Positions 1 to 64,000 of a DNA stretch of 64,000 nt are shown here, piece after piece. The position numbers and the translations under genes were made by a program. Source of the DNA: an uncultured Pseudomonadota bacterium (GTDB lineage: Bacteria; Pseudomonadota; Gammaproteobacteria; Ga0077536). Below the pieces are notes generated by a model that saw nothing but the letters and a program-made list of their open reading frames with translations, was not told where the DNA came from and searched no databases. How positions within the stretch are numbered: the stretch's first letter is position 1; every line of letters starts with the position of its first letter. Location: contig CAJWTO010000003.1 in assembly GCA_913047675.1 (NCBI GenBank), forward strand, positions 6,670-70,669, written 5' to 3'.

Positions 1-1
1 A

Positions 2-412
2 ACCAAACGGGTCGCTGTTGCAACCGGAACCATTACGATGTACCCCGAAACTCTCTCACTGATTCAATCAGGGGAGTCAAAAAAGGGAGACGTACTCGGA
101 GTTGCCCGAATTGCCGCAATCCAAGCATCTAAAAAAACTTCCGAATTAATTCCGCTATGTCACCCCCTAAGCATAACTCGAGTAACCGCTGACTTCGAGA
201 TTCAAGAGGCCTTAAATGCCGTGACCTGCACTGCCAAGGTGGAGACATGGGGTAAAACTGGCGTTGAAATGGAGGCGTTAACGGCTGTGTCAGTCGGATT
301 GCTAACCATCTATGATATGTGCAAAGCCGTAGACCGCGGGATGACCATTAATAACCTTCGTTTGAAAGAAAAAAGTGGCGGCAAATCTGGAACGTGGGTT
401 GCGAAAGAGTGA
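2..412 (+). CDS. moaC: Cyclic pyranopterin monophosphate synthase MoaC (5' end outside window)
   Basis: The frame is open from the window edge ([13 protein letters not shown]...), so the listed Met at 38 is internal. The sequence ...[28 protein letters not shown]...[30 protein letters not shown] is typical of MoaC. Confidence 0.88.
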
Positions 413-454
413 TTCATTAGGAACTTTTACCTACTTCGCGGTTTCAGAATATCC

Positions 455-841
455 ATGAGTAAAAAACCACGACAATTTCACCTACCAACTTTTGGCTTGA
501 TGATTACGAGCCTGTTATTTAGCGCTTCCTTCTCCGCTGAATCCCTCAATGCCGAATCTGAGCTTCTTCCAAGTGGTCGCGAGCTGGCGCACAGTTACGA
601 TCATGGCAACTGTCTTGCATGTCACAGTGCGCCAACTGACAAAAACGCGATAACGCGTGCAAATATAGCGCCGCCATTCGTTGACATGAAACGCCGGTTC
701 CCCTCCAAAGATGAGCTTTTCAAACAAATTTGGGATGCACGCGCTACCTATCCTGAAACAATCATGCCACCATTTGGGGCCCACAGTATTCTCTCTGAAC
801 CCGAAATACGTAGAATTATAGATTACCTCTATACTCTGTAA
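455..841 (+). CDS. soxX: Sulfur-oxidation cytochrome c subunit SoxX
   Basis: 128 aa with an N-terminal signal peptide and a single c-type heme motif (CLACH). It lies directly upstream of soxY-soxZ-soxA. Confidence 0.8.
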   Translation: MSKKPRQFHLPTFGLMITSLLFSASFSAESLNAESELLPSGRELAHSYDHGNCLACHSAPTDKNAITRANIAPPFVDMKRRFPSKDELFKQIWDARATYPETIMPPFGAHSILSEPEIRRIIDYLYTL

Positions 842-846
842 TATCT

Positions 847-1314
847 ATGAAGCTAACAAAAGAACGTCGAGTATTTCTGCATTCCGCTCTAGGACTCATT
901 AGCGCCTTGCTAATCCCAAGCAAAGCGTTATCCCGTTGGGATAATAATGCTTACAATAAAGTTGATATTAGTGAGTCAATTTTCAGCATTGGAGTTGTCA
1001 ATCCCGGGGACCTCCGAGAAGCAAATGATGCCATCGATCTATCGTTACCGGAAATAGCGGAAAATGGCGCAATTGTTCCTATCACAGTGCGCAGTAGGAT
1101 TTTAAATACAGAAAGAATTTTTGTTTTTGCTGAAAAAAACCCCCAACCTCTAGTGTCAGATTACGTTATCACTGACGGGGTAGAGCCATTTGTTGCATCT
1201 CGTATCAAAATGAGTGAAACAGCTTTTGTCCACGTCATTGTATTGGCTAGGGGAAAATTTTATAGAACAGCACGGCAAGTTAAGGTGACAATAGGTGGGT
1301 GCGGCGAGGAATAA
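847..1314 (+). CDS. soxY: Sulfur carrier protein SoxY
   Basis: Tat-like signal (KERRVFLHS). The C-terminal carrier-cysteine arm reads VKVTIGGCGEE, against the canonical GGCGG end. It is immediately followed by soxZ. Confidence 0.85.
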   Translation: MKLTKERRVFLHSALGLISALLIPSKALSRWDNNAYNKVDISESIFSIGVVNPGDLREANDAIDLSLPEIAENGAIVPITVRSRILNTERIFVFAEKNPQPLVSDYVITDGVEPFVASRIKMSETAFVHVIVLARGKFYRTARQVKVTIGGCGEE

Positions 1315-1334
1315 TTCGAGAAAGAAATATAAGA

Positions 1335-1649
1335 ATGGATAAAACGGTACGCTTCAGAATCAGATTCAAAGACGACATTGCAGATGTCAAGGTCATGATT
1401 TTTCATCCAATGGAAACGGGATATAGAAGAGATAAAAATTCAAAGGAAATTATCCCGAAACATTTCATTCACACGGTAAATATTGCGCATAACGGGAAAT
1501 CAATCATGCAAGTTCACTGGTCTCGATCTGTGTCAAAAAATCCCTATTTAAACTTTCGTGTGCCAAACGCGTCCAAAGGTGACCAACTCACCATCGCGTG
1601 GAGCGATAACATGGAGCAGTCAGGGACCGGGACAGCTATAATTTCCTGA
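1335..1649 (+). CDS. soxZ: Sulfur compound chelating protein SoxZ
   Basis: The track ORF starts at GTG 1299, inside soxY. The ATG at 1335 gives a 104-aa product of typical SoxZ length, and the gene sits between soxY and soxA. Confidence 0.8.
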   Translation: MDKTVRFRIRFKDDIADVKVMIFHPMETGYRRDKNSKEIIPKHFIHTVNIAHNGKSIMQVHWSRSVSKNPYLNFRVPNASKGDQLTIAWSDNMEQSGTGTAIIS

Positions 1650-1663
1650 AATTATTAAACTTT

Positions 1664-2491
1664 ATGCGTCTTCCAATCTATATCTTCGCCATCATGTTTG
1701 CTTCCATAAATATGCAAGCTTTGAGCTCTCCCGAAGAAGACAGAATGATTTTTTTATCAACTTTCGCTGCGAACATACCGGGTATACCAGTACCGCAATA
1801 CACCCATGGCTCAATGATGTTGAGCGAAGACGCTCTAAATCAATACAACAGTATTATGGACTTCCCACCTTTCCAAGGCGTAATTGATAAGGGTCAAAAA
1901 ATCTGGGAAACCCCGTTTAAAAATGGCAGCACCTTCGCAGATTGTTTCGACAATGGTGGGGTAGATATTGCTGGAAAATTTCCCCTCTATAACGAGGAGC
2001 TGAAGCAAGTTATCACGTTTGAGATGGCACTTAATACCTGCCTGGAGCAGAATGGAGAAATGCCGATGGCTTTGATTGATCCTGAGACAATGGGAGCACT
2101 CAGCGCTTATGCTAGGGGCTTGTCTGACGGCATGCTTATGGAAATACAAGTAGCAAGCGAGGCAGCTTTAGAAAAATACGCGCTCGGAAAATCGTTTTAC
2201 TTTAGACGAATAGGTCAATACAACTTAGCGTGCGCATCTTGCCACCTCACCAACGGCGGGCGCTACTTTCGAGATGAACTGCTATCTCCAACTATCGGGC
2301 AAGCCGTTCATTTCCCTGTGTTCAGAGGTGGGGAACGCCTTTACACATTGCAAATGAGATACCAGCGTTGTATGGAAGCAGTGGGTGCGGTTCCATTTGA
2401 GTCCGGCAGCGAAGCACTCAATAACTTAGAGTACTTTCATTCGTATCTAAATAACGGGTTGCCTCTTAAATCCGCCGTTTACAGACGATAG
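1664..2491 (+). CDS. soxA: Sulfur-oxidation cytochrome c subunit SoxA (single-heme type)
   Basis: 275 aa with a signal peptide and one CxxCH motif (CASCH). It is the last gene of the soxXYZA order. Confidence 0.8.
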   Translation: MRLPIYIFAIMFASINMQALSSPEEDRMIFLSTFAANIPGIPVPQYTHGSMMLSEDALNQYNSIMDFPPFQGVIDKGQKIWETPFKNGSTFADCFDNGGVDIAGKFPLYNEELKQVITFEMALNTCLEQNGEMPMALIDPETMGALSAYARGLSDGMLMEIQVASEAALEKYALGKSFYFRRIGQYNLACASCHLTNGGRYFRDELLSPTIGQAVHFPVFRGGERLYTLQMRYQRCMEAVGAVPFESGSEALNNLEYFHSYLNNGLPLKSAVYRR

Positions 2492-2640
2492 AGCTTTAAC
2501 TGAACGCTCAAAACTGTAACGATAGAAATTTCAAAAGCAAACCCAAAACTGCAGTCAACAACAACCTTTCAATAATTGTTAATTTGATTTTCATGAATGT
2601 CACCACTGATTATTAAGAGATTTCGAGAACCGTCTTCACC

Positions 2641-3024
2641 CTAACCCTGCTCCACGAAAGTCATATATTCATCTTCGGTCTTCAGCACCTCAATTTGACG
2701 AGGGTCTAATACCTTGACTTCGAATATCCATGCTTCATGCGGCGCCTTATTAATCAACTCGGGTTGGTCGCTCAATGATTCATTGATTGCAACAACCTCA
2801 CCGTCTACCGGCATGAATAGATCAGATGCGGTCTTTACCGACTCAATCACTCCGCATTGCTCGCCCGCCTTAAATTTATCGCCTATCGTAGGAGTATCAA
2901 TGTAGACAATATCACCCAAGGATTCTTGAGCGTAATCGCTTATTCCAATCGTCGCCACACCCTCACTCTGTGATGAAATCCATTGGTGTGTATCACTAAA
3001 TCTCATATCTTTGTTATTTGCCAT
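2641..3024 (-). CDS. gcvH: Glycine-cleavage H-protein family lipoyl carrier (GcvH-like)
   Basis: 127 aa. MRFSDTHQW... at the N-terminus and the lipoyl-lysine motif ESVKTASD. No gcvT or gcvP is adjacent. Confidence 0.85.
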   Translation of the reverse strand: MANNKDMRFSDTHQWISSQSEGVATIGISDYAQESLGDIVYIDTPTIGDKFKAGEQCGVIESVKTASDLFMPVDGEVVAINESLSDQPELINKAPHEAWIFEVKVLDPRQIEVLKTEDEYMTFVEQG

Positions 3025-3075
3025 TTTTACTCCAAAAAACTGTCGTCCTATGAATAGCAGTAATCTATCTCTTTG

Positions 3076-3909
3076 TTAAGCTTTATTTTCTTGTGGATAG
3101 AATAAGTAACTATCAAATGCGGCCGGAGGAATTCCGTCAACGCGCAGTAATAAGTTTAACTGGTACTCCATCTTGGTCCCTAATTCTAATTGAGCGCCGC
3201 CACCATACTCTATTGGGTAAATCACTCGGCTTGTGATGACTCGCCCCTGACTGTTGGTTAACGTTAATTCGATGGCTGGTAATTCAATTTGCTCAACACC
3301 AACATTTTGAATGGTCGCACGAAACTGATAAATGCGCTTTCCTACATCGGACCTCATCACTAAATCGGCCCCTACTAATCTAAGCTCACTAATGCGCCGA
3401 ATGCCTCCAACTTCACAGCTAATTCTCTCGCATACTTGATAAATCCAATCCGCACTTTTAGGAATATGCGTGGAAATTTGTTTATTAAAATTAACAATCA
3501 TCATTACGACGAAGATCGTACCTAGCACGATATTTATAAACCTCCAAATGGATTTTTTTTCAGGCATAGGAGCAAAGACCGCCTCATACAAATTTGCATT
3601 ATTTGTCACTCGGATAAGTTTATCTTCGCCAACCTGCAGTTTGGGACGTTGAACTGCAACTACTGGGTCAAAATTGTGAGAACGGAAACCATTTAAATCC
3701 TGCCTGTCTTCATCAGATGCTCTTTCGCCTTCAGGGGTATCTTTATTTGCCGTTTGATCTGCATCCAAATCGTCGAAACTATAATGGACATATCCGTCGA
3801 ACGCGTGGCTGCAAGAAGGACATTCAACACGACCTCCGTGTTGAATCAGTTGTGTTGAAGTCGATTCAAATGAATGCTTGCACTGAGGACATACAAGAAA
3901 CAAGTCCAT
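3076..3909 (-). CDS. MJ0042-type zinc-ribbon membrane protein with DUF3426-like C-terminal domain
   Basis: Two CxxC pairs (CPQCKHSF...CPSCSHAF), a central TM helix (IWRFINIVLGTIFVVMMIV) and a beta-rich C-terminal domain. The track ORF extends to 3954. The Met at 3909 (MDLFLVCPQC) is the family-typical start and avoids overlap with prmA. Confidence 0.6.
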   Translation of the reverse strand: MDLFLVCPQCKHSFESTSTQLIQHGGRVECPSCSHAFDGYVHYSFDDLDADQTANKDTPEGERASDEDRQDLNGFRSHNFDPVVAVQRPKLQVGEDKLIRVTNNANLYEAVFAPMPEKKSIWRFINIVLGTIFVVMMIVNFNKQISTHIPKSADWIYQVCERISCEVGGIRRISELRLVGADLVMRSDVGKRIYQFRATIQNVGVEQIELPAIELTLTNSQGRVITSRVIYPIEYGGGAQLELGTKMEYQLNLLLRVDGIPPAAFDSYLFYPQENKA

Positions 3910-3913
3910 ATCT

Positions 3914-4816
3914 TTAAGAGTTGAGTTTGCTACCTTGCAAACAAACCCATTCATCCATCACTTTAAATGTGCTCATTTCAAACCACTGTCCGTAAAGATC
4001 CACCAGATCTGATCCTTGATTCACCAAAATACCTGACAAGACGATTTGTCCACCCGGTTTAACCAACTGGGCCAGCAGCGGCGCCAATACTGCCAAAGGA
4101 GATGGCAAAATGTTTGCTACAACTATGTCGGCTTTTGCATTTAAGTTATCGATCGCAGAAATTACTTCTAACGTCACCTTATTCCTTCTTGCGTTGTACT
4201 GTGCCGATTCCAGCGCATCCTCATCAATATCGACTGCTACGACATCACCCGCTCCAAATTTCTTTGCCGCTATGGCTAAAATTCCGGAGCCACACCCATA
4301 GTCTATAACCGTTTGTTCGGGAACCAAATAACAATCCAGCCATTGCAAGCATAATTGAGTCGTCGGATGGCTACCGGTGCCAAAAGCTAGACCGGGATCG
4401 AGGATTATATTTATTTCTGACTCACCTTTAACTGCTGACCAGCTTGGAGATATTTGCAAACGCTGTGTGATTTGTATTGGCTCAAATTGTTGTTGAGTCA
4501 AGCGCACCCAGTCTTGATCATCGACAAGACGTTCAACGGGCTCTGGCAGTTTCAGAGGATGAACCAAGTCCGTTAAAGCGGAGACGATCTGGCTAGCGCA
4601 TGCGTGTCGATCAAAAAGTCCAATGATCGAATTATATCCCCAAGATAAAAGGATATCTTCACCGGGCTCGAGATAAATCGCTCTTTCTTTTTGAGATCCC
4701 TCGTCAGCATCCGTCACATCCACTGATAAGGCCCCAACAGAAAACAATGCGTCACTTAAAACGTCTACGTCCGCTCCTGGAACCCTAAACTGTAAGGACA
4801 ACCACGCCATAATCAA
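3914..4816 (-). CDS. prmA: Ribosomal protein L11 methyltransferase PrmA
   Basis: 300 aa with the SAM motif DYGCGSGILAIAA. Conserved accBC-prmA synteny. Confidence 0.92.
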   Translation of the reverse strand: MIMAWLSLQFRVPGADVDVLSDALFSVGALSVDVTDADEGSQKERAIYLEPGEDILLSWGYNSIIGLFDRHACASQIVSALTDLVHPLKLPEPVERLVDDQDWVRLTQQQFEPIQITQRLQISPSWSAVKGESEINIILDPGLAFGTGSHPTTQLCLQWLDCYLVPEQTVIDYGCGSGILAIAAKKFGAGDVVAVDIDEDALESAQYNARRNKVTLEVISAIDNLNAKADIVVANILPSPLAVLAPLLAQLVKPGGQIVLSGILVNQGSDLVDLYGQWFEMSTFKVMDEWVCLQGSKLNS

Positions 4817-4841
4817 ATCTCAACAATTTGAATGAAAGAAC

Positions 4842-6185
4842 CTATGTATTTGACAGCTTCTTCTCAAGATAGTGAATACTAACTCCACCCTCTATAAATT
4901 TAGCATCAGTCACCAACTCACGATGTAGAGGAATATTTGTTTCAATTCCTTCCACAACCATCTCAGATAAAGCCACCCGCAATCGCGAAAGTGCCTGCGA
5001 TCGGGTATCGCCATGTGCAATTAATTTCCCAATCAACGAATCATAGTATGGCGGGACAAAATAATTCTGATATGCATGTGAATCTACCCGTATCCCTGGT
5101 CCACCCGGGATATGTAATGTATTAATTCTGCCTGGGGAGGGCGTGAATTTATAAGGATGCTCCGCGTTGATTCTACATTCGACCGCGTGCCCGGCAAACT
5201 GTATATCTTTTTGCCTGAAGGGCAGCGGCTCTCCGAATGCAACTGTAATTTGACTCTTTACGATATCAATACCCGTGATCATCTCAGTCACTGGGTGTTC
5301 AACTTGGACACGCGTATTCATTTCAATGAAATAGAATTTACCGTTCTCGTATAAAAACTCGAACGTACCAGCGCCTCGATATCCAATTTTTCTACAAGCC
5401 TCGGCGCACTTCTCACCAATTTTGGTGCGCTCTCTGGGACGAACATGTGGCGCAGGCGCCTCCTCAATTACCTTTTGGTGACGTCGTTGCAAAGAACAAT
5501 CTCTATCTCCTAGATATACCGCGTGTTTATGCTGATCCGCCAACACTTGAACCTCGATATGGCGCGGATATTCAAGGAATTTCTCCATGTAAACAGTAGG
5601 ATTTCCGAATGCGACTTGAGCTTCTTGTTTGGTCATATTTACAGCATTAACCAGTGCGGCTTCGGTATGAACGACTCGCATACCTCGACCTCCTCCTCCT
5701 CCAGAAGCTTTAATGATTACAGGGTATCCAATATCCCGAGCAATACCAATGACTTCTTTTGGGTCATCTGGAAGTGCGCCTTCACTACCCGGCACAACGG
5801 GGATACCAGCCTTGATCATTGTAATTTTTGCGCTGACTTTATCCCCCATCAACCGAATCGTCTCCGGTTTTGGTCCGATAAATATAAATCCACTTTGCTC
5901 TACTCGCTCAGCAAAGTCGGCATTTTCTGACAAGAATCCATACCCCGGATGAATTGCTTGCGCATCGGTAACTTCGGCAGCACTAATAATTGCAGGTACG
6001 TTCAGATAAGATTCTGAACTGGAGGCTGGACCGATACACACAGATTCATCCGCAAGACGGACGTACTTGGCTTCAGCGTCTGCCTCAGAGTGCACAGCCA
6101 CGGTTTTTATCCCCATCTCCCTGCATGCGCGCTGAATCCTTAAGGCTATTTCACCTCGGTTCGCGATTAAAATCTTTTCAAACAT
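4842..6185 (-). CDS. accC: Acetyl-CoA carboxylase biotin carboxylase subunit AccC
   Basis: 447 aa. [17 protein letters not shown]..., an ATP-grasp [10 protein letters not shown] loop, and a position downstream of accB. Confidence 0.97.
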
Positions 6186-6258
6186 AAATTTCTATATACC
6201 CCTTAGTCGGTACTCTCATGCGCATGTGTCATCACTTTTCACCTCCAATCAAGAGGAA

Positions 6259-6717
6259 CTAAACAATGATAAAAAGAGATTGTCCAAACTCTATTGGCTG
6301 ACCGTTTTCCACGAGAATTTTTTTGATAATCCCTGACTTCTCGGCCTCTATCTCATTAAGCAATTTCATTGCTTCGATAATACACAGCGTCTCCCCCTCA
6401 GTGACTGATTGCCCTACCTCTATGAACGGCGCTGAATCTGGATCAGACGCACGATAAAACGTCCCTACCATAGGCGACTTCATATCGAACCCTTCGTCGA
6501 CCGAACTTGACTCATCATCCGCAGATATCACAGCCACCTCAGCCTGACGCGGCATCTCTACATGAGTTGGTGTCATTAAAGAGGAGGCTACCGATGCAGT
6601 AACAGTTTTACTCCCACTGTTTATTCTGACCTTCTCTTCACCTTCAGTGATTTCTAGCTCCTCTATTCCGGATTCCTTAACAAGGTCTATTAATTTTTTT
6701 AATTTTCGCAAATCCAT
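6259..6717 (-). CDS. accB: Acetyl-CoA carboxylase biotin carboxyl carrier protein AccB
   Basis: 152 aa with the biotinyl-lysine motif [11 protein letters not shown]. Confidence 0.95.
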
Positions 6718-7190
6718 TACAGACTTCCCTTCAATTTTCCGATGACATAATCAAACGCAACGTCGTAGCCCATAGGTCCAAACCCACAGATCACGGCCTC
6801 AGCTCTGTCGCTAAGGTAAGAGTGATGTCGAAAATGCTCCCGCTTATAAATATTTGTCAAATGGACTTCTATGAAAGGCACATCGACCGCAGAAATAGCA
6901 TCGCGAATTGCTATGCTTGTATGTGTATAAGCGGCTGCGTTAATGATTAAGAATTTTGCACCTACTGATTTAATTTGCTGAATCAGCGTTACCAACTCAC
7001 CCTCGAAATTTGTTTGGCGCGACTCTAATTTAAGATCAGCTGACTGTGCTTTTACCAGCATTCTGTTCTCTATCGAATTGAGCGTGTCGGCTCCGTAAAC
7101 CTCAGGCTCTCTCGTCCCTAAGAGGTTAAGGTTCGGTCCATTCAGTAAGACAATATCGCATGAATCTAGCGGTTTGACATCATTTGGCAT
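6717..7190 (-). CDS. aroQ: 3-dehydroquinate dehydratase type II AroQ
   Basis: [19 protein letters not shown] and [15 protein letters not shown] motifs. The track ORF runs to 7262, but the Met at 7190 gives a family-typical length. The stop overlaps the accB start by 1 nt. Confidence 0.9.
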
Positions 7191-7379
7191 ATCGAGACCT
7201 GTGTAAGTTGTGAATATATATAAAATTAATGGGAGATAACGACATAATCGCAGATTATACACGCATTTTTCGTTATTTTTTGTGTTTCAATTGCTTGTGT
7301 AGAAAACTTAGGTGAGGATCTAAATTTTAGCGCTGAATACAAAGCAAATAAATTACACTTAACGACTATAAGAAGATAT

Positions 7380-7889
7380 TTAGCGTATTTTAGATACAAA
7401 ATCTCGCAACTTAGCTACAGGTACGACACCCGAATGAGTATCAATGAGGTCGCCATTTGGAGATAAAAAGACTGTAAATGGTAATCCCGACCTGTGATTT
7501 CCGAAAACTTCAGAAATCCTTAGGGCATCCCCAGAGCCGATAAGTATTGGATAATTAACCCCGTTCGCACTTATGAAATCGCGAACGCGTGCCGTATCAT
7601 CAACTGCGATGCCAATAAAGGTCATATTAATATCGCTAAATTCCTCGTGAAGATTTATAAAAAGAGGAATCTCCTCCAAACAGGGCGGACACCAAGTTGC
7701 CCAGAAATTCACAATTCGGTAAACCCCATCCCAGTCCGATATCTGTCGCCAATTCCCAGATAAATCTCTAAATTGAGCGGATTGCGCACTTTTGAATGCC
7801 TTTTCGTCTATCTTGGGCTCCATATTTCCAATAAGGATGCCACCGATGATAGACACCAAAATCACTATAACTAATAAAGTATTTCTCAA
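7380..7889 (-). CDS. Membrane-anchored TlpA/ResA-like periplasmic thiol:disulfide oxidoreductase
   Basis: 169 aa with an N-terminal TM anchor and the thioredoxin-fold active site WATWCPPC. Confidence 0.8.
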   Translation of the reverse strand: MRNTLLVIVILVSIIGGILIGNMEPKIDEKAFKSAQSAQFRDLSGNWRQISDWDGVYRIVNFWATWCPPCLEEIPLFINLHEEFSDINMTFIGIAVDDTARVRDFISANGVNYPILIGSGDALRISEVFGNHRSGLPFTVFLSPNGDLIDTHSGVVPVAKLRDFVSKIR

Positions 7890-7916
7890 AATCTAACTCA
7901 TCTTTCCGAATAACAG

Positions 7917-8336
7917 TTAATTTAGCCCCGGAAGGAAACTAAAAGTTAATATAGTTTCATCAGGCAAAAAACAGATACCCTCATCGGAGCAACCTTGCTG
8001 ATTTGCTTTTAACTTTAAACCATCTACCCGTCCCTCCGTCTGGCTTAAGTCCAACTCCAAAGTGATCGCTACTTGCCCTCGATAGACTTCAACGTCACCG
8101 AAAAATTCGTCATTGTGCCTGATAGCACCTGGGAACGTTAACTTAGAGATGGCCGCCTTAGACTCTAATAAGTTAAAACTTAGGCTACGTTTATACAGAT
8201 AACAGCATTTATCAATATCGTAAGTAAGCAATAACTGATTGTTGGCCATCAAATTACCTGTAAGACTATAAAACTTATCCGCGCTAGCCTGAGCAGCACA
8301 GCAAAAAAACAATAGCATGGCAAATCTTATGATCAT
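7917..8336 (-). CDS. Standalone DsbD N-terminal (alpha) domain protein
   Basis: 139 aa with a signal peptide. YLYKRSL, HNDEFFGDVEVYRG and QQGCSDEGICFLPDET match nDsbD (YLYRKQI, HEDEFYGKSEIYRD, YQGCADAGFCYPPET), including both active-site Cys. No TM beta domain follows. Confidence 0.7.
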   Translation of the reverse strand: MIIRFAMLLFFCCAAQASADKFYSLTGNLMANNQLLLTYDIDKCCYLYKRSLSFNLLESKAAISKLTFPGAIRHNDEFFGDVEVYRGQVAITLELDLSQTEGRVDGLKLKANQQGCSDEGICFLPDETILTFSFLPGLN

Positions 8337-8412
8337 AATATCCTGTGACTCTCCTCAGATAGCTTTAACATAATAAATAAGAACCTAAGGACATCTTCCA
8401 GTCGACCGCTCA

Positions 8413-9297
8413 TTAATCGGCACTGGGTAATGATATTTTATACGGCACTCCATCATTAACCGTGGGATATAGTAAACGCGCCCCGAGCTCTCTCTTCATT
8501 CGCTCGTTAGAGATTAAACGTGACTCTTTTACAAAGGACCATGACACATCAGGTAGCACTCGCTTAGCCTCAGATCTCGTAACACGCCGTGGCTGCGATA
8601 AACCAGATCTATCGGCGATCAAATCAAGATAATCACCCAGCTTAATACGAGAGTCATCTGAGCAGTTATAAATCCGACCGTTCTCACCGCGGGTTAGTGC
8701 CAAAAAAATTATTCGTACTAAATCTTCGGCATGAATATGATTGGAATAACTATCTTCGCTAGCCGCAAGAGCCGGTAACCCGTCAATCAACCTGTTCAAG
8801 GGGAGCCGGTCTGGTGCGTAAATTCCCGGCACCCTGAGCACCACTGACCTACATCCTGTTGCTTTGGACCAGGCTCGAACCTTAGCCTCCGCGTCTAGAC
8901 GTCGCCGAGCTCGGTCTGTTTGCGGATTGGCTGCTCTTGTCTCACAAACCAAATCACCTGAACAATCTCCGTAAACCCCGGTGGTACTTATATATATGAG
9001 TCGCTGTGGTATCCTAACACCGGCTGATATAGATCCTAAAAAATTACGAACTCGAGTATCAGATAGTCCATTTGGATTCGGGGGTGCAAGGTAGACCACG
9101 TCACCAGAGAATCCGGTCAATCGTCGCAGCGTTTTGGGCTTATCAAGATCTACGTTTAGCCAGTTGACAGAATGCAGACAAGAAAGGGAGTCATCAATCT
9201 TAGCTCGACGTATACCCGAGAGACTAAATTTGGAACCGTACCGCGCAGCAAACCGCTTTCCGATATCGCCGTACCCCACAATCAAAAGTCTTCGCAT
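8413..9297 (-). CDS. NAD(P)-dependent SDR-family oxidoreductase/epimerase-like protein
   Basis: 294 aa with an N-terminal Rossmann motif (IVGYGDIGKRF) and an extended-SDR-like length. The substrate is not inferable. Confidence 0.6.
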   Translation of the reverse strand: MRRLLIVGYGDIGKRFAARYGSKFSLSGIRRAKIDDSLSCLHSVNWLNVDLDKPKTLRRLTGFSGDVVYLAPPNPNGLSDTRVRNFLGSISAGVRIPQRLIYISTTGVYGDCSGDLVCETRAANPQTDRARRRLDAEAKVRAWSKATGCRSVVLRVPGIYAPDRLPLNRLIDGLPALAASEDSYSNHIHAEDLVRIIFLALTRGENGRIYNCSDDSRIKLGDYLDLIADRSGLSQPRRVTRSEAKRVLPDVSWSFVKESRLISNERMKRELGARLLYPTVNDGVPYKISLPSAD

Positions 9298-9377
9298 AAT
9301 TAAAAGTCGCGCCAGTTAGAACCAAAATATAAAGAAACTAAAAATTCTCAAAATATCAGTTTAAGGTTATCACCATA

Positions 9378-10403
9378 ATGACGCACAAAGTTACAATTCA
9401 GCAAAGCGGCAATTCATTTATTGCTAAAGAGAACGAAACTATACTAGCTGCAGCAATGCGCTCTGGTTACACACTACCTTACGGATGTCGTAATGGCGCC
9501 TGCGCCGCTTGTAAGGGTAGAATTATGCAAGGAACGGTAGACCATGGTAATCCGCAAAGTTCTGCGCTCGCAGATTTCGAAAAACGTGATGGACTTACTT
9601 TGTTCTGCCAAGCAATTCCTCAAAGCGATCTGACTATCGAGGCTCGTGAAATTGAGACAACTGGAGACATCGAGGTGCGCCGATTGCCAAGTCGCGTCCA
9701 AGAGATAGAACGCGTCGCCGAGGACGTTGTTATACTCAAACTTAAATTACCGGCCAACGAAAGATTTCAATTTTTTGCGGGACAGTATATCGACGTACTA
9801 CTTCGCGAGGGAAAACGACGAAGCTACTCCATGGGCAATCCCCCTCATGAGAACGAATATCTCGAATTACACGTTCGGAGTATGGCAAACGGAACTTTTA
9901 CAAAACAAGTTTTTGAAACGCTCAAGGAAAAAGATATCCTCAGATTTGAAGGTCCTCTAGGGACTTTTTTCCTACGAGAAGAGACAGAAAAACCGATAAT
10001 TTTTGTTGCTAGCGGGACTGGCTTTGCACCGATCAAAAGTATCATTGAGTATACCTTTGACAAAAACATTAACAGAAAAATGGTTCTATATTGGGGCGGA
10101 AGAAGGCCTAAGGATATTTATATGAGTGAGTTGGCGACTCACTGGGAAGAGGAACACGACAACTTTAGTTTTATTCCCGTCATTTCTGATCAAGAACCAG
10201 ATGACGAATGGGAAGGAAGAACCGGACTTGTTCATACTGCCGCCATGGTAGATTACCCCGACATGACAAACTACGAAGTTTATTCATGCGGAGTTCCAGC
10301 AATGGTGGAAGCCGCACTCAAAGACTTCACCGAACAATGCAAGTTACCTGAAGGTGCATTTTTCTCTGATGCGTTTACACCTTCTGTCGACCCAAAAACA
10401 TAG
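9378..10403 (+). CDS. 2Fe-2S ferredoxin / FAD / NAD(P)H oxidoreductase (FNR family, AscD/Fre-like)
   Basis: 341 aa. Plant-type 2Fe-2S cluster CRNGACAACKG...C, the FAD motif RSYSM and the NAD motif SGTGFAP. Confidence 0.8.
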   Translation: MTHKVTIQQSGNSFIAKENETILAAAMRSGYTLPYGCRNGACAACKGRIMQGTVDHGNPQSSALADFEKRDGLTLFCQAIPQSDLTIEAREIETTGDIEVRRLPSRVQEIERVAEDVVILKLKLPANERFQFFAGQYIDVLLREGKRRSYSMGNPPHENEYLELHVRSMANGTFTKQVFETLKEKDILRFEGPLGTFFLREETEKPIIFVASGTGFAPIKSIIEYTFDKNINRKMVLYWGGRRPKDIYMSELATHWEEEHDNFSFIPVISDQEPDDEWEGRTGLVHTAAMVDYPDMTNYEVYSCGVPAMVEAALKDFTEQCKLPEGAFFSDAFTPSVDPKT

Positions 10404-10424
10404 TCCTCGAATTAAAAAAATGTG

Positions 10425-13205
10425 TTAGCCGCTATTTCTAAGTCCGGCTGAAATTCCGTTGATTGTTTGAAGTATTGACCGCTTTAATTTTTCATCGTGA
10501 TTACCACTCCGATATCGTTGCATGAGTTCAATTTGCAAATGGTTGAGCGTATCGATGTAAGGTGACCGACTCTGTAATGCTCTAGAGAGCGAAGGATTTC
10601 TCTCCAACAAGCATGATTGATCACTAATTTTTAGCAACCATTTGACCGAAAGCGTCCACTCTTGCTCAATTCGTCCAAATATACGACTCCTTAACACTTC
10701 GTCTTGAACTAATTCAGCATATCTACGGGCAATTCCAAAGTCACTTTTAGCGAGAACCATATCCATATTCGAAAGCATGACATTGAAAAATGCCCAATCT
10801 CGATACATGTCTTGCAAAGTTACTAGTGCCTCATCACCGCGGTTTTTGACCCAAGATTCGACCGCTGAACCAAAACCGTACCAACCAGGCAGCATTATCC
10901 TGGATAAAGACCACGAAAATACCCAGGGGATAGCTCTGAGGTCTTCAATGCCGTTAGACTTGCTCCGAGATGAAGGTCGACTCCCGACATTCAAATCGGC
11001 AATTTCTGCAATCGGTGTTGCTTGACGGAAAAACTCCACAAATCCAGAGTCTTCAAATACCAAGGAACGGTATGTATTAAAACTGTCCTGAGCCATTTCA
11101 CGTAAAGTATTCTCATACTCAGAAAGCGTCTCTGAGCGGTCATTATCCGCCGGAACGACTGTCGCCTGAAGCGTTGCTGCCACAAGTGTCTCAAGATTAC
11201 GGCGACCGATTTCGGGATCAGAGTATTTACTGGCTATCACCTCACCCTGCTCAGTAATTCTGATCTGGCCAGCCACACTTCCAGTCGGTTGAGCAAGAAT
11301 AGCCTCGTAACTCGGACCTCCACCACGTCCGACTGTTCCGCCTCTGCCGTGAAATATTCGGAGTTTTACGCCGTGAGCTTCAAACACTCTTACAAGCTGT
11401 TTCTCCGCCCGATATATCTCCCAATTAGCCGTTAAAAAGCCGCCATCCTTATTGCTATCCGAATAACCGAGCATCACTTCCTGAACATTATCTCTATTAC
11501 TCACCAGTTTCCTATAAAACGGATCGGAGAATAGCGCATGCATCACCTCAGAAGAGTTTCTCAAGTCAGTAATTGTTTCGAACAGCGGCACAATATTCAT
11601 CGATGAAGTTGGATTTTCGCCCGCGATTAAACCGCCAGATTCCTTCAACAGAAGCGCAACCTCAAAGATATCACTCACATCGTTGGTTTGAGATATAACG
11701 TAATTTGCTATCGATGCTGCCCCGTAACCGCGCTGGAGCTTATTGGCAGCGTCTAGAATCTTAAGCTCTTTATGAGTCAAATCGTCATACTCAAGGAAGG
11801 TTGACCTTAAAGGCCTTGATACACTCAACTCGCTCAACAACCAATCTCTTTTCTCCTGCTCATCAAGGTTCTCGTAACCTGTCTTACTCATCCCTCGAGC
11901 GAAGAGATCAGAAATTACTCGCTCGTGTATCCCTGAATGCTGTCTCATATCCAGCGAAGCAAGGTGGAACCCAAATACATCAGCAGCTCGCATTAAAGCG
12001 CGAATTCTTCCTCTTGCCACTAAAGCGCTTCTGTTCTGATACAACGAATCACTAATAATCCTTAGGTCCGATGAGAACTCCCCTGGACTAGTATAGCCAG
12101 CCGCATTGTTTTTAAGCGCATACTCAGATAAGTCCCGCTCATCGGCAAACGCCTTAGCTAATCGAGCACGAATCGCCATAATTGCGCGCCTATAATGCTC
12201 ATCTTTCCTATGGTCAGAGCTGTCTATCGATTGATCCCCGAGGCCCACCAATTGGTCCGTAACTTGAACACGCCAATCCGACTGAGACAGCTCCCCGGCC
12301 AAAGCCTCTAACTCATTTTGGTAATACTGATACAGTCTTCGACTCTGTTTTTCAACGGCATACGTCATCACTTCATCTGTAACGAAAGGATTGCCGTCTC
12401 GGTCTCCACCAATCCAACTACCCATTTTGAAAAAACTTCCTAAAGCAGCAGAAGACACACGATGTTGCGAGGTCGAATTAATGCGATCCTCAATATCACC
12501 ATAGAGACGAGGTAACTCATTTAAAAAAGTAGATTCATAAAATGAAATACCGTTATCTATTTCATCTTGTACGCTCAGCTTCAGTGCTCGCAAAATACGG
12601 GTTTGCCACAGCGTCAGTATTGACCTGCGAAGCAGCTCTTCATTTCTACGCAACTCAACGGGAGTCAAGTTCTCTCGGTCTCGTTTATTTAATAGGTCTG
12701 CAATCTGATTCTGAAGATCTAGGATACTTTTTCGTTGAACCTCAGTAGGGTGTGCGGTGAGAACCGGCACAATTAAACTCCGAGAAAAAAAATCCTCTAA
12801 ATCACTAGACGTCATCGCTTGAACTTTAGGCATATTCATCACCGCCTCCAATGAGCCGGCCTGCGGACCTGAACGAGCCGCTTCATAGGCACGTCGACGA
12901 CGAACGTGATGCTGATCCTCCGCAATATTAGCAAGAAGCGAGAAATAACAGTACGATCGAATTACAACACTGGTTTCATAACTACCCAAAGATCTCAGTC
13001 TGTCGAAAAGCTTTCTTTTTGCCGTTTCGGTTCCATTGCGCTGAAGAGAAACGGATAGCCGCCTCGTCTTTTCCACAAGGTCATATAAATTCTGACCTTC
13101 TTGATCGCGAATTGTATCGCCCAAAATTCCGCCAAGGAGCCTAACGTCCTTTCGGAGGGCATGCTCTTTCCGGGACAGTCCAGTCGTTTTAACGTACTTA
13201 TTCAT
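10425..13205 (-). CDS. ppc: Phosphoenolpyruvate carboxylase
   Basis: 926 aa with the motifs VLTAHPTE, VMLGYSDSNKDGG and FHGRGGTVGRGGGP, and a C-terminal ...GLRNSG. Confidence 0.97.
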   Translation of the reverse strand: MNKYVKTTGLSRKEHALRKDVRLLGGILGDTIRDQEGQNLYDLVEKTRRLSVSLQRNGTETAKRKLFDRLRSLGSYETSVVIRSYCYFSLLANIAEDQHHVRRRRAYEAARSGPQAGSLEAVMNMPKVQAMTSSDLEDFFSRSLIVPVLTAHPTEVQRKSILDLQNQIADLLNKRDRENLTPVELRRNEELLRRSILTLWQTRILRALKLSVQDEIDNGISFYESTFLNELPRLYGDIEDRINSTSQHRVSSAALGSFFKMGSWIGGDRDGNPFVTDEVMTYAVEKQSRRLYQYYQNELEALAGELSQSDWRVQVTDQLVGLGDQSIDSSDHRKDEHYRRAIMAIRARLAKAFADERDLSEYALKNNAAGYTSPGEFSSDLRIISDSLYQNRSALVARGRIRALMRAADVFGFHLASLDMRQHSGIHERVISDLFARGMSKTGYENLDEQEKRDWLLSELSVSRPLRSTFLEYDDLTHKELKILDAANKLQRGYGAASIANYVISQTNDVSDIFEVALLLKESGGLIAGENPTSSMNIVPLFETITDLRNSSEVMHALFSDPFYRKLVSNRDNVQEVMLGYSDSNKDGGFLTANWEIYRAEKQLVRVFEAHGVKLRIFHGRGGTVGRGGGPSYEAILAQPTGSVAGQIRITEQGEVIASKYSDPEIGRRNLETLVAATLQATVVPADNDRSETLSEYENTLREMAQDSFNTYRSLVFEDSGFVEFFRQATPIAEIADLNVGSRPSSRSKSNGIEDLRAIPWVFSWSLSRIMLPGWYGFGSAVESWVKNRGDEALVTLQDMYRDWAFFNVMLSNMDMVLAKSDFGIARRYAELVQDEVLRSRIFGRIEQEWTLSVKWLLKISDQSCLLERNPSLSRALQSRSPYIDTLNHLQIELMQRYRSGNHDEKLKRSILQTINGISAGLRNSG

Positions 13206-13212
13206 TCACCAC

Positions 13213-14391
13213 TCATTCCTTACTAAAAATCATAGCTTGCCGAACAGCAAACAACTCTAATTGCACTCTAGATTCCTCTAATCGATTCATCATTTTAAAT
13301 AGTTTAGATAACTCATATGCCACTTCAGCAGAGGCATCGAGCGCATCACAGGCACGGAAATAACTCTCGGATTTTCCCCACAGCTCTCGATCACGACACA
13401 TAACCCCAAGCCCCATGAGTAACGCCGGATTACGGGGTTGGCTAACTAACCACCCCTCCGCTTTTTCTAGAGCCGACGAATCTTGCCCCACTGATACCTG
13501 TGCATAATGTTTAACCAAGTCATCATCCCAAGCGGAATGCAAATAATCCTCAACTATTTTTTGTGCAGCTATGGTGTCACCCAATGAACAGAACACTTTT
13601 GATATCGTCAGAACAAAGCTTGGCTCCCCTCGAATTCGTTTGCTGGCCTGTTTAATCACTTGCTTCACCTCGGGTAGTGACATGTCGCGGTTAATTAATC
13701 GCCCAAGAATTGCTTCGAGCTCAATGCGATGACAGTCGTCCGAACTAATCGCATCAAATTTTCTAATATCTTTCATCAATACCAGAACTTGCTTCCAATC
13801 GCGGCCAAGGCGTGACGCTTCGAGCTCAACCCGAACAGAGCTCGCACTTCTTTTTTTCATTTTATGAAGCGCGGCTAGCGTATCGTGATACCGACCTTCT
13901 TCGATTAACATTAATGCTTGAGCGAGATAGACATCATCCCCTTCGTTTAACTCGACTAGTTGGGTAATATATGAATCACGATCAGAGTAATAACCCTCAA
14001 CGTGCGCAGCTTTAGCCGCAATTAAAAGCGTTTCCTTAGAAACCTTAGTGTTTTCTTGGATATCTTTCTTACTTTGTTTGTATAAGATTGAGGTTTCTGC
14101 GGTAATTAAATTTTTGATGGCATCTCTTAGTTTTAAGATCTCTCTTTGTCCCTGTCGGCTCTTTAAATAAGCTAACAACCTTCTCTTTGAACTAAGCACA
14201 AAGGAAAGTATCCTGAGGCTGAGATACAAAAATACAATTAAGGCTATTTGAAAAATAACAAATACTGTTAGAGAAAACTCAACTTGGTAACCAAATCCTC
14301 TGAAAAGAACAATTCCATCGCTGTACTTCGCAAAAGATACGAAAGCAAACGCAAAAAATCCAATAGCTAACAGCGAAAAAATTGATCTCAT
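13213..14391 (-). CDS. hemY: HemY-family membrane/TPR protein
   Basis: 392 aa with two N-terminal TM helices followed by TPR-like repeats. It is the last gene of the hemC-hemD-hemX-hemY order. Confidence 0.75.
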   Translation of the reverse strand: MRSIFSLLAIGFFAFAFVSFAKYSDGIVLFRGFGYQVEFSLTVFVIFQIALIVFLYLSLRILSFVLSSKRRLLAYLKSRQGQREILKLRDAIKNLITAETSILYKQSKKDIQENTKVSKETLLIAAKAAHVEGYYSDRDSYITQLVELNEGDDVYLAQALMLIEEGRYHDTLAALHKMKKRSASSVRVELEASRLGRDWKQVLVLMKDIRKFDAISSDDCHRIELEAILGRLINRDMSLPEVKQVIKQASKRIRGEPSFVLTISKVFCSLGDTIAAQKIVEDYLHSAWDDDLVKHYAQVSVGQDSSALEKAEGWLVSQPRNPALLMGLGVMCRDRELWGKSESYFRACDALDASAEVAYELSKLFKMMNRLEESRVQLELFAVRQAMIFSKE

Positions 14392-14472
14392 GTAACAAAT
14401 CCTAACGAAAATAGCATTGTTTCGCGAGCATGCGCATCAGATCCTAGTTTAAATATGAAATCAATCAGCGAT

Positions 14473-15537
14473 CTAATCCGAATTCATTTTAAGAAAATAA
14501 TCTTTAATCGAGTTTAGGGTCGAAGAAAAATTAGGAACGGTGACGTCCGTCATACCTTTTAAATTTTCAATCAAGGCTAAAGCAGCCTGAGTCTCTGGTC
14601 CGTTCGGATCGAAGTGCGAACTAACATACACTTTAACTTCCTCAATACGGATCGCAAGTTGGGATATGTCGTTCGCTCTAACCAAATACACCAACTCTAA
14701 AAGTTTTAACCTCAGAGTCTCTCGAGAAAAATATTTGGTATCTAATGTTGCAATAGACCCATCTAACTGCCGCACTTTTATGAGTGATTTAAGTTCTTGC
14801 CAAAAATTCGCCAACAGCGACCGGTCCGTATTTAGACCTGGATTATCAACCTTAAAACCTAGACCAACAGCAGACTTGGCAGCTGATAATTCCATTCGAG
14901 CCGAAGACTCTGTCAAGCGCCCTATCAAACTCTCTATCGCCGCCCTATTAATCGTTTTTGCACTATCTAAAGATGTTAAATCTTGGTCGAGCATGGCAGT
15001 GATTTCCTGACCTTCCGGCTCCAACTCCAAATAAGCGGCCGTATCCCTGAGTTGTCGCAAATAAGCTAAGCTTTCTTTCTTTGTGGACACGGTAAGCGGG
15101 GAGCCGTGCAACTGTGTAAGTAAATCCTTCAGGTGCCACAAAACAGCGGACTGCTCCACCTCCGAATTTAATTCAAGAGGTGGTTTTTTATTTTCAAGTT
15201 GCTTAACGGTGATGGTCAACCGTTCGAGATCAAGTCCGTGTGATTTAATTGTTTCATTTAAATCAGGATTACCAGCTCTCAATTCGGTTTGCAATTGTTT
15301 GGCGTATTTTTGTAATTCAAGCTTATTCGTTTCAATTTGCTCGTTTTTATTCACAATGCCTTGGATATACCAAACACCAAATGGAATGACTACCACTAAG
15401 TTACACAGTGTAATGATCGTAGAGAGCCCAATTAGCCAAGACCTCTTCGGTTTCGAAGCGTCTTCGGCTGAGAGGCTAGGTTCATTCACACCATCCTCCT
15501 CAGAATTCTTTGATTCCAAACTTTGTTGATCTATCAA
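14473..15537 (-). CDS. hemX: HemX-family membrane protein (uroporphyrinogen-III methyltransferase-like annotation family)
   Basis: 354 aa with a single TM helix after an acidic N-terminus and a long coiled-coil region. Position between hemD and hemY. Confidence 0.7.
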   Translation of the reverse strand: MIDQQSLESKNSEEDGVNEPSLSAEDASKPKRSWLIGLSTIITLCNLVVVIPFGVWYIQGIVNKNEQIETNKLELQKYAKQLQTELRAGNPDLNETIKSHGLDLERLTITVKQLENKKPPLELNSEVEQSAVLWHLKDLLTQLHGSPLTVSTKKESLAYLRQLRDTAAYLELEPEGQEITAMLDQDLTSLDSAKTINRAAIESLIGRLTESSARMELSAAKSAVGLGFKVDNPGLNTDRSLLANFWQELKSLIKVRQLDGSIATLDTKYFSRETLRLKLLELVYLVRANDISQLAIRIEEVKVYVSSHFDPNGPETQAALALIENLKGMTDVTVPNFSSTLNSIKDYFLKMNSD

Positions 15538-15557
15538 GAGAAAGCCCTTTTAGTCTT

Positions 15558-16319
15558 CTAATTCACCGATGCAAACCAGTCTTCAATACTTTTTATCATC
15601 GCCTCACCAGCATCATGACAAACACAAACAGTTTTAACGCCCCTGATGAGGGCTTCATCAGCAATAGCAGAATGATTCACGAACAACGGTATGGTCGTCA
15701 ACTTTGTCGTCCGCCCCTTAAATTGAGCGAACATATTACCGATCGACCGCCGACTAGTTGCAATCCATGCGTCAAGCCCCATGGCCGATTCGCCCAAACT
15801 TTCTAAATGCGTAGAGTCTCTAATATCTGATCGACGATAACACGTAAAAGTCTGCACTTTTACACCTTCACGCCGCAATGCTTGCTCCAAGCGCCCATCT
15901 CCACCTTCACCGTTAACGACTAACACACGAGAAGAAGGTAGATCTAGCTGGTTTCGAAGCAGCACAACGAGCGCATGTGCTCCGCCCTGACCGTCCGGGA
16001 AAAGCACTTTATTACAACCTTCATCCAATACTTTATTTGCGGTAACACGGCCCGTAGCCGCTATCAGAATGCCTGCCGAGCCCTCTATCAGCCCCTTAGC
16101 TTTTTTCCATCCCATCTCAACTGACGTTGGACTTACAAAAATAATTGCATCGTATGTTACTACTAAACTGACCGGCTTAGCATTCAACTCAATCAAATCG
16201 ATAGCGGGACAAAGTACTGCTCGTCCGGCTCGACTTGCTATTTGCTCCATCAGATAATCTGCTTGCATCCGCGGTCGTGCAATCAATATTCCTTTGCCTT
16301 CTAAAGACTCCAAACTCAC
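15558..16319 (-). CDS. hemD: Uroporphyrinogen-III synthase HemD
   Basis: 253 aa directly downstream of hemC, with a two-lobed HemD-like sequence (...ILIARPR...FVSPTSV...). Confidence 0.8.
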   Translation of the reverse strand: MSLESLEGKGILIARPRMQADYLMEQIASRAGRAVLCPAIDLIELNAKPVSLVVTYDAIIFVSPTSVEMGWKKAKGLIEGSAGILIAATGRVTANKVLDEGCNKVLFPDGQGGAHALVVLLRNQLDLPSSRVLVVNGEGGDGRLEQALRREGVKVQTFTCYRRSDIRDSTHLESLGESAMGLDAWIATSRRSIGNMFAQFKGRTTKLTTIPLFVNHSAIADEALIRGVKTVCVCHDAGEAMIKSIEDWFASVN

Positions 16320-16328
16320 AATATACGC

Positions 16329-17252
16329 CTATTCAATTCCACCAAGAAGCTCCCGGGCGCCCATGTCATTCAACTCATTAACGAGCTTTCTACTCAACCT
16401 TATGGCACCAGACTTATTATTTTCGTCTCTACCCGCCACTCTGAGGCACTCCGATCCATTTGGGGTAGCAACAAAGGCACTCATCTCGAGGTGGTTATCT
16501 GAGAAACGGGCATAAACCCCTATAGGTGATGTGCATGCCCCCCCCAATGACCTGGACACCGAGCGTTCACCCTCTACGCATATTCTTGTTTGTTCATGAT
16601 CCAGTAAGCGCAACAAGTCAACAATATCCTGCCTTACTTCGAGGCACTCAACCCCTAAAGCCCCTTGTCCTGCCGAGGGAATACTGACATCAACTGGAAG
16701 ATGTTGAACAATTCGGTCTTTAAGGCCCAGCCTTTCCAATCCGGCTGCGGCTAAAATAATGCCATCAAACTGACCCTCATCAAGCTTACGCAAACGGGTT
16801 TGAACGTTTCCTCTCAATGGTTGTACCTCTAAGTCTATAAAACGGTTTCTTATTTGACTTTCTCGCCTTAGACTCGACGTTCCGATTACTCCTCCCTTTG
16901 GGACGTCACCCAAACGCTGGTACTTGGAAGAAACAAACGCGTCTCTTACATCTTCTCTATCTAAAATGGCCGATATGCAAAAACCCTTTGGCAAATTAAC
17001 CGGCACGTCTTTCATAGAATGAACCGCAATATCAGCCCGCCCGTCCAGCATCGCTTGTTCTAACTCTTTAACAAATAAACCCTTCCCTCCTATCTTCGCG
17101 AGAGAAGTTTCTAATTTTTGATCGCCTTCAGTCGTCATCCCCAGGATGTCGACTTTTAACTTAGAGTCAGCGTTCAGTAGCAGATCTTTTATCCTATTAG
17201 CCTGCCAAAGTGCTAATGCACTCTCCCGAGTCGCTATAACCACTTTATTCAT
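16329..17252 (-). CDS. hemC: Porphobilinogen deaminase (hydroxymethylbilane synthase) HemC
   Basis: VVIATRESALALWQA, RGNVQTRLRKL and the cofactor-Cys region LGGACTSPIG. The track ORF starts at 17279, but the Met at 17252 matches the family N-terminus. Confidence 0.95.
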   Translation of the reverse strand: MNKVVIATRESALALWQANRIKDLLLNADSKLKVDILGMTTEGDQKLETSLAKIGGKGLFVKELEQAMLDGRADIAVHSMKDVPVNLPKGFCISAILDREDVRDAFVSSKYQRLGDVPKGGVIGTSSLRRESQIRNRFIDLEVQPLRGNVQTRLRKLDEGQFDGIILAAAGLERLGLKDRIVQHLPVDVSIPSAGQGALGVECLEVRQDIVDLLRLLDHEQTRICVEGERSVSRSLGGACTSPIGVYARFSDNHLEMSAFVATPNGSECLRVAGRDENNKSGAIRLSRKLVNELNDMGARELLGGIE

Positions 17253-17501
17253 TCGAATTACGTCCAGTTCGCCAACCAAATTTCAAAAAATTGTGAGTGA
17301 CAGTAATCAAGCTGATACCGTCGGCAAATAAGGCTTTATACTATTACTTCACCAAATGACCTTAATGATACCTTACCAAGGCGAGTTTTCCCGTCTATAC
17401 GTGCGAAATATTAATTTTCGATATATGCTGACCAACAAATATAATTTCGCGTCTATAAAACCACTAAAATATAGATACAAAAAATCAATAACTATTCATT
17501 C

Positions 17502-18902
17502 ATGAGCGATAAATTTAAAAACAGTACTCTAGAAGCTTGGTCCGGTCGGTTTAGCGAACCAGTGAACGAACTTGTCAAAAGATATACAGCCTCCGTTGGT
17601 TTTGATTACAAACTTGCCGAATATGACATTCAAGGTTCCATCGCACACGCTGAAATGATGAGTGCACAACAAATAATCAGTGATGAGGAACTTCAAGGGA
17701 TCAAAGAAGGACTTTCTCAAATCAAAACTGAAATTCAAAGTGGGGACTTTAAATGGTCGGTCGATTATGAGGATGTCCACCTGAATATTGAGTATCGACT
17801 CACAGAGTTAATCGGAGATGCTGGTAAAAAACTTCATACCGCTCGGTCAAGGAATGATCAAGTCGCTACAGATATGAGGCTATACGTCAGAGATCAAATA
17901 GATCTAGCGATTAAATTAATATATCAATTCCAAACTAACCTCCTGAATCTCGCGGATCTTCACACCAGGACTGTGATGCCTGGGCTAACTCACCTCCAAG
18001 TGGCTCAACCGATTACTTTTGCGCATCATCTAATGGCTTATTTCGAAATGACCAAACGAGATGTGGAACGACTTAAAGATCTAAATAAACGGGTCAATCA
18101 ACTACCGCTAGGATCAGGAGCGCTAGCCGGCACTACGTTTAGCATTGATCGACTGCACGTTGCGAAGGCGCTAGGTTTCAATGGCGTTTGTGAAAACTCT
18201 TTAGACGCCGTGTCTGACCGTGACTTTGCAATAGAATATTGTATGGTGGCAGCTTTGCTGATGACTCACTTATCGAGATTGTCAGAGGAACTCATACTGT
18301 GGATGAGTCCTCAATTCAACTTCATTGAAATAGCGGACCGCTTCTGTACTGGCTCGTCGATGATGCCTCAAAAAAAGAACCCTGATGTTCCGGAGTTGGT
18401 TAGAGGTAAAACTGGTCGCGTTAATGGGCACGTTGTAGCTTTATTAACCCTAATGAAAGGGCAACCTCTCGCCTACAATAAGGATAACCAAGAAGACAAA
18501 GAGCCTTTGTTTGATACTGCTCAGACGGTGCATGACACCCTTGTCGTGTTCGCCGATATGTTAACCGGGATATCCGTAAATAAAGATTCAATGTACGCAG
18601 CAACAACAAAAGGCTTCGCCACAGCGACTGATATGGCAGATCACCTTGTTCGAAAAGGTCTCCCCTTCAGAGGAGCTCACGAGGTCGTAGCGAAAGCAGT
18701 GAAATCGGCAAGTCAAAAAAAATGTGATATTTCCGACCTTTCGATTAAAGAGCTTAAGCTGATCTGCCCGTTGATTGATGAAAAAATGATAAGTCTCTTA
18801 TCTCCTGAGAAAGCACTTGAAAGTCGCAATCATATTGGCGGCACTGGATCATCAGCCGTGAAAGCTGCTATCTCAAATGGACGCAAGTGGATTAACTCGT
18901 GA
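17502..18902 (+). CDS. argH: Argininosuccinate lyase ArgH
   Basis: 466 aa with the fumarate-lyase signature [12 protein letters not shown] and an ArgH-type N-terminus (WSGRFSEP). Confidence 0.97.
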
Positions 18903-19384
18903 CCTTCTCCAAAAAAACTATTCGGGGCGCTGAATTCTTGGGCTGCTCCGGGCTTATCGCTTTTGCACTTTTTCTGCAACACAGTGAAGGACTGGCTCCT
19001 TGTCCAATGTGTATTCTTCAAAGGTATGCGTTTGTCCTTATTGGTATCTTTGCCCTTATCTCTCTGATAATTTCTCCTATAAATATATTTGCGTCTGCCC
19101 TGAATTGGTTAATCATACTTTTTGCAGGGCTTGGTGCTGGCGTTGCCATGAGACACGTATGGCTCGAACATAATCCACCTGAAATATTAGACTGCGGCGC
19201 AGATCTTGGATTCGTCGTTGACACCTTCCCACTAGCTGAGGCTTTACCCATGATATTCAGAGGCACTGGAGATTGCTCTATCGTTCTATGGAGATTCGCG
19301 GGATTATCTATCGCGGAGTGGGCCTTAGTTTGTTTTACGACGATACTTTTAATAGAGGTTTGGCAGATAAAGAGAAAAAACTAA
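18899..19384 (+). CDS. dsbB: Disulfide bond formation protein DsbB
   Basis: 161 aa with four TM helices, the first Cys pair in [11 protein letters not shown] and a second periplasmic loop Cys. There is a 4-nt overlap with argH. Confidence 0.85.
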
Positions 19385-19417
19385 GCTAACGTTATTTGAA
19401 ATCGATATCGAAGAACG

Positions 19418-19446
19418 AAAAAAAACCAGCCTTAGCTGGTTTTTTT
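19418..19446. terminator. Bidirectional intrinsic terminator between dsbB (+) and grxD (-)
   Basis: AAAAAAAACCAGC-CTTA-GCTGGTTTTTTT. The 7-bp GC-containing stem (19424-19430 / 19435-19441) is flanked by an A-run and a T-run, so it reads as hairpin plus U-tract on both strands. Confidence 0.85.
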
Positions 19447-19462
19447 AAAACTAACCGTTAAG

Positions 19463-19771
19463 TTATTTTTCAAATAACTTCTGGAGCTCTCCAGATTGAT
19501 ACATCTCCCGCATAATATCTGATCCGCCCACGAACTCACCGTTTATATATAACTGAGGAATAGTCGGCCAATTGGAGTAATCTTTAATCCCTTGACGAAT
19601 ATTCTCATCTGCCAAAACATTCACAGTGGCAACATCCTCCACGCCGCATGCCTCTAGCATTTGCACAGCAGCCGCTGAAAAACCACACATGGGTGCTTCT
19701 GGAGACCCTTTCATATAAAGAACAACGGCATTTTCTGTTACTTGTTGCTTGATTAATTCATTCGTGTCCAT
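19463..19771 (-). CDS. grxD: Monothiol glutaredoxin Grx4/GrxD
   Basis: 102 aa with the CGFS active site and the WPTIPQLYINGEFVGG motif. Confidence 0.95.
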   Translation of the reverse strand: MDTNELIKQQVTENAVVLYMKGSPEAPMCGFSAAAVQMLEACGVEDVATVNVLADENIRQGIKDYSNWPTIPQLYINGEFVGGSDIMREMYQSGELQKLFEK

Positions 19772-19835
19772 TTAAATCCCTTTTCTCACGACTATCAAAT
19801 TACATCTATGTCTTGGATAACATGAATAAGTCTAA

Positions 19836-20690
19836 CTAATATTCAAACATCATTCTACCACCGCTCACCCGAGGGTTACCGCCTAAGTCTGATTTTGCCA
19901 ATAATGACGTAAACCCTTCGGTCCGAAGTAACTTACCACAACTATCGCGTTGATCGTGTCCATGTTCGACAAGTACCCATCCACCCTTATCTAGATAATG
20001 TTTTGATTGCTTAATAATTAGACTCAGTGCATCAAGGCCTGACGCACCAGATGTTAACGCACTCAATGGTTCGTACCTGACGCCTTCACCCTGCAAGTGA
20101 ATATCATCTTCAGCAATATATGGGGGATTTGAAAGAACCAAATCGAACACACCAGAAACCTCAGAGAACCAATCACTCTTTTGAAATTTAATTAGATTAT
20201 TAGGGCATAGAGCCTTGGCGTTTTTCGTTGCAACCTCAAGGGCAACAGACGAAACATCTGTAGCTGTAATTTTAATATGTGGCATGTGAGTCGCTACTGA
20301 AACCGCGATGGCACCTGAACCAGTCCCGAGCTCCAAGACTGTCCGGAGATCATGTTGCTTAATTTTTTGAATTGCCAGATCAACTAGCAGCTCTGTGTCA
20401 GGCCTTGGGATCAGTACGGACTGATTTACCTGAAAAGATAATCCATAGAATTCTTTATATCCGAGAATATAGGCCACTGGCTTACCTTGAAGCCGATCCT
20501 TAAACAATTTTTTATACTTTTCTACCTTTTTAGGATCCAACATAACATTCGGGTCTTTGATCAGTTCCACTGGGTCTAAACTATTCGAGTAAGCAAATAA
20601 AATTTTTATTTCGCTAATGGCTTGAGACCTAGATATACCAAAGGCCTGAGCCAAGCTGACTATGTCAGACTCAAATGAATCGATTTTCAT
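19836..20690 (-). CDS. prmC: Release-factor glutamine N5-methyltransferase PrmC (HemK)
   Basis: 284 aa with LELGTGSGAIA and NPPY motifs, downstream of prfA. Confidence 0.93.
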   Translation of the reverse strand: MKIDSFESDIVSLAQAFGISRSQAISEIKILFAYSNSLDPVELIKDPNVMLDPKKVEKYKKLFKDRLQGKPVAYILGYKEFYGLSFQVNQSVLIPRPDTELLVDLAIQKIKQHDLRTVLELGTGSGAIAVSVATHMPHIKITATDVSSVALEVATKNAKALCPNNLIKFQKSDWFSEVSGVFDLVLSNPPYIAEDDIHLQGEGVRYEPLSALTSGASGLDALSLIIKQSKHYLDKGGWVLVEHGHDQRDSCGKLLRTEGFTSLLAKSDLGGNPRVSGGRMMFEY

Positions 20691-20715
20691 CGTGATTCGA
20701 TGGCTTAGTCTCTAG

Positions 20716-21792
20716 CTACTCTGATGCCAACGCCAGCAGCTCGGCTTGATGCTCAGATAGGAGATTATTAACAACTTCATCTAACTCACCCTCCATAATT
20801 TGAGATAGCTTATACAACGTCAAGTTAATCCTATGTTCGGTCAATCGACCCTGAGGGAAATTATAAGTCCGAATTCGCTCTGATCTATCCCCACTTCCTA
20901 TAAGCGTTTTTCGAGTTGCGGCTTCTTTCGCTTGATGCTCTTGCGCCTGCTGCGCATTCAATTTAGCAGCCAATACCGATAATGCTTGAGCCTTATTTTT
21001 GTGCTGTGAACGACCCTCCTGACACTCCACAACCAAACCGGTAGGAAGGTGAGTGATTCGTATAGCGGAATCCGTCTTATTAATGTGCTGGCCTCCAGCT
21101 CCAGAGGCTCGATACGTGTCTATCCGAAGTTCACTAGGATTAATTTCAACATCTTTCAGCTGATCTGGTTCAGGCAGAACTGCAACTGTACATGCACTGG
21201 TATGCACTCTACCCTGCGTCTCTGTTTCAGGAACGCGCTGCACTCTATGACCTCCAGACTCAAACTTTAATTGGGCGTAGACATTTTCACCGCTAATTTT
21301 TACTACAACTTCTTTGTATCCACCTAAATAGGATTCATTCTGTGAAAGAACTTCCGTTGACCAATGGCATTTCTCAGCGTATTTCAAATACATCCTAAGC
21401 AAGTCACCGGCAAAAAGTGCCGATTCATCACCACCAGTTCCTGCTCTTATCTCTAAAAATACGTTTCGACTATCATTAAGATCTTTGGGTAATAAAGCTT
21501 TTTGCAACATTCCTTCAAGACAACGCTGCCTCTCTTCGCCTTCGACAATTTCAGATTTAGCCATCTCACTCATATCAGGATCATCAAGTAAATCTTTCGC
21601 TTCCACGATGGACAGATCGATTCGCAAATACTCCTTGTAGTTCACAACGACGCGCTCTAGTTCCGCATGCTCACGGGTCCATCCTGTAAACTTCTCCATA
21701 TCAAGCGTAGCGTTCTCTGAGCTCATTAATGCATTGAGCTCCTCATGCCTTAAAGATAACTTCTCTAATTTATCTAATAATGATTGCTTCAT
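20716..21792 (-). CDS. prfA: Peptide chain release factor 1
   Basis: 358 aa with the GGQ motif ([10 protein letters not shown]) and an RF1-type PxT region ([15 protein letters not shown]). Confidence 0.97.
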
Positions 21793-21795
21793 GCT

Positions 21796-23061
21796 CTAAT
21801 TTTTATTTAAGCCGTAAAGCCTTTCCAAAGCCTCTGAAAGACTCAATTTTTCACCTGTTGAATCATTGTTCAATGCGCGACTAGGCTCGTCCATAAATTT
21901 ATTTGAAATCGCTCTCGACAGAACCTTAACCACTTCCTCGGGCCTTTCTCCTTTGGCAATTGAAGAAAGCGCTTTTTCCAACTCGATTTGGACAATTAAT
22001 TCACCACGCTTTCTAAACTTCTTAATAACAGGGATTCTTTTTTTCCGATCAAGCTGCGATTTAAATTGAACTAGCCTTTCTACAATTATTTTTTCAGCTT
22101 CACGCGCTGCACCCTCTCGATTCCGCATACCATCGTTAACGATCTCCCCAAGGTCATCAACAGTGTAAAGAAAGACATCCTCTAATTCAGAAGCCTCAAG
22201 CTCAATATCACGTGGTACCGCAAGATCAATCAAAAGAATTGGTTTATGTCGCCTCGCCTCAATCGCCTTTTCTATCGCTCTCTTCCCAAGAACAGGTATC
22301 GGACTACCTGTACAACTCAAAACGATATCGAATTTCTCCAGCTTATGAGCGACGTCACTTAGAGGAAAATAGTCTCCGCTCAATGTTTCCGCTAGATCTT
22401 TGGCACGACTCAAGGTTCGATTTGAACATGATATGTTCTGAATACCATAAGATACAAAGTATTCAGCACATATACGATTCATCTCCCCAGCGCCAACAAA
22501 CAGAACATTTACGTTCGACAGCGAGCCAAAAATACGCTCGCCAACTTTCACGGAGGCGGCTGCAAGTGATACCGAATGAGCTCCAACGTCTGTTTCCGTC
22601 CTTACAAATTTTGCCACTGAAAAACTAGCGTCGAATAATTGCCGAAGCCTGGGCCCAAGAGCCCCTATCGAATCTGCCTTGCGGACTGCATTTTTTAATT
22701 GACCGAAAATTTGTGTCTCACCGAGCACCATGGAATCAAGTCCCGACGCTACACGAAAAGCATGTTGGACAACTGATTCTCCCACAAATTTATAAAGAAC
22801 TGCGGAGAGCTCATCCTGACTGAAGCCACGGAGCTGAGCAAACCATGAAACTATCTCCTCAAAATTAGAGGCATAGCTGTATATTTCTGTTCGATTACAA
22901 GTTGATAGGATAACCGACTCACTAATCGACTCTGACATTAGTAAGCTTTTTAAAGCCAACTCTGTCTCATGGTCACCTATAGCTAGCTTCTCCCGTAACT
23001 CAAGAGGACATGTGTCATGGTTAAAACCGACGGAATAATATCTTTGTTCCTGAACTGTCAA
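21796..23061 (-). CDS. hemA: Glutamyl-tRNA reductase HemA
   Basis: 421 aa with the active-site region LSTCNRTEIY and the NADPH-binding motif VGAGEM. hemA-prfA-prmC synteny. Confidence 0.95.
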   Translation of the reverse strand: MTVQEQRYYSVGFNHDTCPLELREKLAIGDHETELALKSLLMSESISESVILSTCNRTEIYSYASNFEEIVSWFAQLRGFSQDELSAVLYKFVGESVVQHAFRVASGLDSMVLGETQIFGQLKNAVRKADSIGALGPRLRQLFDASFSVAKFVRTETDVGAHSVSLAAASVKVGERIFGSLSNVNVLFVGAGEMNRICAEYFVSYGIQNISCSNRTLSRAKDLAETLSGDYFPLSDVAHKLEKFDIVLSCTGSPIPVLGKRAIEKAIEARRHKPILLIDLAVPRDIELEASELEDVFLYTVDDLGEIVNDGMRNREGAAREAEKIIVERLVQFKSQLDRKKRIPVIKKFRKRGELIVQIELEKALSSIAKGERPEEVVKVLSRAISNKFMDEPSRALNNDSTGEKLSLSEALERLYGLNKN

Positions 23062-23155
23062 TTTAGATTAATATGTTAAATTAATAAGTTGAGGGGCCAC
23101 ACTCATCTTGAATGCGGCAGTAACTAGGGATTTAGCTAAGATCAGGACACTCACG

Positions 23156-23650
23156 CTAACCTCGCTTTATAGCTGCAAGCGGCACGGAAAGCTTAGTGGG
23201 TTTGTTAAGAAGATCAAACAACAAAATGACGCGCTTATTCCCGTCTGACTCTTTGTATATAGCCCGAATGTCCTTAAACACCCCATGCGTAAAAACCACT
23301 TCTTCGCCGGTTTGATAAAGACTAACCGGCTGAGATGATAGGGCTCTTTGAGACTGTTCGATTTTTTTTAATGTTTGATCATCTACCTCAGCAAGCTTAC
23401 CTCCAAACTTCACGACCTGCGACACCCCTCTTACATTTCTCAAGGTGTGCATCACCTTTTGAAAAATGCGGGCTTCATCTCTAACAAAAATATACCGTGG
23501 GAATAGACATTCAAAATTGACTGTCATAGTTCCCTGCCGTATTTTTTCAATTGGCCTCAAAGGACATGAGACCTGAAGCCCCATACTTTCAAGATTTTCT
23601 TTTGCTCTAATTTCCTGTCGCGGTTTCGTATAAATAACAACCCAAGACAC
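23156..23650 (-). CDS. rfaH: RfaH-like NusG-paralogue transcription antiterminator
   Basis: 164 aa. NGN domain: WVVIYTKPRQEIRAKENLESMGLQVSCPL...LFPRYIFVR. KOW-like C-terminus: GEEVVFTHGVFKDIRAIYKESDGNKRVILLFDLLNKPTKLSV. Both run colinear by eye with E. coli RfaH. An ops element lies in the adjacent locus leader. Confidence 0.8.
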   Translation of the reverse strand: MSWVVIYTKPRQEIRAKENLESMGLQVSCPLRPIEKIRQGTMTVNFECLFPRYIFVRDEARIFQKVMHTLRNVRGVSQVVKFGGKLAEVDDQTLKKIEQSQRALSSQPVSLYQTGEEVVFTHGVFKDIRAIYKESDGNKRVILLFDLLNKPTKLSVPLAAIKRG

Positions 23651-23770
23651 AGCCTCCCCTCCAATTATGGCCCTTCAAGAGTGATGAAGTTTAAACCTAA
23701 ACTAACCAATAGGTTAAGTCACAAATGTTAACATGTCTTTGTAATCGAGCTTTAATCGGCTACTGTTGGA

Positions 23771-25684
23771 TTACGCCTTTTCCTCAGCGTAAACCCAATC
23801 AACTATGTCAGCACTCGGGGTATAACCGGGAACGAGTCTTTCCATAATCAGCCTAATTGCCCCCACGTCGTTTATGTTTAATGCCATTTCAAGAGTTTGC
23901 AACTCATCCTCTAAACTATTCCATTCAATAAATTGTTCTCTGGATTTCATTATTCTTGGATGCGACGTAGGTTGAGGCTCTCCACCAATAAGGAGTTCTT
24001 CATAAAGTTTCTCTCCAGGCCGCAACCCAATAATCTCAATTTCAATATCACCGGCTGGATTGCGTTCATCTTTGAGCGTAAGGCCCGCCAATTCTGTCAT
24101 TCTACGAGCCAACTCATAAATCTTCACTGGTTGTCCCATATCAAGGACAAATACATCCCCTCTAGTCATCATAGCCCCGGATTGAATAACAAGCTGAGAT
24201 GCCTCCGAAATTGTCATAAAGTAACGTGTAATATCACGATGCGTAACCGTAATTGGCCCTCCACTGCGAATTTGCTGTCTAAACTTGGGAACAACTGAAC
24301 CAGAGGAACCTAACACGTTACCAAACCGCACCATACTAAATTTAGTATTCACATCGGTAATGGCTAGCGCTTGTAGAACCATTTCTGATAACCTTTTGCT
24401 CGCACCCATAATGTTAGTAGGGCGCACAGCTTTATCGGTACTTATTAGGACGAAGTCAGCAACGCCGTACTCGGCAGCTGCCATAGCCGTTGTCAATGTG
24501 CCAAACACATTATTCTTGATCCCCTCTGCCATATTGTGCTCTACCATCGGTACGTGCTTATATGCAGCAGTATGATAAACAGTAGCCGGGCGCCACGTTG
24601 ACATAATCTCAAGCATCCTCTCATCGTCCTTAACAGATCCCAGTAGGGGGATTAAAACGACATCTTTATCTGGAAACTTATCCAACAAATCTTGATGAAT
24701 AGCGTAGAGCGCATATTCACTTTGATCGACCATCAGAAGCTTAGTGGGACCGACAATCATGATTTGACGGCAAAGCTCACTTCCTATGGAGCCTCCAGCT
24801 CCTGTCACCATAACTACTTTATTTCTAGTACACATCGCTAACAAAATATGATTAGGCGTCACCGTTTCACGACCCAGAAGATCGTCAATATCTAGGTCGC
24901 GAAGATCAGAAATGCTCACTTTACCTTTGACCAAATCCGACATGCTAGGCAAAGTTCTAACAGCTACTCGCGCCGACCGAATTTGTGTCAATATTTGGTT
25001 GCGACGTGTCCGAGCGAGATTTGGCATCGCAAGTAACACAACACTAACATTAAGAGAAGTAACTAAATTATCGAGATCACTAGAGCTGTAAATTGGTTGT
25101 CCATTGAGGAGATGGCCACACAATCGGCTATCGTCATCCAAAAAACCAACCACTTGCATCTCGGGACTATTTACTATAGCTCCAACTAAGTCCCGACCAG
25201 AATTACCTGCACCATATATCAAAACTCTCGGCCGAGCGGCTTGCTTTAAGATCCTGTTGTAATCATCACCTAACCAAAAGCGAGCAAGAGCTCGAGATGC
25301 TCCTATGAAGAGTAAAAGCAGGACGGGTTGAATAATCCCAACCGTGCGAGGCACCCCCTGAACACCAATAGCTGTAAAAACAGCCATATAAAGAAACCCA
25401 TAAATGACAATTGCTCGAGCAACAGCCAGTAAAGCAGGCCAACCGCTATACCTAAATATTGCTCGATATAAACCGCTAATAACAAAAATTGGTAATGCAA
25501 TTAAGACGGACGCTATTACCCCGACAATAGCATTACCTGAAAGCTGAATGAATTCTCCAAGTCGAAGATATAGAGCCAACCAGACCGTCAGAACGCAAAG
25601 TGCAATATCTACTGATGCCACGATAATACTCTTAGCCCAGCGGGGAAGGCCCAGCACCGGTAATACGAATTTTTTTAAATTCAT
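23771..25684 (-). CDS. Membrane-bound UDP-HexNAc 4,6-dehydratase (PglF/WbpM/CapD family)
   Basis: 637 aa with about 4 N-terminal TM helices, an SDR domain (VTGAGGSIGSEL) and VRFGNVLGSSGSV. It is paired with a PglC-type priming transferase. Confidence 0.88.
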   Translation of the reverse strand: MNLKKFVLPVLGLPRWAKSIIVASVDIALCVLTVWLALYLRLGEFIQLSGNAIVGVIASVLIALPIFVISGLYRAIFRYSGWPALLAVARAIVIYGFLYMAVFTAIGVQGVPRTVGIIQPVLLLLFIGASRALARFWLGDDYNRILKQAARPRVLIYGAGNSGRDLVGAIVNSPEMQVVGFLDDDSRLCGHLLNGQPIYSSSDLDNLVTSLNVSVVLLAMPNLARTRRNQILTQIRSARVAVRTLPSMSDLVKGKVSISDLRDLDIDDLLGRETVTPNHILLAMCTRNKVVMVTGAGGSIGSELCRQIMIVGPTKLLMVDQSEYALYAIHQDLLDKFPDKDVVLIPLLGSVKDDERMLEIMSTWRPATVYHTAAYKHVPMVEHNMAEGIKNNVFGTLTTAMAAAEYGVADFVLISTDKAVRPTNIMGASKRLSEMVLQALAITDVNTKFSMVRFGNVLGSSGSVVPKFRQQIRSGGPITVTHRDITRYFMTISEASQLVIQSGAMMTRGDVFVLDMGQPVKIYELARRMTELAGLTLKDERNPAGDIEIEIIGLRPGEKLYEELLIGGEPQPTSHPRIMKSREQFIEWNSLEDELQTLEMALNINDVGAIRLIMERLVPGYTPSADIVDWVYAEEKA

Positions 25685-25705
25685 TTTTTTTCTGAGTGGT
25701 TAACT

Positions 25706-26269
25706 TTAATGAGAAACCCCATCTCTTCTAAATACTTTTAATAACGTCAGCCACATTATCTTTAAATCAAAAACCAAAGAGTGACGCTGAAGATATTCAT
25801 AATCGAGCTCAACTTTTTTAGCTATTGGTAGTTCATCGCGACCATTAACTTGAGCCCAACCGGTTAGTCCAGGCAAAACGGTATCTAAACCGAATTGAGT
25901 GCGAAGCTCAATAAGCTCAGTCTGATTGAATAATGCTGGACGTGGGCCCACAAAACTCATATCTCCTTTTAAGATACTCCATAGCTGTGGTAATTCATCG
26001 AGACTAGATTTCCTAATAAAACCACCAATCGGAGTTAACCATTTGTCTGGATTTTGCAGCATATGCGTGGCAATAATAGGCGCATCTGATTTCAGAGTGC
26101 GAAATTTTGGCATTTTAAACAATTTATTTTCGCGCCCAACACGGTCAGACCAATAAAGCACGGATGCTTTCTTATAGGATAATTTTACTGCTAATCCTAT
26201 CAATACTATTCCTGGGAAAAGCAATAAGCATAAATTTAAAGCTAATATGACATCTAATAATCGCTTCAT
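25706..26269 (-). CDS. Small (PglC/WbaP-C-type) undecaprenyl-phosphate sugar-phosphate transferase, priming enzyme
   Basis: 187 aa with one N-terminal re-entrant helix and the motifs KFRTL, DELPQLWSILKGDMSFVGPRP and GLTGWAQVNGRDE. Confidence 0.88.
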   Translation of the reverse strand: MKRLLDVILALNLCLLLFPGIVLIGLAVKLSYKKASVLYWSDRVGRENKLFKMPKFRTLKSDAPIIATHMLQNPDKWLTPIGGFIRKSSLDELPQLWSILKGDMSFVGPRPALFNQTELIELRTQFGLDTVLPGLTGWAQVNGRDELPIAKKVELDYEYLQRHSLVFDLKIMWLTLLKVFRRDGVSH

Positions 26270-27429
26270 TAGGAACTCATAAGTCCACGAAGTGAAATTT
26301 CCTCTTCGATTTTATCTAGCTGCAAGGCCACAACCTGCCGCTCATCATAAACCCGAAGAGCACGTTTGCGGCCTGCCTCCCCAAGAAGTCTTCCCCAATC
26401 TAAGTTTAATAAAAATCGTTCGATAGCCTTAGAAATAGCCTCGGAAGATCGCACAGGCACGATTAAGCCAGTTTCCTCCTGAACTACCTCCTCGCGAGAT
26501 CCCCGAATATCAGTCGCCAAAACTGGTTTACCAATCACCATTGCCTCTATGATCGTACGTGGCATACCCTCCCGCCAGGATGGAAGACAAAACAGGTCCA
26601 TAACAGACAAAAGGCTTGGAATGTCGTCACGCATTCCAAGAGAAACCAATCGGTCACCTAGAACATCACGTGCGGCCGCCAGTTCTAGCTCCACGCCCCT
26701 CTCATGATCACTAGCTAAACGCTCGCCAACTAAAAGAATCCATAAATCAGGGAAACGATCCGCCAAACTAGTTACCGCCGCTAAAAATTCAACTAGTCCT
26801 TTTTCCCGTATATGACGACCAATAAATCCAACAACAAAAGCATTTTTTGGAATACCCAAAAGAGACCTTATCGCTTCAGTTGAATCTACTTTATCAGGCG
26901 AAAATCGCTCGACGTCAACTCCGTTTCCAATTTTTAGTATACGATCACGAGTAGATATACGTTCCAAAGCAGCTACCTCCGCATCCTCAGCGCTTTGACA
27001 AAATAACAAATGAGTAAAATGTCCTCCCAAGCGTTCTAGAAACACATATATCGATCGTTTCCATTTCGGCATTTCGTCATGAAAATAAAATCCATGCGCT
27101 GTGTACACCACAAAAGGTATACCACACAGCCAAGCAGCAATACGTCCAATCAAAGCGGCGACTGGGGTATGTACATGTAATACATCAAACCGTTCACGGC
27201 GAAAAAGTCGAATTAGAGCGAACAAAGACTTAAGCCCAGACAAAGGATTACGATTGCGAGAGATCTCCACTGACTCAATACGATAACCTTGGCTCCGTAA
27301 TTCAAAAGTATAAAGCCCACTGGAACAAACAGATATCACCTCCCAACCCCGCGATTCCATTCCGTCAATCAAAGGCAGTAAAAAATATTTTAAAGTAAAA
27401 TCGACTGAACATAGCTGACAGACTTTCAA
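26269..27429 (-). CDS. Glycosyltransferase family 4 (GT-B)
   Basis: 386 aa with the C-terminal E-x7-E motif (REGMPRTIIEAMVIGKPVLATDIRGSREEV). Confidence 0.85.
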   Translation of the reverse strand: MKVCQLCSVDFTLKYFLLPLIDGMESRGWEVISVCSSGLYTFELRSQGYRIESVEISRNRNPLSGLKSLFALIRLFRRERFDVLHVHTPVAALIGRIAAWLCGIPFVVYTAHGFYFHDEMPKWKRSIYVFLERLGGHFTHLLFCQSAEDAEVAALERISTRDRILKIGNGVDVERFSPDKVDSTEAIRSLLGIPKNAFVVGFIGRHIREKGLVEFLAAVTSLADRFPDLWILLVGERLASDHERGVELELAAARDVLGDRLVSLGMRDDIPSLLSVMDLFCLPSWREGMPRTIIEAMVIGKPVLATDIRGSREEVVQEETGLIVPVRSSEAISKAIERFLLNLDWGRLLGEAGRKRALRVYDERQVVALQLDKIEEEISLRGLMSS

Positions 27430-27531
27430 AGCCTTTCTCCTCGTTTGAGAAACCGTAATAATCGTATCATGTAGATATACTACGTAGTGGTGCTTTACTT
27501 CTACCGAACCGCCATAATTTAGTGCTTAAAC

Positions 27532-29481
27532 TTACGACCTCCATCGCTCTAACCACGCTTGAAACATCAACACATTCCATAAAAAGTGTTGCCAATTTCG
27601 ACGCCCCGTCACGTGCTCTTTCCACCTCCGGCGAATCGGCTCAGCATGAAGAAACCCCTCTTCTCGGATACGTGACTCAGAAAGATGGTGCTCCGCCCAT
27701 TCACGCAATGGACCACGCAACCATTCGCCTAATGGAACGCCAAAACCTTGCTTTGGTCTTTCAATGAGTTTTTTTGGCACGTGTTTGTATAGTAACTGTC
27801 GCAATAGCCACTTACTCGAACCATCACGTATTTTCATATTCGCAGGTAAGCGCCATGCAAATTCGGCTACTCGGTGGTCAAGAAATGGGGTGCGAGTTTC
27901 AAGGCTAGCAGCCATTGCAGCACGATCAACCTTGCACAGAATATCGTCGGTGAGATAACCTAAGACGTCTCTAAACATCATTTTTTTTTCACTCTGATCA
28001 ATACATTTTAATTCACGCATTTCTTGCTTTACCCAGAGATGTTCATCTAGCGGTTCAGTTGTCGTATTAATGACAATAGATCCGGGGTCGACTTCCTGCG
28101 ATATTAATCGCGTATACAATTCGTCTAAATCTCTTACTGTTAAGACACTTGCTAACTTGTGTAATCGATCGCCGAACATTGGTTGAGCAAACCTACGAGG
28201 AACTATATGACCGAAGAGATTCCAAGTAGAGGGGCTTACTGCTTTAATCCTTTGGCTTACGATTTGCCTAAGCACAAGAGGCAACATACTCAAGAGCCTG
28301 AACAATGGTGGACCTACCACATGGCGATTATAACCTCCAAACAACTCATCAGCTCCGTCACCAGTTAGGCTGACAGTAACATCAGAACGCGCTAACGCAG
28401 CAATAAGATAAGTGGGGATTTGCGAAGAATCACCGAAGGGCTCATCATAAATGTCAGGTAGCTTTGGAATTACCCCGAACGCATCAGCACCCGAAACATA
28501 TAGTTCTGAATGGTCGGTTCCTAAGTGGTTAGCGACCGCCTTAGCATACTCCGCCTCGTTGTAACCTGTTTCAGAAAAGCCAATTGAAAAAGTCTTAACT
28601 GGTATTGCAGTTTGACGCTGCATCAAGGCTACAACCGTGGAGGAGTCCACGCCTCCTGACAAAAACGCTCCAAGGGGCACGTCTGCTACCATTTGTCCGG
28701 ATATTGCATCGCCTAGCCTAAATTCTAGCTCTTCCACTGCCGACGTATCATCTACCTCATGATCTTCAACGAGTTTCATAAACTCAGTTGCTCGCCAAAA
28801 AAACGTTGGCTCTGGCAACTCGCCAATAGCAATATCAAGCGGCAAAGTGAGGAAAGTTCCAGGTGGTAATTTTGATATTCCCTGCCATATTGACAAAGGG
28901 ACTGGGACATAACCGTACTGTGTGTAAAGACTCAGTGCATCTCTGTCAATCATTCCCTGCCACTCCGGGTGAACGGCCAATGACTTCAACTCGGAACCAA
29001 AGAGAAAACTTCCTCCTTGCCAACCATAAAAAAGCGGCTTCTCACCAAAACGATCACGGGCTAATGTCAATTCCTTACTTTGTCTATCCCAAAGTGCAAT
29101 AGCAAACATACCAATAGTCTGCTTTAAGGTTCGCAAAACACCCCAAGCTTGAAACGCTGCCAATAAAGTTTCTGTATCAGATAATCCTCGCCAAGACTCT
29201 TTATCAAGCTGGTCGCGTATGTCTCGATGGTTATATATTTCCCCATTGAAGATCATTACGTATCTACCGCAGTCTGACACCATTGGCTGGTCAGCATTAG
29301 CAGACAAATCCACTACAGATAAACGACGGTGCCCTAAAGCTAAATCAGATCCCTCAGTCCACACCCCCTCCCGATCTGGGCCTCGATGGGTCAAAGTAGT
29401 TACCATCGATTGGGCTATTGTTTTAGAATCCAACGTCTGCGACAGTAATGTCGAGTTCAAAAATCCCGTTATTCCACACAT
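27532..29481 (-). CDS. Asparagine synthase (glutamine-hydrolysing) family amidotransferase, copy 1 (WbpS-like)
   Basis: 649 aa with the Ntn nucleophile MCGITG and the PP-loop FLSGGVDSS. Confidence 0.88.
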   Translation of the reverse strand: MCGITGFLNSTLLSQTLDSKTIAQSMVTTLTHRGPDREGVWTEGSDLALGHRRLSVVDLSANADQPMVSDCGRYVMIFNGEIYNHRDIRDQLDKESWRGLSDTETLLAAFQAWGVLRTLKQTIGMFAIALWDRQSKELTLARDRFGEKPLFYGWQGGSFLFGSELKSLAVHPEWQGMIDRDALSLYTQYGYVPVPLSIWQGISKLPPGTFLTLPLDIAIGELPEPTFFWRATEFMKLVEDHEVDDTSAVEELEFRLGDAISGQMVADVPLGAFLSGGVDSSTVVALMQRQTAIPVKTFSIGFSETGYNEAEYAKAVANHLGTDHSELYVSGADAFGVIPKLPDIYDEPFGDSSQIPTYLIAALARSDVTVSLTGDGADELFGGYNRHVVGPPLFRLLSMLPLVLRQIVSQRIKAVSPSTWNLFGHIVPRRFAQPMFGDRLHKLASVLTVRDLDELYTRLISQEVDPGSIVINTTTEPLDEHLWVKQEMRELKCIDQSEKKMMFRDVLGYLTDDILCKVDRAAMAASLETRTPFLDHRVAEFAWRLPANMKIRDGSSKWLLRQLLYKHVPKKLIERPKQGFGVPLGEWLRGPLREWAEHHLSESRIREEGFLHAEPIRRRWKEHVTGRRNWQHFLWNVLMFQAWLERWRS

Positions 29482-30329
29482 TGTGATCTGCGTGATTCCC
29501 GTTGTGAGTGAGAGAGCTTACCTAGTTTCCGAAAGAGCCAATTAAATATTTTTGAGGGTAATGCGACTTCTAAGCCCAACCAAAAAAAGTATGCCATTAA
29601 AGGATAAGTAGCAGCCCGATTACGCCACTTCAACCACAACTCAAATAGACTTGAAAAACCATATAAGGACGTATGTTTATATCTGATTTCTCTCCACAAC
29701 TCAGCATGCAATTTGTTGGAGCGAGATAACAACATACCAGTGCTCATGACCCGATAGTGAAATAACGGCAGCGGAACTACAATTCCATGATGCCCAAAAG
29801 ATCCTAGCCGTATATTAAACTCCCAATCCTCGTAACCTCGCGACATCGACTCGTCATACCCTCCAATCTCAGACCAAACTGAGCGACGCAACAACAAGCA
29901 GTAAGGCATCTGATTTAAAAACAATTGCTCAAAAAAATTATAATTTTTCTTTAAAACCCCTTTTTTCTCACCTTCTAATGTAATGTGGCTAAAAGCAAAG
30001 GATGCATGCGGACTCTCCTCTAGCGCAATGAGAAGATGTGAAAGAGTTTCTGGTTCGATCCAGTCATCGGCATCTAAAGGCAAAATATACTCTCCCCTTG
30101 CTTCAGAGAAGCCGACATTACGTGCTGCAGGTAAACCACAATTCTCCTGACGAATTATACGAACTCCGTTTAGACATTTAATACACTCAATAGTTAATTC
30201 ATCAGTCGAACCATCATCTACAACAATAATTTCTATATTTGTATAAGTCTGGGCCTTCACAGATTCGATGGTCTGAGGCAACGTGACGCCACTATTAAAA
30301 CAAGGAATGACTACAGTAACAAGCTTCAC
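29469..30329 (-). CDS. Glycosyltransferase family 2
   Basis: 286 aa with VTVVIPCFNSG...IIVVDDGSTD and the DxD motif (PLDADDW). Confidence 0.85.
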   Translation of the reverse strand: MKLVTVVIPCFNSGVTLPQTIESVKAQTYTNIEIIVVDDGSTDELTIECIKCLNGVRIIRQENCGLPAARNVGFSEARGEYILPLDADDWIEPETLSHLLIALEESPHASFAFSHITLEGEKKGVLKKNYNFFEQLFLNQMPYCLLLRRSVWSEIGGYDESMSRGYEDWEFNIRLGSFGHHGIVVPLPLFHYRVMSTGMLLSRSNKLHAELWREIRYKHTSLYGFSSLFELWLKWRNRAATYPLMAYFFWLGLEVALPSKIFNWLFRKLGKLSHSQRESRRSQCVE

Positions 30330-31093
30330 CTCATATGCTCCTTGCTTCTACAATCAGCCCAAATCTCTCCCCATAATGTCTGCATTTCAACGAAATCCAA
30401 ACCAGATTGAAAAATTTCTTCTCGAAACTCTCGCGTAGTATGTTCGATTCGATGATCAAGGTCTGACCGAAAATCTATCCCTAGCTCACGACGCAAAGCC
30501 ATCTGCCAATTGCGTTCGAACATTGGCACCCGAATCAAATAACGCTTAGCTCTCGTATTTAAAGACAAGGCCTTCAAGAAAATCACTCGCTCATCAATGT
30601 GCTCTAACACATTCGATAGGATCACTACATCCCAATCGCCAGCTGGCACCTCTCGCGTAGCGTCTCCGTAAACAAATTTTAAATTTGAAAGATTCTCAAA
30701 ATCTCTCGCCTTAGCAAGACGTGTCGAATCATGATCGATCCCAACGACATTGGAATCAGGATGAGCCCGGGCAATGCTACGAGATACTGCACCGTAACCG
30801 CAACCCACATCAAGCACAGATTCCGCTTGCTTAATTCGATCAATGAAAAACTGATGATAATCTGTTAGACGATGCTTAGGATGCTCACCCTTTCCATAAA
30901 CCATCGCGCGCTCATTAATTATCCAGTCAATTTTATCCCGCAACGACATTAAACGAGTAAGTCCAACGGAGGAAGAACGGTGTCTGGACTCAAGAATTAA
31001 CATACCGCTGAAAAAAGCCAGTCTGACGCGATTGGGAAGCAATTGCCAGAAAAAAGCTAAAAAGTTAGCTAGGATTAATAAACCTTTTCTCAT
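30326..31093 (-). CDS. Class I SAM-dependent methyltransferase
   Basis: VLDVGCGYGAVS and VILSNVLEHID motifs. The track ORF runs to 31144. The Met at 31093 forms a TAATG stop/start overlap with the upstream gene. Confidence 0.8.
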   Translation of the reverse strand: MRKGLLILANFLAFFWQLLPNRVRLAFFSGMLILESRHRSSSVGLTRLMSLRDKIDWIINERAMVYGKGEHPKHRLTDYHQFFIDRIKQAESVLDVGCGYGAVSRSIARAHPDSNVVGIDHDSTRLAKARDFENLSNLKFVYGDATREVPAGDWDVVILSNVLEHIDERVIFLKALSLNTRAKRYLIRVPMFERNWQMALRRELGIDFRSDLDHRIEHTTREFREEIFQSGLDFVEMQTLWGEIWADCRSKEHMR

Positions 31094-33231
31094 TATAGAT
31101 CTCGCCTCAAAGTGTCGAATATTTCTGAATGTCGCTCGATCCATGCTTTGATATCGAATTTGGTAATCGCCCGGACTCGCGCCTCCTCCCCCATGTTTTT
31201 GGCGTTCTCTGCAATCTTTAACATCCCATAACCAATATCCTCACAAGTGGGAACATGAATCTCATTCCAATCTTCAGGGACAGCTAAGCCTATCCCTGCT
31301 GAACTTCCGACCAACTCACGTATGCCACCGCTGTCTGAAAATAAAATCGGTAGCCCGCTCGACATTGCCTCGATCACCGTGTTCGGGCAAGGATCAAGAT
31401 ATTTGGTAATCACGTACGCATCAGCACCTCTATAAATATCAGCAGCATTTTCTTGTGAATACTGTCCAACAAGGTCCACATGATCTTCTAACCCACACCG
31501 TTCAATTAAGATCTGGGTTCCTTTCAAATCTTCCACCCATCCTGCAATAATAAGTTTTGCATCCAATCCAGACTTCCTGGCTCTAGCCAAACCTTCAATC
31601 GTACTGCCCAACCGATACCCGAGATGCCTCCCAATTTTCCCTGTCACAAGAAACCTAAAACTTTGGCTTGAACGACTTGCTGCAGGACAAAAATAGCTCG
31701 TGTCTACAGCGTTATACAGAACTTCTCCGGGACCTGATCGATTCCCTAAAAACTTATCTGCAGAACGGCGGCAAAATTCAGATTGCCAGAACACGTAAGA
31801 GGCTTGGTGATAGGCCTCAGCCATGATTTTGTTTTGCGCCTCCCAGTCATCACCGAACCAACCTGGGTAAAAAACTCCATTTTGATTAAGTACGATTGGA
31901 ATTTTGCGGGCTTTGAGTGCAGACAAAGCCAACTTTGGAAGGTATGGAGCATTCGACAAAGAATAGACAATTCCGAATCGCCAACGGTGTTCTGGAAAGA
32001 ATTGCCGCAAACGCTTCACCTTCACTAGAGGCCCACCAAGATTTCCCGCTCTCGCTCCGCCATAAAAAACAGCGTGAGTAACTCGCCTAGGCAATGTCAA
32101 ACCTATCAAGACAAAAGAACAGCAAATTACTCTATATACGTGACGAATCAGTTTTTTTTGCCATGGATCAAGCTGAGTAAAATCACTAGTTTCGCGAAAT
32201 TTGGCCGGAAAACGAGATCCATATCTCACGACTCTTTCTTTCATAAGACAGACAAAACGTTTCATCAAATGAGACTCTAAAAGACAAAGCTTAACTAACG
32301 TAATTCGTTTAGGTTTAGCCTCACTATTAGTGACATCAGTCATAAATCGTAAATAATTCTTCGCCACAAAACTCATATTCGAAACACTGATCCGATTTCT
32401 ATAGGACTCCATATCTTCGGCGACAGTCTTAATACAATCGATCACATCCTCTACACCGTCAAAGAGTAGGCCTCCAGAGCCAACAAGTTCGGGATGCCCT
32501 CCACTGTTAAGCGCAACAGAAGGAAGCCCCGAAGCCAAGGCCTCGCAAAGCGCATTGGAGCACGGGTCGCAGCGACTAGCCGCGAGAAAAATATCGTGCT
32601 CTTGCAACTTAATAGCAAGCGCCGATGATGGATGCGGTGGCAATTGCTCAATATTGCGAAATTTTACAGGGCTATTCCCCACAAAGGTCATCTTGTAACG
32701 AGAGAAGTCTAGATTTCGATCTAAGAAATCTAGAGTATCAAAACCTTTATTCCAATTTTTAGACCAACTTACCGAAATAATTCGTATACGTTTGTCAATC
32801 GACTGATTGGGACCAGCTCGAAAGATGCTATTTGGAGCATTCAGGACCACTGCCGACAAAAGAGGTGGGGGCATGCCTAAACTTAAATTTGCTCGACGGC
32901 TGTACTCACTTTGAAATAGAACTCCGTCAGCGACCACCTTGCTGAACTCATGAATCAACTTGTCTAAATGTAGATCCTTTCCGCGATATCCGGAAATAGG
33001 ACCATCTATACGTTGCACGAAAGGTTTAAATGGTAGTCTCAATTTCCACCACATAACCCTTCGTGGTTCATTGAAACTATCAAAAAGTATCACATCGGCA
33101 TCGGTTGGAGAGTCAGTCCAATTACCATGCGCCTGCATCTCTTCACGAAGTGCTTTTAAAAACTGATTAGCTCCGCCCCACGGTCCCTCACGAAAACTAT
33201 ATAAAATATGTATTCGGATTTTACTCATCAA
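31093..33231 (-). CDS. Tandem two-module GT-B (GT4-like) glycosyltransferase
   Basis: 712 aa with two separate GT1/GT4 C-terminal signatures: CDPCSNALCEALASGLPSVALNSGGHPELV (first half) and LDPCPNTVIEAMSSGLPILFSDSGGIRELV (second half). Confidence 0.75.
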   Translation of the reverse strand: MMSKIRIHILYSFREGPWGGANQFLKALREEMQAHGNWTDSPTDADVILFDSFNEPRRVMWWKLRLPFKPFVQRIDGPISGYRGKDLHLDKLIHEFSKVVADGVLFQSEYSRRANLSLGMPPPLLSAVVLNAPNSIFRAGPNQSIDKRIRIISVSWSKNWNKGFDTLDFLDRNLDFSRYKMTFVGNSPVKFRNIEQLPPHPSSALAIKLQEHDIFLAASRCDPCSNALCEALASGLPSVALNSGGHPELVGSGGLLFDGVEDVIDCIKTVAEDMESYRNRISVSNMSFVAKNYLRFMTDVTNSEAKPKRITLVKLCLLESHLMKRFVCLMKERVVRYGSRFPAKFRETSDFTQLDPWQKKLIRHVYRVICCSFVLIGLTLPRRVTHAVFYGGARAGNLGGPLVKVKRLRQFFPEHRWRFGIVYSLSNAPYLPKLALSALKARKIPIVLNQNGVFYPGWFGDDWEAQNKIMAEAYHQASYVFWQSEFCRRSADKFLGNRSGPGEVLYNAVDTSYFCPAASRSSQSFRFLVTGKIGRHLGYRLGSTIEGLARARKSGLDAKLIIAGWVEDLKGTQILIERCGLEDHVDLVGQYSQENAADIYRGADAYVITKYLDPCPNTVIEAMSSGLPILFSDSGGIRELVGSSAGIGLAVPEDWNEIHVPTCEDIGYGMLKIAENAKNMGEEARVRAITKFDIKAWIERHSEIFDTLRRDL

Positions 33232-34132
33232 AAACCCAATTAATCAAACGTTCAGCCCATAATGACCGATCATATTCTTCTCTAACTTTCGTACAATCAA
33301 AAGTTTTAAATCGTAAAGCCTCTAGAGCCGCCTGAGGCGCGTCATCAAAATCCTCCAAAAAAGACATACCGGAATAATCTTTGGCAAGCAACTCGTATGA
33401 GGGCAGACGATTGCTAATAACAGGTACCCCTAGTGCCGCATAGACTAACGCTTTAAAAGAGCTATTATTTATATCGTAAGTAGAGTCCAGTTTCCGTGGC
33501 AAAAAAGCCACATCAACTTCAATTAATGCCGATGGAAAAGTTGCGTACATCCATGGGACAAAGCGATAGCGAAAAGGCAGCCGAGGTGGTTTTTCACTTA
33601 TGATCACCATGCGATCATCGAGGAATTCAGAATAACGACCAAGAAAACTCGCCTTCACCGAGACTCCTGACCAACTAAAAACTGGAGCATCAAGATTCAC
33701 ATCTTTTTTGTGCCCACGAAAATGAAGTAAATCTAACGGATCAGGCATAACGAAAACATTCTCACAAAACTGCTTGGCACTATTAGCAATCCCCTCCGTG
33801 GGAACACAAATACCATCGACAATACTCGCAATACCCCTTGAGGCATGCACCTGAAGAGGCGTCGAAGCCTTATGGGTTTCAAAATAATCTACACAAGTAT
33901 CCCAGTAGACACGTTTTGAAATAACCCGTAAGAATTTTATGAAACGCAAAGAATTATGTAGCATTCCGCGATGATAGATTGCAACGTCATATCTGCGAAA
34001 CGGATTATTAACAGAAACATCAACGCCAAGAGCTTTAAAACATGGGATTAGCTGCAAAGCCCTTATCCAAATGGCTGACTGCACTCGATCATAACTTCTG
34101 AACGGCGTAGGAATAAAAATTCCCAAACGCAT
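33221..34132 (-). CDS. Putative glycosyltransferase (GT-B-like, weak signal)
   Basis: 303 aa. The only recognisable element is a GT-B-like C-terminal stretch (FKALVYAALGVPVISNRLPSYELL). AAGAGG lies 9 nt upstream of the ATG. Confidence 0.4.
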   Translation of the reverse strand: MRLGIFIPTPFRSYDRVQSAIWIRALQLIPCFKALGVDVSVNNPFRRYDVAIYHRGMLHNSLRFIKFLRVISKRVYWDTCVDYFETHKASTPLQVHASRGIASIVDGICVPTEGIANSAKQFCENVFVMPDPLDLLHFRGHKKDVNLDAPVFSWSGVSVKASFLGRYSEFLDDRMVIISEKPPRLPFRYRFVPWMYATFPSALIEVDVAFLPRKLDSTYDINNSSFKALVYAALGVPVISNRLPSYELLAKDYSGMSFLEDFDDAPQAALEALRFKTFDCTKVREEYDRSLWAERLINWVFDE

Positions 34133-34452
34133 TAGTTAAAGCCTCTTTAATGATTTCATAATCTTACCTCCACGATATGACATGCCATCCCGAAGTGACC
34201 TCTTGATATTAGAAAATTAAACTTTTTCGAGAGACACATATATGGTTACCTTTTGTACTTAAATACTTTTTCTCTAAAACTCTGGCCACATGAAAGCTTT
34301 AAGATTAGATTGACTAAATTTTTAGCTTCCGTCAGCACTCCTATTAGTAATTAGTATTTTGACATCCATTAAATATTATCAATTTATAACTTCTGAAACG
34401 GCACGAGCTGCCGCTCATCAGCCTTGACAGCCAGTTGACTTTACTCTCCAAG

Positions 34453-34465
34453 CACGCTTGCCGCT
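34453..34465 (-). promoter_or_regulatory. Degenerate ops-like motif (AGCGGCAAGCGTG) inside the 654-bp intra-locus spacer
   Basis: The minus strand reads TTAGCGGCAAGCGTGC, against TGGCGGTAGCGTAC at the main ops site: same orientation, 2 substitutions plus a 1-nt insertion. It is followed about 30 nt downstream by an imperfect hairpin (34393-34421). Confidence 0.3.
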
Positions 34466-34786
34466 AACTTAACCCGCAAATAACTCGGTTCTTAGCAATC
34501 CTGTGAAATCGATGAGGCGATCTTCCGATTTAAAACTCTTACCTAATCACTGTCCACATTCCCTATGTCGATAAATTTCTTCTCAGTCAATTCGAAAAGC
34601 GCTCAAGAAAAGGGAGGCGAGTACTCTACGTTATGACAACTGGGTCAATATCAAAATACCTTAGTTTTATCATCCCGACCCGTCATACCTACTTTAATCA
34701 ATACTATCTAGATTCGATAACTAAACATTATTTATAAACGGAATTACGTCACCCCTATTCGCCCAAAGGAGATAAATCCATATGCA

Positions 34787-35743
34787 TCAATCCCAAGAGA
34801 ACGTCTCCACTGAATCAGTTAAAAGAGATTTTTTGTTATAAACGGTTAGCTTCACATTATTAAGTTGCATATATAGACCCCAGTCGCGAATAATTTCAAT
34901 TATTCCGTTGTTCACCGTGTTATGAGAATCTGAAGTATGTAATCCCCTAACTGTAACGTCCGAATGTATCTCACGATTTTCTTCTTTAGACCAGTTCAGT
35001 GTTTTGTCCTCAGGAACCCAAAAATATCTGTTGTCATATAAATCCACGCCAATTAAGACGATTTCTTTGTAACCCATCGCATAAGCGCAACTAATCGCCA
35101 TACATAGCGTGCCAGCACGCTGAACAAGACCAACATCAAGGTCCTTGTGTGGTCTCTTTCCAAATCTATCCGTGAAAAAACTATAAATTGATTTTTTCTG
35201 ATTCCACAATCGGTGGCCAACAATACTATTGGTATAACTTGAGGTTAACCCAAAAGGAAACAAGAATAACGTATCTTCTAGACATCGATTATCGTCTATC
35301 AAAGATATCGAGTAATCGGCATAAGGTCGCCATTTAAAAATTCCATCAACCGTCTCATATGCCGCTCTTATCAACAAGTAAGTGAAATTTATTTTTTTCA
35401 AGTGAAATGAGCCATTAAAGCCAAAAGAATCATGTCTTCTAATTTTCACCCATTCGGCTTCCGTTAGTTCATTCAGCGAACTTCCGGATCCAAAAATAAA
35501 TATACGATTCCCTGTTTTTCTTTGCTGTAGAGATTTCTTAGACACAAACTTATAACGTCGCTTATTAACCATATATAAGGCGAAAGATGCGAACGAAATA
35601 CGCAAAAGTCTCAACACAACGCTCACTGGCGTATTGAAAAACCACCAGATAACCAACTTAGCTGAGCCAAAAAAATTTAATATGAATCCCGCGCAAAAAT
35701 ATGCCAAATTAAATATAAAGCTCATTACTGGCACTTTTCCCAA
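34787..35743 (-). CDS. Membrane-anchored GT42/DUF115-like (Cst-II-like) putative nonulosonic-acid transferase
   Basis: 318 aa with N-terminal TM helices. IFIFGSGSSLNEL and RAGTLCMAISCAYAMGYKEIVLIGVDLYDNRYFW resemble, from my recollection, Cst-II AGNGPSL and ITSGVYMCAVAIALGYKEIYLSGIDFYQNGSSYAF. A His-containing segment (GLHTSDSHNT) follows. It overlaps the NeuB-like gene by 19 nt. Confidence 0.5.
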   Translation of the reverse strand: MGKVPVMSFIFNLAYFCAGFILNFFGSAKLVIWWFFNTPVSVVLRLLRISFASFALYMVNKRRYKFVSKKSLQQRKTGNRIFIFGSGSSLNELTEAEWVKIRRHDSFGFNGSFHLKKINFTYLLIRAAYETVDGIFKWRPYADYSISLIDDNRCLEDTLFLFPFGLTSSYTNSIVGHRLWNQKKSIYSFFTDRFGKRPHKDLDVGLVQRAGTLCMAISCAYAMGYKEIVLIGVDLYDNRYFWVPEDKTLNWSKEENREIHSDVTVRGLHTSDSHNTVNNGIIEIIRDWGLYMQLNNVKLTVYNKKSLLTDSVETFSWD

Positions 35744-36432
35744 TCGACTCTAAAAGCATTTATCATATTGAGCTCATCTGGCGTCATGCTACATGCATGG
35801 TCTGGGCCTGATGCTGATTTATCCAATGTTAAATGCTTCTCTAATACTCGTGATCCAAGCACGAATGAGGCACAAGCTGCGGTAATGCCTTGAGAATGAT
35901 CACTAAATCCGGCATAACGATTAAAATCCACCTCGAAAAGGCCAAGCTCGGAAAGCGGTGTAGGGTATTTTGAAACACAGTAGAGATAGTCGACTAATGC
36001 ATTATCGCTAATTTTTGGGAACTCATTATCGGTCCACATACCTAACGAAACAACAATAGGTTTTCCTGTAGCAACCACTTCTCTGATGAGATTTTTATCA
36101 GCTACAGATCGTGATGCAATTTTGTACCTTTTTACGTCAACATCCTCCAACCAATCAATACGCTCAATATCAAAGACTGACGCCATAAACTCAATTCCAA
36201 CTTTGTAACAATATTCAGCAAGACGGTAGACATCGTCTTTCGCTAGCTCCGTTAAACAGTTATATTCAAACCAGGGATTTTTTGATTTCGGTGGAAACAA
36301 TGCCTTAGCATCGTATAGTTGAAACTTAGCCACATCCGCACCTGAGTCCTTCGCTATCTTAATTAGTTGTTCCGCAACTCGCATGTCACCATTATGATTT
36401 TGGCCTATCTCTGCAATAATCTCAGTTTTCAT
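35725..36432 (-). CDS. NeuB-domain (sialic/nonulosonic acid synthase-like) protein lacking the C-terminal SAF domain
   Basis: 235 aa with AEIGQNHNGD, KFQLY, YKIASRS, GFSDHSQG and LEKHLTLDKSASGPDHACSMTPDEL motifs. The ORF ends about 20 aa after the GPDH motif, so there is no room for a SAF domain. Confidence 0.75.
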   Translation of the reverse strand: MKTEIIAEIGQNHNGDMRVAEQLIKIAKDSGADVAKFQLYDAKALFPPKSKNPWFEYNCLTELAKDDVYRLAEYCYKVGIEFMASVFDIERIDWLEDVDVKRYKIASRSVADKNLIREVVATGKPIVVSLGMWTDNEFPKISDNALVDYLYCVSKYPTPLSELGLFEVDFNRYAGFSDHSQGITAACASFVLGSRVLEKHLTLDKSASGPDHACSMTPDELNMINAFRVDWEKCQ

Positions 36433-38257
36433 TTTCTTTCATCCATAAATGCAACATAACAAAGCTGAATAATACATGTCCTGCTAGCTTAGCCGGGTCA
36501 TAGAGAATATTACGGGCATGCTTGTAAGCATGTGGACTAAGCAAACCCAATCTAGCTAATGGAGATACATCCGAGAATGTCTCGTCAAACAAATCGCTCC
36601 ACTCCCTCTTTAGCCAATGGTCGATCGGAACATTAAAACCATGTTTAGCGCGCGATACAAGATCGGAAGGTAATTTTGTAGAAAATGCCTTACGCAGTAC
36701 CCACTTTAATTGTCCATTTCGAATAAGCTGTTCCCATGGAAGCTGCGCCGCGAATTTTTGAACCGAGGGAGCTGCAAATGGAGCTCGGCCCTCTATAGAG
36801 AAGGCCATTGTCATTCGGTCTACTTTTGACAGCATTTCGTTTGGGAAATAGAACCTTCGGTCATTTCGAAGATAATCCAATGGCTCTTCGAATCTGTGTC
36901 CATCAAATAAACGAAGGGAGCTTCTAGACTCAATATCACGATGAAATAGTACTTTTTTTTCCTCCTCGCTCGCGTAATAGTGCCAGGCCCAAGCTCGCAA
37001 TTGATGTTTATATCCAGCCATTCTTCTTAATCTTTCGGAATCACTCTCATTTCCGTCCAGGTATCGCGAGATAACTCCTTTAGCAGATTGATTTGAAAAG
37101 CTGTCCGGGATCTTCGAATACCAAGAATAGCCGCCAAAGGCCTCATCAGCTCCATCTCCAGAAAGGAGGACCTTAACTCCTGCACTTTGGGCAACTCGGG
37201 CAATTGCAAGCACTCCTAACCCAGATGAAACCGCATAGGGTTGTCCAGCAGCCATTAGAAATCGAGGTAAAAGCTCACGAAAATGATTTGCTGTGACTCG
37301 AATGGTGGTGTGTCGAGTACCCAACTGGTTTGCGTACCTCTCAGCTAATACCGACTCATCCGAATAACCGTGATAAGGATCTGGTACGTCTTCGAAACCG
37401 ATACAGAAAGTGCGCAATTCCTTCAACTTTTCACTAGCTAGCTTACATACGATTGAGCTATCGAGTCCCCCACTCAGGAAGGCCCCTACAGGGACATCCG
37501 ATAGAAGGCGACTCTGGACCGCCTGACTTACTATCTCTCTTACAGAGGAAACCGCTTCATCATCAGATTTAAATGCAAAATTCGGTGTGGAAATATTGCT
37601 CTTAAATTCAAAAGCAACCTTCCCTTTACTTGATATCTCCAGACCCTCCCCTGGCATGATCGCGCGTATACTTTTATAAATAGTTGCTGGTTCTGGTACC
37701 CACAAGAAGCTCGGATAATCCCACAATGATTGGGTATCAATCTCACGCGATACCAATCCGCTAGCAAGCAAGCTAGGAATTTCTGATGAAAAAGCGATTC
37801 CTCCGTTCGATAGTTCACTAATATAGAGTGGCTTTTCACCTGGAAAATCACGAGCTAGTAAAAGAGTTTCCCTCTGTTTATCCCATAGTGCCACTGCGAA
37901 CATGCCATCGAGTCGTGCGAAAACACCACGGCCATATTTACGATAAAGGTGGCAAATAACTTCTCCGTCGCTATTGGTACGGAAGCGAACCCCATCTTTC
38001 TCTAACTCATCCCTGATCGAAGGTGAGTTGTAAATCTCACCGTTATAGAAAAGTACGACTTGACCGCTTTCATCATAGAGGGGTTGATCGCCCCCCTCGC
38101 AATCCAGAATACTTAATCGACGCATTCCTGCTTTATAGACATCACTGTCCCAATAACCTTCAGAATCAGGACCGCGGTGAATGAGTCGCGATACCATCTT
38201 TCCAACGACCCTATGCTCAGTCCCGTTTTTTGAGAAGATTCCTGCTATACCACACAT
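36422..38257 (-). CDS. Asparagine synthase (glutamine-hydrolysing) family amidotransferase, copy 2
   Basis: 611 aa with the Ntn nucleophile MCGIAG and the PP-loop FLSGGLDSS. Confidence 0.88.
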   Translation of the reverse strand: MCGIAGIFSKNGTEHRVVGKMVSRLIHRGPDSEGYWDSDVYKAGMRRLSILDCEGGDQPLYDESGQVVLFYNGEIYNSPSIRDELEKDGVRFRTNSDGEVICHLYRKYGRGVFARLDGMFAVALWDKQRETLLLARDFPGEKPLYISELSNGGIAFSSEIPSLLASGLVSREIDTQSLWDYPSFLWVPEPATIYKSIRAIMPGEGLEISSKGKVAFEFKSNISTPNFAFKSDDEAVSSVREIVSQAVQSRLLSDVPVGAFLSGGLDSSIVCKLASEKLKELRTFCIGFEDVPDPYHGYSDESVLAERYANQLGTRHTTIRVTANHFRELLPRFLMAAGQPYAVSSGLGVLAIARVAQSAGVKVLLSGDGADEAFGGYSWYSKIPDSFSNQSAKGVISRYLDGNESDSERLRRMAGYKHQLRAWAWHYYASEEEKKVLFHRDIESRSSLRLFDGHRFEEPLDYLRNDRRFYFPNEMLSKVDRMTMAFSIEGRAPFAAPSVQKFAAQLPWEQLIRNGQLKWVLRKAFSTKLPSDLVSRAKHGFNVPIDHWLKREWSDLFDETFSDVSPLARLGLLSPHAYKHARNILYDPAKLAGHVLFSFVMLHLWMKENEN

Positions 38258-38260
38258 GGC

Positions 38261-38935
38261 TTAAACATTTTGAAATTTCAAAAGATCTTTAATACCGAAG
38301 TGTCTGTTTCCCAACACCTTGACCTTAGCAACCACTTTTTGGTAATCCTCTAACGTATCTACAGTAAAAGCATCACTTTTCCTTTGCCATGACGTAGGAG
38401 GTAAAAACTGCTTTACCTGAAACCCAAGTTCAGTGCGATAAAAACGCAGGGTAAGGTGCTCCTTTTCCTCGTCTGTCATAAGTGGCCAAGCCGTTGCTAA
38501 AGTGTTCACAGAAAATACCTCGTAATCTATCCCAACAGGGAAAATACCTTTAGTGGTATACATATCAACATTTGATCCTGAATCCCATTGCGAGAGACAA
38601 TAGTCAAGACTTTGAGCGTCTACGAATGGGCAATCTCCTGTGATACGAACAATCCAACTCACACCAAGCTTACGAGCTACCGATAAGTAACGGCTGGCCA
38701 CGTCCATATAAGCGCCTCTGAAAACAGTTACTCCTGTTGTTGCTACTCGATCCGCGAGAATATCATCATCATTACGCTCACTAGTCGCAAAAACAACGGA
38801 GCCTCCCAGTTTGGTGTCACGAATACGATCAAGGAGGAATTCGATTAAGGGAACTCCCCCCAAATCTAAAAGCGCTTTTCCAGGCAGTCTAGTTGATCCC
38901 ATTCGAGCTGACACAACAGTAGCAATAGTACTCAT
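38261..38935 (-). CDS. SpsF/NeuA-family sugar-acid cytidylyltransferase
   Basis: 224 aa with the N-terminal nucleotide-binding loop VVSARMGSTRLPGKAL and RITGDCPFVD. Confidence 0.75.
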   Translation of the reverse strand: MSTIATVVSARMGSTRLPGKALLDLGGVPLIEFLLDRIRDTKLGGSVVFATSERNDDDILADRVATTGVTVFRGAYMDVASRYLSVARKLGVSWIVRITGDCPFVDAQSLDYCLSQWDSGSNVDMYTTKGIFPVGIDYEVFSVNTLATAWPLMTDEEKEHLTLRFYRTELGFQVKQFLPPTSWQRKSDAFTVDTLEDYQKVVAKVKVLGNRHFGIKDLLKFQNV

Positions 38936-40305
38936 ACGCCATCCAAAATATGCGCGATTTTCAGTTTCGTTTCTGAATCAATAAAGAAACTCTCCCCTTG
39001 TGACACAATAAAATTAATGGGGGACGGACCTACCAACGAGCCAGAGGCAAAGTTTTTGTTCTTTGTCGCCAAAGCAATATTCGCTTCACGATATACGTAA
39101 TCATGATCACTACGTAGACCACGCGCCGGGTTAACGGCCCGCAAACCGAATGACGTACGACAAAAAACCGGATCCTTTATTTCTTCCACGCCCATACTAC
39201 TGTCAGCGTCATTAAAAACCAAAGTATGTACTGCTTCCTCAAGAGATCCTAACGACACGAAAGGCGATGGAAGATAGCAAAGTGCTGTAACTCCTAAAGA
39301 TTTAGGGTCATACTGCTCTGCAATCCGAGCCAACGTTCCAGCGATATTTTTAGATCGAAGAGTCTCAGATGTATCCCGCTTAAAAAATTCAACACGTTTA
39401 TCCAAGAAACTTTTAATTGTTGGTAACACATCCTCCGTATCAGAGGCGACAATTACTTTATCAAATAAAGTTGAGCTTAAGCACATCTCTAGCTTCCTTC
39501 TAAGAAGGTTCTTACCATTAAGCTCGATAGACCAAAGATCAGGGTGAAAATCATAGTTCCTACGACATGGAATCACCGCCAAGATAGGCCGAAAAACATC
39601 TAGCTTCTTCGTTATTGCGTCCTTTTTTATTTGCCTTCTGGCAGCCAACATACGATGTGAGCTGTTTGTTAAATTCTTACCGTGCCTTCGATAATAAAAG
39701 AGGGGTAAATTGACATTCATCGCACGATGAGTGTGTCGAATTTTGGCCCAAACATCAAAGCCATCCTGTGCACCTAAGTCTTCGCGGTAGCCGCCAATCG
39801 ATTCCAGAACCGACTTCCGTATCAGAGTACATGCTCCGTTAGGAGGCATATCCGTCAAATGACTCGAGTCGAAAATCTTTTGTCTACGCTCATGAGAAAA
39901 AATCCCCCCTTCCTCATCAATCAGGTAGTAGTCGGGAAACACTAACGCAAGGTCTGCATGGCGTTCAATATAACTTAAAAGAACAAATAAAATATTCTCA
40001 TCGAATACGTCATCCCCATCGAGTCTGATTACATACTCACCACGACATTCGCGTAATACGAGATTTGCAACCGCCGGAAGACCAATTTTTGAGGTTTGAA
40101 ATATGCGAACTCGATGATCGTTTGCGTACAGTTGTATAACCTGCTGAGTTTCATCTGATGACCCGTCATCAATTAGGAGAAGCTCCCAATCTTCAAAGTG
40201 CTGACGTAATACACTTTCGATGGCCTCCTCTAAAAACCTTCCGTAATTGTGAGAAGCGATGTACACAGAAATCTTTGGCGATTTTTTTTGGTCTAACTCT
40301 GGCAT
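38932..40305 (-). CDS. Fusion protein: N-terminal GT2 glycosyltransferase + C-terminal degenerate cytidylyltransferase-like domain
   Basis: 457 aa. Residues 1 to about 225 carry the GT2 signature (ISVYIASHNYGRF...LLLIDDGSSD, RLDGDDV). The C-terminal ~220 aa starts ILAVIPCRRNYDFHPDLW and has a NeuA/SpsF-like layout, but the (A/S)RxGSxRxxxK loop is not conserved. Confidence 0.55.
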   Translation of the reverse strand: MPELDQKKSPKISVYIASHNYGRFLEEAIESVLRQHFEDWELLLIDDGSSDETQQVIQLYANDHRVRIFQTSKIGLPAVANLVLRECRGEYVIRLDGDDVFDENILFVLLSYIERHADLALVFPDYYLIDEEGGIFSHERRQKIFDSSHLTDMPPNGACTLIRKSVLESIGGYREDLGAQDGFDVWAKIRHTHRAMNVNLPLFYYRRHGKNLTNSSHRMLAARRQIKKDAITKKLDVFRPILAVIPCRRNYDFHPDLWSIELNGKNLLRRKLEMCLSSTLFDKVIVASDTEDVLPTIKSFLDKRVEFFKRDTSETLRSKNIAGTLARIAEQYDPKSLGVTALCYLPSPFVSLGSLEEAVHTLVFNDADSSMGVEEIKDPVFCRTSFGLRAVNPARGLRSDHDYVYREANIALATKNKNFASGSLVGPSPINFIVSQGESFFIDSETKLKIAHILDGV

Positions 40306-40307
40306 TG

Positions 40308-41240
40308 TTACGAATTCCAGTCTTTCAAAAAATGAACAGAATCATGGTGCCATCGCTCAAAGAAAGAAAGAACCTCAATTGGCTGATCCTTCTTAATTGT
40401 TATGGGCTCTGAATCCGGAACCTTCTCAGCTAAAATACAAAGAATGTCATTGTCCAAATAACGATTAGATGCGACCGCTCGGAATCCTGCTTTTTCTAAA
40501 GCAGTTTGTAGCGAGTTAGCACTGAATCTAAAACAATGGCTATCAGCTGGGTTTTTAGAAAAATAGGTAAATAGTGGCTTCTTGAAGGGAACCAGTATCC
40601 TGCTTCCGGTGGCAACGAGGACTCTTCCGCCCACAGGCAACAGTTGATTGGCACCATTCAGCATATCCATACATGATAAACAATTCTCTAGGGTCCACAT
40701 GATTGTTACCACATCTGCTTGATATGCCTTTCCTTCCGGACTAACTAAAAACTCCTCGATAGTCCCCGCGTAGGTTGGGATTTTAAATTTATTAAGCCGT
40801 GCACAATTTTTTTCAGACGGCTCAATACCAAACGGAGAAATACCGTATTGATCTTTAAGATACTTCAAACTGAAGCCCTCTCCCGCTCCGATATCACACA
40901 GTTTCTTGCCCACAAGATCTATTTGAGAAGCTAAAAACTCCGATACAAACGTTTGCCGTGCCATCATTGCAGGATTTTTCACTGCTGTATAAACATCACC
41001 GTAAATTTCCTCGCTCCATACTCTCGCAATTTCATCGGACGTTCGCCGAGACCGCACATATACAAACCCGCAGTTACCACATATATGAATTGGTTGATTC
41101 CCCGTGTAAATTCGCGAGTAAGGGATTTCAATCGGATCATCCGATCCGCAAAGATCGCAACAATAGTCAGTGTATCCAGGTGATTGACTAACCTGAGAAT
41201 CGTTGTTGAGAGCGTCTTGATTATCATGCATTACAGTCAC
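40308..41240 (-). CDS. SAM-dependent methyltransferase with N-terminal 4-Cys zinc ribbon
   Basis: 310 aa. CDLCGS...CGNCGF, then LCDIGAGEGFSL (SAM motif I). Confidence 0.7.
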   Translation of the reverse strand: MTVMHDNQDALNNDSQVSQSPGYTDYCCDLCGSDDPIEIPYSRIYTGNQPIHICGNCGFVYVRSRRTSDEIARVWSEEIYGDVYTAVKNPAMMARQTFVSEFLASQIDLVGKKLCDIGAGEGFSLKYLKDQYGISPFGIEPSEKNCARLNKFKIPTYAGTIEEFLVSPEGKAYQADVVTIMWTLENCLSCMDMLNGANQLLPVGGRVLVATGSRILVPFKKPLFTYFSKNPADSHCFRFSANSLQTALEKAGFRAVASNRYLDNDILCILAEKVPDSEPITIKKDQPIEVLSFFERWHHDSVHFLKDWNS

Positions 41241-41266
41241 CTCGATATTCTTAATTAAAAAAGTAA

Positions 41267-42013
41267 TTATGACCGGACATTCAGTCCACGCCTCGAGAGA
41301 TATTGCTTTGCACTTTTAATGCTCGTTTCAGTAAAGTGGTATACGTTTGTAGTTGCTACCGCATCCGCACCAGCTACCATGAAACCATCAGCAAAGTCCT
41401 TCCACTTTCCAGCACCCCCACATACGATAACCGGAATTTTCACACTTTTTACCACGTCAGCATTCAACTTATTGTCGTACCCCTCAAGTGACCCGTCTTT
41501 TTCAACGGCGGTCAGCAATATCTCCCCTGCCCCTAACCCTTCAACCCGCTGAGCTAACTCCTCTGGTTGCCATTGTGTGGGATGTCTTCCGCAGTTCTTA
41601 TAAACACGGTAAACACCACTACTTTCTTTACGCACATCTATCGAAACCACAACAGATTGGCTTCCGAATCGCTTAGCTGCCTTTGTAATTAGCTCCGGCT
41701 GCTCTATGGCTTGCGTGTTTATAGCAACCTTGTCAGCCCCTAGATCGAGATAGCGCTTTACATCATCAAGGTCCCTCACTCCGCCTCCAACGCACATTGG
41801 TACAAAACAATTTTTACTGAATTTCGCCACTACGGATGAAAACAGCTCCGGATCGCGCCGCTCCGGACGGGTAACATCAAGCAAGACAATTTCATCAATT
41901 GACCATGCATCCACGAAATTTACGGTATACCGATAGTCTGGAATAAATGTCTTCGTTCGAAAAAGTATACCGTCGTTAAATGTAAGTACGGTAATAACCC
42001 TCTTTCTCAACAT
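41267..42013 (-). CDS. HisF-paralogue cyclase-like subunit (WbuZ-like) of a glycan amidotransferase
   Basis: 248 aa with RVITVLTFNDGILFRTKTF, VGGGVRDLDDVKRYLDLGADKVAINT and VCGGAGKW motifs. It is embedded with hisH-like and wbuX-like genes, not with his genes. Confidence 0.8.
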   Translation of the reverse strand: MLRKRVITVLTFNDGILFRTKTFIPDYRYTVNFVDAWSIDEIVLLDVTRPERRDPELFSSVVAKFSKNCFVPMCVGGGVRDLDDVKRYLDLGADKVAINTQAIEQPELITKAAKRFGSQSVVVSIDVRKESSGVYRVYKNCGRHPTQWQPEELAQRVEGLGAGEILLTAVEKDGSLEGYDNKLNADVVKSVKIPVIVCGGAGKWKDFADGFMVAGADAVATTNVYHFTETSIKSAKQYLSRRGLNVRS

Positions 42014-42633
42014 GTAGCAACAACACTCTCTGCAAAATTTCGCAGCATCATAAGGCCTTGGTGCTGACTCTTTTCTGGATGAAACTGAGTCCCGAATATA
42101 TTTTTCTTATGTATCGAAGCAACAAATTTTTGGCCATGATTGGAAAAAGCGGAAATATTTTCCCGATCTACACACTCCATGTGGTAACTGTGCGTGAAAT
42201 AAAACAATGTCTGCTCGGGTACGCCCGAAAAGATCGGATTGTCGTTAACTCTAATACAATCATTCCAGCCCACATGAGGAATGCGTATATGTGGTTCGGT
42301 CTGCTGAAGCCGAACCACTCTTGCTTTCACCCAACCCAGACCAGTCGAACAACCAAACTCCTCCCCTTCACTTGCCATCAACTGAAATCCGAGACAAATT
42401 CCTAGTATTGGCCGCGCCTGTTCAAGCACTAGTTCATTTAACAAATCTAATAAATCTAGCTGCTGCAGATTTTTCATACCATCTGGGAAGGCGCCGACTC
42501 CAGGAAGTATGAGCCCAGTAGCATCTCTAATTTGCGCTTTATCCGAGGTACATCGATACTGAATTTCTAGGCGCTCAAAGGCGGCGCAAATCGAACGAAG
42601 ATTCCCCAAGCCATAATCAACGATTGTCAACAT
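42007..42633 (-). CDS. HisH-paralogue glutamine amidotransferase subunit (WbuY-like)
   Basis: 208 aa with MLTIVDYGLGNLRS, the catalytic Cys in GICLGFQLM and FHPEKS. Confidence 0.82.
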   Translation of the reverse strand: MLTIVDYGLGNLRSICAAFERLEIQYRCTSDKAQIRDATGLILPGVGAFPDGMKNLQQLDLLDLLNELVLEQARPILGICLGFQLMASEGEEFGCSTGLGWVKARVVRLQQTEPHIRIPHVGWNDCIRVNDNPIFSGVPEQTLFYFTHSYHMECVDRENISAFSNHGQKFVASIHKKNIFGTQFHPEKSQHQGLMMLRNFAESVVATC

Positions 42634-42642
42634 TTTAAGAAC

Positions 42643-43791
42643 TCAACGAACCGGGTTTCTCAAAGTCCAAGAAGACCCATTTTTTTTCCATATTTCTGGA
42701 TTTCGGTGTTGGTCGACGATTTTTGAAAACTCGTCCATTGTCAAATCCAGATATTCTAGAACCTCATCGAAGTGCTCATAGCAAAATTCATCATCATATT
42801 TGCGAGCGAGATCAAGGCCTTCCTGTCTGGTCATATGGTCATTTTGTATAAGCCTACTAGCATCACGCACAGCGCGCCCAAAGCCGAATTTTATGAACTG
42901 CATGTAGTAATACAAGTTATCAATCTTATCGTCTAGGCTGTCGTAATTAGTAAAAGTGCTGTCAGTACGTCCTTTTTGATTAGTACGGAAATCAATCTTG
43001 TCTTTTATATACTGATAGTTCTCATACATAGACCAACGAAAAAAATACGAATAGTAATAAGCTTTTACGCCCACACTAGCGACCTGCTCTGAAGACGGAT
43101 AAACGTAAGCGTTTAAATCTTTCTCCGAGACTACATCATCAACCCAGTTTCGTGGATCATCCCCAACATAATTTTCTATTATTTCTGTAAAGTCTCTCGT
43201 GCGTCGATGCTCTTCGCTTAAAACTCTTCCCCCATACTCACTTTCTCCATGTTCTGCATAAAATACAACTGGAATTTGATATTTAACAGCCACCGTTACC
43301 GGAACAGAATTGATGCCCGCGTCCCATGCGACCTTTGGATTTCCACGCTCGATAAAGAACCGCTTCGCCAAATGGCGCAGAACTTTCTGATTGGCTCGGA
43401 AAAACAAGTGATCGAAACCGAGTTGGATCATTTCTTCACGATTGTGGTGTCCAATCTCGTTTGGAATCATGGGAGAGTAGGTGACGAGAAGGGGGTTTAA
43501 GCCAAACTCAAACTTCAGCTTATGAGCTATCGCGCTGCTGTCTTTCCCACCGCTCCATGGAACCACGCAATCATACTGTGCGTCGCTTCGCGCGCGCATG
43601 GGCTCTATAAGCCTGAGAAATTCGTGCTTACGTGATTCCCAATCGGTCTTGTTCTTCTCCTCTGCATTATGACAAGCATTACAGACACCTTCGCCATCGA
43701 AAACAACCCGCGGACGACTGTTCGGTGTTAAACAATACTTACAAAACGCAACATCACTTGAATTCATCTTGATCCAAAAATAATAAATCAA
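42643..43791 (-). CDS. N-acetyl-sugar amidotransferase (WbuX/WbpG/PseA family, PP-loop)
   Basis: CKYCLTPNSRPRVVFDGEGVCNACHN zinc ribbon and the PP-loop PWSGGKDSS. The Met at 43767 (MNSSDVAFCKYC) is the more likely start. Confidence 0.8.
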   Translation of the reverse strand: MIYYFWIKMNSSDVAFCKYCLTPNSRPRVVFDGEGVCNACHNAEEKNKTDWESRKHEFLRLIEPMRARSDAQYDCVVPWSGGKDSSAIAHKLKFEFGLNPLLVTYSPMIPNEIGHHNREEMIQLGFDHLFFRANQKVLRHLAKRFFIERGNPKVAWDAGINSVPVTVAVKYQIPVVFYAEHGESEYGGRVLSEEHRRTRDFTEIIENYVGDDPRNWVDDVVSEKDLNAYVYPSSEQVASVGVKAYYYSYFFRWSMYENYQYIKDKIDFRTNQKGRTDSTFTNYDSLDDKIDNLYYYMQFIKFGFGRAVRDASRLIQNDHMTRQEGLDLARKYDDEFCYEHFDEVLEYLDLTMDEFSKIVDQHRNPEIWKKNGSSWTLRNPVR

Positions 43792-43862
43792 ACTTACTAA
43801 TAAACAACCTTATAGACCCAACCAGGGTGACAGTACACCTCACCAGACAGTATAACCAGTCT

Positions 43863-44954
43863 TCACAAAATATTATTTAAAGAAGCTGCAAATTTCTCGA
43901 TAAGCTTTTCATATGTGAGTTCAGCCATCACCACGTCGTAAGCGTTCGAAGTAATTATTTCACAGAAGCTATCATCACGAAGTTTTTCCACTACATCTTG
44001 CAAATTCGTACCATCTTTTTTCAGGCAAATGTAATGCTCGTCACCCTCAAAATAGCCGCTATAAGTTCCTTCATAAAGTATTTGAACAGTCTTACAAGCC
44101 GCTGCTTCGACTTGCCTCCCACTGATAATTCGTATCGGAACCGTCTTAGGCATATCGTCAAAAAACTTTGACTTAATTTCTACCCACGTTGATGATGGGT
44201 TAGAAATGATGTGAGCATTGATTTTTTTCCTGATCTCATCGTCTAGTTCGAAATAATCCCCACCAGCCTCGGTTCCTATTTGACCACGACAATCATTGAG
44301 AAAAATAGCAAAATTATGGGTATCAAACCGCTTATCAGGATCAAAGGATATATCTATACTGAGTTCATATTTTTGTGCGTTTCGAACAAATAAATCCGCG
44401 ATCTCCGCTTTCTCGTTATTCCCCAAATATAATGGTGCCTCAAATGCACGATAGCCCACATCAATACTTCGATCTTTTAATGCCTTCTGAGGCTGGAAAT
44501 TTAACGCATCAAAGCCTGTGTTTGGAATACTATCAACACAGCAGCCAAGCGCACGCCTGTACATCGAAAGCACCCTGGGATCGTTACTTTGCGAAATTAG
44601 AAGATCAATCCCAAGATGGCGACAAAATCTCATTTTTTCCGGCATTAGTTTATACTCATTACCAATAAAAAACACTTTGGGAGTCCTGCACAGAGACAGG
44701 GAAAGAGAGGATAACCTCCTCAAATTTCGCTGATTTGAAAATACCGAATGTAATAAAACAATTGCATCAAATCTCTCTCGATGAAAATACACAGCAATTG
44801 CGGCCTCATCTACCAGCGACTTCCCGGCTAGGTTGATAGGCTTACAATCGAACAATGCGGAGTTAAGAAAAGCCTTGGGCCAGCCATGTTGGTAAGACAA
44901 AGTAGCATTGCTTTGTGATTGTTCGAAAACGAGCGCGATTCGCCTTCGCTTCAT
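43863..44954 (-). CDS. CgeB-like (Glyco_trans_1_2-type) putative glycosyltransferase
   Basis: 363 aa. IDVGYRAFEAPLYLGNNEK and ISGRQVEAAACKTVQIL resemble the CgeB/DUF3880-type GT-B C-terminus. The assignment is weak. Confidence 0.4.
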   Translation of the reverse strand: MKRRRIALVFEQSQSNATLSYQHGWPKAFLNSALFDCKPINLAGKSLVDEAAIAVYFHRERFDAIVLLHSVFSNQRNLRRLSSLSLSLCRTPKVFFIGNEYKLMPEKMRFCRHLGIDLLISQSNDPRVLSMYRRALGCCVDSIPNTGFDALNFQPQKALKDRSIDVGYRAFEAPLYLGNNEKAEIADLFVRNAQKYELSIDISFDPDKRFDTHNFAIFLNDCRGQIGTEAGGDYFELDDEIRKKINAHIISNPSSTWVEIKSKFFDDMPKTVPIRIISGRQVEAAACKTVQILYEGTYSGYFEGDEHYICLKKDGTNLQDVVEKLRDDSFCEIITSNAYDVVMAELTYEKLIEKFAASLNNIL

Positions 44955-45003
44955 ATTTATTCATTCACCATAATCGTGTACAGAAGCTGTGCGATCATTC
45001 TTT

Positions 45004-46203
45004 TTACTTTACCGCCACAAACGAAACTGATTGCGAAGTTAGATCCTGAATTCCTATGTCTGGCGTATTTTCGTAACATTCGCTAATTATTTTCGGAGAT
45101 AAATCTGCTGTGAATTTTCTTGGTGACGGTTTTGCAGTCCAAACTGCGAGTCGAAAGCCAGCTAGAGAAATAATTCGCTGTACTCGCCACTGAGGCATAT
45201 TTCGGTGTAATGCGCTTTTCACCCAATCAATACCAATCTCAGCCTCTTCCGGTCTCAATTCAGCCAAATAACGTAAGTATTCCGTTTCGTTCAAACGCAC
45301 GTGCGCCCAAGGAGAATCTCCGATACCTAAGGCATGCCCTCCGTCATGCGAAAAATATGGGGCGTAATTGTGTACTATCGCCCCCCCAGGTTTCAGCAGT
45401 CGATACATTTCAACGAAAGCCGCCTCTAGATCTTGGATGTGCTCAAGTACACTTACAGAATAAACAATATCAAAGCTCTGTGAAGGGAAAGATGTTCGTC
45501 GAGTAATATCGCCTCGCACATAATTAACATTCGACTGGGTAACCTGTTTAATATGTTCATGTAAAGACGTTTCGTTTGCAATATCGCCGTAGTAGTTGTC
45601 TATTCCATAAGCTTCGAAACCCAATTGCTCAAACGCTTGAATGGAATGTCCGCCGGATATATAGCCAATCTCCAGAACGGAAGCACGCTTAGGAGCGATG
45701 TATACATTAGCTGCAGATAATTTTTTAAACATCGAAGCGTGGTGGCTTCGAAACGAATTGATGGTTCGCTTTATTAAATGATCATCAGGTAAAAACTCAG
45801 GCAGTCCATCTTTATCTTCCGAGCCCTCGATAAAAAAAGCTCTGTTTTTTCTGACACAATTTCTGGCGATAAGATTGATTTCAGCAAGACTTGAATTTAT
45901 GGTTCGTTTTCCAATAGCTTTACTCAAAAACTTCTTCTCAGTAGGATCAATCTTCCCGCGAGAACTCAAGACCGACAAAATATGTAGGCCTCGAAAATAT
46001 TTCCACCCGGGCTTAACGGTATATCTGTAATCTCTGTAAACGGGAATTTTTCGTCCATCTTCAGCCACGAAAAACGTCTCTTCCACTCCATATTTATTTC
46101 TGATGGATTTATCAAAATAATAATCAAAGGATGATCCTACTCGTTTGGCTAGAAAACCCAACGTTAAAGTTATTAAATAATTTCTAATAAATTTTATGAG
46201 CAT
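45004..46203 (-). CDS. Class I SAM methyltransferase with ~170-aa N-terminal domain of unknown function
   Basis: 399 aa. The C-terminal half carries VLEIGYISGGHS, IVYSVSVLEHIQD and LLKPGGAIV. No motif was recognised in the N-terminal part. Confidence 0.65.
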   Translation of the reverse strand: MLIKFIRNYLITLTLGFLAKRVGSSFDYYFDKSIRNKYGVEETFFVAEDGRKIPVYRDYRYTVKPGWKYFRGLHILSVLSSRGKIDPTEKKFLSKAIGKRTINSSLAEINLIARNCVRKNRAFFIEGSEDKDGLPEFLPDDHLIKRTINSFRSHHASMFKKLSAANVYIAPKRASVLEIGYISGGHSIQAFEQLGFEAYGIDNYYGDIANETSLHEHIKQVTQSNVNYVRGDITRRTSFPSQSFDIVYSVSVLEHIQDLEAAFVEMYRLLKPGGAIVHNYAPYFSHDGGHALGIGDSPWAHVRLNETEYLRYLAELRPEEAEIGIDWVKSALHRNMPQWRVQRIISLAGFRLAVWTAKPSPRKFTADLSPKIISECYENTPDIGIQDLTSQSVSFVAVK

Positions 46204-46231
46204 AGTTTAGGCATATTCGTGGGCGGACAGA

Positions 46232-47476
46232 CTACGAGCGAGCACGGAATGCATCCAGGAGATTTGAAAACGCGATTACATAATACATAGATAACAGGAT
46301 TGCCTGAACGCATCGAGCACAAATCATCCCTGCAGCACCATATTCAATTAATGCAATCCACAAAAGGACTGTTACCGCTGGCGCTCCCACATTTGGGATG
46401 TAAGTATATTTTGGTCTCTTGGTCGCCAATAAAGCTAATCCCAAATAACTAAATGATCCCGAGCAACAAATTACTAGCCACAGCCATTTGGCATAAATGC
46501 CAGCAACCATATACTCCTCAGAAAAAAGTAAAGGGACAATGAAGGGGATAGTCAAGAAACCTAAAGTCCCTAAAAGAGTGAACCCCAAAGTTAACCAAAT
46601 AAATTTCTTTTTAAAATACTTCCATAACTCTACCGGTGAATCAGTCGAATAGATCTTTGGGGCAGCGACTTGCCCAACAATACCGAAAACAGCTTTCAAC
46701 AGGCCCGGTAACACCAAGGAGACGCTATAGACAGCGACAACCTCCAGCGTATGGAAATTCTCTAAAAAAACCACGTCGAGTGCGAGTATGCTCGAGAACA
46801 TCAAAGCTATACTCGCATGTCGGCCGAATTTCAAAAGACTACTATCGTAATCAGAATTTTGTCTCAACGTCAGCGCTTTATTAAGTAACCAAATGTTAAG
46901 CAATGAAATTGATAACATAATCATACTAATAACTAACCATATACTGCTCACGTCAAACAAGGCTAATACAACAACGGCAAAAAATAACAGTCCACCGTTA
47001 AGCGATCTACCGCTAGCTAACCATAAAAATCTTGACTTGCCATTAAACCAACCTGGCCACAAGTCAGCAATGTTGTATAGAGGAAATATCAAGGCTGCTA
47101 ATGCAAGGCCATAGGCTAATTCGATAGAGTCTTCTCGCAAGAAAAAATAATAAGCCGCCACGCACATTATCACTGACGATCCAAACCAGTTCGCCAGGAA
47201 TTTCTTACGAATTAGAGGACCAAGGTTTCCGTCAGCACCTTTGGATGCCGACATCAAAGCAATCTGGCCTATACCTAGCGAGCAAAACGCTCCAGCAAAA
47301 CTTATGACTCCTATCACTACCTTGAATTGCCCGTACATTTCTATTGGCATCCATCTTGTCCAGACGATCGTACTACCTAAACCAAGTAAAAGAGTCAAAA
47401 CATGACCGAACCCGAGTAGCGACCCGTTCTTAATTTCACGACTACCAACAATTTTTTTAAATATACTGGAGTTCAA
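46232..47476 (-). CDS. wzx: Wzx-type polysaccharide/O-unit flippase (MOP superfamily)
   Basis: 414 aa, hydrophobic throughout (roughly 12 TM segments by eye), in the usual position within a glycan locus. Confidence 0.7.
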   Translation of the reverse strand: MNSSIFKKIVGSREIKNGSLLGFGHVLTLLLGLGSTIVWTRWMPIEMYGQFKVVIGVISFAGAFCSLGIGQIALMSASKGADGNLGPLIRKKFLANWFGSSVIMCVAAYYFFLREDSIELAYGLALAALIFPLYNIADLWPGWFNGKSRFLWLASGRSLNGGLLFFAVVVLALFDVSSIWLVISMIMLSISLLNIWLLNKALTLRQNSDYDSSLLKFGRHASIALMFSSILALDVVFLENFHTLEVVAVYSVSLVLPGLLKAVFGIVGQVAAPKIYSTDSPVELWKYFKKKFIWLTLGFTLLGTLGFLTIPFIVPLLFSEEYMVAGIYAKWLWLVICCSGSFSYLGLALLATKRPKYTYIPNVGAPAVTVLLWIALIEYGAAGMICARCVQAILLSMYYVIAFSNLLDAFRARS

Positions 47477-47515
47477 TACGGGTTTTCTAGTTAATTAAAG
47501 CAAGAATAGTCGATA

Positions 47516-48049
47516 CTAAAACTGATCGCCAACCAAGGTTATCTGACCATTTAACCGACTGTGTGGATCATAGACCATACATCTCTCGTCCGCAGTAAGA
47601 GTACGGCTTTTATGTGTATTTGTAGACTCGATTTGAATAGCAATAAGTTGGCTCCAGTCACAAGCACGATAGAACTCAACTTGAGAACTCCAACAAAGTA
47701 AATACCCCAAATTAACGCCTACACGATTAATATACGTCGTTGCCGCACCTAACAGTTGTTTTCCTCGACCCTGTCCGCGGTACTCCTTAGACACACACAC
47801 TTCAGTAGCACATAGTGCAACCAGACATTCGCCATTCGACAGGATACTGCCTTTTCGCAACCGCAAAAACGCTAGGATTGAACCGTCATTTACCAGAGTA
47901 ATAAGAACGTCATCTTTGCCGGTATATCTTTCCCACCACTTCAATTGTGACTCCATGGAGTGAGGCCAATATTGCTCTTTTATAGAACACATTACGACAA
48001 CCTCTTCCGGAGTTACCTGGGAAGGAGATTGAATATTCGATACGATCAT
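47516..48049 (-). CDS. GNAT-family N-acetyltransferase
   Basis: 177 aa with the acetyl-CoA motif A (VCVSKEYRGQGRGKQLL). Confidence 0.75.
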   Translation of the reverse strand: MIVSNIQSPSQVTPEEVVVMCSIKEQYWPHSMESQLKWWERYTGKDDVLITLVNDGSILAFLRLRKGSILSNGECLVALCATEVCVSKEYRGQGRGKQLLGAATTYINRVGVNLGYLLCWSSQVEFYRACDWSQLIAIQIESTNTHKSRTLTADERCMVYDPHSRLNGQITLVGDQF

Positions 48050-48075
48050 TATCGTTTATCCAATGGGTGCTATGT

Positions 48076-49098
48076 TTAATTCAAAATGGTGGATATTTCT
48101 GGAAGGGAAAGCAATAGATTCTGAACTTCGTTTACGGAAAGACGAGAGGCATTCTTGGAATCGAAGGGTGGAGTATTCCCAATCTGAGCGGTCCCTCTTA
48201 CAAAGTATTTGTCGAAACTTTGACCTGTGTCACAAGGAATACGCCAGTATTCTCCTTGATCATCCGCTCGCGCAACTTCCTCAGCCGTAGCCAATGTCTC
48301 ATGCATTTTTTCCCCTGCTCGGATACCAATAATCTCGACCGCATTACTCGCGCCAAAAAGGTTTAGACAGGCCTGCGCAAGATCGCCAATCTCACAAGCT
48401 GGCGCTTTACGAATAAACATATCTCCATTTCTTCCATTTCTCAAAGCATGAAGTACTAAATCGATGGCATCACTTAGCGGCATCAAGAATCGGGTCATAC
48501 CCAGATGCGTCGCCGTAAGAGAAACGCCGCGCTGTATTTGATCTACAAATAATGGCACTACCGATCCACGTGAATACAAAACATTACCGTAGCGTACGCC
48601 ACACATGATGGATGGGTCGCTTGCTTTTTGAGCCTGAGCCCTCGCAATCATAAGTTTTTCCATCATCATTTTGCTACACCCCATAGCATTTACGGGGTAG
48701 GCTGCTTTGTCTGTGCTTAGAACCACCAATCGCTCGACACTATGATGCAAGGCTGCATCGATCACATTGTTCGTCCCTATGATATTTGTTTGAACAGCCT
48801 CCATTGGAAAGAATTCACATGACGGTACCTGCTTCATCGCAGCAGCATGAAAGACCATGTCTACTCCGCGCATGGCGCGCATGACCCGCCTTTCATCGCG
48901 AACATCGCCAATCTCAAATTGGATTTTTGGATTATTAAATGCAAGGCGCATATCGTGCTGTTTTTTCTCATCACGACTGAAAACAACAATACCCGCAACT
49001 TCGTTTTCAGATAGCAACCGGTTCAATACAGCCCTCCCAAAAGACCCTGTTCCACCGGTGATCATAATGGTCTTACCAATTAGCTCGGTCATATCCAC
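48076..49098 (-). CDS. fnlA: UDP-GlcNAc 4,6-dehydratase/5-epimerase, CapE/FnlA/WbjB type
   Basis: 340 aa, colinear by eye with S. aureus CapE: ITGGTGSFG, FSRDEKKQ, HAAAMKQVPSCEFFPMEAVQTNIIGT, and NAMGCSKMMMEK, i.e. M-x3-K instead of Y-x3-K. Confidence 0.85.
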   Translation of the reverse strand: MDMTELIGKTIMITGGTGSFGRAVLNRLLSENEVAGIVVFSRDEKKQHDMRLAFNNPKIQFEIGDVRDERRVMRAMRGVDMVFHAAAMKQVPSCEFFPMEAVQTNIIGTNNVIDAALHHSVERLVVLSTDKAAYPVNAMGCSKMMMEKLMIARAQAQKASDPSIMCGVRYGNVLYSRGSVVPLFVDQIQRGVSLTATHLGMTRFLMPLSDAIDLVLHALRNGRNGDMFIRKAPACEIGDLAQACLNLFGASNAVEIIGIRAGEKMHETLATAEEVARADDQGEYWRIPCDTGQSFDKYFVRGTAQIGNTPPFDSKNASRLSVNEVQNLLLSLPEISTILN

Positions 49099-49515
49099 TC
49101 AATTCGCAAGTTCCATAATGGTATCAGGGTCAGCCGAGTCAAATTCCTTCGATGCATAAGCAATGATTACGGCTTCTTTCTCTGTCTCATTGACTACCGC
49201 ATGAGACGTACCCGGCCCAGCAAAAACCAACCTAGGCGAATCTGAATCGAGCTGCTCATCGAATCGATCGCCATCTTTAGTTTTCATTAAGAGCCTTAAC
49301 TGACCCGAAACGCAAGTAAACCATTCAGATTTGTGCTGATGAAAGTGATCACCACGGCGAGCTCCTGGAGCGACGGTATAAACATATATCTGTCCGCCCT
49401 GCGGAATAGCTTGTGATGAGAACCGTAATGCCTCGTATAAAATGCCTCTGTCGTCACTATGGACCTCTAGATCTTCAATGCCGCAAGCCATATCCCAAGA
49501 TTTTTTTCTAATCAT
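49099..49515 (-). CDS. Standalone cupin resembling the C-terminal domain of CapF/FnlB
   Basis: 138 aa. HSDDRG...PGARRGDHFHQHKSEWFTCVSGQL...GPGTSHAVVNE...EFDSADPDT parallels the CapF C-terminus (DERGSF...GITKGNHWHHTKNEKFLVVSG...PVGYTHNIEN...FDPNQPDT). There is no SDR domain. It abuts the fnlA start codon. Confidence 0.65.
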   Translation of the reverse strand: MIRKKSWDMACGIEDLEVHSDDRGILYEALRFSSQAIPQGGQIYVYTVAPGARRGDHFHQHKSEWFTCVSGQLRLLMKTKDGDRFDEQLDSDSPRLVFAGPGTSHAVVNETEKEAVIIAYASKEFDSADPDTIMELAN

Positions 49516-49525
49516 TTCCTAATCC

Positions 49526-50665
49526 CTAGACAAACTTGTTGTCTTTAGCTCCCCATACCTGCTCATCGATCACACGTCCCATACCAATGATAATACGTAC
49601 AATTTTTTTTGACACCTCCTGCTGAAGATATGCTTCGGGAGCGGGGGACCGACTTGTATTTATTCCGTCTTCGATCACTAATTTGACTGTCCTCAGCACG
49701 TCCTCCTTATTTAACCCAGTGATGGGGCAGTGGCCGGCCTCTAGAGATTCTTGCTTTTCCGTTGACTTACGAATAGCAATAGCTGGGAAACCCAGGATGG
49801 CAGAATCTTCATGTATCGTTCCACTGTCAGAGATCACACAACACGCCTCCATCTGCAAACGAATAAAATCTATTAGGCCGAAAGGCTCATGCCAATTAAT
49901 CAGAGGATTACTGCGCTCTAGCAACCGCTGTTGCTCTAACCTACGACGGGTACGGGGATGTGTACTGACAATAATCGGAAAGTTATAAGCCTCTGCGAGG
50001 CTATTTAGCGTATCTACTAGAGTATCAAGTGCGCCGCCCTTGTCGACGTTCTCCTCTCGATGAATGCTTGCGGTAAAAAAGTTGTGAGGCTTGATTCCGA
50101 GTTCAGCCAAGATAGTACTCTCAGAGAACTTTTCTCTCATGGTTTTATACACCTCACAAACTGGACTGCCAACAACCATGACATCACGAGGATGCAGACC
50201 TTCACGCAGCAAGTTGCGACGGCTGTGCTCAGTATAAGCCAGATTGACATCGCTAGCATGATCAATAATACGACGATTCAACTCTTCAGGAACATCATTA
50301 TCAAAGGAACGATCGCCAGCCTCTATATGGAAAATAGGGATTTTCTTTCGTTTAGCACAAATCACTGATAAGCCCGAGTTAGTGTCTCCCAAAATCACTA
50401 TCGCATCTGGCCTTTCAAGATCCATCACATCACCAGTTTTCTCGATGATCCTAGCAATTTGACCTTGTAGAGTGTCAGACTTCGTCTCTAAGATGTAATC
50501 GGGTTGCCGTAAGTCAAGTTCCTCGAAGAAGACGGAGTTTAGGTTTCTGTCATAGTTCTGGCCCGTATGAACGAGCAAATGCTCGCAATGTTTATCGAGC
50601 ATCTTAATAATCGCAGCCAGACGAATAATTTCAGGCCTCGTGCCAAGTATGGTCATTACCTTCAT
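49526..50665 (-). CDS. fnlC: UDP-HexNAc 2-epimerase, CapG/FnlC/WbjD type
   Basis: 379 aa, colinear by eye with CapG: TILGTRPEIIRL, LVHTGQNYD, ILGDTNS, IPIFHIEAGDRSFD, VPEELNRRIIDHASDVN, STHPRT, SDSGT. Confidence 0.82.
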   Translation of the reverse strand: MKVMTILGTRPEIIRLAAIIKMLDKHCEHLLVHTGQNYDRNLNSVFFEELDLRQPDYILETKSDTLQGQIARIIEKTGDVMDLERPDAIVILGDTNSGLSVICAKRKKIPIFHIEAGDRSFDNDVPEELNRRIIDHASDVNLAYTEHSRRNLLREGLHPRDVMVVGSPVCEVYKTMREKFSESTILAELGIKPHNFFTASIHREENVDKGGALDTLVDTLNSLAEAYNFPIIVSTHPRTRRRLEQQRLLERSNPLINWHEPFGLIDFIRLQMEACCVISDSGTIHEDSAILGFPAIAIRKSTEKQESLEAGHCPITGLNKEDVLRTVKLVIEDGINTSRSPAPEAYLQQEVSKKIVRIIIGMGRVIDEQVWGAKDNKFV

Positions 50666-51807
50666 CGAGCCACCTTTTTTAAAATCTCGATTATACGCGC
50701 TTGATCATCCTCTTTGAGCCACCATCCACAGGGAATAGAAAGTTCCCGGTCATCAAACCAGTCGGTATTGGGTAATTCCCGGCTATCAGACGTAAACATT
50801 GAGTAGCGATCGTTTCTTACATGAATCTGTGCGGCATCAATACCAGCTTCGTCAAGCGCATCAATAACAGTATTACGGTTCTCCACTAATACCGTGTAAC
50901 CCCAGTAAGTTTGGTAATCCAGTGGGTCACGGCGAAGAATCTTGATACCTGGCGTATTCTCTAGTAGAGCATCATAGCGGCGCCCGTTTTGATGAAAGCG
51001 TTCTAAAATCCATTCAATATGCTTTATTTGCGCTAAACCTAAGGTGCCAGCTATATCATTCATGTTGCCCTTAAACCCCCAATCAGGGATATCCTCATGC
51101 CAAACATCTCGCCCCTCACGAGCATCTCGATCTATCCCGAACCACTTAGCTTTTTTTGCAAGTTCGTAATCCATATTGTTACTGCAGAGCAAAGCACCTC
51201 CATCACCCGTAGTAATATGTTTTATGGCCTGAAACGAAAAACAAACGAAATCACCAATAGCACCGATACGGTGAGTGCGTCGTTTTGCTCCAAAGGCATG
51301 AGCAGCATCTTCGATAACGCGCAACCCATGATCTTTTGCTAGGGCATAAATACTCTCTATCTCAGCCGGCGCACCTTCCTTATGCACGAGATAGATGGCT
51401 CTAGTTTGCGACGAAATCAAGGGTTCTATAGTCTCCGCTGTCACCATACCAGTAGACCGATCAACATCAGCCCATACTGGTCGGCCGCCCAACATACGAA
51501 TTGGCTCATTACCAGCGATACACGTTAAAGGTGTTGAAATCACCTCAGCGCCAGGCCCTACTCCTGACAACTTAAAAGCAATCGTCAGTGCCATCGTACA
51601 TGAATTTACCGGAACCACTCTTGGGTTACCAATGAATTGGGCTATTCGCTCAGCAAATGCCTCAACTTTTTTCCCCTCCGCAAGAAAGCCACTGTCTAGC
51701 GTTTCAGCCATCATCTCAGCTGCCTCGGGAGGCATGAAAACCTTGAATAGAGGAATTCTTCCAATCTTTTCGTCTGATCGTGATCTACGTGATTTCGTCA
51801 TAAACAA
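50662..51807 (-). CDS. DegT/DnrJ/EryC1-family PLP-dependent sugar aminotransferase
   Basis: 381 aa with the PLP-lysine context FSFQAIKHITTGDGG and the IEDAAHAFG motif. There is a 4-nt overlap with fnlC. Confidence 0.85.
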   Translation of the reverse strand: MFMTKSRRSRSDEKIGRIPLFKVFMPPEAAEMMAETLDSGFLAEGKKVEAFAERIAQFIGNPRVVPVNSCTMALTIAFKLSGVGPGAEVISTPLTCIAGNEPIRMLGGRPVWADVDRSTGMVTAETIEPLISSQTRAIYLVHKEGAPAEIESIYALAKDHGLRVIEDAAHAFGAKRRTHRIGAIGDFVCFSFQAIKHITTGDGGALLCSNNMDYELAKKAKWFGIDRDAREGRDVWHEDIPDWGFKGNMNDIAGTLGLAQIKHIEWILERFHQNGRRYDALLENTPGIKILRRDPLDYQTYWGYTVLVENRNTVIDALDEAGIDAAQIHVRNDRYSMFTSDSRELPNTDWFDDRELSIPCGWWLKEDDQARIIEILKKVAR

Positions 51808-51953
51808 GTATTTAAAACACTAGGCCTTGGTCTATAAAAATTAAAAATTCATTAAACAAGCAATCGGCTGAGAAGGTAGGTGATTGAATGCTATACATCT
51901 TTACGTTTGTTGGACAAGAAGGAGCCCTGTAACCAAAAAATTTCGAAAAACCT

Positions 51954-53759
51954 CTACATTTTACTAATTAGTACTTGACCAACCCAAAGATCGTCTATGT
52001 CGGTAAGCTCAAAAACCCGATACGCGTCCTTAGCTGAGCGAACAATCGGTTCACCGTGAAGATTAAACGAGGTGTTCAGAACACCGCCAACACCAGTAAT
52101 AGCGTTGAACTCCGATATCAGCGCATGGAACTCTGAATTTTGTTCACTATCCACCAGTTGGGGTCGGGCAGTATGATCGACCGGATGAATCCCTGCAGCC
52201 AAATCTTTTTGTGCGATGTCATGCGTCTCAAATGCAATCGTCATATAAGGTGCAGACAATTTTTTTGGATTTTTTAAGTACTTGTCGGCGAATTCGACTA
52301 GAATCGCAGGCGCAAAAGGCATCCAGAAGTCGCGGTTTTTTATTTTGTCATTTATTGTTCGGATCATCTTATCTGATCTCGGATCTGCGATAATTGATCG
52401 ATTTCCCAAGGACCTCGCGCCGAACTCCATCCGCCCAGCACATCGGGCTATCACTCGCCCTTGCGCTAACTTTTTAGCAACTGCTGCTGGGTCGACGTCC
52501 CTAGTCACAATATAGCGGGTCTCGCCTCTTTTTTGTATGTCATTTAATAGCTCTTGAACTTCATCAGCATCAATATCGGTACCAAGGTAAGCATTATCGA
52601 GCGGTCGGATGGAGGACTCTCCTAAAGCTTTTGCACAATGAAAAGCGGCTCCCATACCAAGAGATTCATCACCGGGGCTAGGAGGAACAAAGATTTGATC
52701 GATACAATCTAGCTCAGACAACTTTTGGATAGCCTTGATATTCATGACAACACCACCTGCAAGTACGATTCGACGTATGCCGTATTTGGCGACTACATTT
52801 TTGACCCATTCACAAATGAGCTCCTCAACATATTTCTGCAACCCGCCAGCAATTCCGTCAAAACGCAGCCCCTCAAGTTTTTCTCTGAAGTGGTGATAAA
52901 GATCCTTTGGTCTATCGCGAAACTTAAAATCAAGCCCATCAACGTACATCGTTTCGCGAAAAACCTCATAAGCCTTAGAATATATCTGCGGCTTCGCGTA
53001 AGGTGCCAAACCCATTACCTTATACTCATGTTCATCAGGCTTCATACCAAGTAAAAGAGTGATATACCTGTAAATTCTCGCGACCTGGAAGTCACGGTGA
53101 GAAATAGTTTTAATTCTTTCCAGTTTCCCATCATCGCCAATTGAGATTGAGGCACTGTTACCGTCGCCAAATGCGTCAAGAGTCAAGACGAGCGTTTGGC
53201 CATCACGAAATGGACTCGCGTAATAAGCGTATGCTGCATGCGCGGTGTGGTGGTCCACAAATTGGAATCGATCGCCCGGGACCCCAATATGTTCCTCTAT
53301 CGTAGTTACTATATGTTCACGTATTTTTCGCTGATCTTCATCCGTATAAAAGTGCTCGCCAGAAAGGTTCTCAGCTAATGCCCTCCAAGTACCTGGATAT
53401 TGCTCAAAATCGAGTCGCTCTGCATACAAATCTTGCCATGCGATCTCTTGGCCATCACACAGAACTGGTTTCCAGTAACTATGTTGTTCGTTCATTCGGT
53501 CTTCTATATTAAAACCTGAGTAGTAGCGGCCTAACCGATGCCATAGATCATGCTCAGTTGACCCAATGGCAACGCAATCTATTTCGTTACCTGACTTTAT
53601 CCCAGCGCGCAAGCAACAGTACTCAATTGCTTCCTTTGGATAAGATTCATCATTTTTTTTTCTAGAAAAGCGCTCTTGAGACAAACAGGAGTCAAGAACA
53701 CCGTCAATGTAGATTGACGCGGTTGCCATGTAACCGAGGTTTAGCCCCAATATTTTCAT
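51954..53759 (-). CDS. NodU/CmcH-family carbamoyltransferase
   Basis: 601 aa. MKILGLNLGYMATASIYIDG..., HHTAHAAYAYY, and a C-terminal YrdC-like/Kae1-like layout typical of O-carbamoyltransferases. Confidence 0.8.
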   Translation of the reverse strand: MKILGLNLGYMATASIYIDGVLDSCLSQERFSRKKNDESYPKEAIEYCCLRAGIKSGNEIDCVAIGSTEHDLWHRLGRYYSGFNIEDRMNEQHSYWKPVLCDGQEIAWQDLYAERLDFEQYPGTWRALAENLSGEHFYTDEDQRKIREHIVTTIEEHIGVPGDRFQFVDHHTAHAAYAYYASPFRDGQTLVLTLDAFGDGNSASISIGDDGKLERIKTISHRDFQVARIYRYITLLLGMKPDEHEYKVMGLAPYAKPQIYSKAYEVFRETMYVDGLDFKFRDRPKDLYHHFREKLEGLRFDGIAGGLQKYVEELICEWVKNVVAKYGIRRIVLAGGVVMNIKAIQKLSELDCIDQIFVPPSPGDESLGMGAAFHCAKALGESSIRPLDNAYLGTDIDADEVQELLNDIQKRGETRYIVTRDVDPAAVAKKLAQGRVIARCAGRMEFGARSLGNRSIIADPRSDKMIRTINDKIKNRDFWMPFAPAILVEFADKYLKNPKKLSAPYMTIAFETHDIAQKDLAAGIHPVDHTARPQLVDSEQNSEFHALISEFNAITGVGGVLNTSFNLHGEPIVRSAKDAYRVFELTDIDDLWVGQVLISKM

Positions 53760-54078
53760 CTATTATCCCTGCTGTTATTCTTCGATATCGGAACGACAAC
53801 CGACGTAGCACGAAAGTGCGTTAATTCGAACCTACCTTTGTTAAAAACGCCGATCATGAATCGCGCTTTCTACACCGTATTTTTTCATTAAAAATAGAAA
53901 TATACTGAATCGAATTCGCCATTTTTTAATGTAAAAAGAATATATATTTAAAATGCCGAGTATGTTACATGACACTGGTTGCTCCAACAACTAGGACTAT
54001 TTGTCGGTAGAAGCATATGAAATTTTAAAGATTATTTAAATCAGCTAAATCCAGCAGAACTGTGATGAAATTGGTCTT

Positions 54079-55083
54079 CTAACTTTTTGTAAGTTGCGTT
54101 TGAAATTTCCATGTGCTAGCACACATATTTATCAAATCACGGCTTGCTTTCCACTTCAGCTCACGCTGCGCTATTATCGTACTAGAGTAAAATTCAGCTA
54201 TATCGCCAGCACGTCTGGGTACAACTCGAAACGGAATACTCTTACCAGATGCCACCTCAAACGCATCGATAATTTCAAGAACACTATACCCTTGGCCAGT
54301 ACCAAGATTAATCGATTGCCAACTTGGATGTTTACGCAGATAAGTGAGCGCAGCAGCATGACCATCGGCTATATCCATGACGTGAACATAGTCGCGAACA
54401 CCTGTTCCGTCCCGGGTAGGATAATCGTTACCGAACACATTTAACACTTCTCGCAATCCAGAAGCTACTTGCGCAATATAAGGCATGAGATTACTAGGAA
54501 TACCCTTCGGATTCTCCCCAATCAATCCGCTATCATGAGCCCCAACGGGATTGAAATAACGCAAACAGGCAATACACCACTCTGAGTCTGACGCAGCCAC
54601 ATCTGCAAGCATTTCCTCGATATGAAGTTTGCTACGCCCATATGGGCTAATCGGATTAGTGGGGTGCTGTTCGTCAAACGGCAGATATAGCGGATCACCA
54701 TAAACCGTAGCACTACTGCTAAATACAAGCGATTTAACCTGCGCTAACCGCATAGCGCATAGCAAGCTAATCGTACTCTGTACATTATTATCGTAATACT
54801 CTATTGGTTCTTTCACTGATTCAGCAACCGACTTGGAGCCTGCAAAGTGAATAACGGAATCAATCTTGAACGAGGTCAGCACATGTTTAAGTGTCTCAGT
54901 GTTACGAACATCGCCTTTCACAAAATTAATTTTTTGCCCACAGATTTTCTCAATATTTTTAGCAACGATCTCAGTGCTATTCGATAAATTGTCATATAAG
55001 GTAATTTGATTTCCTAAATGCGACAACACAACGGCCGTGTGGCTACCGATGTATCCCAAACCACCTGTCAAAAGGACATTCAT
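54079..55083 (-). CDS. galE: UDP-glucose (or UDP-GlcNAc) 4-epimerase GalE
   Basis: 334 aa with VLLTGGLGYIGSH and YGRSKLHIE (YxxxK) motifs and GalE-typical length. Confidence 0.88.
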   Translation of the reverse strand: MNVLLTGGLGYIGSHTAVVLSHLGNQITLYDNLSNSTEIVAKNIEKICGQKINFVKGDVRNTETLKHVLTSFKIDSVIHFAGSKSVAESVKEPIEYYDNNVQSTISLLCAMRLAQVKSLVFSSSATVYGDPLYLPFDEQHPTNPISPYGRSKLHIEEMLADVAASDSEWCIACLRYFNPVGAHDSGLIGENPKGIPSNLMPYIAQVASGLREVLNVFGNDYPTRDGTGVRDYVHVMDIADGHAAALTYLRKHPSWQSINLGTGQGYSVLEIIDAFEVASGKSIPFRVVPRRAGDIAEFYSSTIIAQRELKWKASRDLINMCASTWKFQTQLTKS

Positions 55084-55088
55084 AGTCT

Positions 55089-56099
55089 CTAATTTTTATA
55101 ATAATCCAAATACCAAGATACAAAATTTTTAACGCCCGTATCAATCGAAGTAGTTGGCCTATATCCGAAATCATTTGTTAGCGCACTAACATCTGCATGA
55201 GTGTCAGGCACATCACCTGGCTGCAATGGTAAAAGCTCATATCGCGCTTCCATCCCCAAAGAATCTTCAATCGCTTGGATGTACCGTAATAACTCCACTG
55301 GCTTACTATTGCCAATATTGTGAACACACCAAGGAGCGCTACTTGACCCCGGGTCTGGGGAGGCTCCGGACCATGTAGAGCTCGACGACGCGGGCCTATC
55401 AATCACCCTCACAACCCCCTCAACTATATCGTCGATGTAAGTAAAATCTCGTTTGTGTTTCCCATAATTGAACACTTGTATTGTTTTGCCCTCAAGAATG
55501 GCTTTGGTAAATTTAAATAAGGCCATGTCCGGGCGACCCCAAGGGCCATAAACAGTGAAGAAACGTAGTCCGGTGGTGGGTAAACTGTATAGATGACTGT
55601 AAGCATGAGCCATTAATTCATTACTCTTTTTACTAGCAGCATACAATGACAATGGGTGGTTTACGCTTTGATTGATAGAAAAAGGCATCTGAGTATTAGC
55701 GCCATAAACGCTTGAACTGCTCGCGTAAACTAAGTGGCCGACGCCATTGTGTCTACACCCTTCTAAAACATTTATGAAGCCAACAATGTTACTTTCAATA
55801 TATGCATGTGGATTTTCTATTGAATAGCGAACACCAGCTTGGGCTGCGAGGTTAACGACACAATCAGGCCTATATTCTTTAAAGGCTCTTGTGACTTCAT
55901 CTCGGTCTGCTATGTCCATACGCATATGGTCGTAATGCGTGTGCGAGAGATTTCTTGCTAATCTAGCTTCCTTGAGATCGGGATCATAATAATTATTATG
56001 ATTATCCATTCCCAATACGACGTCTCCACGCTTCAAGAGAGACGATACTAGTTGGGCGCCAATAAAGCCGGAAGCTCCGGTCACCAAAATTCTTTTCAA
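55089..56099 (-). CDS. UDP-glucuronate 4-epimerase (Cap1J/LpsL/WbnF type)
   Basis: 336 aa with [14 protein letters not shown] and YAASKKSNE. The N-terminal region [17 protein letters not shown] is typical of UDP-GlcA epimerases. There is a 4-nt overlap with ugd. Confidence 0.8.
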
Positions 56100-57265
56100 G
56101 AATCACCCCCAAACAAATCTCGGCTATATACTTTGCTTGATACGTCATGAAGGTCTTCAGAAAGTCTATTTGCTACGATTATGTCAGCCTTAACTTTGAA
56201 CAAATCCAGATTATCAACCACTTTTGAATTATAAAAATATTCTGCACTTATCAGTGGCTCATAAACAATTACTTCAATGCCTTTCGCCTTCAAGCGCTTC
56301 ATTATGCCTTGTACACTGGACGATCGAAAATTACCCGAACCAGCTTTCATGATTAGTCGATAGATACCAACCACTTTAGGGGTTTTCGCGATTATGTCAT
56401 CAGAAATAAAATCTTTGCGTGTCGAATTAGATTCAACAATAGCCTTTATCAAAACCTGAGGTACGTCACGATAATTAGCAAGCAATTGCTTGCTGTCTTT
56501 TGGCAAGCAATATCCCCCATATCCAAAACTAGGATTATTGTATTTGCCCCCTATCCTAGGATCTAGGCAAACGCCCTCCACTATATCTCTCGGATCCAGA
56601 CCATGGGTCGCAGCGTAAGTATCAAGTTCATTGAAGTAAGCCACTCGCATTGCAAGGTATGTATTAGCAAATAACTTAATGGCCTCAGCCTCCGTTGATT
56701 CTGTGAGCAGTATTGGAATATCTTTTATTAACGCATTTTTCTTAAGCAATTCAGCGAATGCAAGCCCACGTGCTGAGCGTTCTCCCACCACGATTCTCGA
56801 TGGATAGAAATTATCTTGTAAAGCCTTATCTTCTCGCAAAAACTCTGGAGAAAATAATATATTTTGAGTGCCTAGTTTCTTCTTTATTGCTTCCGTGTAT
56901 CCAACAGGCACTGTGGACTTAATCACAATAGTAGCGTTCTCATTTAAACGCAAAGCATCTAAAATCGCACCATCTACCGAACTAGTGTCAAAATAATTTG
57001 TTTTTTCATCGTAGTCAGTAGGAGTGGCGATAATGACATAGTCAGCATTCAAGTAGGCAGTTTGCTTATCCGTTGTCGCTTGAAGTCTCAAAGCAGTTAG
57101 TCGAAGATGATCCTGCAATTCCGATTCAGCATTCGGCAGTTTCTTGGCGTTGAGCAAATCAACTTTCACCCGATCCACATCCAGACACATCACGTCTTCA
57201 CTCTTGGCTAACAGTATTCCATTAGAGAGGCCCACGTAACCGGCTCCAACAATAGTGATTTTCAA
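56096..57265 (-). CDS. ugd: UDP-glucose 6-dehydrogenase
   Basis: 389 aa with [15 protein letters not shown] and the catalytic Cys in GGYCLPKD. It uses a TTG start preceded by AAGAGGT with an 8-nt spacer. Confidence 0.92.
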
Positions 57266-57502
57266 CTCGATTACCTCTTAAAAATAGAGACTTGAGATAA
57301 CTCAATCAGAAGTGCGGATGATAACAGGAGATAATTAAAGATCAACCAGGGATGACAACTCTATTTAGACCCTCGGCTGTACTTTCAGCCACATTAAACA
57401 AAATGATCCACTGAATGCCTCCACAAGACGTATGTTTTTAAATATTTCAAAAATTAGTTTTGCGAGGAAATATAAGAGCCACCCTAATGTATTTGAACAA
57501 GG

Positions 57503-57514
57503 TACGCTACCGCC
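57503..57514 (-). promoter_or_regulatory. ops (operon polarity suppressor) RfaH recruitment element in the locus leader
   Basis: The minus strand reads GGCGGTAGCGTA, 11/12 identical to E. coli GGCGGTAGCGTG, with the GGCGGTAG core perfect. It has the correct orientation, lies 238 nt upstream of the ugd start, and an RfaH paralogue is encoded at 23156..23650. Confidence 0.75.
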
Positions 57515-57653
57515 ATTAAGCAAAATGGCTTAAAAGATAATAAAACTCGATACTCATGACGGAAGCTGTATCCACAACCAAACAACTTAAATTCAAGTTT
57601 ATACCATCAATTAAAATCTTGCGCGAATCACTTTCGGAAGACTAGCTTAGTAA

Positions 57654-57729
<76 letters not shown>

Positions 57730-57833
57730 AAATTAGCTATTCACATCAACTTCATGATGCGAACTTAAATTTTCGCTGAGGAGTCTACATCAAAAATCAT
57801 TGGCCGGAAATAGCCCCCACCCATAAAATGGGA

Positions 57834-59147
57834 TTACATCACAGAACCAGCGGGCTTATTTTCAACATACCAACATAAATATGCAAAGAAAATAGCCAAA
57901 CAAACCCCATAAAAGGAGGTGGTCATTTTCAAATTAAACACTTGGATAGTGAGAGAGGATGCGACAATAGGAACAATCATACCGAGACCAACCGCCAAAG
58001 GACTTCCAACAGCAAAAGTCAGGTTCCTATATTTCCAAAGAAGTAGATAGAGTGGATAGAAAAACAGACTACAAAGTGTTAACACGCCGAACATGAGACC
58101 CTGACGAACCGGTTGCGCTAACAGCTCAGAATGAGAGCCAGCCAAAACCTTAATATCGTATATTTCTCTGTTCAACAACGGAACCATTAGCGATAACTCC
58201 TCATAAGGAGGCAATGACGACCGATCTCCAAAGCCAAAGAATGGGTTGCTCTTTATTAAATGAATATCTATCAGCCCCAAAATAATTCTCTGGCCACTTG
58301 AAGTCCGCTGAACACCACTGTCATCTTGAAATAAAAATGCCACTACTCCCCGAACAGATTCATTAACTCTGTCATGCACAATATCCGAAATAAAATAAAC
58401 GAGTGTGAGTACTATTATCAGTCCTATTAGCCCAATCACTTGGGTTTTAAAAGAGTGTCGAAAACAATACATCACATAGACAGTTAGCAAACAAGCGAGT
58501 GCGACGAATGAACTCCTTGACCAAGACTCAACCGCGATATATGCGGCAATAATAGTCAGGACAACCTTAAAGAATACGTCAATACGTCCTGGAAATACTT
58601 TTCTACCCCAAAAGAGAGTCAGCCCAAGCAAACCGATTGTAAAACATGGAAGCGTAATTGGATCTACGAAGTAAGTTGCGGCTCGCCAACCCCAATAATC
58701 ATTAGGAAAAATAACTAGCGACAGAAGCACACCGATCACACCAAAAGCTGCACCATAACTCAGGCACTGAATCAGTTTCATCGAATCAAATCTGGATAAA
58801 TATACAAAAACACCTGCCGCCAGAATCATCCTTGAAGGGCCATCTAAACTAGAACCAATGATCTGTCCCCTACCAATCTGGGCAAATAATTCAGAAAAAA
58901 ATGGCAAGACCAAACATACAAGCAACACCCAAAACTGCTTACTTCGGTTACTAAAGTAATAAGTCCAATTTCTAATAATTGGCCAACAACAGATGAGAAA
59001 AAGTAAAAAAAGACTAGTTGTCACCCAACTTTTGACTGTCAAAAAAAAGACGGGCATAAAGAAAACTATGCTCGAAATCAATTCTGCCCGCCCATAAGAA
59101 TGGCTATTGAAATTTCGCCAAAAATTATTCACAAACTCATCGCCCAA
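57834..59147 (-). CDS. O-antigen ligase family (Wzy_C domain) membrane protein (WaaL-like or polymerase)
   Basis: 437 aa with more than 10 TM segments and a periplasmic loop carrying the conserved His context GSHSELLAQPVRQGLMFG. It uses a TTG start. Confidence 0.7.
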   Translation of the reverse strand: MGDEFVNNFWRNFNSHSYGRAELISSIVFFMPVFFLTVKSWVTTSLFLLFLICCWPIIRNWTYYFSNRSKQFWVLLVCLVLPFFSELFAQIGRGQIIGSSLDGPSRMILAAGVFVYLSRFDSMKLIQCLSYGAAFGVIGVLLSLVIFPNDYWGWRAATYFVDPITLPCFTIGLLGLTLFWGRKVFPGRIDVFFKVVLTIIAAYIAVESWSRSSFVALACLLTVYVMYCFRHSFKTQVIGLIGLIIVLTLVYFISDIVHDRVNESVRGVVAFLFQDDSGVQRTSSGQRIILGLIDIHLIKSNPFFGFGDRSSLPPYEELSLMVPLLNREIYDIKVLAGSHSELLAQPVRQGLMFGVLTLCSLFFYPLYLLLWKYRNLTFAVGSPLAVGLGMIVPIVASSLTIQVFNLKMTTSFYGVCLAIFFAYLCWYVENKPAGSVM

Positions 59148-59209
59148 AAAAATAACGGATATTGATAGGATAGTTTCTAGACTATCAATATCCGTTGTAA
59201 ATACTACAC

Positions 59210-60985
59210 CTAGTGTCCTGTCGCCGACCCTGAACCACGAGGGACACGGATATCCTCAACCAAAGCTTGGATGTGTGCTGGCGGCGCTGTGGTAAATTTA
59301 GAAACGATCCAGGCAGAACCAAAATTAAGTAACGCCCCCACAGCACCGAAAGCCTCTGGCTGGATACCAAATAGCCAATTATCAGGCGTATTTGCTAAAT
59401 TATTCGTCCCGGGAATGAAAAACCAGCCTTTGAAGACGAATATATAAGTCAACGTACTTAAGAGACCAATTACCATTCCAACAATAGCGCCTTGGCTATT
59501 CATCCGTTTATTAAAAATACCCATCATTAAAGCAGGAAATATCGATGCTGCTGCCAAACCAAACGCGAGGGCTACCACTTGAGCTGCAAAACCTGGCGGA
59601 TTTAGCCCTAAATAGCCTGCTACCGCGATTGCAACAGCCATAGAAATTCTGGCCGCCATCAACTCAGTCTTTTCAGAAATATTAGGCGCAAACACTCCCT
59701 TCATGAGATCGTGGGAAACCGCAGAAGAAATTGCCAAAAGCAATCCGGCCGCGGTGGACAACGCCGCCGCAAGACCGCCAGCAACCACTAAGGCTACAAC
59801 CCAATTGGGCAAGTTAGCGATTTCAGGGTTTGCAAGCACCATAATATCTCGATCAACTTTTACCAATTCATTTCCATTCCAACCATATTCCTTCGCCGTT
59901 TCGGCAAAGTCGGTATTTTTGTCGTTGTAGTATTGAATTCGGCCATCACCATTTTTATCTTCAAACTGAAGCAGACCTGTGGTCTCCCACTTCTTAAACC
60001 ATTCAGGACGCTCCTCGTACACCAAATTACTTTCTGGCTGACCAGTTTCACCAGGTTGAATCGTGTTGATTAGATTAAAAAATGACATCGCACCGACCGC
60101 TGGAGCTGTCGTATATAGAATTGCGATGAACACTAAAGCCCAACCGGCAGAAGAACGTGCATCCTTGACCTTAGGTACTGTGAAGAAACGAACAATTACA
60201 TGTGGTAACCCCGCCGTTCCGATCATTAGTGATAACGTCAACGCGATCATATTGAGCGATGTTCCCTGTTGCAATGTGTATTCTGCAAATCCGATTTCAA
60301 CCAATACTTGATCAAGCTTTGCAAGCAAAGGCGTTCCGTCCGCAACCGAACTTCCGAGCCCTAATTGTGGTAATGGATTATCCGTAATCTGCAAAGAAAT
60401 AAAGACTGCTGGGACGGTATAAGCGAAAATCAGCACGACATACTGAGCAATTTGCGTATACGTAATTCCCTTCATGCCACCAAGGACTGCATAAAAGAAA
60501 ACGATTAACATGCCCACCAGGAGCCCGGTATCGTAACCCACATCCAAGAACCTCGAAAACGCGACACCAACCCCCTTCATCTGCCCAATAACGTAGGTTA
60601 TTGACGCGACGATCAAACAAATCACAGCGATGATTCGAGCTGTTCTCGAATAAAATCGATCCCCAATAAACTCTGGGACCGTAAATTTTCCAAACTTTCT
60701 TAGGTACGGGGCTAAGAGCAACGCCAGTAATACATAGCCCCCCGTCCATCCCATTAGATAAGCTGAGGCGTCATATCCGTTGAACGCTATAAGACCGGCT
60801 AATGATATAAATGAAGCGGCGGACATCCAATCGGCCGCTGTCGCCATACCATTTAGTACAGGATTAACGCCCTTTCCCGCCACATAAAATTCGCTGGTAC
60901 TACCCGCCCGGGCTGCTACGGCAATCCCGATATAAAGAGCGAAAGTAAGGCCAACAATGATATACGTAATCGTTGTAAGATCCAT
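59210..60985 (-). CDS. Sodium:solute symporter family transporter (ActP-like, DUF4212-associated subfamily)
   Basis: 591 aa polytopic protein with an SSS-type sequence (GGYVLLALLLAPYLRKFGKFTVPEFIGDRF). It is preceded by a DUF4212-type small subunit gene. Confidence 0.85.
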   Translation of the reverse strand: MDLTTITYIIVGLTFALYIGIAVAARAGSTSEFYVAGKGVNPVLNGMATAADWMSAASFISLAGLIAFNGYDASAYLMGWTGGYVLLALLLAPYLRKFGKFTVPEFIGDRFYSRTARIIAVICLIVASITYVIGQMKGVGVAFSRFLDVGYDTGLLVGMLIVFFYAVLGGMKGITYTQIAQYVVLIFAYTVPAVFISLQITDNPLPQLGLGSSVADGTPLLAKLDQVLVEIGFAEYTLQQGTSLNMIALTLSLMIGTAGLPHVIVRFFTVPKVKDARSSAGWALVFIAILYTTAPAVGAMSFFNLINTIQPGETGQPESNLVYEERPEWFKKWETTGLLQFEDKNGDGRIQYYNDKNTDFAETAKEYGWNGNELVKVDRDIMVLANPEIANLPNWVVALVVAGGLAAALSTAAGLLLAISSAVSHDLMKGVFAPNISEKTELMAARISMAVAIAVAGYLGLNPPGFAAQVVALAFGLAAASIFPALMMGIFNKRMNSQGAIVGMVIGLLSTLTYIFVFKGWFFIPGTNNLANTPDNWLFGIQPEAFGAVGALLNFGSAWIVSKFTTAPPAHIQALVEDIRVPRGSGSATGH

Positions 60986-60996
60986 GTCAGCGCCCC

Positions 60997-61248
60997 TTAC
61001 TGTTCGTCCACATCAAATTCACGATCTAAGCGATTCATGCGTTTGACATAGTAAAAAATTAAAATGAGAAAGACGTAAATTGAACCTTGTTGTGCAAACC
61101 AAAATCCTAATTGGTAACCACCAAGTGAAATAGCGTTAAGTTGGTCCACAAGAATAATTCCAAACAAATAAGAACAGACAAACCACACGACCAGGCATTT
61201 CAATAAAATGCTTACGTTTGCTCGCCAATAGTCTTGAGCGTTTTTCAT
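60997..61248 (-). CDS. DUF4212-type small membrane subunit of the solute symporter
   Basis: About 83 aa with two TM helices and a YWRANV... N-terminus. The track ORF begins at TTG 61260 inside a G9 tract, so the ATG at 61248 is more plausible. Confidence 0.75.
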   Translation of the reverse strand: MKNAQDYWRANVSILLKCLVVWFVCSYLFGIILVDQLNAISLGGYQLGFWFAQQGSIYVFLILIFYYVKRMNRLDREFDVDEQ

Positions 61249-61357
61249 ACCCCCCCCCAATATTTGTAAAAACGTTATCTCAGTATCTTAATTACTTTTA
61301 TATTTATGTATCGATGATAACACCCTAAATCCAATACGTTCGACTTTATAATCAGGC

Positions 61358-61392
61358 AAAAAAAAACGCCAGACAAAACATCTGGCGTTTTT
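61358..61392 (-). terminator. Intrinsic terminator downstream of groEL
   Basis: The minus strand reads AACGCCAGA-TGTTTTG-TCTGGCGTT followed by a T9 run. The 8-bp stem is 61366-61373 / 61381-61388. Confidence 0.88.
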
Positions 61393-61417
61393 ATCAAAGC
61401 GATATGTGGCAAATTGC

Positions 61418-63076
<1,659 letters not shown>

Positions 63077-63122
63077 TTAGCTCCTTAAAACTTTAATTAT
63101 TCGATGTATTTAGGACGAAGTC

Positions 63123-63410
63123 TTACTCAAGCACGCCCATAATGTCTTCCTCGCGCATCACGAGAAGCTCTTCACCATCGACTTTGACCGTTTGACCTGA
63201 GTACTTACCGAATATAACTTTGTCGCCAGGTTTTACATCCAGCGCCTTATTTTTTCCATCATCGAGAACTTTGCCGGTTCCAATAGCAACGACCTCACCG
63301 GTATCTGGTTTTTCGGCGGCGGAATCAGGAATAACAATGCCTGACGCAGTTGTACGCTCTTCTTCGAGTCGCTTGACGATCACTCGATCGTGCAGGGGAC
63401 GGATTTTCAT
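63123..63410 (-). CDS. groS: Co-chaperonin GroES
   Basis: 95 aa. [18 protein letters not shown]... Confidence 0.99.
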
Positions 63411-63501
63411 ATGTGATGTCTCCTAAAACTTTGTTTACAGTTAAAATGGTTCTAGTCGCTTAGTTAAGCAACTAGAAAAAACCTTCAATCGAGCGGCATT
63501 A

Positions 63502-63528
63502 CTAGCACTCGACATCAATGAGTGCTAA
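63502..63528 (-). promoter_or_regulatory. CIRCE operator (HrcA binding site) upstream of groES
   Basis: CTAGCACTC-N9-GAGTGCTAA, against the consensus TTAGCACTC-N9-GAGTGCTAA (17/18 arm positions, exact 9-nt spacer). It lies 92 nt upstream of the groES ATG. Confidence 0.88.
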
Positions 63529-63530
63529 TG

Positions 63531-63558
63531 ATATGGGATCAAACCGTAGCTTTTCAAG
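63531..63558 (-). promoter_or_regulatory. Sigma32 (RpoH)-type heat-shock promoter of groES-groEL
   Basis: The minus strand reads CTTGAAA (63558..63552), a 13-nt spacer, then TCCCATAT (63538..63531), against the consensus CTTGAAA-N13-15-CCCCATNT. It ends 2 nt before CIRCE. Confidence 0.65.
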
Positions 63559-63697
63559 TGTTAAGCTTGAATTAGTGGCTAAATATTTTATAATAATAGC
63601 CATCATAGTAAGTGCTTACTATATTTAAATACTTATTGTTATATGTGATTTTTATATTTATGAATGATTTTTACACAGTTGAGAATATTTACTGATC

Positions 63698-64000
63698 ATG
63701 GTGCGATTTATATTCATATTATCACTACTGGTTCCCCATACATCTCTGGGAGACAAACTCAATTTGCCCGAAACGTTGCAATCCCGCCTAGAACATTTAG
63801 TCAAAAATTACCCAACAGGCTTTGCTGTTCGAATCGACGATATCACCAAAGGTGAGACAATTTTCACAGGAAACCAACACACACCGCTTAATCCCGCCTC
63901 CGTGATGAAGCTGGTCACCACAAAAGCCGCTATCGACCTGCTTGGCTTAGGGTTTCGGTGGAAAACTGACATACTAATAAACGGAACCAGAGAAAATAGA
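63698..64000 (+). CDS. dacB: D-alanyl-D-alanine carboxypeptidase/endopeptidase PBP4 (DacB), 3' end outside window
   Basis: My own translation from ATG 63698 is open to the window end: MVRFIFILSLLVPHTSLG...PLNPASVMKLVTTKAAIDLLGLGFRWKTD. It has a signal peptide and the SxxK motif (ASVMK) in peptidase S13 context. The ORF track lacks this frame, presumably because it has no stop in the window. Confidence 0.75.
   Translation, partial: MVRFIFILSLLVPHTSLGDKLNLPETLQSRLEHLVKNYPTGFAVRIDDITKGETIFTGNQHTPLNPASVMKLVTTKAAIDLLGLGFRWKTDILINGTRENR

Follow-up and report, generated by a model that had tools for sequence, protein, structure and literature searches.

Results

Organisation of the locus

The region described here is a stretch of a single unbroken operon within a Wzx-dependent surface-polysaccharide locus of the window (the whole stretch of DNA analysed, 64,000 nucleotides). 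The four genes on which the first-pass annotation was built (CTP3, AsnB1, NeuBs and an ORF here called GT42L; Table 1) were all found in an ORF check, on the minus strand and at the coordinates first given for them. The genes overlap at junctions by 4, 11 and 1 nt or are separated by gaps of 2-3 nt. Terminator prediction gave no candidate at the gene junctions or downstream of the module, and the sole terminator-like match lies within the AsnB1 coding sequence.

Table 1. Genes of the ulosonic acid-type region and its surroundings in the window.
Feature	Length (aa)	Position	Strand	Description
AsnB2		27532-29481		second AsnB, in the assembly block
u303	303	33221..34132	-	conserved partner of GT42L in the glycan-assembly block
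GT42L	312	34787..35725	-	N-terminal helical hairpin and DUF115/Maf- and GT42-like domain; candidate ulosonic acid transferase
NeuBs	235	35725..36432	-	SAF-less NeuB-family PEP-aldose condensing enzyme, TIM barrel only
AsnB1		36422..38257	-	glutamine-dependent AsnB-type amidotransferase
CTP3		38261..38935	-	SpsF/NeuA/KdsB-superfamily cytidylyltransferase; presumed CMP-ulosonic acid synthetase
GT2::CTP-like fusion		38932..40305	-	family-2 glycosyltransferase with a cytidylyltransferase-fold domain, changed nucleotide loop
Methyltransferase		40308..41240	-	Zn-ribbon and class I methyltransferase (Methyltransf_23, Pfam); frequent cassette accessory
WbuX/HisH/HisF		41267..43791	-	amidotransferase triad (acetamidino formation); frequent neighbour of NeuB clusters

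NeuBs belongs to a SAF-less lineage

NeuBs matches PF03102 with 172.5 bits over profile positions 1-226 of 241. All four motifs reported for it earlier (AEIGQNHNGD, GFSDHS, EKHLTLD and GPDH) are in place, and the protein ends 23 aa beyond GPDH. The claimed lack of a SAF domain holds as well, as Pfam finds the NeuB domain only and this architecture is conserved. NCBIfam scores (TIGR03569, 187 against a cut-off of 400; TIGR03586, 153 against 340) fall short of the equivalog cut-offs curated for NeuB and PseI, at roughly half their values. Relatives of 230-250 aa with 50-90% identity occur in at least 8 phyla. More than 120 clusters of 230-249 aa have 59-90% identity, and 43 of the 50 best representatives at 50% identity measure 200-290 aa, while the nearest SAF-bearing relatives recovered share only 30-37% identity. 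The family alignment has 64 invariant columns, including E8, K36, Q38, H179, E198, H200 and D211. The AF2 model (pLDDT 95) is a complete 8-stranded TIM barrel, closest to the structure 6NCS (TM 0.92, rmsd 2.1 A).

The protein is 100 aa short of the characterised NeuB, PseI and LegI enzymes, and its gene could be taken for a recent truncation or pseudogene of an ordinary NeuB. This origin is refuted by the conservation data and we regard it as extremely improbable: close relatives are all of equal length with a mean column identity of 71% and invariant catalytic residues, the identical protein is found on 33 contigs of several sources, and 6NCS is a solved SAF-less structure. A frameshifted SAF remnant was not found either; GT42L begins at the NeuBs stop codon, leaving no space for one, and a six-frame search of the whole genome (a MAG, 88% complete) gave no SAF match at E <= 0.1. 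NeuBs is thus complete and not truncated, and belongs to a large lineage of SAF-less NeuB proteins.

A mobile four-gene cassette

The conserved unit is a horizontally mobile cassette of AsnB1, NeuBs, the GT2::CTP fusion and CTP3. In 30 of 40 species loci an AsnB orthologue (42-67% identity) immediately precedes the short NeuB, GT2::CTP orthologues (44-61% identity) are found in 27 of the 40, mostly directly after NeuBs, and CTP3 is present in about 30. This synteny extends over Gammaproteobacteria, Rhodoferax, Bradyrhizobium, Desulfobacterota, Omnitrophota, Ignavibacteria, Bdellovibrionota and Pelagibacteraceae, and our literature search found no paper on the cassette. The borders of the module had originally been drawn too narrowly, leaving out the GT2::CTP fusion although it is a core member.

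CTP3 matches CTP_transf_3 (PF02348) with 90 bits (E 2.4e-25) and passes no NCBIfam equivalog; its canonical loop ARxGSxRLPGK is conserved among the 37 orthologues and paralogues aligned. The proposal of a synthase and CMP-activation module of ulosonic or nonulosonic type is supported, and the module is intact. In the fusion protein, Pfam places Glycos_transf_2 at residues 13-169 and CTP_transf_3 at residues 261-368, and residues 242-451 match positions 1-216 of the PseF model. Here the canonical loop is replaced by IPCR(R/K)xYDFxPDLW, which is kept in 27 of 28 aligned sequences. The fusion is a second candidate transferase.

Accessory genes recur around the cassette. A 70%-identity orthologue of the neighbouring methyltransferase adjoins it in L001/L008, methyltransferases follow CTP3 in L003, and methyltransferase clusters are represented at 8 of 36 cassette loci. 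WbuX (TIGR03573, 334 bits in the window, with GATase and His_biosynth domains in the triad) occurs at 11 of the 36. The triad is also found in two NeuB+SAF clusters, L006 and L093, which carry GT42L homologues.

The amidotransferase coupled to NeuBs

In AsnB1 a GATase_7 domain is joined to an Asn_synthase domain (TIGR01536, 423 bits; cut-off 267), and the protein has both an N-terminal Cys (MCGIAG) and the PP-loop motif SGGLDSS. It shares these traits and its setting in a glycan operon with AsnB-type sugar amidotransferases (WbpS-like, and the EPS amidotransferase TIGR03108), in which the Ntn-glutaminase and PP-loop synthetase are likewise combined and Cys2 and SGGxDS are intact. What sets AsnB1 apart from them is its tight and specific coupling to a NeuB-family gene, an association for which we found no published description. 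The 11-nt overlap indicates that AsnB1 and NeuBs are translationally coupled, and given the frequency of the upstream position the link is not accidental.

AsnB1 may amidate the sugar product of the cassette, with a uronic acid as an equally possible target. In a possible, though clearly less favoured, alternative AsnB1 would stand outside the ulosonic acid chemistry, merely travelling in the same operon, and would act on a hexuronic acid in the repeat unit, amidating GalA to GalAN in a WbpS-like manner. Consistent with this, the gene immediately preceding AsnB1 in L002/L009, L003/L004, L029, L043 and L020 encodes an SDR of the UDP-GlcA/GlcNAcA 4-epimerase type, in some cases accompanied by Ugd, and that of L002/L009 is 70% identical to the product of 55089-56099 in the window. 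AsnB paralogues are also common in EPS loci (TIGR03108, 378 bits), and 10 of the 40 cassette loci do without AsnB1. However, AsnB2, which differs from AsnB1 and shares 65% identity between loci, would already serve a uronamide from the assembly block of the window, L007, L094 and L091, and the stop of AsnB1 and the start of NeuBs overlap at most loci even where the remaining gene order is shuffled.

GT42L as candidate transferase

The ORF of 318 aa described earlier exists, but its start is probably the ATG at 35725 and not the TTG at 35743, since the cluster members and closest homologues are 312 aa long; the overlap with NeuBs is then 1 nt (TAATG). N-terminal TM helices had also been proposed. 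Kyte-Doolittle windows of 19 residues gave borderline values (1.68 and 1.62) and the family as a whole does not retain this hydrophobicity, so that membrane anchoring is weakly supported.

The segments resembling Cst-II, GSGSSL and MGYKEIVLIGVDLY, were both found, and the Cst-II sequence at the aligned place is LGYKEIYLSGIDFY, as the first-pass annotation gave it. The GT42 and DUF115 profiles themselves are matched below the curated thresholds (PF01973, 23 bits against 34.6), and within the family 24 of 26 members match PF01973 and 5 match PF06002. Searched against the PDB, the family profile matches only Cst-I/Cst-II (E 0.0015-0.02), and the top Foldseek matches of the AF2 model (pLDDT 94.5) are MptE (8sd5), Maf (5mu5) and ST8SiaIII (5bo7). 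Members of the family lie beside a NeuB gene in all seven contexts seen, with both SAF-less and SAF-bearing synthases, which makes a role as ulosonic acid transferase likely. The downstream u303 has no Pfam or NCBIfam match and is 60-63% identical to its counterparts in L006, L092, L094 and L026, which likewise lie downstream of GT42L homologues. GT42L occurs in 3 of 45 cassette loci and is therefore locus-specific, not a part of the cassette as first thought.

With two candidates the transferase assignment is ambiguous. It seems unlikely that GT42L acts, in the manner of MptE, as a kinase or pyrophosphokinase on small molecules, or as a transferase with a different donor, with the GT2::CTP fusion as the real ulosonic acid transferase. 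The best Foldseek match is indeed a kinase, the archaeal HPPK MptE (E 1.4e-4, with TM of only 0.39-0.43), the Pfam scores are low, and the family is missing from 42 of the 45 loci, while nearly all carry the GT2 fusion. On the other hand, GT42 sialyltransferases are the only sequence-profile matches in the PDB, the top fold matches also include Maf and ST8SiaIII, the invariant GSGxS, GxDLY and HxT align with the donor-site and His188 regions of Cst-II, and every context of the family is a NeuB cluster. GT42L is a distant DUF115/Maf- and GT42-like protein and likely a ulosonic acid transferase.

Substrate supply

As the first-pass annotation held, no NeuC/PseG/LegG-type hydrolysing enzyme accompanies these genes: this genome (88% complete, so that absences are not absolute) gave no SAF, second NeuB, NeuC/LegG or PseG, and three other carriers (G002, Rhodoferax; G004, Bradyrhizobium; G005) likewise lack a second NeuB, NeuC/LegG and PseG. 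The sole Epimerase_2 gene, which had been called CapG-like, passes the model for non-hydrolysing WecB (score 245, cut-off 210) and fails that for NeuC (69, cut-off 236). The substrate supply is therefore non-canonical, and the aldose would be a common metabolite or be released by a cassette enzyme.

Discussion

The cassette genes are intact, conserved, syntenic and of recognised fold, and the canonical supply genes are missing. Of the original interpretation, the synthase and CMP module, the SAF-less architecture and the non-canonical supply stand, while the module borders have been extended and the membrane anchor is weakly supported.

NeuBs has the same TIM-barrel fold (TM 0.81-0.89) as NeuB, LegI, PseI and SpsE (PF03102 plus SAF; 1XUU, 2WQP, 8H2C, 1VLI) and shares the motifs AEIGxNHNG, KFQ, GxSDH, EKH and GxDH, so that the catalytic Glu/His residues and the binding of PEP and metal are predicted to be retained. 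Unlike these enzymes, it has several shorter barrel loops (202 residues span 226 profile positions) and neither linker nor SAF. In NeuB of N. meningitidis, the SAF residue Arg314 is needed for catalysis. The PDB entries 4IPI/4IPJ are R314A/K variants of this enzyme. NeuBs, without linker and SAF, has no counterpart of Arg314, so that substrate binding in a SAF-less enzyme must follow another mode, or the chemistry itself may differ. SAF-less NeuB proteins as such have already been noted (PMC8208679). The solved example, 6NCS, is a 285-290-residue 'N-acetylneuraminic acid synthetase' of Leptospira borgpetersenii from structural genomics and, like NeuBs, is too short for SAF; with 27% identity the two are not of the same subfamily, and we found no function or product reported for it in the literature.

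In the proposed route, NeuBs, a metal-dependent TIM barrel with all NeuB catalytic residues, would condense PEP with an aldose to a 3-deoxy-2-ulosonic acid, as expected from the family chemistry, and CTP3 would convert this product to its CMP ester. The sugar would then be transferred onto the repeat unit, at this locus perhaps most likely by GT42L; the GT2 fusion may be the transferase where GT42L is missing, or may add the adjacent sugar, and its altered cytidylyl-binding domain may recognise the CMP-sugar. The conserved coupling suggests that AsnB1 might amidate a carboxylate of this branch, on the ulosonic acid or a precursor.

The Maf enzymes of DUF115 use CMP-activated Pse, Leg, Neu5Ac and Kdo as donors, and their structures are related to that of Cst-II (bioRxiv 10.1101/2020.06.03.131540). 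Maf (PF01973; 5MU5), GT42 Cst-I/Cst-II (2P2V, 1RO7) and GT42L all have a single Rossmann-like domain, and the motifs GSGxSL and GYKEIxLxGxDxY and a later His of GT42L align with the Cst-II donor site, its catalytic residues being putative. Maf genes, too, are linked to NeuB clusters. In GT42L the N-terminal helical hairpin replaces the flagellin-binding domains of Maf, and the gene lies in a Wzx-type polysaccharide locus, in contrast to the flagellar or LOS setting of Maf and Cst.

An ordinary Kdn (or Neu5Ac) module is a rather improbable alternative, in which NeuBs would condense PEP with mannose, Man-6-P, ManNAc or ManNAc-6-P, CTP3 would form CMP-Kdn or CMP-Neu5Ac, the end product would be an already known sugar, and the lack of SAF would be without functional meaning. 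If the aldose is a common metabolite, dedicated precursor genes need not travel with the cassette, and none is conserved with it. The CMP-Kdn route of Bacteroides thetaiotaomicron (BT1713-1715) requires a dedicated Kdn-9-P phosphatase. A HAD phosphatase replaces AsnB beside NeuBs in the variant locus L090, but this is the only one of 45 loci where a HAD gene adjoins NeuBs. In Serratia marcescens KL1/KL2 a minimal neuA-neuB pair without neuC, at the start of the capsule variable region, suffices for Kdn capsule synthesis (PMC9000132), which resembles the cassette in having synthase and cytidylyltransferase without a NeuC-type enzyme. However, the Serratia NeuB is a 746-aa fusion (2241-bp ORF) with an isomerase-like domain, and both Kdn routes lack AsnB and the GT2::cytidylyltransferase-like fusion. 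Kdn requires no amidotransferase, yet AsnB1 is coupled at three quarters of the 40 loci, and neither the N-acetyl-sugar amidotransferases of the WbuX type nor the formyltransferase and deacetylase at L094 make sense for the nitrogen-free Kdn.

Taken as a whole, the data are best explained, with fair probability, by a mobile four-gene cassette for synthesis, CMP activation, transfer and perhaps amidation of a ulosonic acid. The pathway is of a known type, of which the cassette is an uncharacterised variant, and in this marine bacterium the intact cassette around the SAF-less NeuB most likely makes, activates and attaches an acidic sugar.

A complete NeuB barrel and no SAF domain

The four abutting minus-strand ORFs described in the first-pass annotation were recovered at exactly the coordinates reported there (see the table). 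As had also been claimed, the NeuB-domain ORF (NeuBs, 235 aa) carries the NeuB domain alone (PF03102, 172.5 bits against a cut-off of 22.1, profile positions 1-226 of 241). All of the reported motifs (AEIGQNHNGD, GFSDHS, EKHLTLD and GPDH) were found, with the stop 23 residues past GPDH. In alignments against solved NeuB-family proteins, NeuBs covers residues 31-277 of SpsE (385 aa) and 17-267 of PseI (349 aa), so the terminus of NeuBs is the terminus of the barrel. The AlphaFold model (AF2, pLDDT 95) is a complete eight-stranded barrel with a terminal helix as closure. The catalytic and metal-binding residues of the NeuB family are the Glu of AEIG, the Lys and Gln of KFQ, the His of SDH, the Glu and His of EKH and the Asp of GPDH; those of NeuBs align with the same motifs in 1VLI and 8H2C, and E8, K36, Q38, H179, E198, H200 and D211 are invariant across 26 orthologues.

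Coordinates of the features discussed (window positions unless a contig is named)
Feature	Position	Strand	Description
AsnB2	27532-29481		second AsnB, 649 aa
u303	33221-34132	-	303-aa protein
Spacer	34133-34786		654 bp, ORF-free, between GT42L and the next gene
Promoter-like match	34382-34353		weak, in the spacer
GT42L	34787-35725	-	DUF115/Maf- and GT42-like protein, 312 aa
NeuBs	35725-36432	-	SAF-less NeuB, 235 aa
AsnB1	36422-38257	-	AsnB-type amidotransferase
CTP3	38261-38935	-	stand-alone cytidylyltransferase
GT2::CTP	38932-40305	-	GT2 fused to a cytidylyltransferase-like domain
CTP_transf_3 match	G000:C3:71897-72196		window's own genome, just past the high end of the window
CTP_transf_3 match	G000:C89:1051-1332		window's own genome
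CTP_transf_3::Aminotran_3	L093:2391-4418		fusion, 675 aa
Stand-alone SAF ORF	L093:8715-8993		92 aa
AsnB-less cassette	L090:7738-13046		variant gene order
Cassette and flanks	L002:12706-16705		Rhodoferax, Logan
Cassette and flanks	L089:1611-8148		unrelated Logan contig

Characterised NeuB, PseI and LegI enzymes carry a C-terminal antifreeze-like (SAF) domain, whereas NeuBs is a barrel alone and falls below both NCBIfam equivalogs (TIGR03569 NeuB_NnaB, 187.5 against 399.65; TIGR03586 PseI, 152.6 against 340.25). A solved SAF-less structure, 6NCS, has a TM of 0.92 to the NeuBs model. No SAF domain was found in the ORF itself or in a six-frame search of the whole assembly (a MAG of 2.15 Mb, 88% complete), and the frameshifted SAF remnant considered earlier for 34787-35760 was not there, as the stop codon of NeuBs is the start of the next ORF (TAATG). 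A pseudogene or frameshifted remnant is thus ruled out by the abutting next gene, the empty six-frame search and the kept length, and the same search gave no candidate for a separate SAF protein acting in trans in this genome. A stand-alone SAF ORF was seen on another contig (L093), directly upstream of a GT42-like homologue; the NeuB of that contig is itself SAF-bearing, and the same cluster holds a CTP_transf_3::Aminotran_3 fusion.

In characterised NeuB, PseI and LegI the SAF domain gives Arg314 to the active site of the partner subunit, and this residue is essential in Neisseria meningitidis NeuB, so NeuBs must close its active site differently. The R314A/K variant structures 4IPI and 4IPJ were among the matches in the structural comparison of NeuBs. 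A partner protein such as AsnB1, the amidotransferase encoded next to it, is one possible way of closing the site.

The short NeuB as a family

The short NeuB, judged by its sequence relatives, is a conserved family and no accident of one locus. A search of 5.8 billion proteins gave over 120 clusters with lengths of 230-249 aa that are 59-90% identical to NeuBs, with sources including Rhodoferax, Desulfobulbaceae and Planctomycetes, and an alignment of 26 short NeuBs has a mean column identity of 71% and 64 invariant columns that include every catalytic motif. When 50%-identity representatives were searched exhaustively, a length of 200-290 aa was found for 43 of the 50 best matches, and the canonical NeuB lengths became the commonest class only at ranks 101-150. 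Most of the next-best relatives (30-37% identity; 28 loci checked) have an LKSPG-type SAF tail, about half have a cytidylyltransferase fused, and all except one interrupted frame carry some 80-130 extra C-terminal residues.

Among the GTDB species genomes, orthologues with at least 50% identity were found in 40 loci that span Gamma-, Beta- and Alphaproteobacteria, Desulfobacterota, Omnitrophota, Ignavibacteria, Acidobacteriota, Bdellovibrionota and Planctomycetota, together with one Pelagibacteraceae SAG. The gene was absent from all 80 genomes examined within the order, six of which share the genus, which argues that it belongs to an accessory, horizontally acquired cassette. To judge from the names of proteins clustering with its RF1 and from Tara sources, the organism of the window is a marine Burkholderiales MAG. 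The complete genome of Nitratidesulfovibrio sp. HK-II (NZ_AP036014.1) holds seven NeuB-domain genes, including two exactly duplicated pairs, one 730-aa fusion and a short NeuB, and four NeuC-type genes. In a survey of 13,941 NulO synthases in UniProt, 30% were without SAF, mostly from environmental bacteria and with no functional data (PMC8208679), and our literature search found no known product for any SAF-less NulO synthase.

A four-gene cassette

The content of the cassette was defined from Pfam-annotated contexts of unrelated metagenomes and from a tblastn survey of the 40 species loci, and the two agree. An AsnB1 orthologue (42-67% identity) lies directly upstream of the short NeuB in 30 of the 40 loci, usually overlapping it, an orthologue of GT2::CTP of about 450 aa (44-61% identity) is present in 27, and a stand-alone CTP_transf_3 gene in about 30. 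The genes occur as AsnB-NeuB-GT2::CTP-CTP3 in Rhodoferax and many others and as GT2::CTP-CTP3-AsnB-NeuB in the window and in L007, L008 and L091, with the AsnB-NeuB adjacency kept in both orders. When every ORF was clustered all against all, no further family was found in more than one third of the loci; DegT, SDR and WbuX each reached 11 of 36. The first-pass annotation had thus named four real ORFs but drawn the boundary of the module wrongly, as its interval (34787-38935) cuts off a core member, GT2::CTP. The genes of the locus are shown to be an intact, co-transcribed set: junctions in the window are overlaps of 4, 11 and 1 nt or gaps of 2-3 nt, catalytic motifs are all kept in NeuBs, AsnB1, CTP3 and the GT2 domain, and no terminator-like site was found at the gene junctions or after the module, the single match lying inside AsnB1.

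Two variants of the surroundings were observed. One locus (L090) has no AsnB and reads CTP_transf_3 - Methyltransf_21 - HAD_2 - short NeuB (65% identity) - GT2::CTP - CTP_transf_3. In two others (L002 and L089) the flanks of the cassette resemble the O-methyl-phosphoramidate pathway of Campylobacter, with genes for a PPDK_N/PEP-utilizers protein, a Peptidase_C26/GATase, an NTP_transferase, an APS_kinase-like protein and methyltransferases.

CTP3 is a clear CTP_transf_3 protein (PF02348, 90 bits against 22.6, E 2.4e-25) with the ARxGSxRLPGK signature retained and the nucleotide loop (Arg...Lys) SARMGSTRLPGKAL kept in orthologues. It meets no NCBIfam equivalog threshold (KdsB, PseF), so its substrate is not defined by a family model. 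In the domain fused to GT2 this signature is replaced by IPCR(R/K)xYDFxPDLW (residues about 240-265), kept in 27 of 28 aligned sequences. Because the replacement loop is itself conserved, the domain appears re-purposed and not decaying, which suggests a new ligand-binding function. No description of a GT2::cytidylyltransferase fusion was found in the literature search. Two weak CTP_transf_3 matches elsewhere in the genome lie within open frames of 460-480 aa and may be additional fusions of this kind.

Substrate supply and the role of AsnB1

The earlier observation that no NeuC-, PseG- or LegG-type hydrolysing enzyme is encoded nearby holds for the whole MAG (88% complete), which has one NeuB gene and one Epimerase_2 gene; the latter fails the NeuC model (TIGR03568, 69 against 236) and passes the non-hydrolysing WecB model (245 against 210). 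In Rhodoferax saidenbachensis, a Bradyrhizobium MAG and a further proteobacterial MAG the short NeuB is the only NeuB, NeuC/LegG (TIGR03568) is absent from all three, and PseG (TIGR03590) had no match at E <= 0.001 in these or in the window's genome. Since there are carriers without NeuC, PseG or a second NeuB, the cassette is independent of the textbook Neu, Leg and Pse precursor steps. The FnlA-like, cupin, Epimerase_2, DegT and GNAT genes were considered as a hidden Leg/Pse-type supply for NeuBs, and this is unsupported: the epimerase is probably non-hydrolysing, to judge by its sequence scores, and FnlA (0/40 cassette loci) and Epimerase_2 (1/40) do not travel with the cassette. A HAD phosphatase likewise does not look like a cassette member, as a HAD-motif ORF adjoins the short NeuB gene in only 1 of 45 loci, the variant without AsnB; a housekeeping KdsC-type enzyme encoded elsewhere could stand in for a dedicated sugar-acid phosphate phosphatase. 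The aldose for NeuBs is either a common metabolite or a product released by a cassette protein. WbuX/HisH/HisF triads adjoin many cassettes, and in L094 a formyltransferase and a deacetylase are encoded directly upstream of the NeuBs orthologue (72% identity), associations that hint at a nitrogen-bearing sugar rather than Kdn.

AsnB1 is a full AsnB-type protein (PF13537, PF00733 and TIGR01536 all above their cut-offs, TIGR01536 with 423 bits) carrying MCGIAG, with the N-terminal nucleophile Cys, and the PP-loop SGGLDSS. No paper that connects NeuB with an AsnB-type enzyme or asparagine synthase came up in the literature search. Amidation by AsnB1 could belong to the ulosonic-acid branch, and the main rival is that it serves uronamide formation instead: several loci have a UDP-GlcA-epimerase-like SDR, sometimes with Ugd, ahead of AsnB1, but a second, different AsnB is already present in the assembly block of the window and of related loci. 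This second protein, AsnB2, is a member of the glycan-assembly block; it has 65% identity to the AsnB at the end of L094 and 35% to AsnB1. An AsnB of its length occupies the same position in L007, and the L007 and L094 proteins each follow a GT2::methyltransferase fusion.

GT42L and the glycan-assembly block

The last of the four ORFs, GT42L, had been given a TTG start at 35743 (318 aa, 19-nt overlap); the ATG at 35725 is preferred, as 312 aa is also the length of its nearest homologues and of the other members of its cluster. Its reported likeness to the sialyltransferase Cst-II was partly upheld. The family profile, searched against the PDB, matched only Cst-I (E 0.0015) and Cst-II (E 0.008-0.02), but curated GT42 and DUF115 thresholds are not reached: PF01973 (MptE-like/DUF115) gives 23.1 bits against 34.6 and is matched, below threshold, by 24 of 26 family members, and PF06002 (GT42) was not reported for GT42L at E <= 0.1, with 5 of 26 members matching (best E 0.031). 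By sequence, the relationship to GT42 is one of remote homology, not membership. In Cst-II, His188 is catalytic and Tyr156 and Tyr162 bind phosphate. The invariant GSGxS, GFN, GxDLY and HxT of the family coincide with donor-site motifs of Cst-II; in the HMM alignment DLY falls on DFY156, and the invariant H268-x-T270 sits two residues off His188. The AF2 model (pLDDT 94.5) finds in Foldseek the archaeal MptE kinase 8SD5 (E 1.4e-4) and Maf 5MU5 (E 2e-3), both with probability 1.00 and a TM of about 0.4, and human ST8SiaIII is also among the best matches with a modest TM. Cst-II was not among the top 50, so the resemblance to it comes from the sequence profile and motifs. Maf enzymes are transferases for Pse, Leg, Neu5Ac and Kdo, and the donor site of their DUF115 domain has a known likeness to that of Cst-II (bioRxiv 10.1101/2020.06.03.131540). 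Membrane anchoring, also proposed earlier, is plausible, as two N-terminal helices are hydrophobic enough to pass the Kyte-Doolittle TM threshold in GT42L, but this is not a conserved feature of the family.

The strongest evidence on GT42L as a candidate ulosonic-acid transferase is its context. The family is small, at 25 clusters, and takes in a hypothetical protein of Ca. Methylopumilus universalis; in all seven neighbourhoods that could be read the homologue lies within a NeuB cluster, with a short NeuB in the window, L007, L026 and L094 and with a canonical NeuB+SAF pathway in L006, L092 and L093. Only 3 of 45 cassette loci carry it, which places GT42L in the glycan-assembly block, outside the cassette. 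Five of the seven neighbourhoods have u303 a few genes after it, ahead of GT4 genes; u303 has no Pfam or NCBIfam match and is 60-63% identical across the window, L006, L092, L094 and L026. GT42L and u303 are a conserved assembly block paired with different NeuB types. Simple scans of the spacer downstream of GT42L found no terminator-like site and one promoter-like match.

Proposed pathway and significance

It is proposed that NeuBs would condense PEP with an aldose, that CTP3 would form the CMP ester of the product, and that GT42L and/or the GT2 fusion would transfer the activated sugar into a Wzx-dependent repeat unit, with AsnB1 possibly amidating a carboxylate of the ulosonic-acid branch; Wzx, an initiating transferase and GT4s are encoded in the same locus. 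The earlier interpretation as an activated ulosonic or nonulosonic acid branch with a non-textbook synthase and supply is thereby kept in part, the independent supply standing and the limits of the module not. We read the cassette as an uncharacterised but widespread variant within the CMP-ulosonic-acid pathway type; it does not amount to a new kind of system. Minimal neuA-neuB modules in Serratia likewise lack neuC and make Kdn, although their NeuB, unlike NeuBs, is a different, fused protein (PMC9000132). We consider it unlikely that AsnB1 and the SAF-less NeuB act as a pair, the former perhaps replacing SAF as a cap, and make an undescribed class of sugar. Such a sugar would be a charge-neutral carboxamide of a 3-deoxy-2-ulosonic acid, or else an ulosonic acid for which the aldose is amidated and derived from a uronic acid, and the glycosyltransferase handling it would recognise the CMP-sugar through its fused, re-purposed cytidylyltransferase domain.

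Nonulosonic acids and related keto-acid sugars influence how phages, grazers and immune systems recognise a bacterial surface, and their pathways are predicted on the paradigm of NeuB with SAF. Here one SAF-less lineage lies at the centre of a compact cassette that crosses phyla and works with none of the textbook precursor enzymes. With the small DUF115/GT42-like family, the Maf/Cst transferases would gain a branch of polysaccharide type. The identity of the product would give meaning to thousands of annotations as 'N-acetylneuraminate synthase family protein', and could reveal a new sugar or a new mode of closing the NeuB active site.

Follow-up and report, generated by a model that had tools for sequence, protein, structure and literature searches.

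The UDP-L-FucNAc pathway runs through CapE, CapF and CapG (= WbjB/C/D = FnlA/B/C), whose division of labour has been documented (PMC3699295). The PseB/PseC/PseH front half likewise operates on an L-configured 4-keto-6-deoxy-HexNAc, with an inverting UDP-GlcNAc 4,6-dehydratase followed by a C4 aminotransferase and a GNAT N-acetyltransferase. In Vibrio cholerae O37, the FnlA-type route to UDP-L-QuiNAc / L-RhaNAc (WbvB/WbvR/WbvD) has a different C4 reductase as its middle enzyme. The FdtA/QdtA routes start from dTDP-glucose via RmlA/RmlB and use a small stand-alone cupin on a nucleotide-4-keto-6-deoxy sugar, then a DegT aminotransferase acting at C3 (FdtB/QdtB) and an N-acyltransferase.

The locus described here lies in a 64-kb stretch of DNA (the window) and belongs to a surface-polysaccharide cluster of a marine bacterium. 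Its module resembles the UDP-L-FucNAc pathway in its first enzyme, an M-x3-K dehydratase/5-epimerase with 53% identity to FnlA of E. coli, in its CapG/FnlC-type 2-epimerase, with 44% identity to FnlC of E. coli O29, and in a cupin that is a homologue of the CapF C-terminal domain. Unlike that pathway, it has no CapF SDR half, always carries a DegT gene instead and has an N-acyltransferase attached; its dehydratase and cupin fall below the NCBI FnlA and WbcJ equivalog cutoffs, respectively, and its predicted product has nitrogen rather than a hydroxyl at C4. The predicted succession of dehydratase, aminotransferase and GNAT steps, and the type of substrate, are shared with PseB/PseC/PseH, but the module dehydratase has Met where PseB has Tyr, the aminotransferase is nearer to AtmS13 and ArnB, and a cupin (predicted C3 epimerase) and an FnlC-type 2-epimerase are added; a search for PseG found none, and the cytidylyltransferase gene of the cluster falls short of the PseF cutoff, as the NeuB-like gene does of the PseI cutoff. 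As in the WbvB/WbvR/WbvD route, the middle enzyme is swapped and the dehydratase and 2-epimerase are kept, although here the middle step is a cupin plus an aminotransferase. The module also differs from the FdtA/QdtA routes, in that the partner of its cupin is a UDP-GlcNAc dehydratase, the cupin itself is nearer to CapF, and the aminotransferase is nearer to C4 enzymes.

We assign a probability of roughly 0.6 to the reading that the four genes and the GNAT gene encode a nucleotide-sugar pathway that diverges from UDP-L-FucNAc synthesis at the 4-keto intermediate; on it, UDP-GlcNAc would yield a 4-keto-6-deoxy-L sugar, which would undergo C3 epimerisation, C4 amination, N-acylation and, usually, C2 epimerisation. 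Close homology suggests that the CapE/FnlA-type enzyme would carry out 4,6-dehydration and C5 inversion, turning UDP-D-GlcNAc into UDP-2-acetamido-2,6-dideoxy-beta-L-arabino-hexos-4-ulose, and homology coupled with conserved residues suggests that the stand-alone cupin would epimerise C3 of this 4-keto sugar, as the cupin domain of CapF does. Whereas the SDR half of CapF reduces C4 with NADPH, here the DegT enzyme is predicted to transaminate C4, giving UDP-2-acetamido-4-amino-2,4,6-trideoxy-L-hexose. That the 4-keto intermediate is transaminated instead of reduced was the core of the original prediction, and it is supported, at the level of sequence, by the family assignments, the missing reductase, the invariable DegT-cupin linkage and the kinship of the DegT protein to C4 aminotransferases. 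The GNAT may then N-acylate the new amine, as suggested by its adjacency and by the acetyl-, formyl- and hexapeptide-type transferases that swap at that position elsewhere. Before or after this step, the FnlC-type epimerase would invert C2, from the talo/manno to the galacto/gluco series; we treat this inversion as optional because a whole sub-family of related loci is without the epimerase gene. Finally, a glycosyltransferase encoded in the O-antigen or capsule cluster would use the UDP-sugar.

The product of the module is probably a rare, hitherto uncharacterised 4-amino L-sugar; we found no characterised example of this pathway, and we know of no glycan with such a sugar from these organisms. 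Were amination to give the galacto configuration, the expected sugar class would be that of beta-L-Fuc2NAc4NMe in the terminal trisaccharide of Bordetella pertussis LPS, a natural 2-acetamido-4-(methyl)amino-2,4,6-trideoxy-L-galactose and thus a 4-amino-L-FucNAc derivative (PMC10743493). A genetic link between the module and the Bordetella wlb genes is only a lead.

An ORF check of the window found the five minus-strand ORFs at the coordinates predicted for them (Table 1), tightly packed as had been described. The DegT and epimerase genes overlap by 4 nt, 10 nt separate the epimerase gene from that of the 138-aa cupin, and the cupin stop codon is followed directly by the GTG of the dehydratase gene, with an ATG 6 nt further on. 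Intergenic gaps of at most 10 nt hold no SDR reductase ORF, in line with the prediction, and a tblastn search of the whole 64-kb window (E<=1e-3), using the SDR portion (N-terminal half) of E. coli O29 WbjC as query and serving also as the check for a decayed SDR domain, found no CapF/WbjC-type reductase domain.

Table 1. Module genes and other features of the cluster, by position in the window.
Feature	Position	Strand	Basis or remark
DegT-family PLP aminotransferase, predicted C4 aminotransferase	50662..51807	-	Pfam, solved relatives, linkage to cupin
CapG/FnlC-type UDP-sugar 2-epimerase, non-hydrolysing type	49526..50665	-	CapG 7ya2, TIGR00236
Stand-alone cupin like CapF/WbjC/FnlB C-terminal domain, predicted C3 epimerase of 4-keto intermediate	49099..49515	-	PF14667, Cap5F, AF2/Foldseek
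CapE/FnlA-type UDP-GlcNAc 4,6-dehydratase/5-epimerase with M-x3-K	48076..49098	-	CapE/FnlA scores, residues
GNAT N-acyltransferase, predicted acylator of new amino group	47516..48049	-	Pfam GNAT families
Pfam-less GT-B glycosyltransferase, frequent module companion	43863..44954	-	AF2 and Foldseek
GalE (SDR)	54079..55083		Not CapF-like
336-aa epimerase (SDR)	55089..56099		Not CapF-like
PglF-like dehydratase (SDR)	23771..25684		Not CapF-like
NeuB-like gene, SAF-less	35725..36432		Pfam NeuB family, 172.5 bits
Cytidylyltransferase (CTP_transf_3)	38261..38935		
MptE/GT42-like, sialyltransferase-like protein	34787..35743		

As proposed, the dehydratase belongs with CapE/FnlA rather than with PseB, with scores of 380 bits to CapE (3vvb), 363 to A. 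baumannii FnlA and 230 to FlaA1/PseB. Its profile score was likewise higher for FnlA (400 bits) than for PseB (317); the former lies below the equivalog cutoff of 730, so the exact product is not guaranteed. Its motif STDKAAYPVNAMGCSKMMMEK places Met at the position of CapE Met134, and the Asp-Lys, Met and Lys of CapE (PMC3699295) are all present. At the Met134 position, the partner dehydratases of 56 loci have Met in 51, Leu in 5 and Tyr in none. The assignment of the 2-epimerase to the CapG/FnlC type, as opposed to hydrolysing NeuC/LegG enzymes, also stood, with 361 bits to CapG (7ya2), 245 bits for TIGR00236 wecB (cutoff 210, passed) and 69 bits for NeuC (cutoff 236).

The alignment of the cupin motifs with the C-terminal domain of CapF, originally made by eye, is borne out by family, fold and residues. 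PF14667, the CapF C-terminal domain family, gave 73.5 bits, and residues 245–355 of Cap5F match the cupin (E 1e-7). The top Foldseek match of its AF2 model (pLDDT 87.4) is CapF, at 28% identity, although 3,4-ketoisomerases and RmlC/ChmJ epimerases are nearly level with it in fold (E 2e-9 vs 2e-8). Sixteen invariant residues are common to the cupin and the C-terminal domain of E. coli WbjC, including D21, R23, G24, E28, R54, G55, H57, H59, K62, E64, H105, N109, D131 and T132. The cupin also scores 39 bits to FdtA (PF05523; gathering score 23), and the FdtA, FdtD and QdtA structures match its model at E ~2e-8, as would be expected if it were an FdtA/QdtA-type 3,4-ketoisomerase and the DegT enzyme aminated C3 to give a 2,3-diamino-2,3,6-trideoxy-L-hexose, e.g. 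L-RhaNAc3NAc or L-QuiNAc3NAc; L-RhaNAc3NAc occurs in O-antigens and is believed to come from UDP-GlcNAc (PMC9676051). We consider this alternative quite unlikely, as the CapF-domain family score is nearly twice that of FdtA, CapF has the highest identity among the structural matches listed, and the three nearest solved families of the DegT protein are AtmS13, CalS13 and ArnB, with QdtB and WbpE lower. The E. coli O182 cluster (L091, L092), which we take to resemble the O109 L-RhaNAc3NAc cluster, also speaks against it, having an FnlA/PseB-like dehydratase, two DegT genes and a GNAT but no cupin.

CalS13 and ArnB are C4-acting aminotransferases, and QdtB and WbpE are C3 enzymes. A single DegT gene is present in the window; it encodes 381 aa from a TTG start (379 aa by gene callers on identical contigs), and its product gave 282.7 bits to Pfam DegT_DnrJ_EryC1. 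In an alignment with AtmS13, its PLP-Lys motif FSFQAIKHITTGDGG pairs with FSFQALKHLTCGDGG. Its solved relatives by score are AtmS13 (236.7 bits), CalS13 (197), ArnB (~160), PseC (122), WbpE (103) and QdtB (84); below the top three families, C4 and C3 enzymes are intermixed. The protein falls below the NCBIfam cutoffs for PseC (222 vs 423.5 bits), ArnB and LegC. Its nearest solved homologue, AtmS13, has been postulated to aminate a 4-keto L-sugar at C4 (PMC10951976). We regard C4 as the likely position of amination in the module.

The trio of DegT, cupin and FnlA-type dehydratase is conserved as a module and widespread. Across 28 independent metagenome loci whose cupin gene has flanks of 4 kb or more on either side, DegT adjoins the cupin in every case (28/28), the dehydratase in 26/28 and the 2-epimerase in 19/28. 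The pairing of a cupin-only capF with DegT recurs in other genomes. The module is seen in three gene orders, with cupin identities down to 36%, in hosts including Burkholderiales, Ca. Methylopumilus, Aestuariispira, Kiloniella, Sphingomonadales and Phycisphaerae. Conserved in this way across loci, the cupin-only arrangement does not look like decay. Nearly all of the 84 related loci have the cupin as a stand-alone ORF, mostly of ~135–180 aa, an exhaustive cupin search gave lengths of 74–158 aa for every one of its top 47 representative clusters, and a WbjC/CapF reductase domain occurs near the module in only 1 of ~85 loci; judged by sequence, the stand-alone cupins are a family separate from full-length FnlB. 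This separation, the rarity of the reductase and the unbroken DegT-cupin linkage, mostly in loci without a PglF-like gene, make it very improbable that the locus encodes an ordinary L-FucNAc/L-FucNAm pathway with its C4 reductase elsewhere and a DegT enzyme serving another sugar, such as the product of the PglF-like dehydratase. That reading would account for a PglF-like dehydratase and PglC-like transferase without an aminotransferase of their own in the window, and for WbuX/HisH/HisF genes of the kind typically seen in L-FucNAm clusters.

The GNAT matches Pfam Acetyltransf_9, _7 and _1. Loci in which a homologue of it comes after the module are L004, L007, L008, L011, L013, L031 and L094; a formyltransferase (L009) or a hexapeptide acetyltransferase (L074, L046) is found instead elsewhere. 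The further suggestion that neighbouring genes carbamoylate or amidinate the module sugar found no support beyond close relatives. The GT-B protein has at least 542 homologues of ~363 aa, and its AF2 model (pLDDT 90.8) matches GT4 enzymes, e.g. PimA and BshA. Of 33 long loci, 10 combine it with the module; it also adjoins canonical legionaminic-type clusters without the module (L097, L099, L100), and its link to the sugar of the module is uncertain.

A block of NeuB-like, cytidylyltransferase and sialyltransferase-like genes, absent from the original prediction, lies 8–13 kb from the module, and the cluster also holds a GT2 fused to a cytidylyltransferase-like domain. The module could provide the hexose stage of nonulosonic-acid synthesis, in which a 2,4-diacylamido-2,4,6-trideoxy-L-hexose, taken off UDP, would be condensed with PEP by the NeuB-like protein, activated with CMP and transferred by the MptE/GT42-like protein, giving a new stereoisomer of the pseudaminic/legionaminic class, possibly with an acetamidino group from WbuX/HisH/HisF. 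Consistent with this are the shared cluster, which has no second dehydratase/aminotransferase/2-epimerase set as feeder, the Pse/Leg front-half enzyme types of the module, the position of the GT-B gene directly beside canonical legionaminic-type pathways, and synteny, including the cytidylyltransferase, kept in Ca. Methylopumilus. We nevertheless think this reading unlikely: the 2-epimerase is of the non-hydrolysing type, no PseG-like hydrolase was found, the NeuB-like protein has no SAF domain and scores far under both the NeuB and the PseI cutoff, and the GT-B protein resembles GT4 transferases. In many loci the module is accompanied by glycosyltransferases, with no NeuB within 8–10 kb (L007, L046, L074), and five (L008, L009, L029, L031, L038) hold the module beside a separate, canonical nonulosonic-acid pathway, so co-occurrence does not imply feeding of NeuB.

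The gene set at this locus is a module and not an accident. The original prediction placed five ORFs on the minus strand, and inspection of the sequence bore out all five positions (see table); as each ORF has strong matches to its family, chance is not an issue. Following a metagenome scan that returned 80 loci, linkage was counted in 28 non-identical related loci with at least 4 kb on each side of the cupin gene, partners being sought within 6 kb. A DegT homologue accompanied the cupin in 28/28 loci, an FnlA-type dehydratase in 26/28, and an FnlC-type epimerase in 19/28, and across the related loci the cupin was a stand-alone ORF in nearly every case. The genes occur in three orders: DegT-epimerase-cupin-dehydratase, typical of the window's clade; dehydratase-DegT-epimerase-cupin; and dehydratase-DegT-cupin, in which the epimerase is absent. 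Among the named carriers are Aestuariispira insulae, Kiloniella spongiae, a Sphingomonadales MAG, a Phycisphaerae MAG and Ca. Methylopumilus universalis, whose cluster shares about 20 kb of synteny with the window, and contigs identical to the window were found in several ocean metagenomes. The sub-family lacking the 2-epimerase, seen in other metagenome assemblies (loci L056, L059-L063, L066-L070, L073-L076, L078 and L080-L082), presumably yields a sugar that is the C2 epimer of the window's; in L074, its three genes are followed by one for a hexapeptide acetyltransferase and by a GT1 gene.

Features of the polysaccharide cluster (window coordinates)
Feature	Position	Strand	Remarks
PglF/WbpM-like dehydratase, 637 aa, and PglC-like phosphoglycosyltransferase, 187 aa	23771-26269	-	end of the cluster, just before hemA/prfA/prmC
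NeuB-family protein, 235 aa	within 34787-40305	-	no SAF domain; SDH/EKH/GPDH motifs kept
AsnB-like amidotransferase	within 34787-40305	-	
CTP_transf_3 cytidylyltransferase, 224 aa	within 34787-40305	-	
GT2 fused to cytidylyltransferase-like C-terminus	within 34787-40305	-	
MptE/sialyltransferase-like protein, 318 aa	within 34787-40305	-	
WbuX-type N-acetyl-sugar amidotransferase with HisH/HisF paralogues (acetamidino formation) and NodU/CmcH-type carbamoyltransferase	41267-43791 and 51954-53759	-	
363-aa protein, no Pfam/NCBIfam family	43863-44954	-	at least 542 homologues, very constant in length
GNAT	48049..47516	-	26 nt after dehydratase gene
Dehydratase		-	gene at 49098..48076; starts at a GTG abutting the stop of the cupin gene, or at an ATG 6 nt downstream
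Cupin, 138 aa	49515..49099	-	start 10 nt past end of epimerase gene
2-Epimerase	50665..49526	-	between DegT and cupin genes
DegT aminotransferase	51807..50662	-	overlaps 2-epimerase gene by 4 nt
tRNA-Phe(GAA)	57654-57729	-	between ugd and O-antigen-ligase/Wzy_C-like gene (57834..59147); head of the cluster

Two members of the module correspond closely to enzymes of the UDP-L-FucNAc pathway (CapE/F/G, FnlA/B/C). The dehydratase is of the M-x3-K inverting 4,6-dehydratase type found in that pathway, with 53% identity to FnlA of E. coli O29 and bit scores of 380 against S. aureus CapE, 363 against A. baumannii FnlA and 230 against H. pylori FlaA1/PseB, although its HMM score against the NCBIfam FnlA model, 400 bits, lies below the equivalog cutoff of 730 (PseB model, 317 bits, cutoff 407.75). 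In its NAMGCSK motif Met replaces the usual SDR Tyr, and the segment STDK...NAMGCSK retains the Asp-Lys, Met and Lys that matter in CapE mutagenesis (PMC3699295); at the position of CapE Met134, the partner dehydratases have Met in 51 loci, Leu in 5 and Tyr in none. The 2-epimerase likewise matches the CapG/FnlC type (361 bits to CapG 7ya2; 44% identity to E. coli FnlC) and is predicted from its sequence to be non-hydrolysing, passing TIGR00236, the non-hydrolysing wecB model, at 245 bits (cutoff 210) and failing TIGR03568 NeuC at 69 bits (cutoff 236).

The cupin, in turn, resembles half of the remaining enzyme of that pathway. It scores 73.5 bits against PF14667, the Pfam family based on the C-terminal domain of CapF, and 39 bits against PF05523 FdtA (gathering score 23); it aligns with Cap5F residues 245-355 (E 1e-7) and matches NF047837 WbcJ over profile positions 251-364 only (54 bits versus a cutoff of 500). 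An alignment to the E. coli WbjC C-terminal domain shows invariance at the His and Glu residues of the cupin motif (H57, H59, E64 and H105) and at 12 other positions. The best Foldseek match to its AlphaFold model (pLDDT 87.4) is CapF, at 28% identity, followed within one order of magnitude by the epimerases ChmJ, NovW and RmlC and the FdtA/QdtA ketoisomerases; since the fold is close to that of all these proteins alike, it cannot by itself decide between epimerase and ketoisomerase chemistry.

Small cupins of this kind form a family of their own size. Close homologues number 88, at ~138 aa, and a profile of more distant relatives added 326 homologues of 133-172 aa. When 1.84 billion representative proteins were searched exhaustively with a profile, 594 clusters were recovered at E<=1e-10, of which the best 47 were all 74-158 aa, with full-length FnlB-like proteins (364-377 aa), matched through their C-termini, first appearing at about 85 bits and below. 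Source annotations call members 'dTDP-4-dehydrorhamnose 3,5-epimerase-like', 'WxcM-like' or 'UDP-2-acetamido-2,6-beta-L-arabino-hexul-4-ose reductase'; the last of these labels is wrong, and the others are generic. In locus L037 (3329-3721) the frame of the cupin continues without a stop for ~500 aa, which suggests either that the gene is fused to the epimerase gene upstream of it or that the sequence contains an artefact.

Among solved proteins, the DegT protein is closest to AtmS13 (236.7 bits over the full length), then to CalS13 (197) and ArnB (about 160), the latter two being C4 aminotransferases; PseC (122 bits), WbpE (103) and QdtB (84) score lower. It falls under the PseC, ArnB and LegC equivalog cutoffs (PseC HMM, 222 bits versus 423.5), and none of the NCBIfam models scanned names the aminotransferase, cupin or dehydratase as an equivalog. 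For AtmS13, amination of a 4-keto L-pentose at C4 has been postulated (PMC10951976). The N-acyltransferase beside the module varies by locus: the window and five related loci (L004, L007, L008, L013 and L094) have a GNAT, L009 has a formyltransferase, and L074 and L046 have a hexapeptide acetyltransferase. Such variation is expected if the module yields a free amine and lineages differ in how they cap it.

In a less likely reading, the cupin is instead a 3,4-ketoisomerase and amination occurs at C3, giving L-RhaNAc3NAc-type sugars, as the FdtA match and the fold of the cupin would allow. The CapF signal of the cupin is, however, stronger than that of the FdtA/WxcM family, and the kinship of the aminotransferase with AtmS13 rather than with WbpE or QdtB also speaks against C3 amination. 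Moreover, the dTDP-sugar context (RmlA/RmlB) and C3 aminotransferase of the FdtA/QdtA routes are not matched here, where the partner is a UDP-GlcNAc-type dehydratase. A further argument comes from the E. coli O182 O-antigen clusters (L091 and L092), which presumably resemble the L-RhaNAc3NAc cluster of O109 and encode an FnlA/PseB-like 'polysaccharide biosynthesis protein', two adjacent DegT proteins and a 270-aa GNAT, but neither a cupin nor a 2-epimerase. We therefore rejected the O109/O182 L-RhaNAc3NAc route as a known equivalent of the module, and regard O182 as a different solution for a diamino-trideoxy-L-hexose.

What sets the module apart from the UDP-L-FucNAc pathway is its missing reductase. 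In that pathway the middle enzyme is an SDR C4 reductase fused to a cupin, whereas in the window the fusion is absent, the cupin being 138 aa long and flanked by gaps of no more than 10 nt. With intergenic gaps this short, and with no tblastn match (E<=1e-3) anywhere in the 64 kb to the SDR portion of E. coli WbjC, its N-terminal half, we rejected a decayed SDR domain. SDR genes elsewhere in the window encode a GalE equivalog, a 336-aa epimerase adjoining ugd and, at the opposite end of the cluster, the PglF-like dehydratase; a WbjC-type SDR gene lies near the module in only one (L068) of about 85 related loci. The invariable linkage to DegT contradicts a conventional L-FucNAc or L-FucNAm route whose reductase is encoded in trans.

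We propose that the CapE-type enzyme would dehydrate UDP-GlcNAc and invert C5, after which the cupin would epimerise C3 of the 4-keto sugar, the reaction assigned to the cupin domain of CapF (PMC3699295). The DegT protein would then aminate C4, at the point where the SDR domain of CapF would reduce it, and acylation of the amine by the GNAT and inversion of C2 by the FnlC-type enzyme would follow, in either order. These steps, all putative, are predicted to give a UDP-2-acetamido-4-acylamido-2,4,6-trideoxy-L-hexose, which would belong to the galacto or gluco series where the epimerase is present and to the talo or manno series in loci that lack it. A natural sugar of this class is the beta-L-Fuc2NAc4NMe of Bordetella pertussis LPS (PMC10743493); if the proposal holds, the module is a candidate route, open to testing, to such L-FucNAc4N-type sugars. 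If correct, the L-FucNAc route has been rewired by splitting CapF, with the epimerase domain retained and the reductase swapped for a transaminase; a function could be assigned to a widespread small-cupin family, hundreds of misannotated genes would be explained, and UDP-2-acetamido-4-amino-2,4,6-trideoxy-L-hexoses would be predicted in many environmental bacteria. Full-text literature searches returned no description of the module and nothing relevant under 2,4,6-trideoxy-L-hexose or L-FucNAc4N-type sugar names, which is weak evidence as most subscription journals lay outside their coverage. Known enzyme families would have been recombined into a widespread and apparently uncharacterised pathway. 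Serotypes of O-antigens and capsules, recognition by phages and antibodies, and vaccine epitopes are defined by rare amino sugars of bacteria, and the module is a possible lead to a new sugar or, less probably, a new nonulosonic acid.

The latter prospect arises from genes of the same cluster that the original prediction overlooked, encoding the NeuB-family, CTP_transf_3, GT2-cytidylyltransferase-like and MptE/sialyltransferase-like proteins, in a block that looks like a unit for ulosonic-acid synthesis and transfer. The module might form the first part of a nonulosonic-acid pathway that has yet to be described, delivering a 2,4-diacylamido-2,4,6-trideoxy-L-hexose (galacto, gluco, talo or manno) to the SAF-less NeuB-like synthase and divergent cytidylyltransferase; the end product would be a stereoisomer of 5,7-diamino-3,5,7,9-tetradeoxynonulosonic acid that, to our knowledge, has not been reported so far. 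The window has no second dehydratase/aminotransferase/2-epimerase set to supply the block, and homologues of the 363-aa companion of the module directly adjoin canonical legionaminic-type pathways. Nevertheless, we consider this unlikely, as the epimerase is of the predicted non-hydrolysing type, no PseG-like UDP-sugar hydrolase was found, and many loci carry the module without NeuB. Several others hold the module plus a separate canonical pathway, making co-occurrence with NeuB uninformative, and we rejected it as proof of a link.

Neither established type of nonulosonic-acid pathway fits the window. For pseudaminic acid, the PseB and PseC equivalogs are not matched, the dehydratase having Met where PseB has Tyr, and PseG, PseI and PseF are likewise not matched, the NeuB-like protein scoring 152.6 bits against PseI (cutoff 340) and the cytidylyltransferase 19 bits against PseF (cutoff 205.7). 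The hydrolysing NeuC/LegG-type 2-epimerase of legionaminic and sialic acid pathways is not matched by the window epimerase, which by tblastn also failed to match the Epimerase_2 gene that forms part of the legionaminic-type cluster in locus L097. The 363-aa protein, which often accompanies the module, was considered as a PseG-like hydrolase and rejected: its AlphaFold model (pLDDT 90.8) matches GT-B/GT4-like glycosyltransferases, and its homologues, often paired with an MptE-like protein, adjoin not only the module but also ManNAc3NAcA-type genes and canonical legionaminic-type clusters with their own Epimerase_2.

The polysaccharide cluster as a whole spans ~33 kb (23771..57265) downstream of tRNA-Phe. 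Its WbuX/HisH/HisF and carbamoyltransferase genes lie beside the module in close relatives only (L011, L013 and L094), and thus are not part of the module core. No dedicated aminotransferase or reductase for the PglF/WbpM-like and PglC-like pair is present anywhere in the window. Within this otherwise tightly packed cluster, ~650 bp (34133-34786) contain no ORF of at least 60 aa, and the G+C of the window reaches its minimum (0.383, 34001-36000) at the same place.
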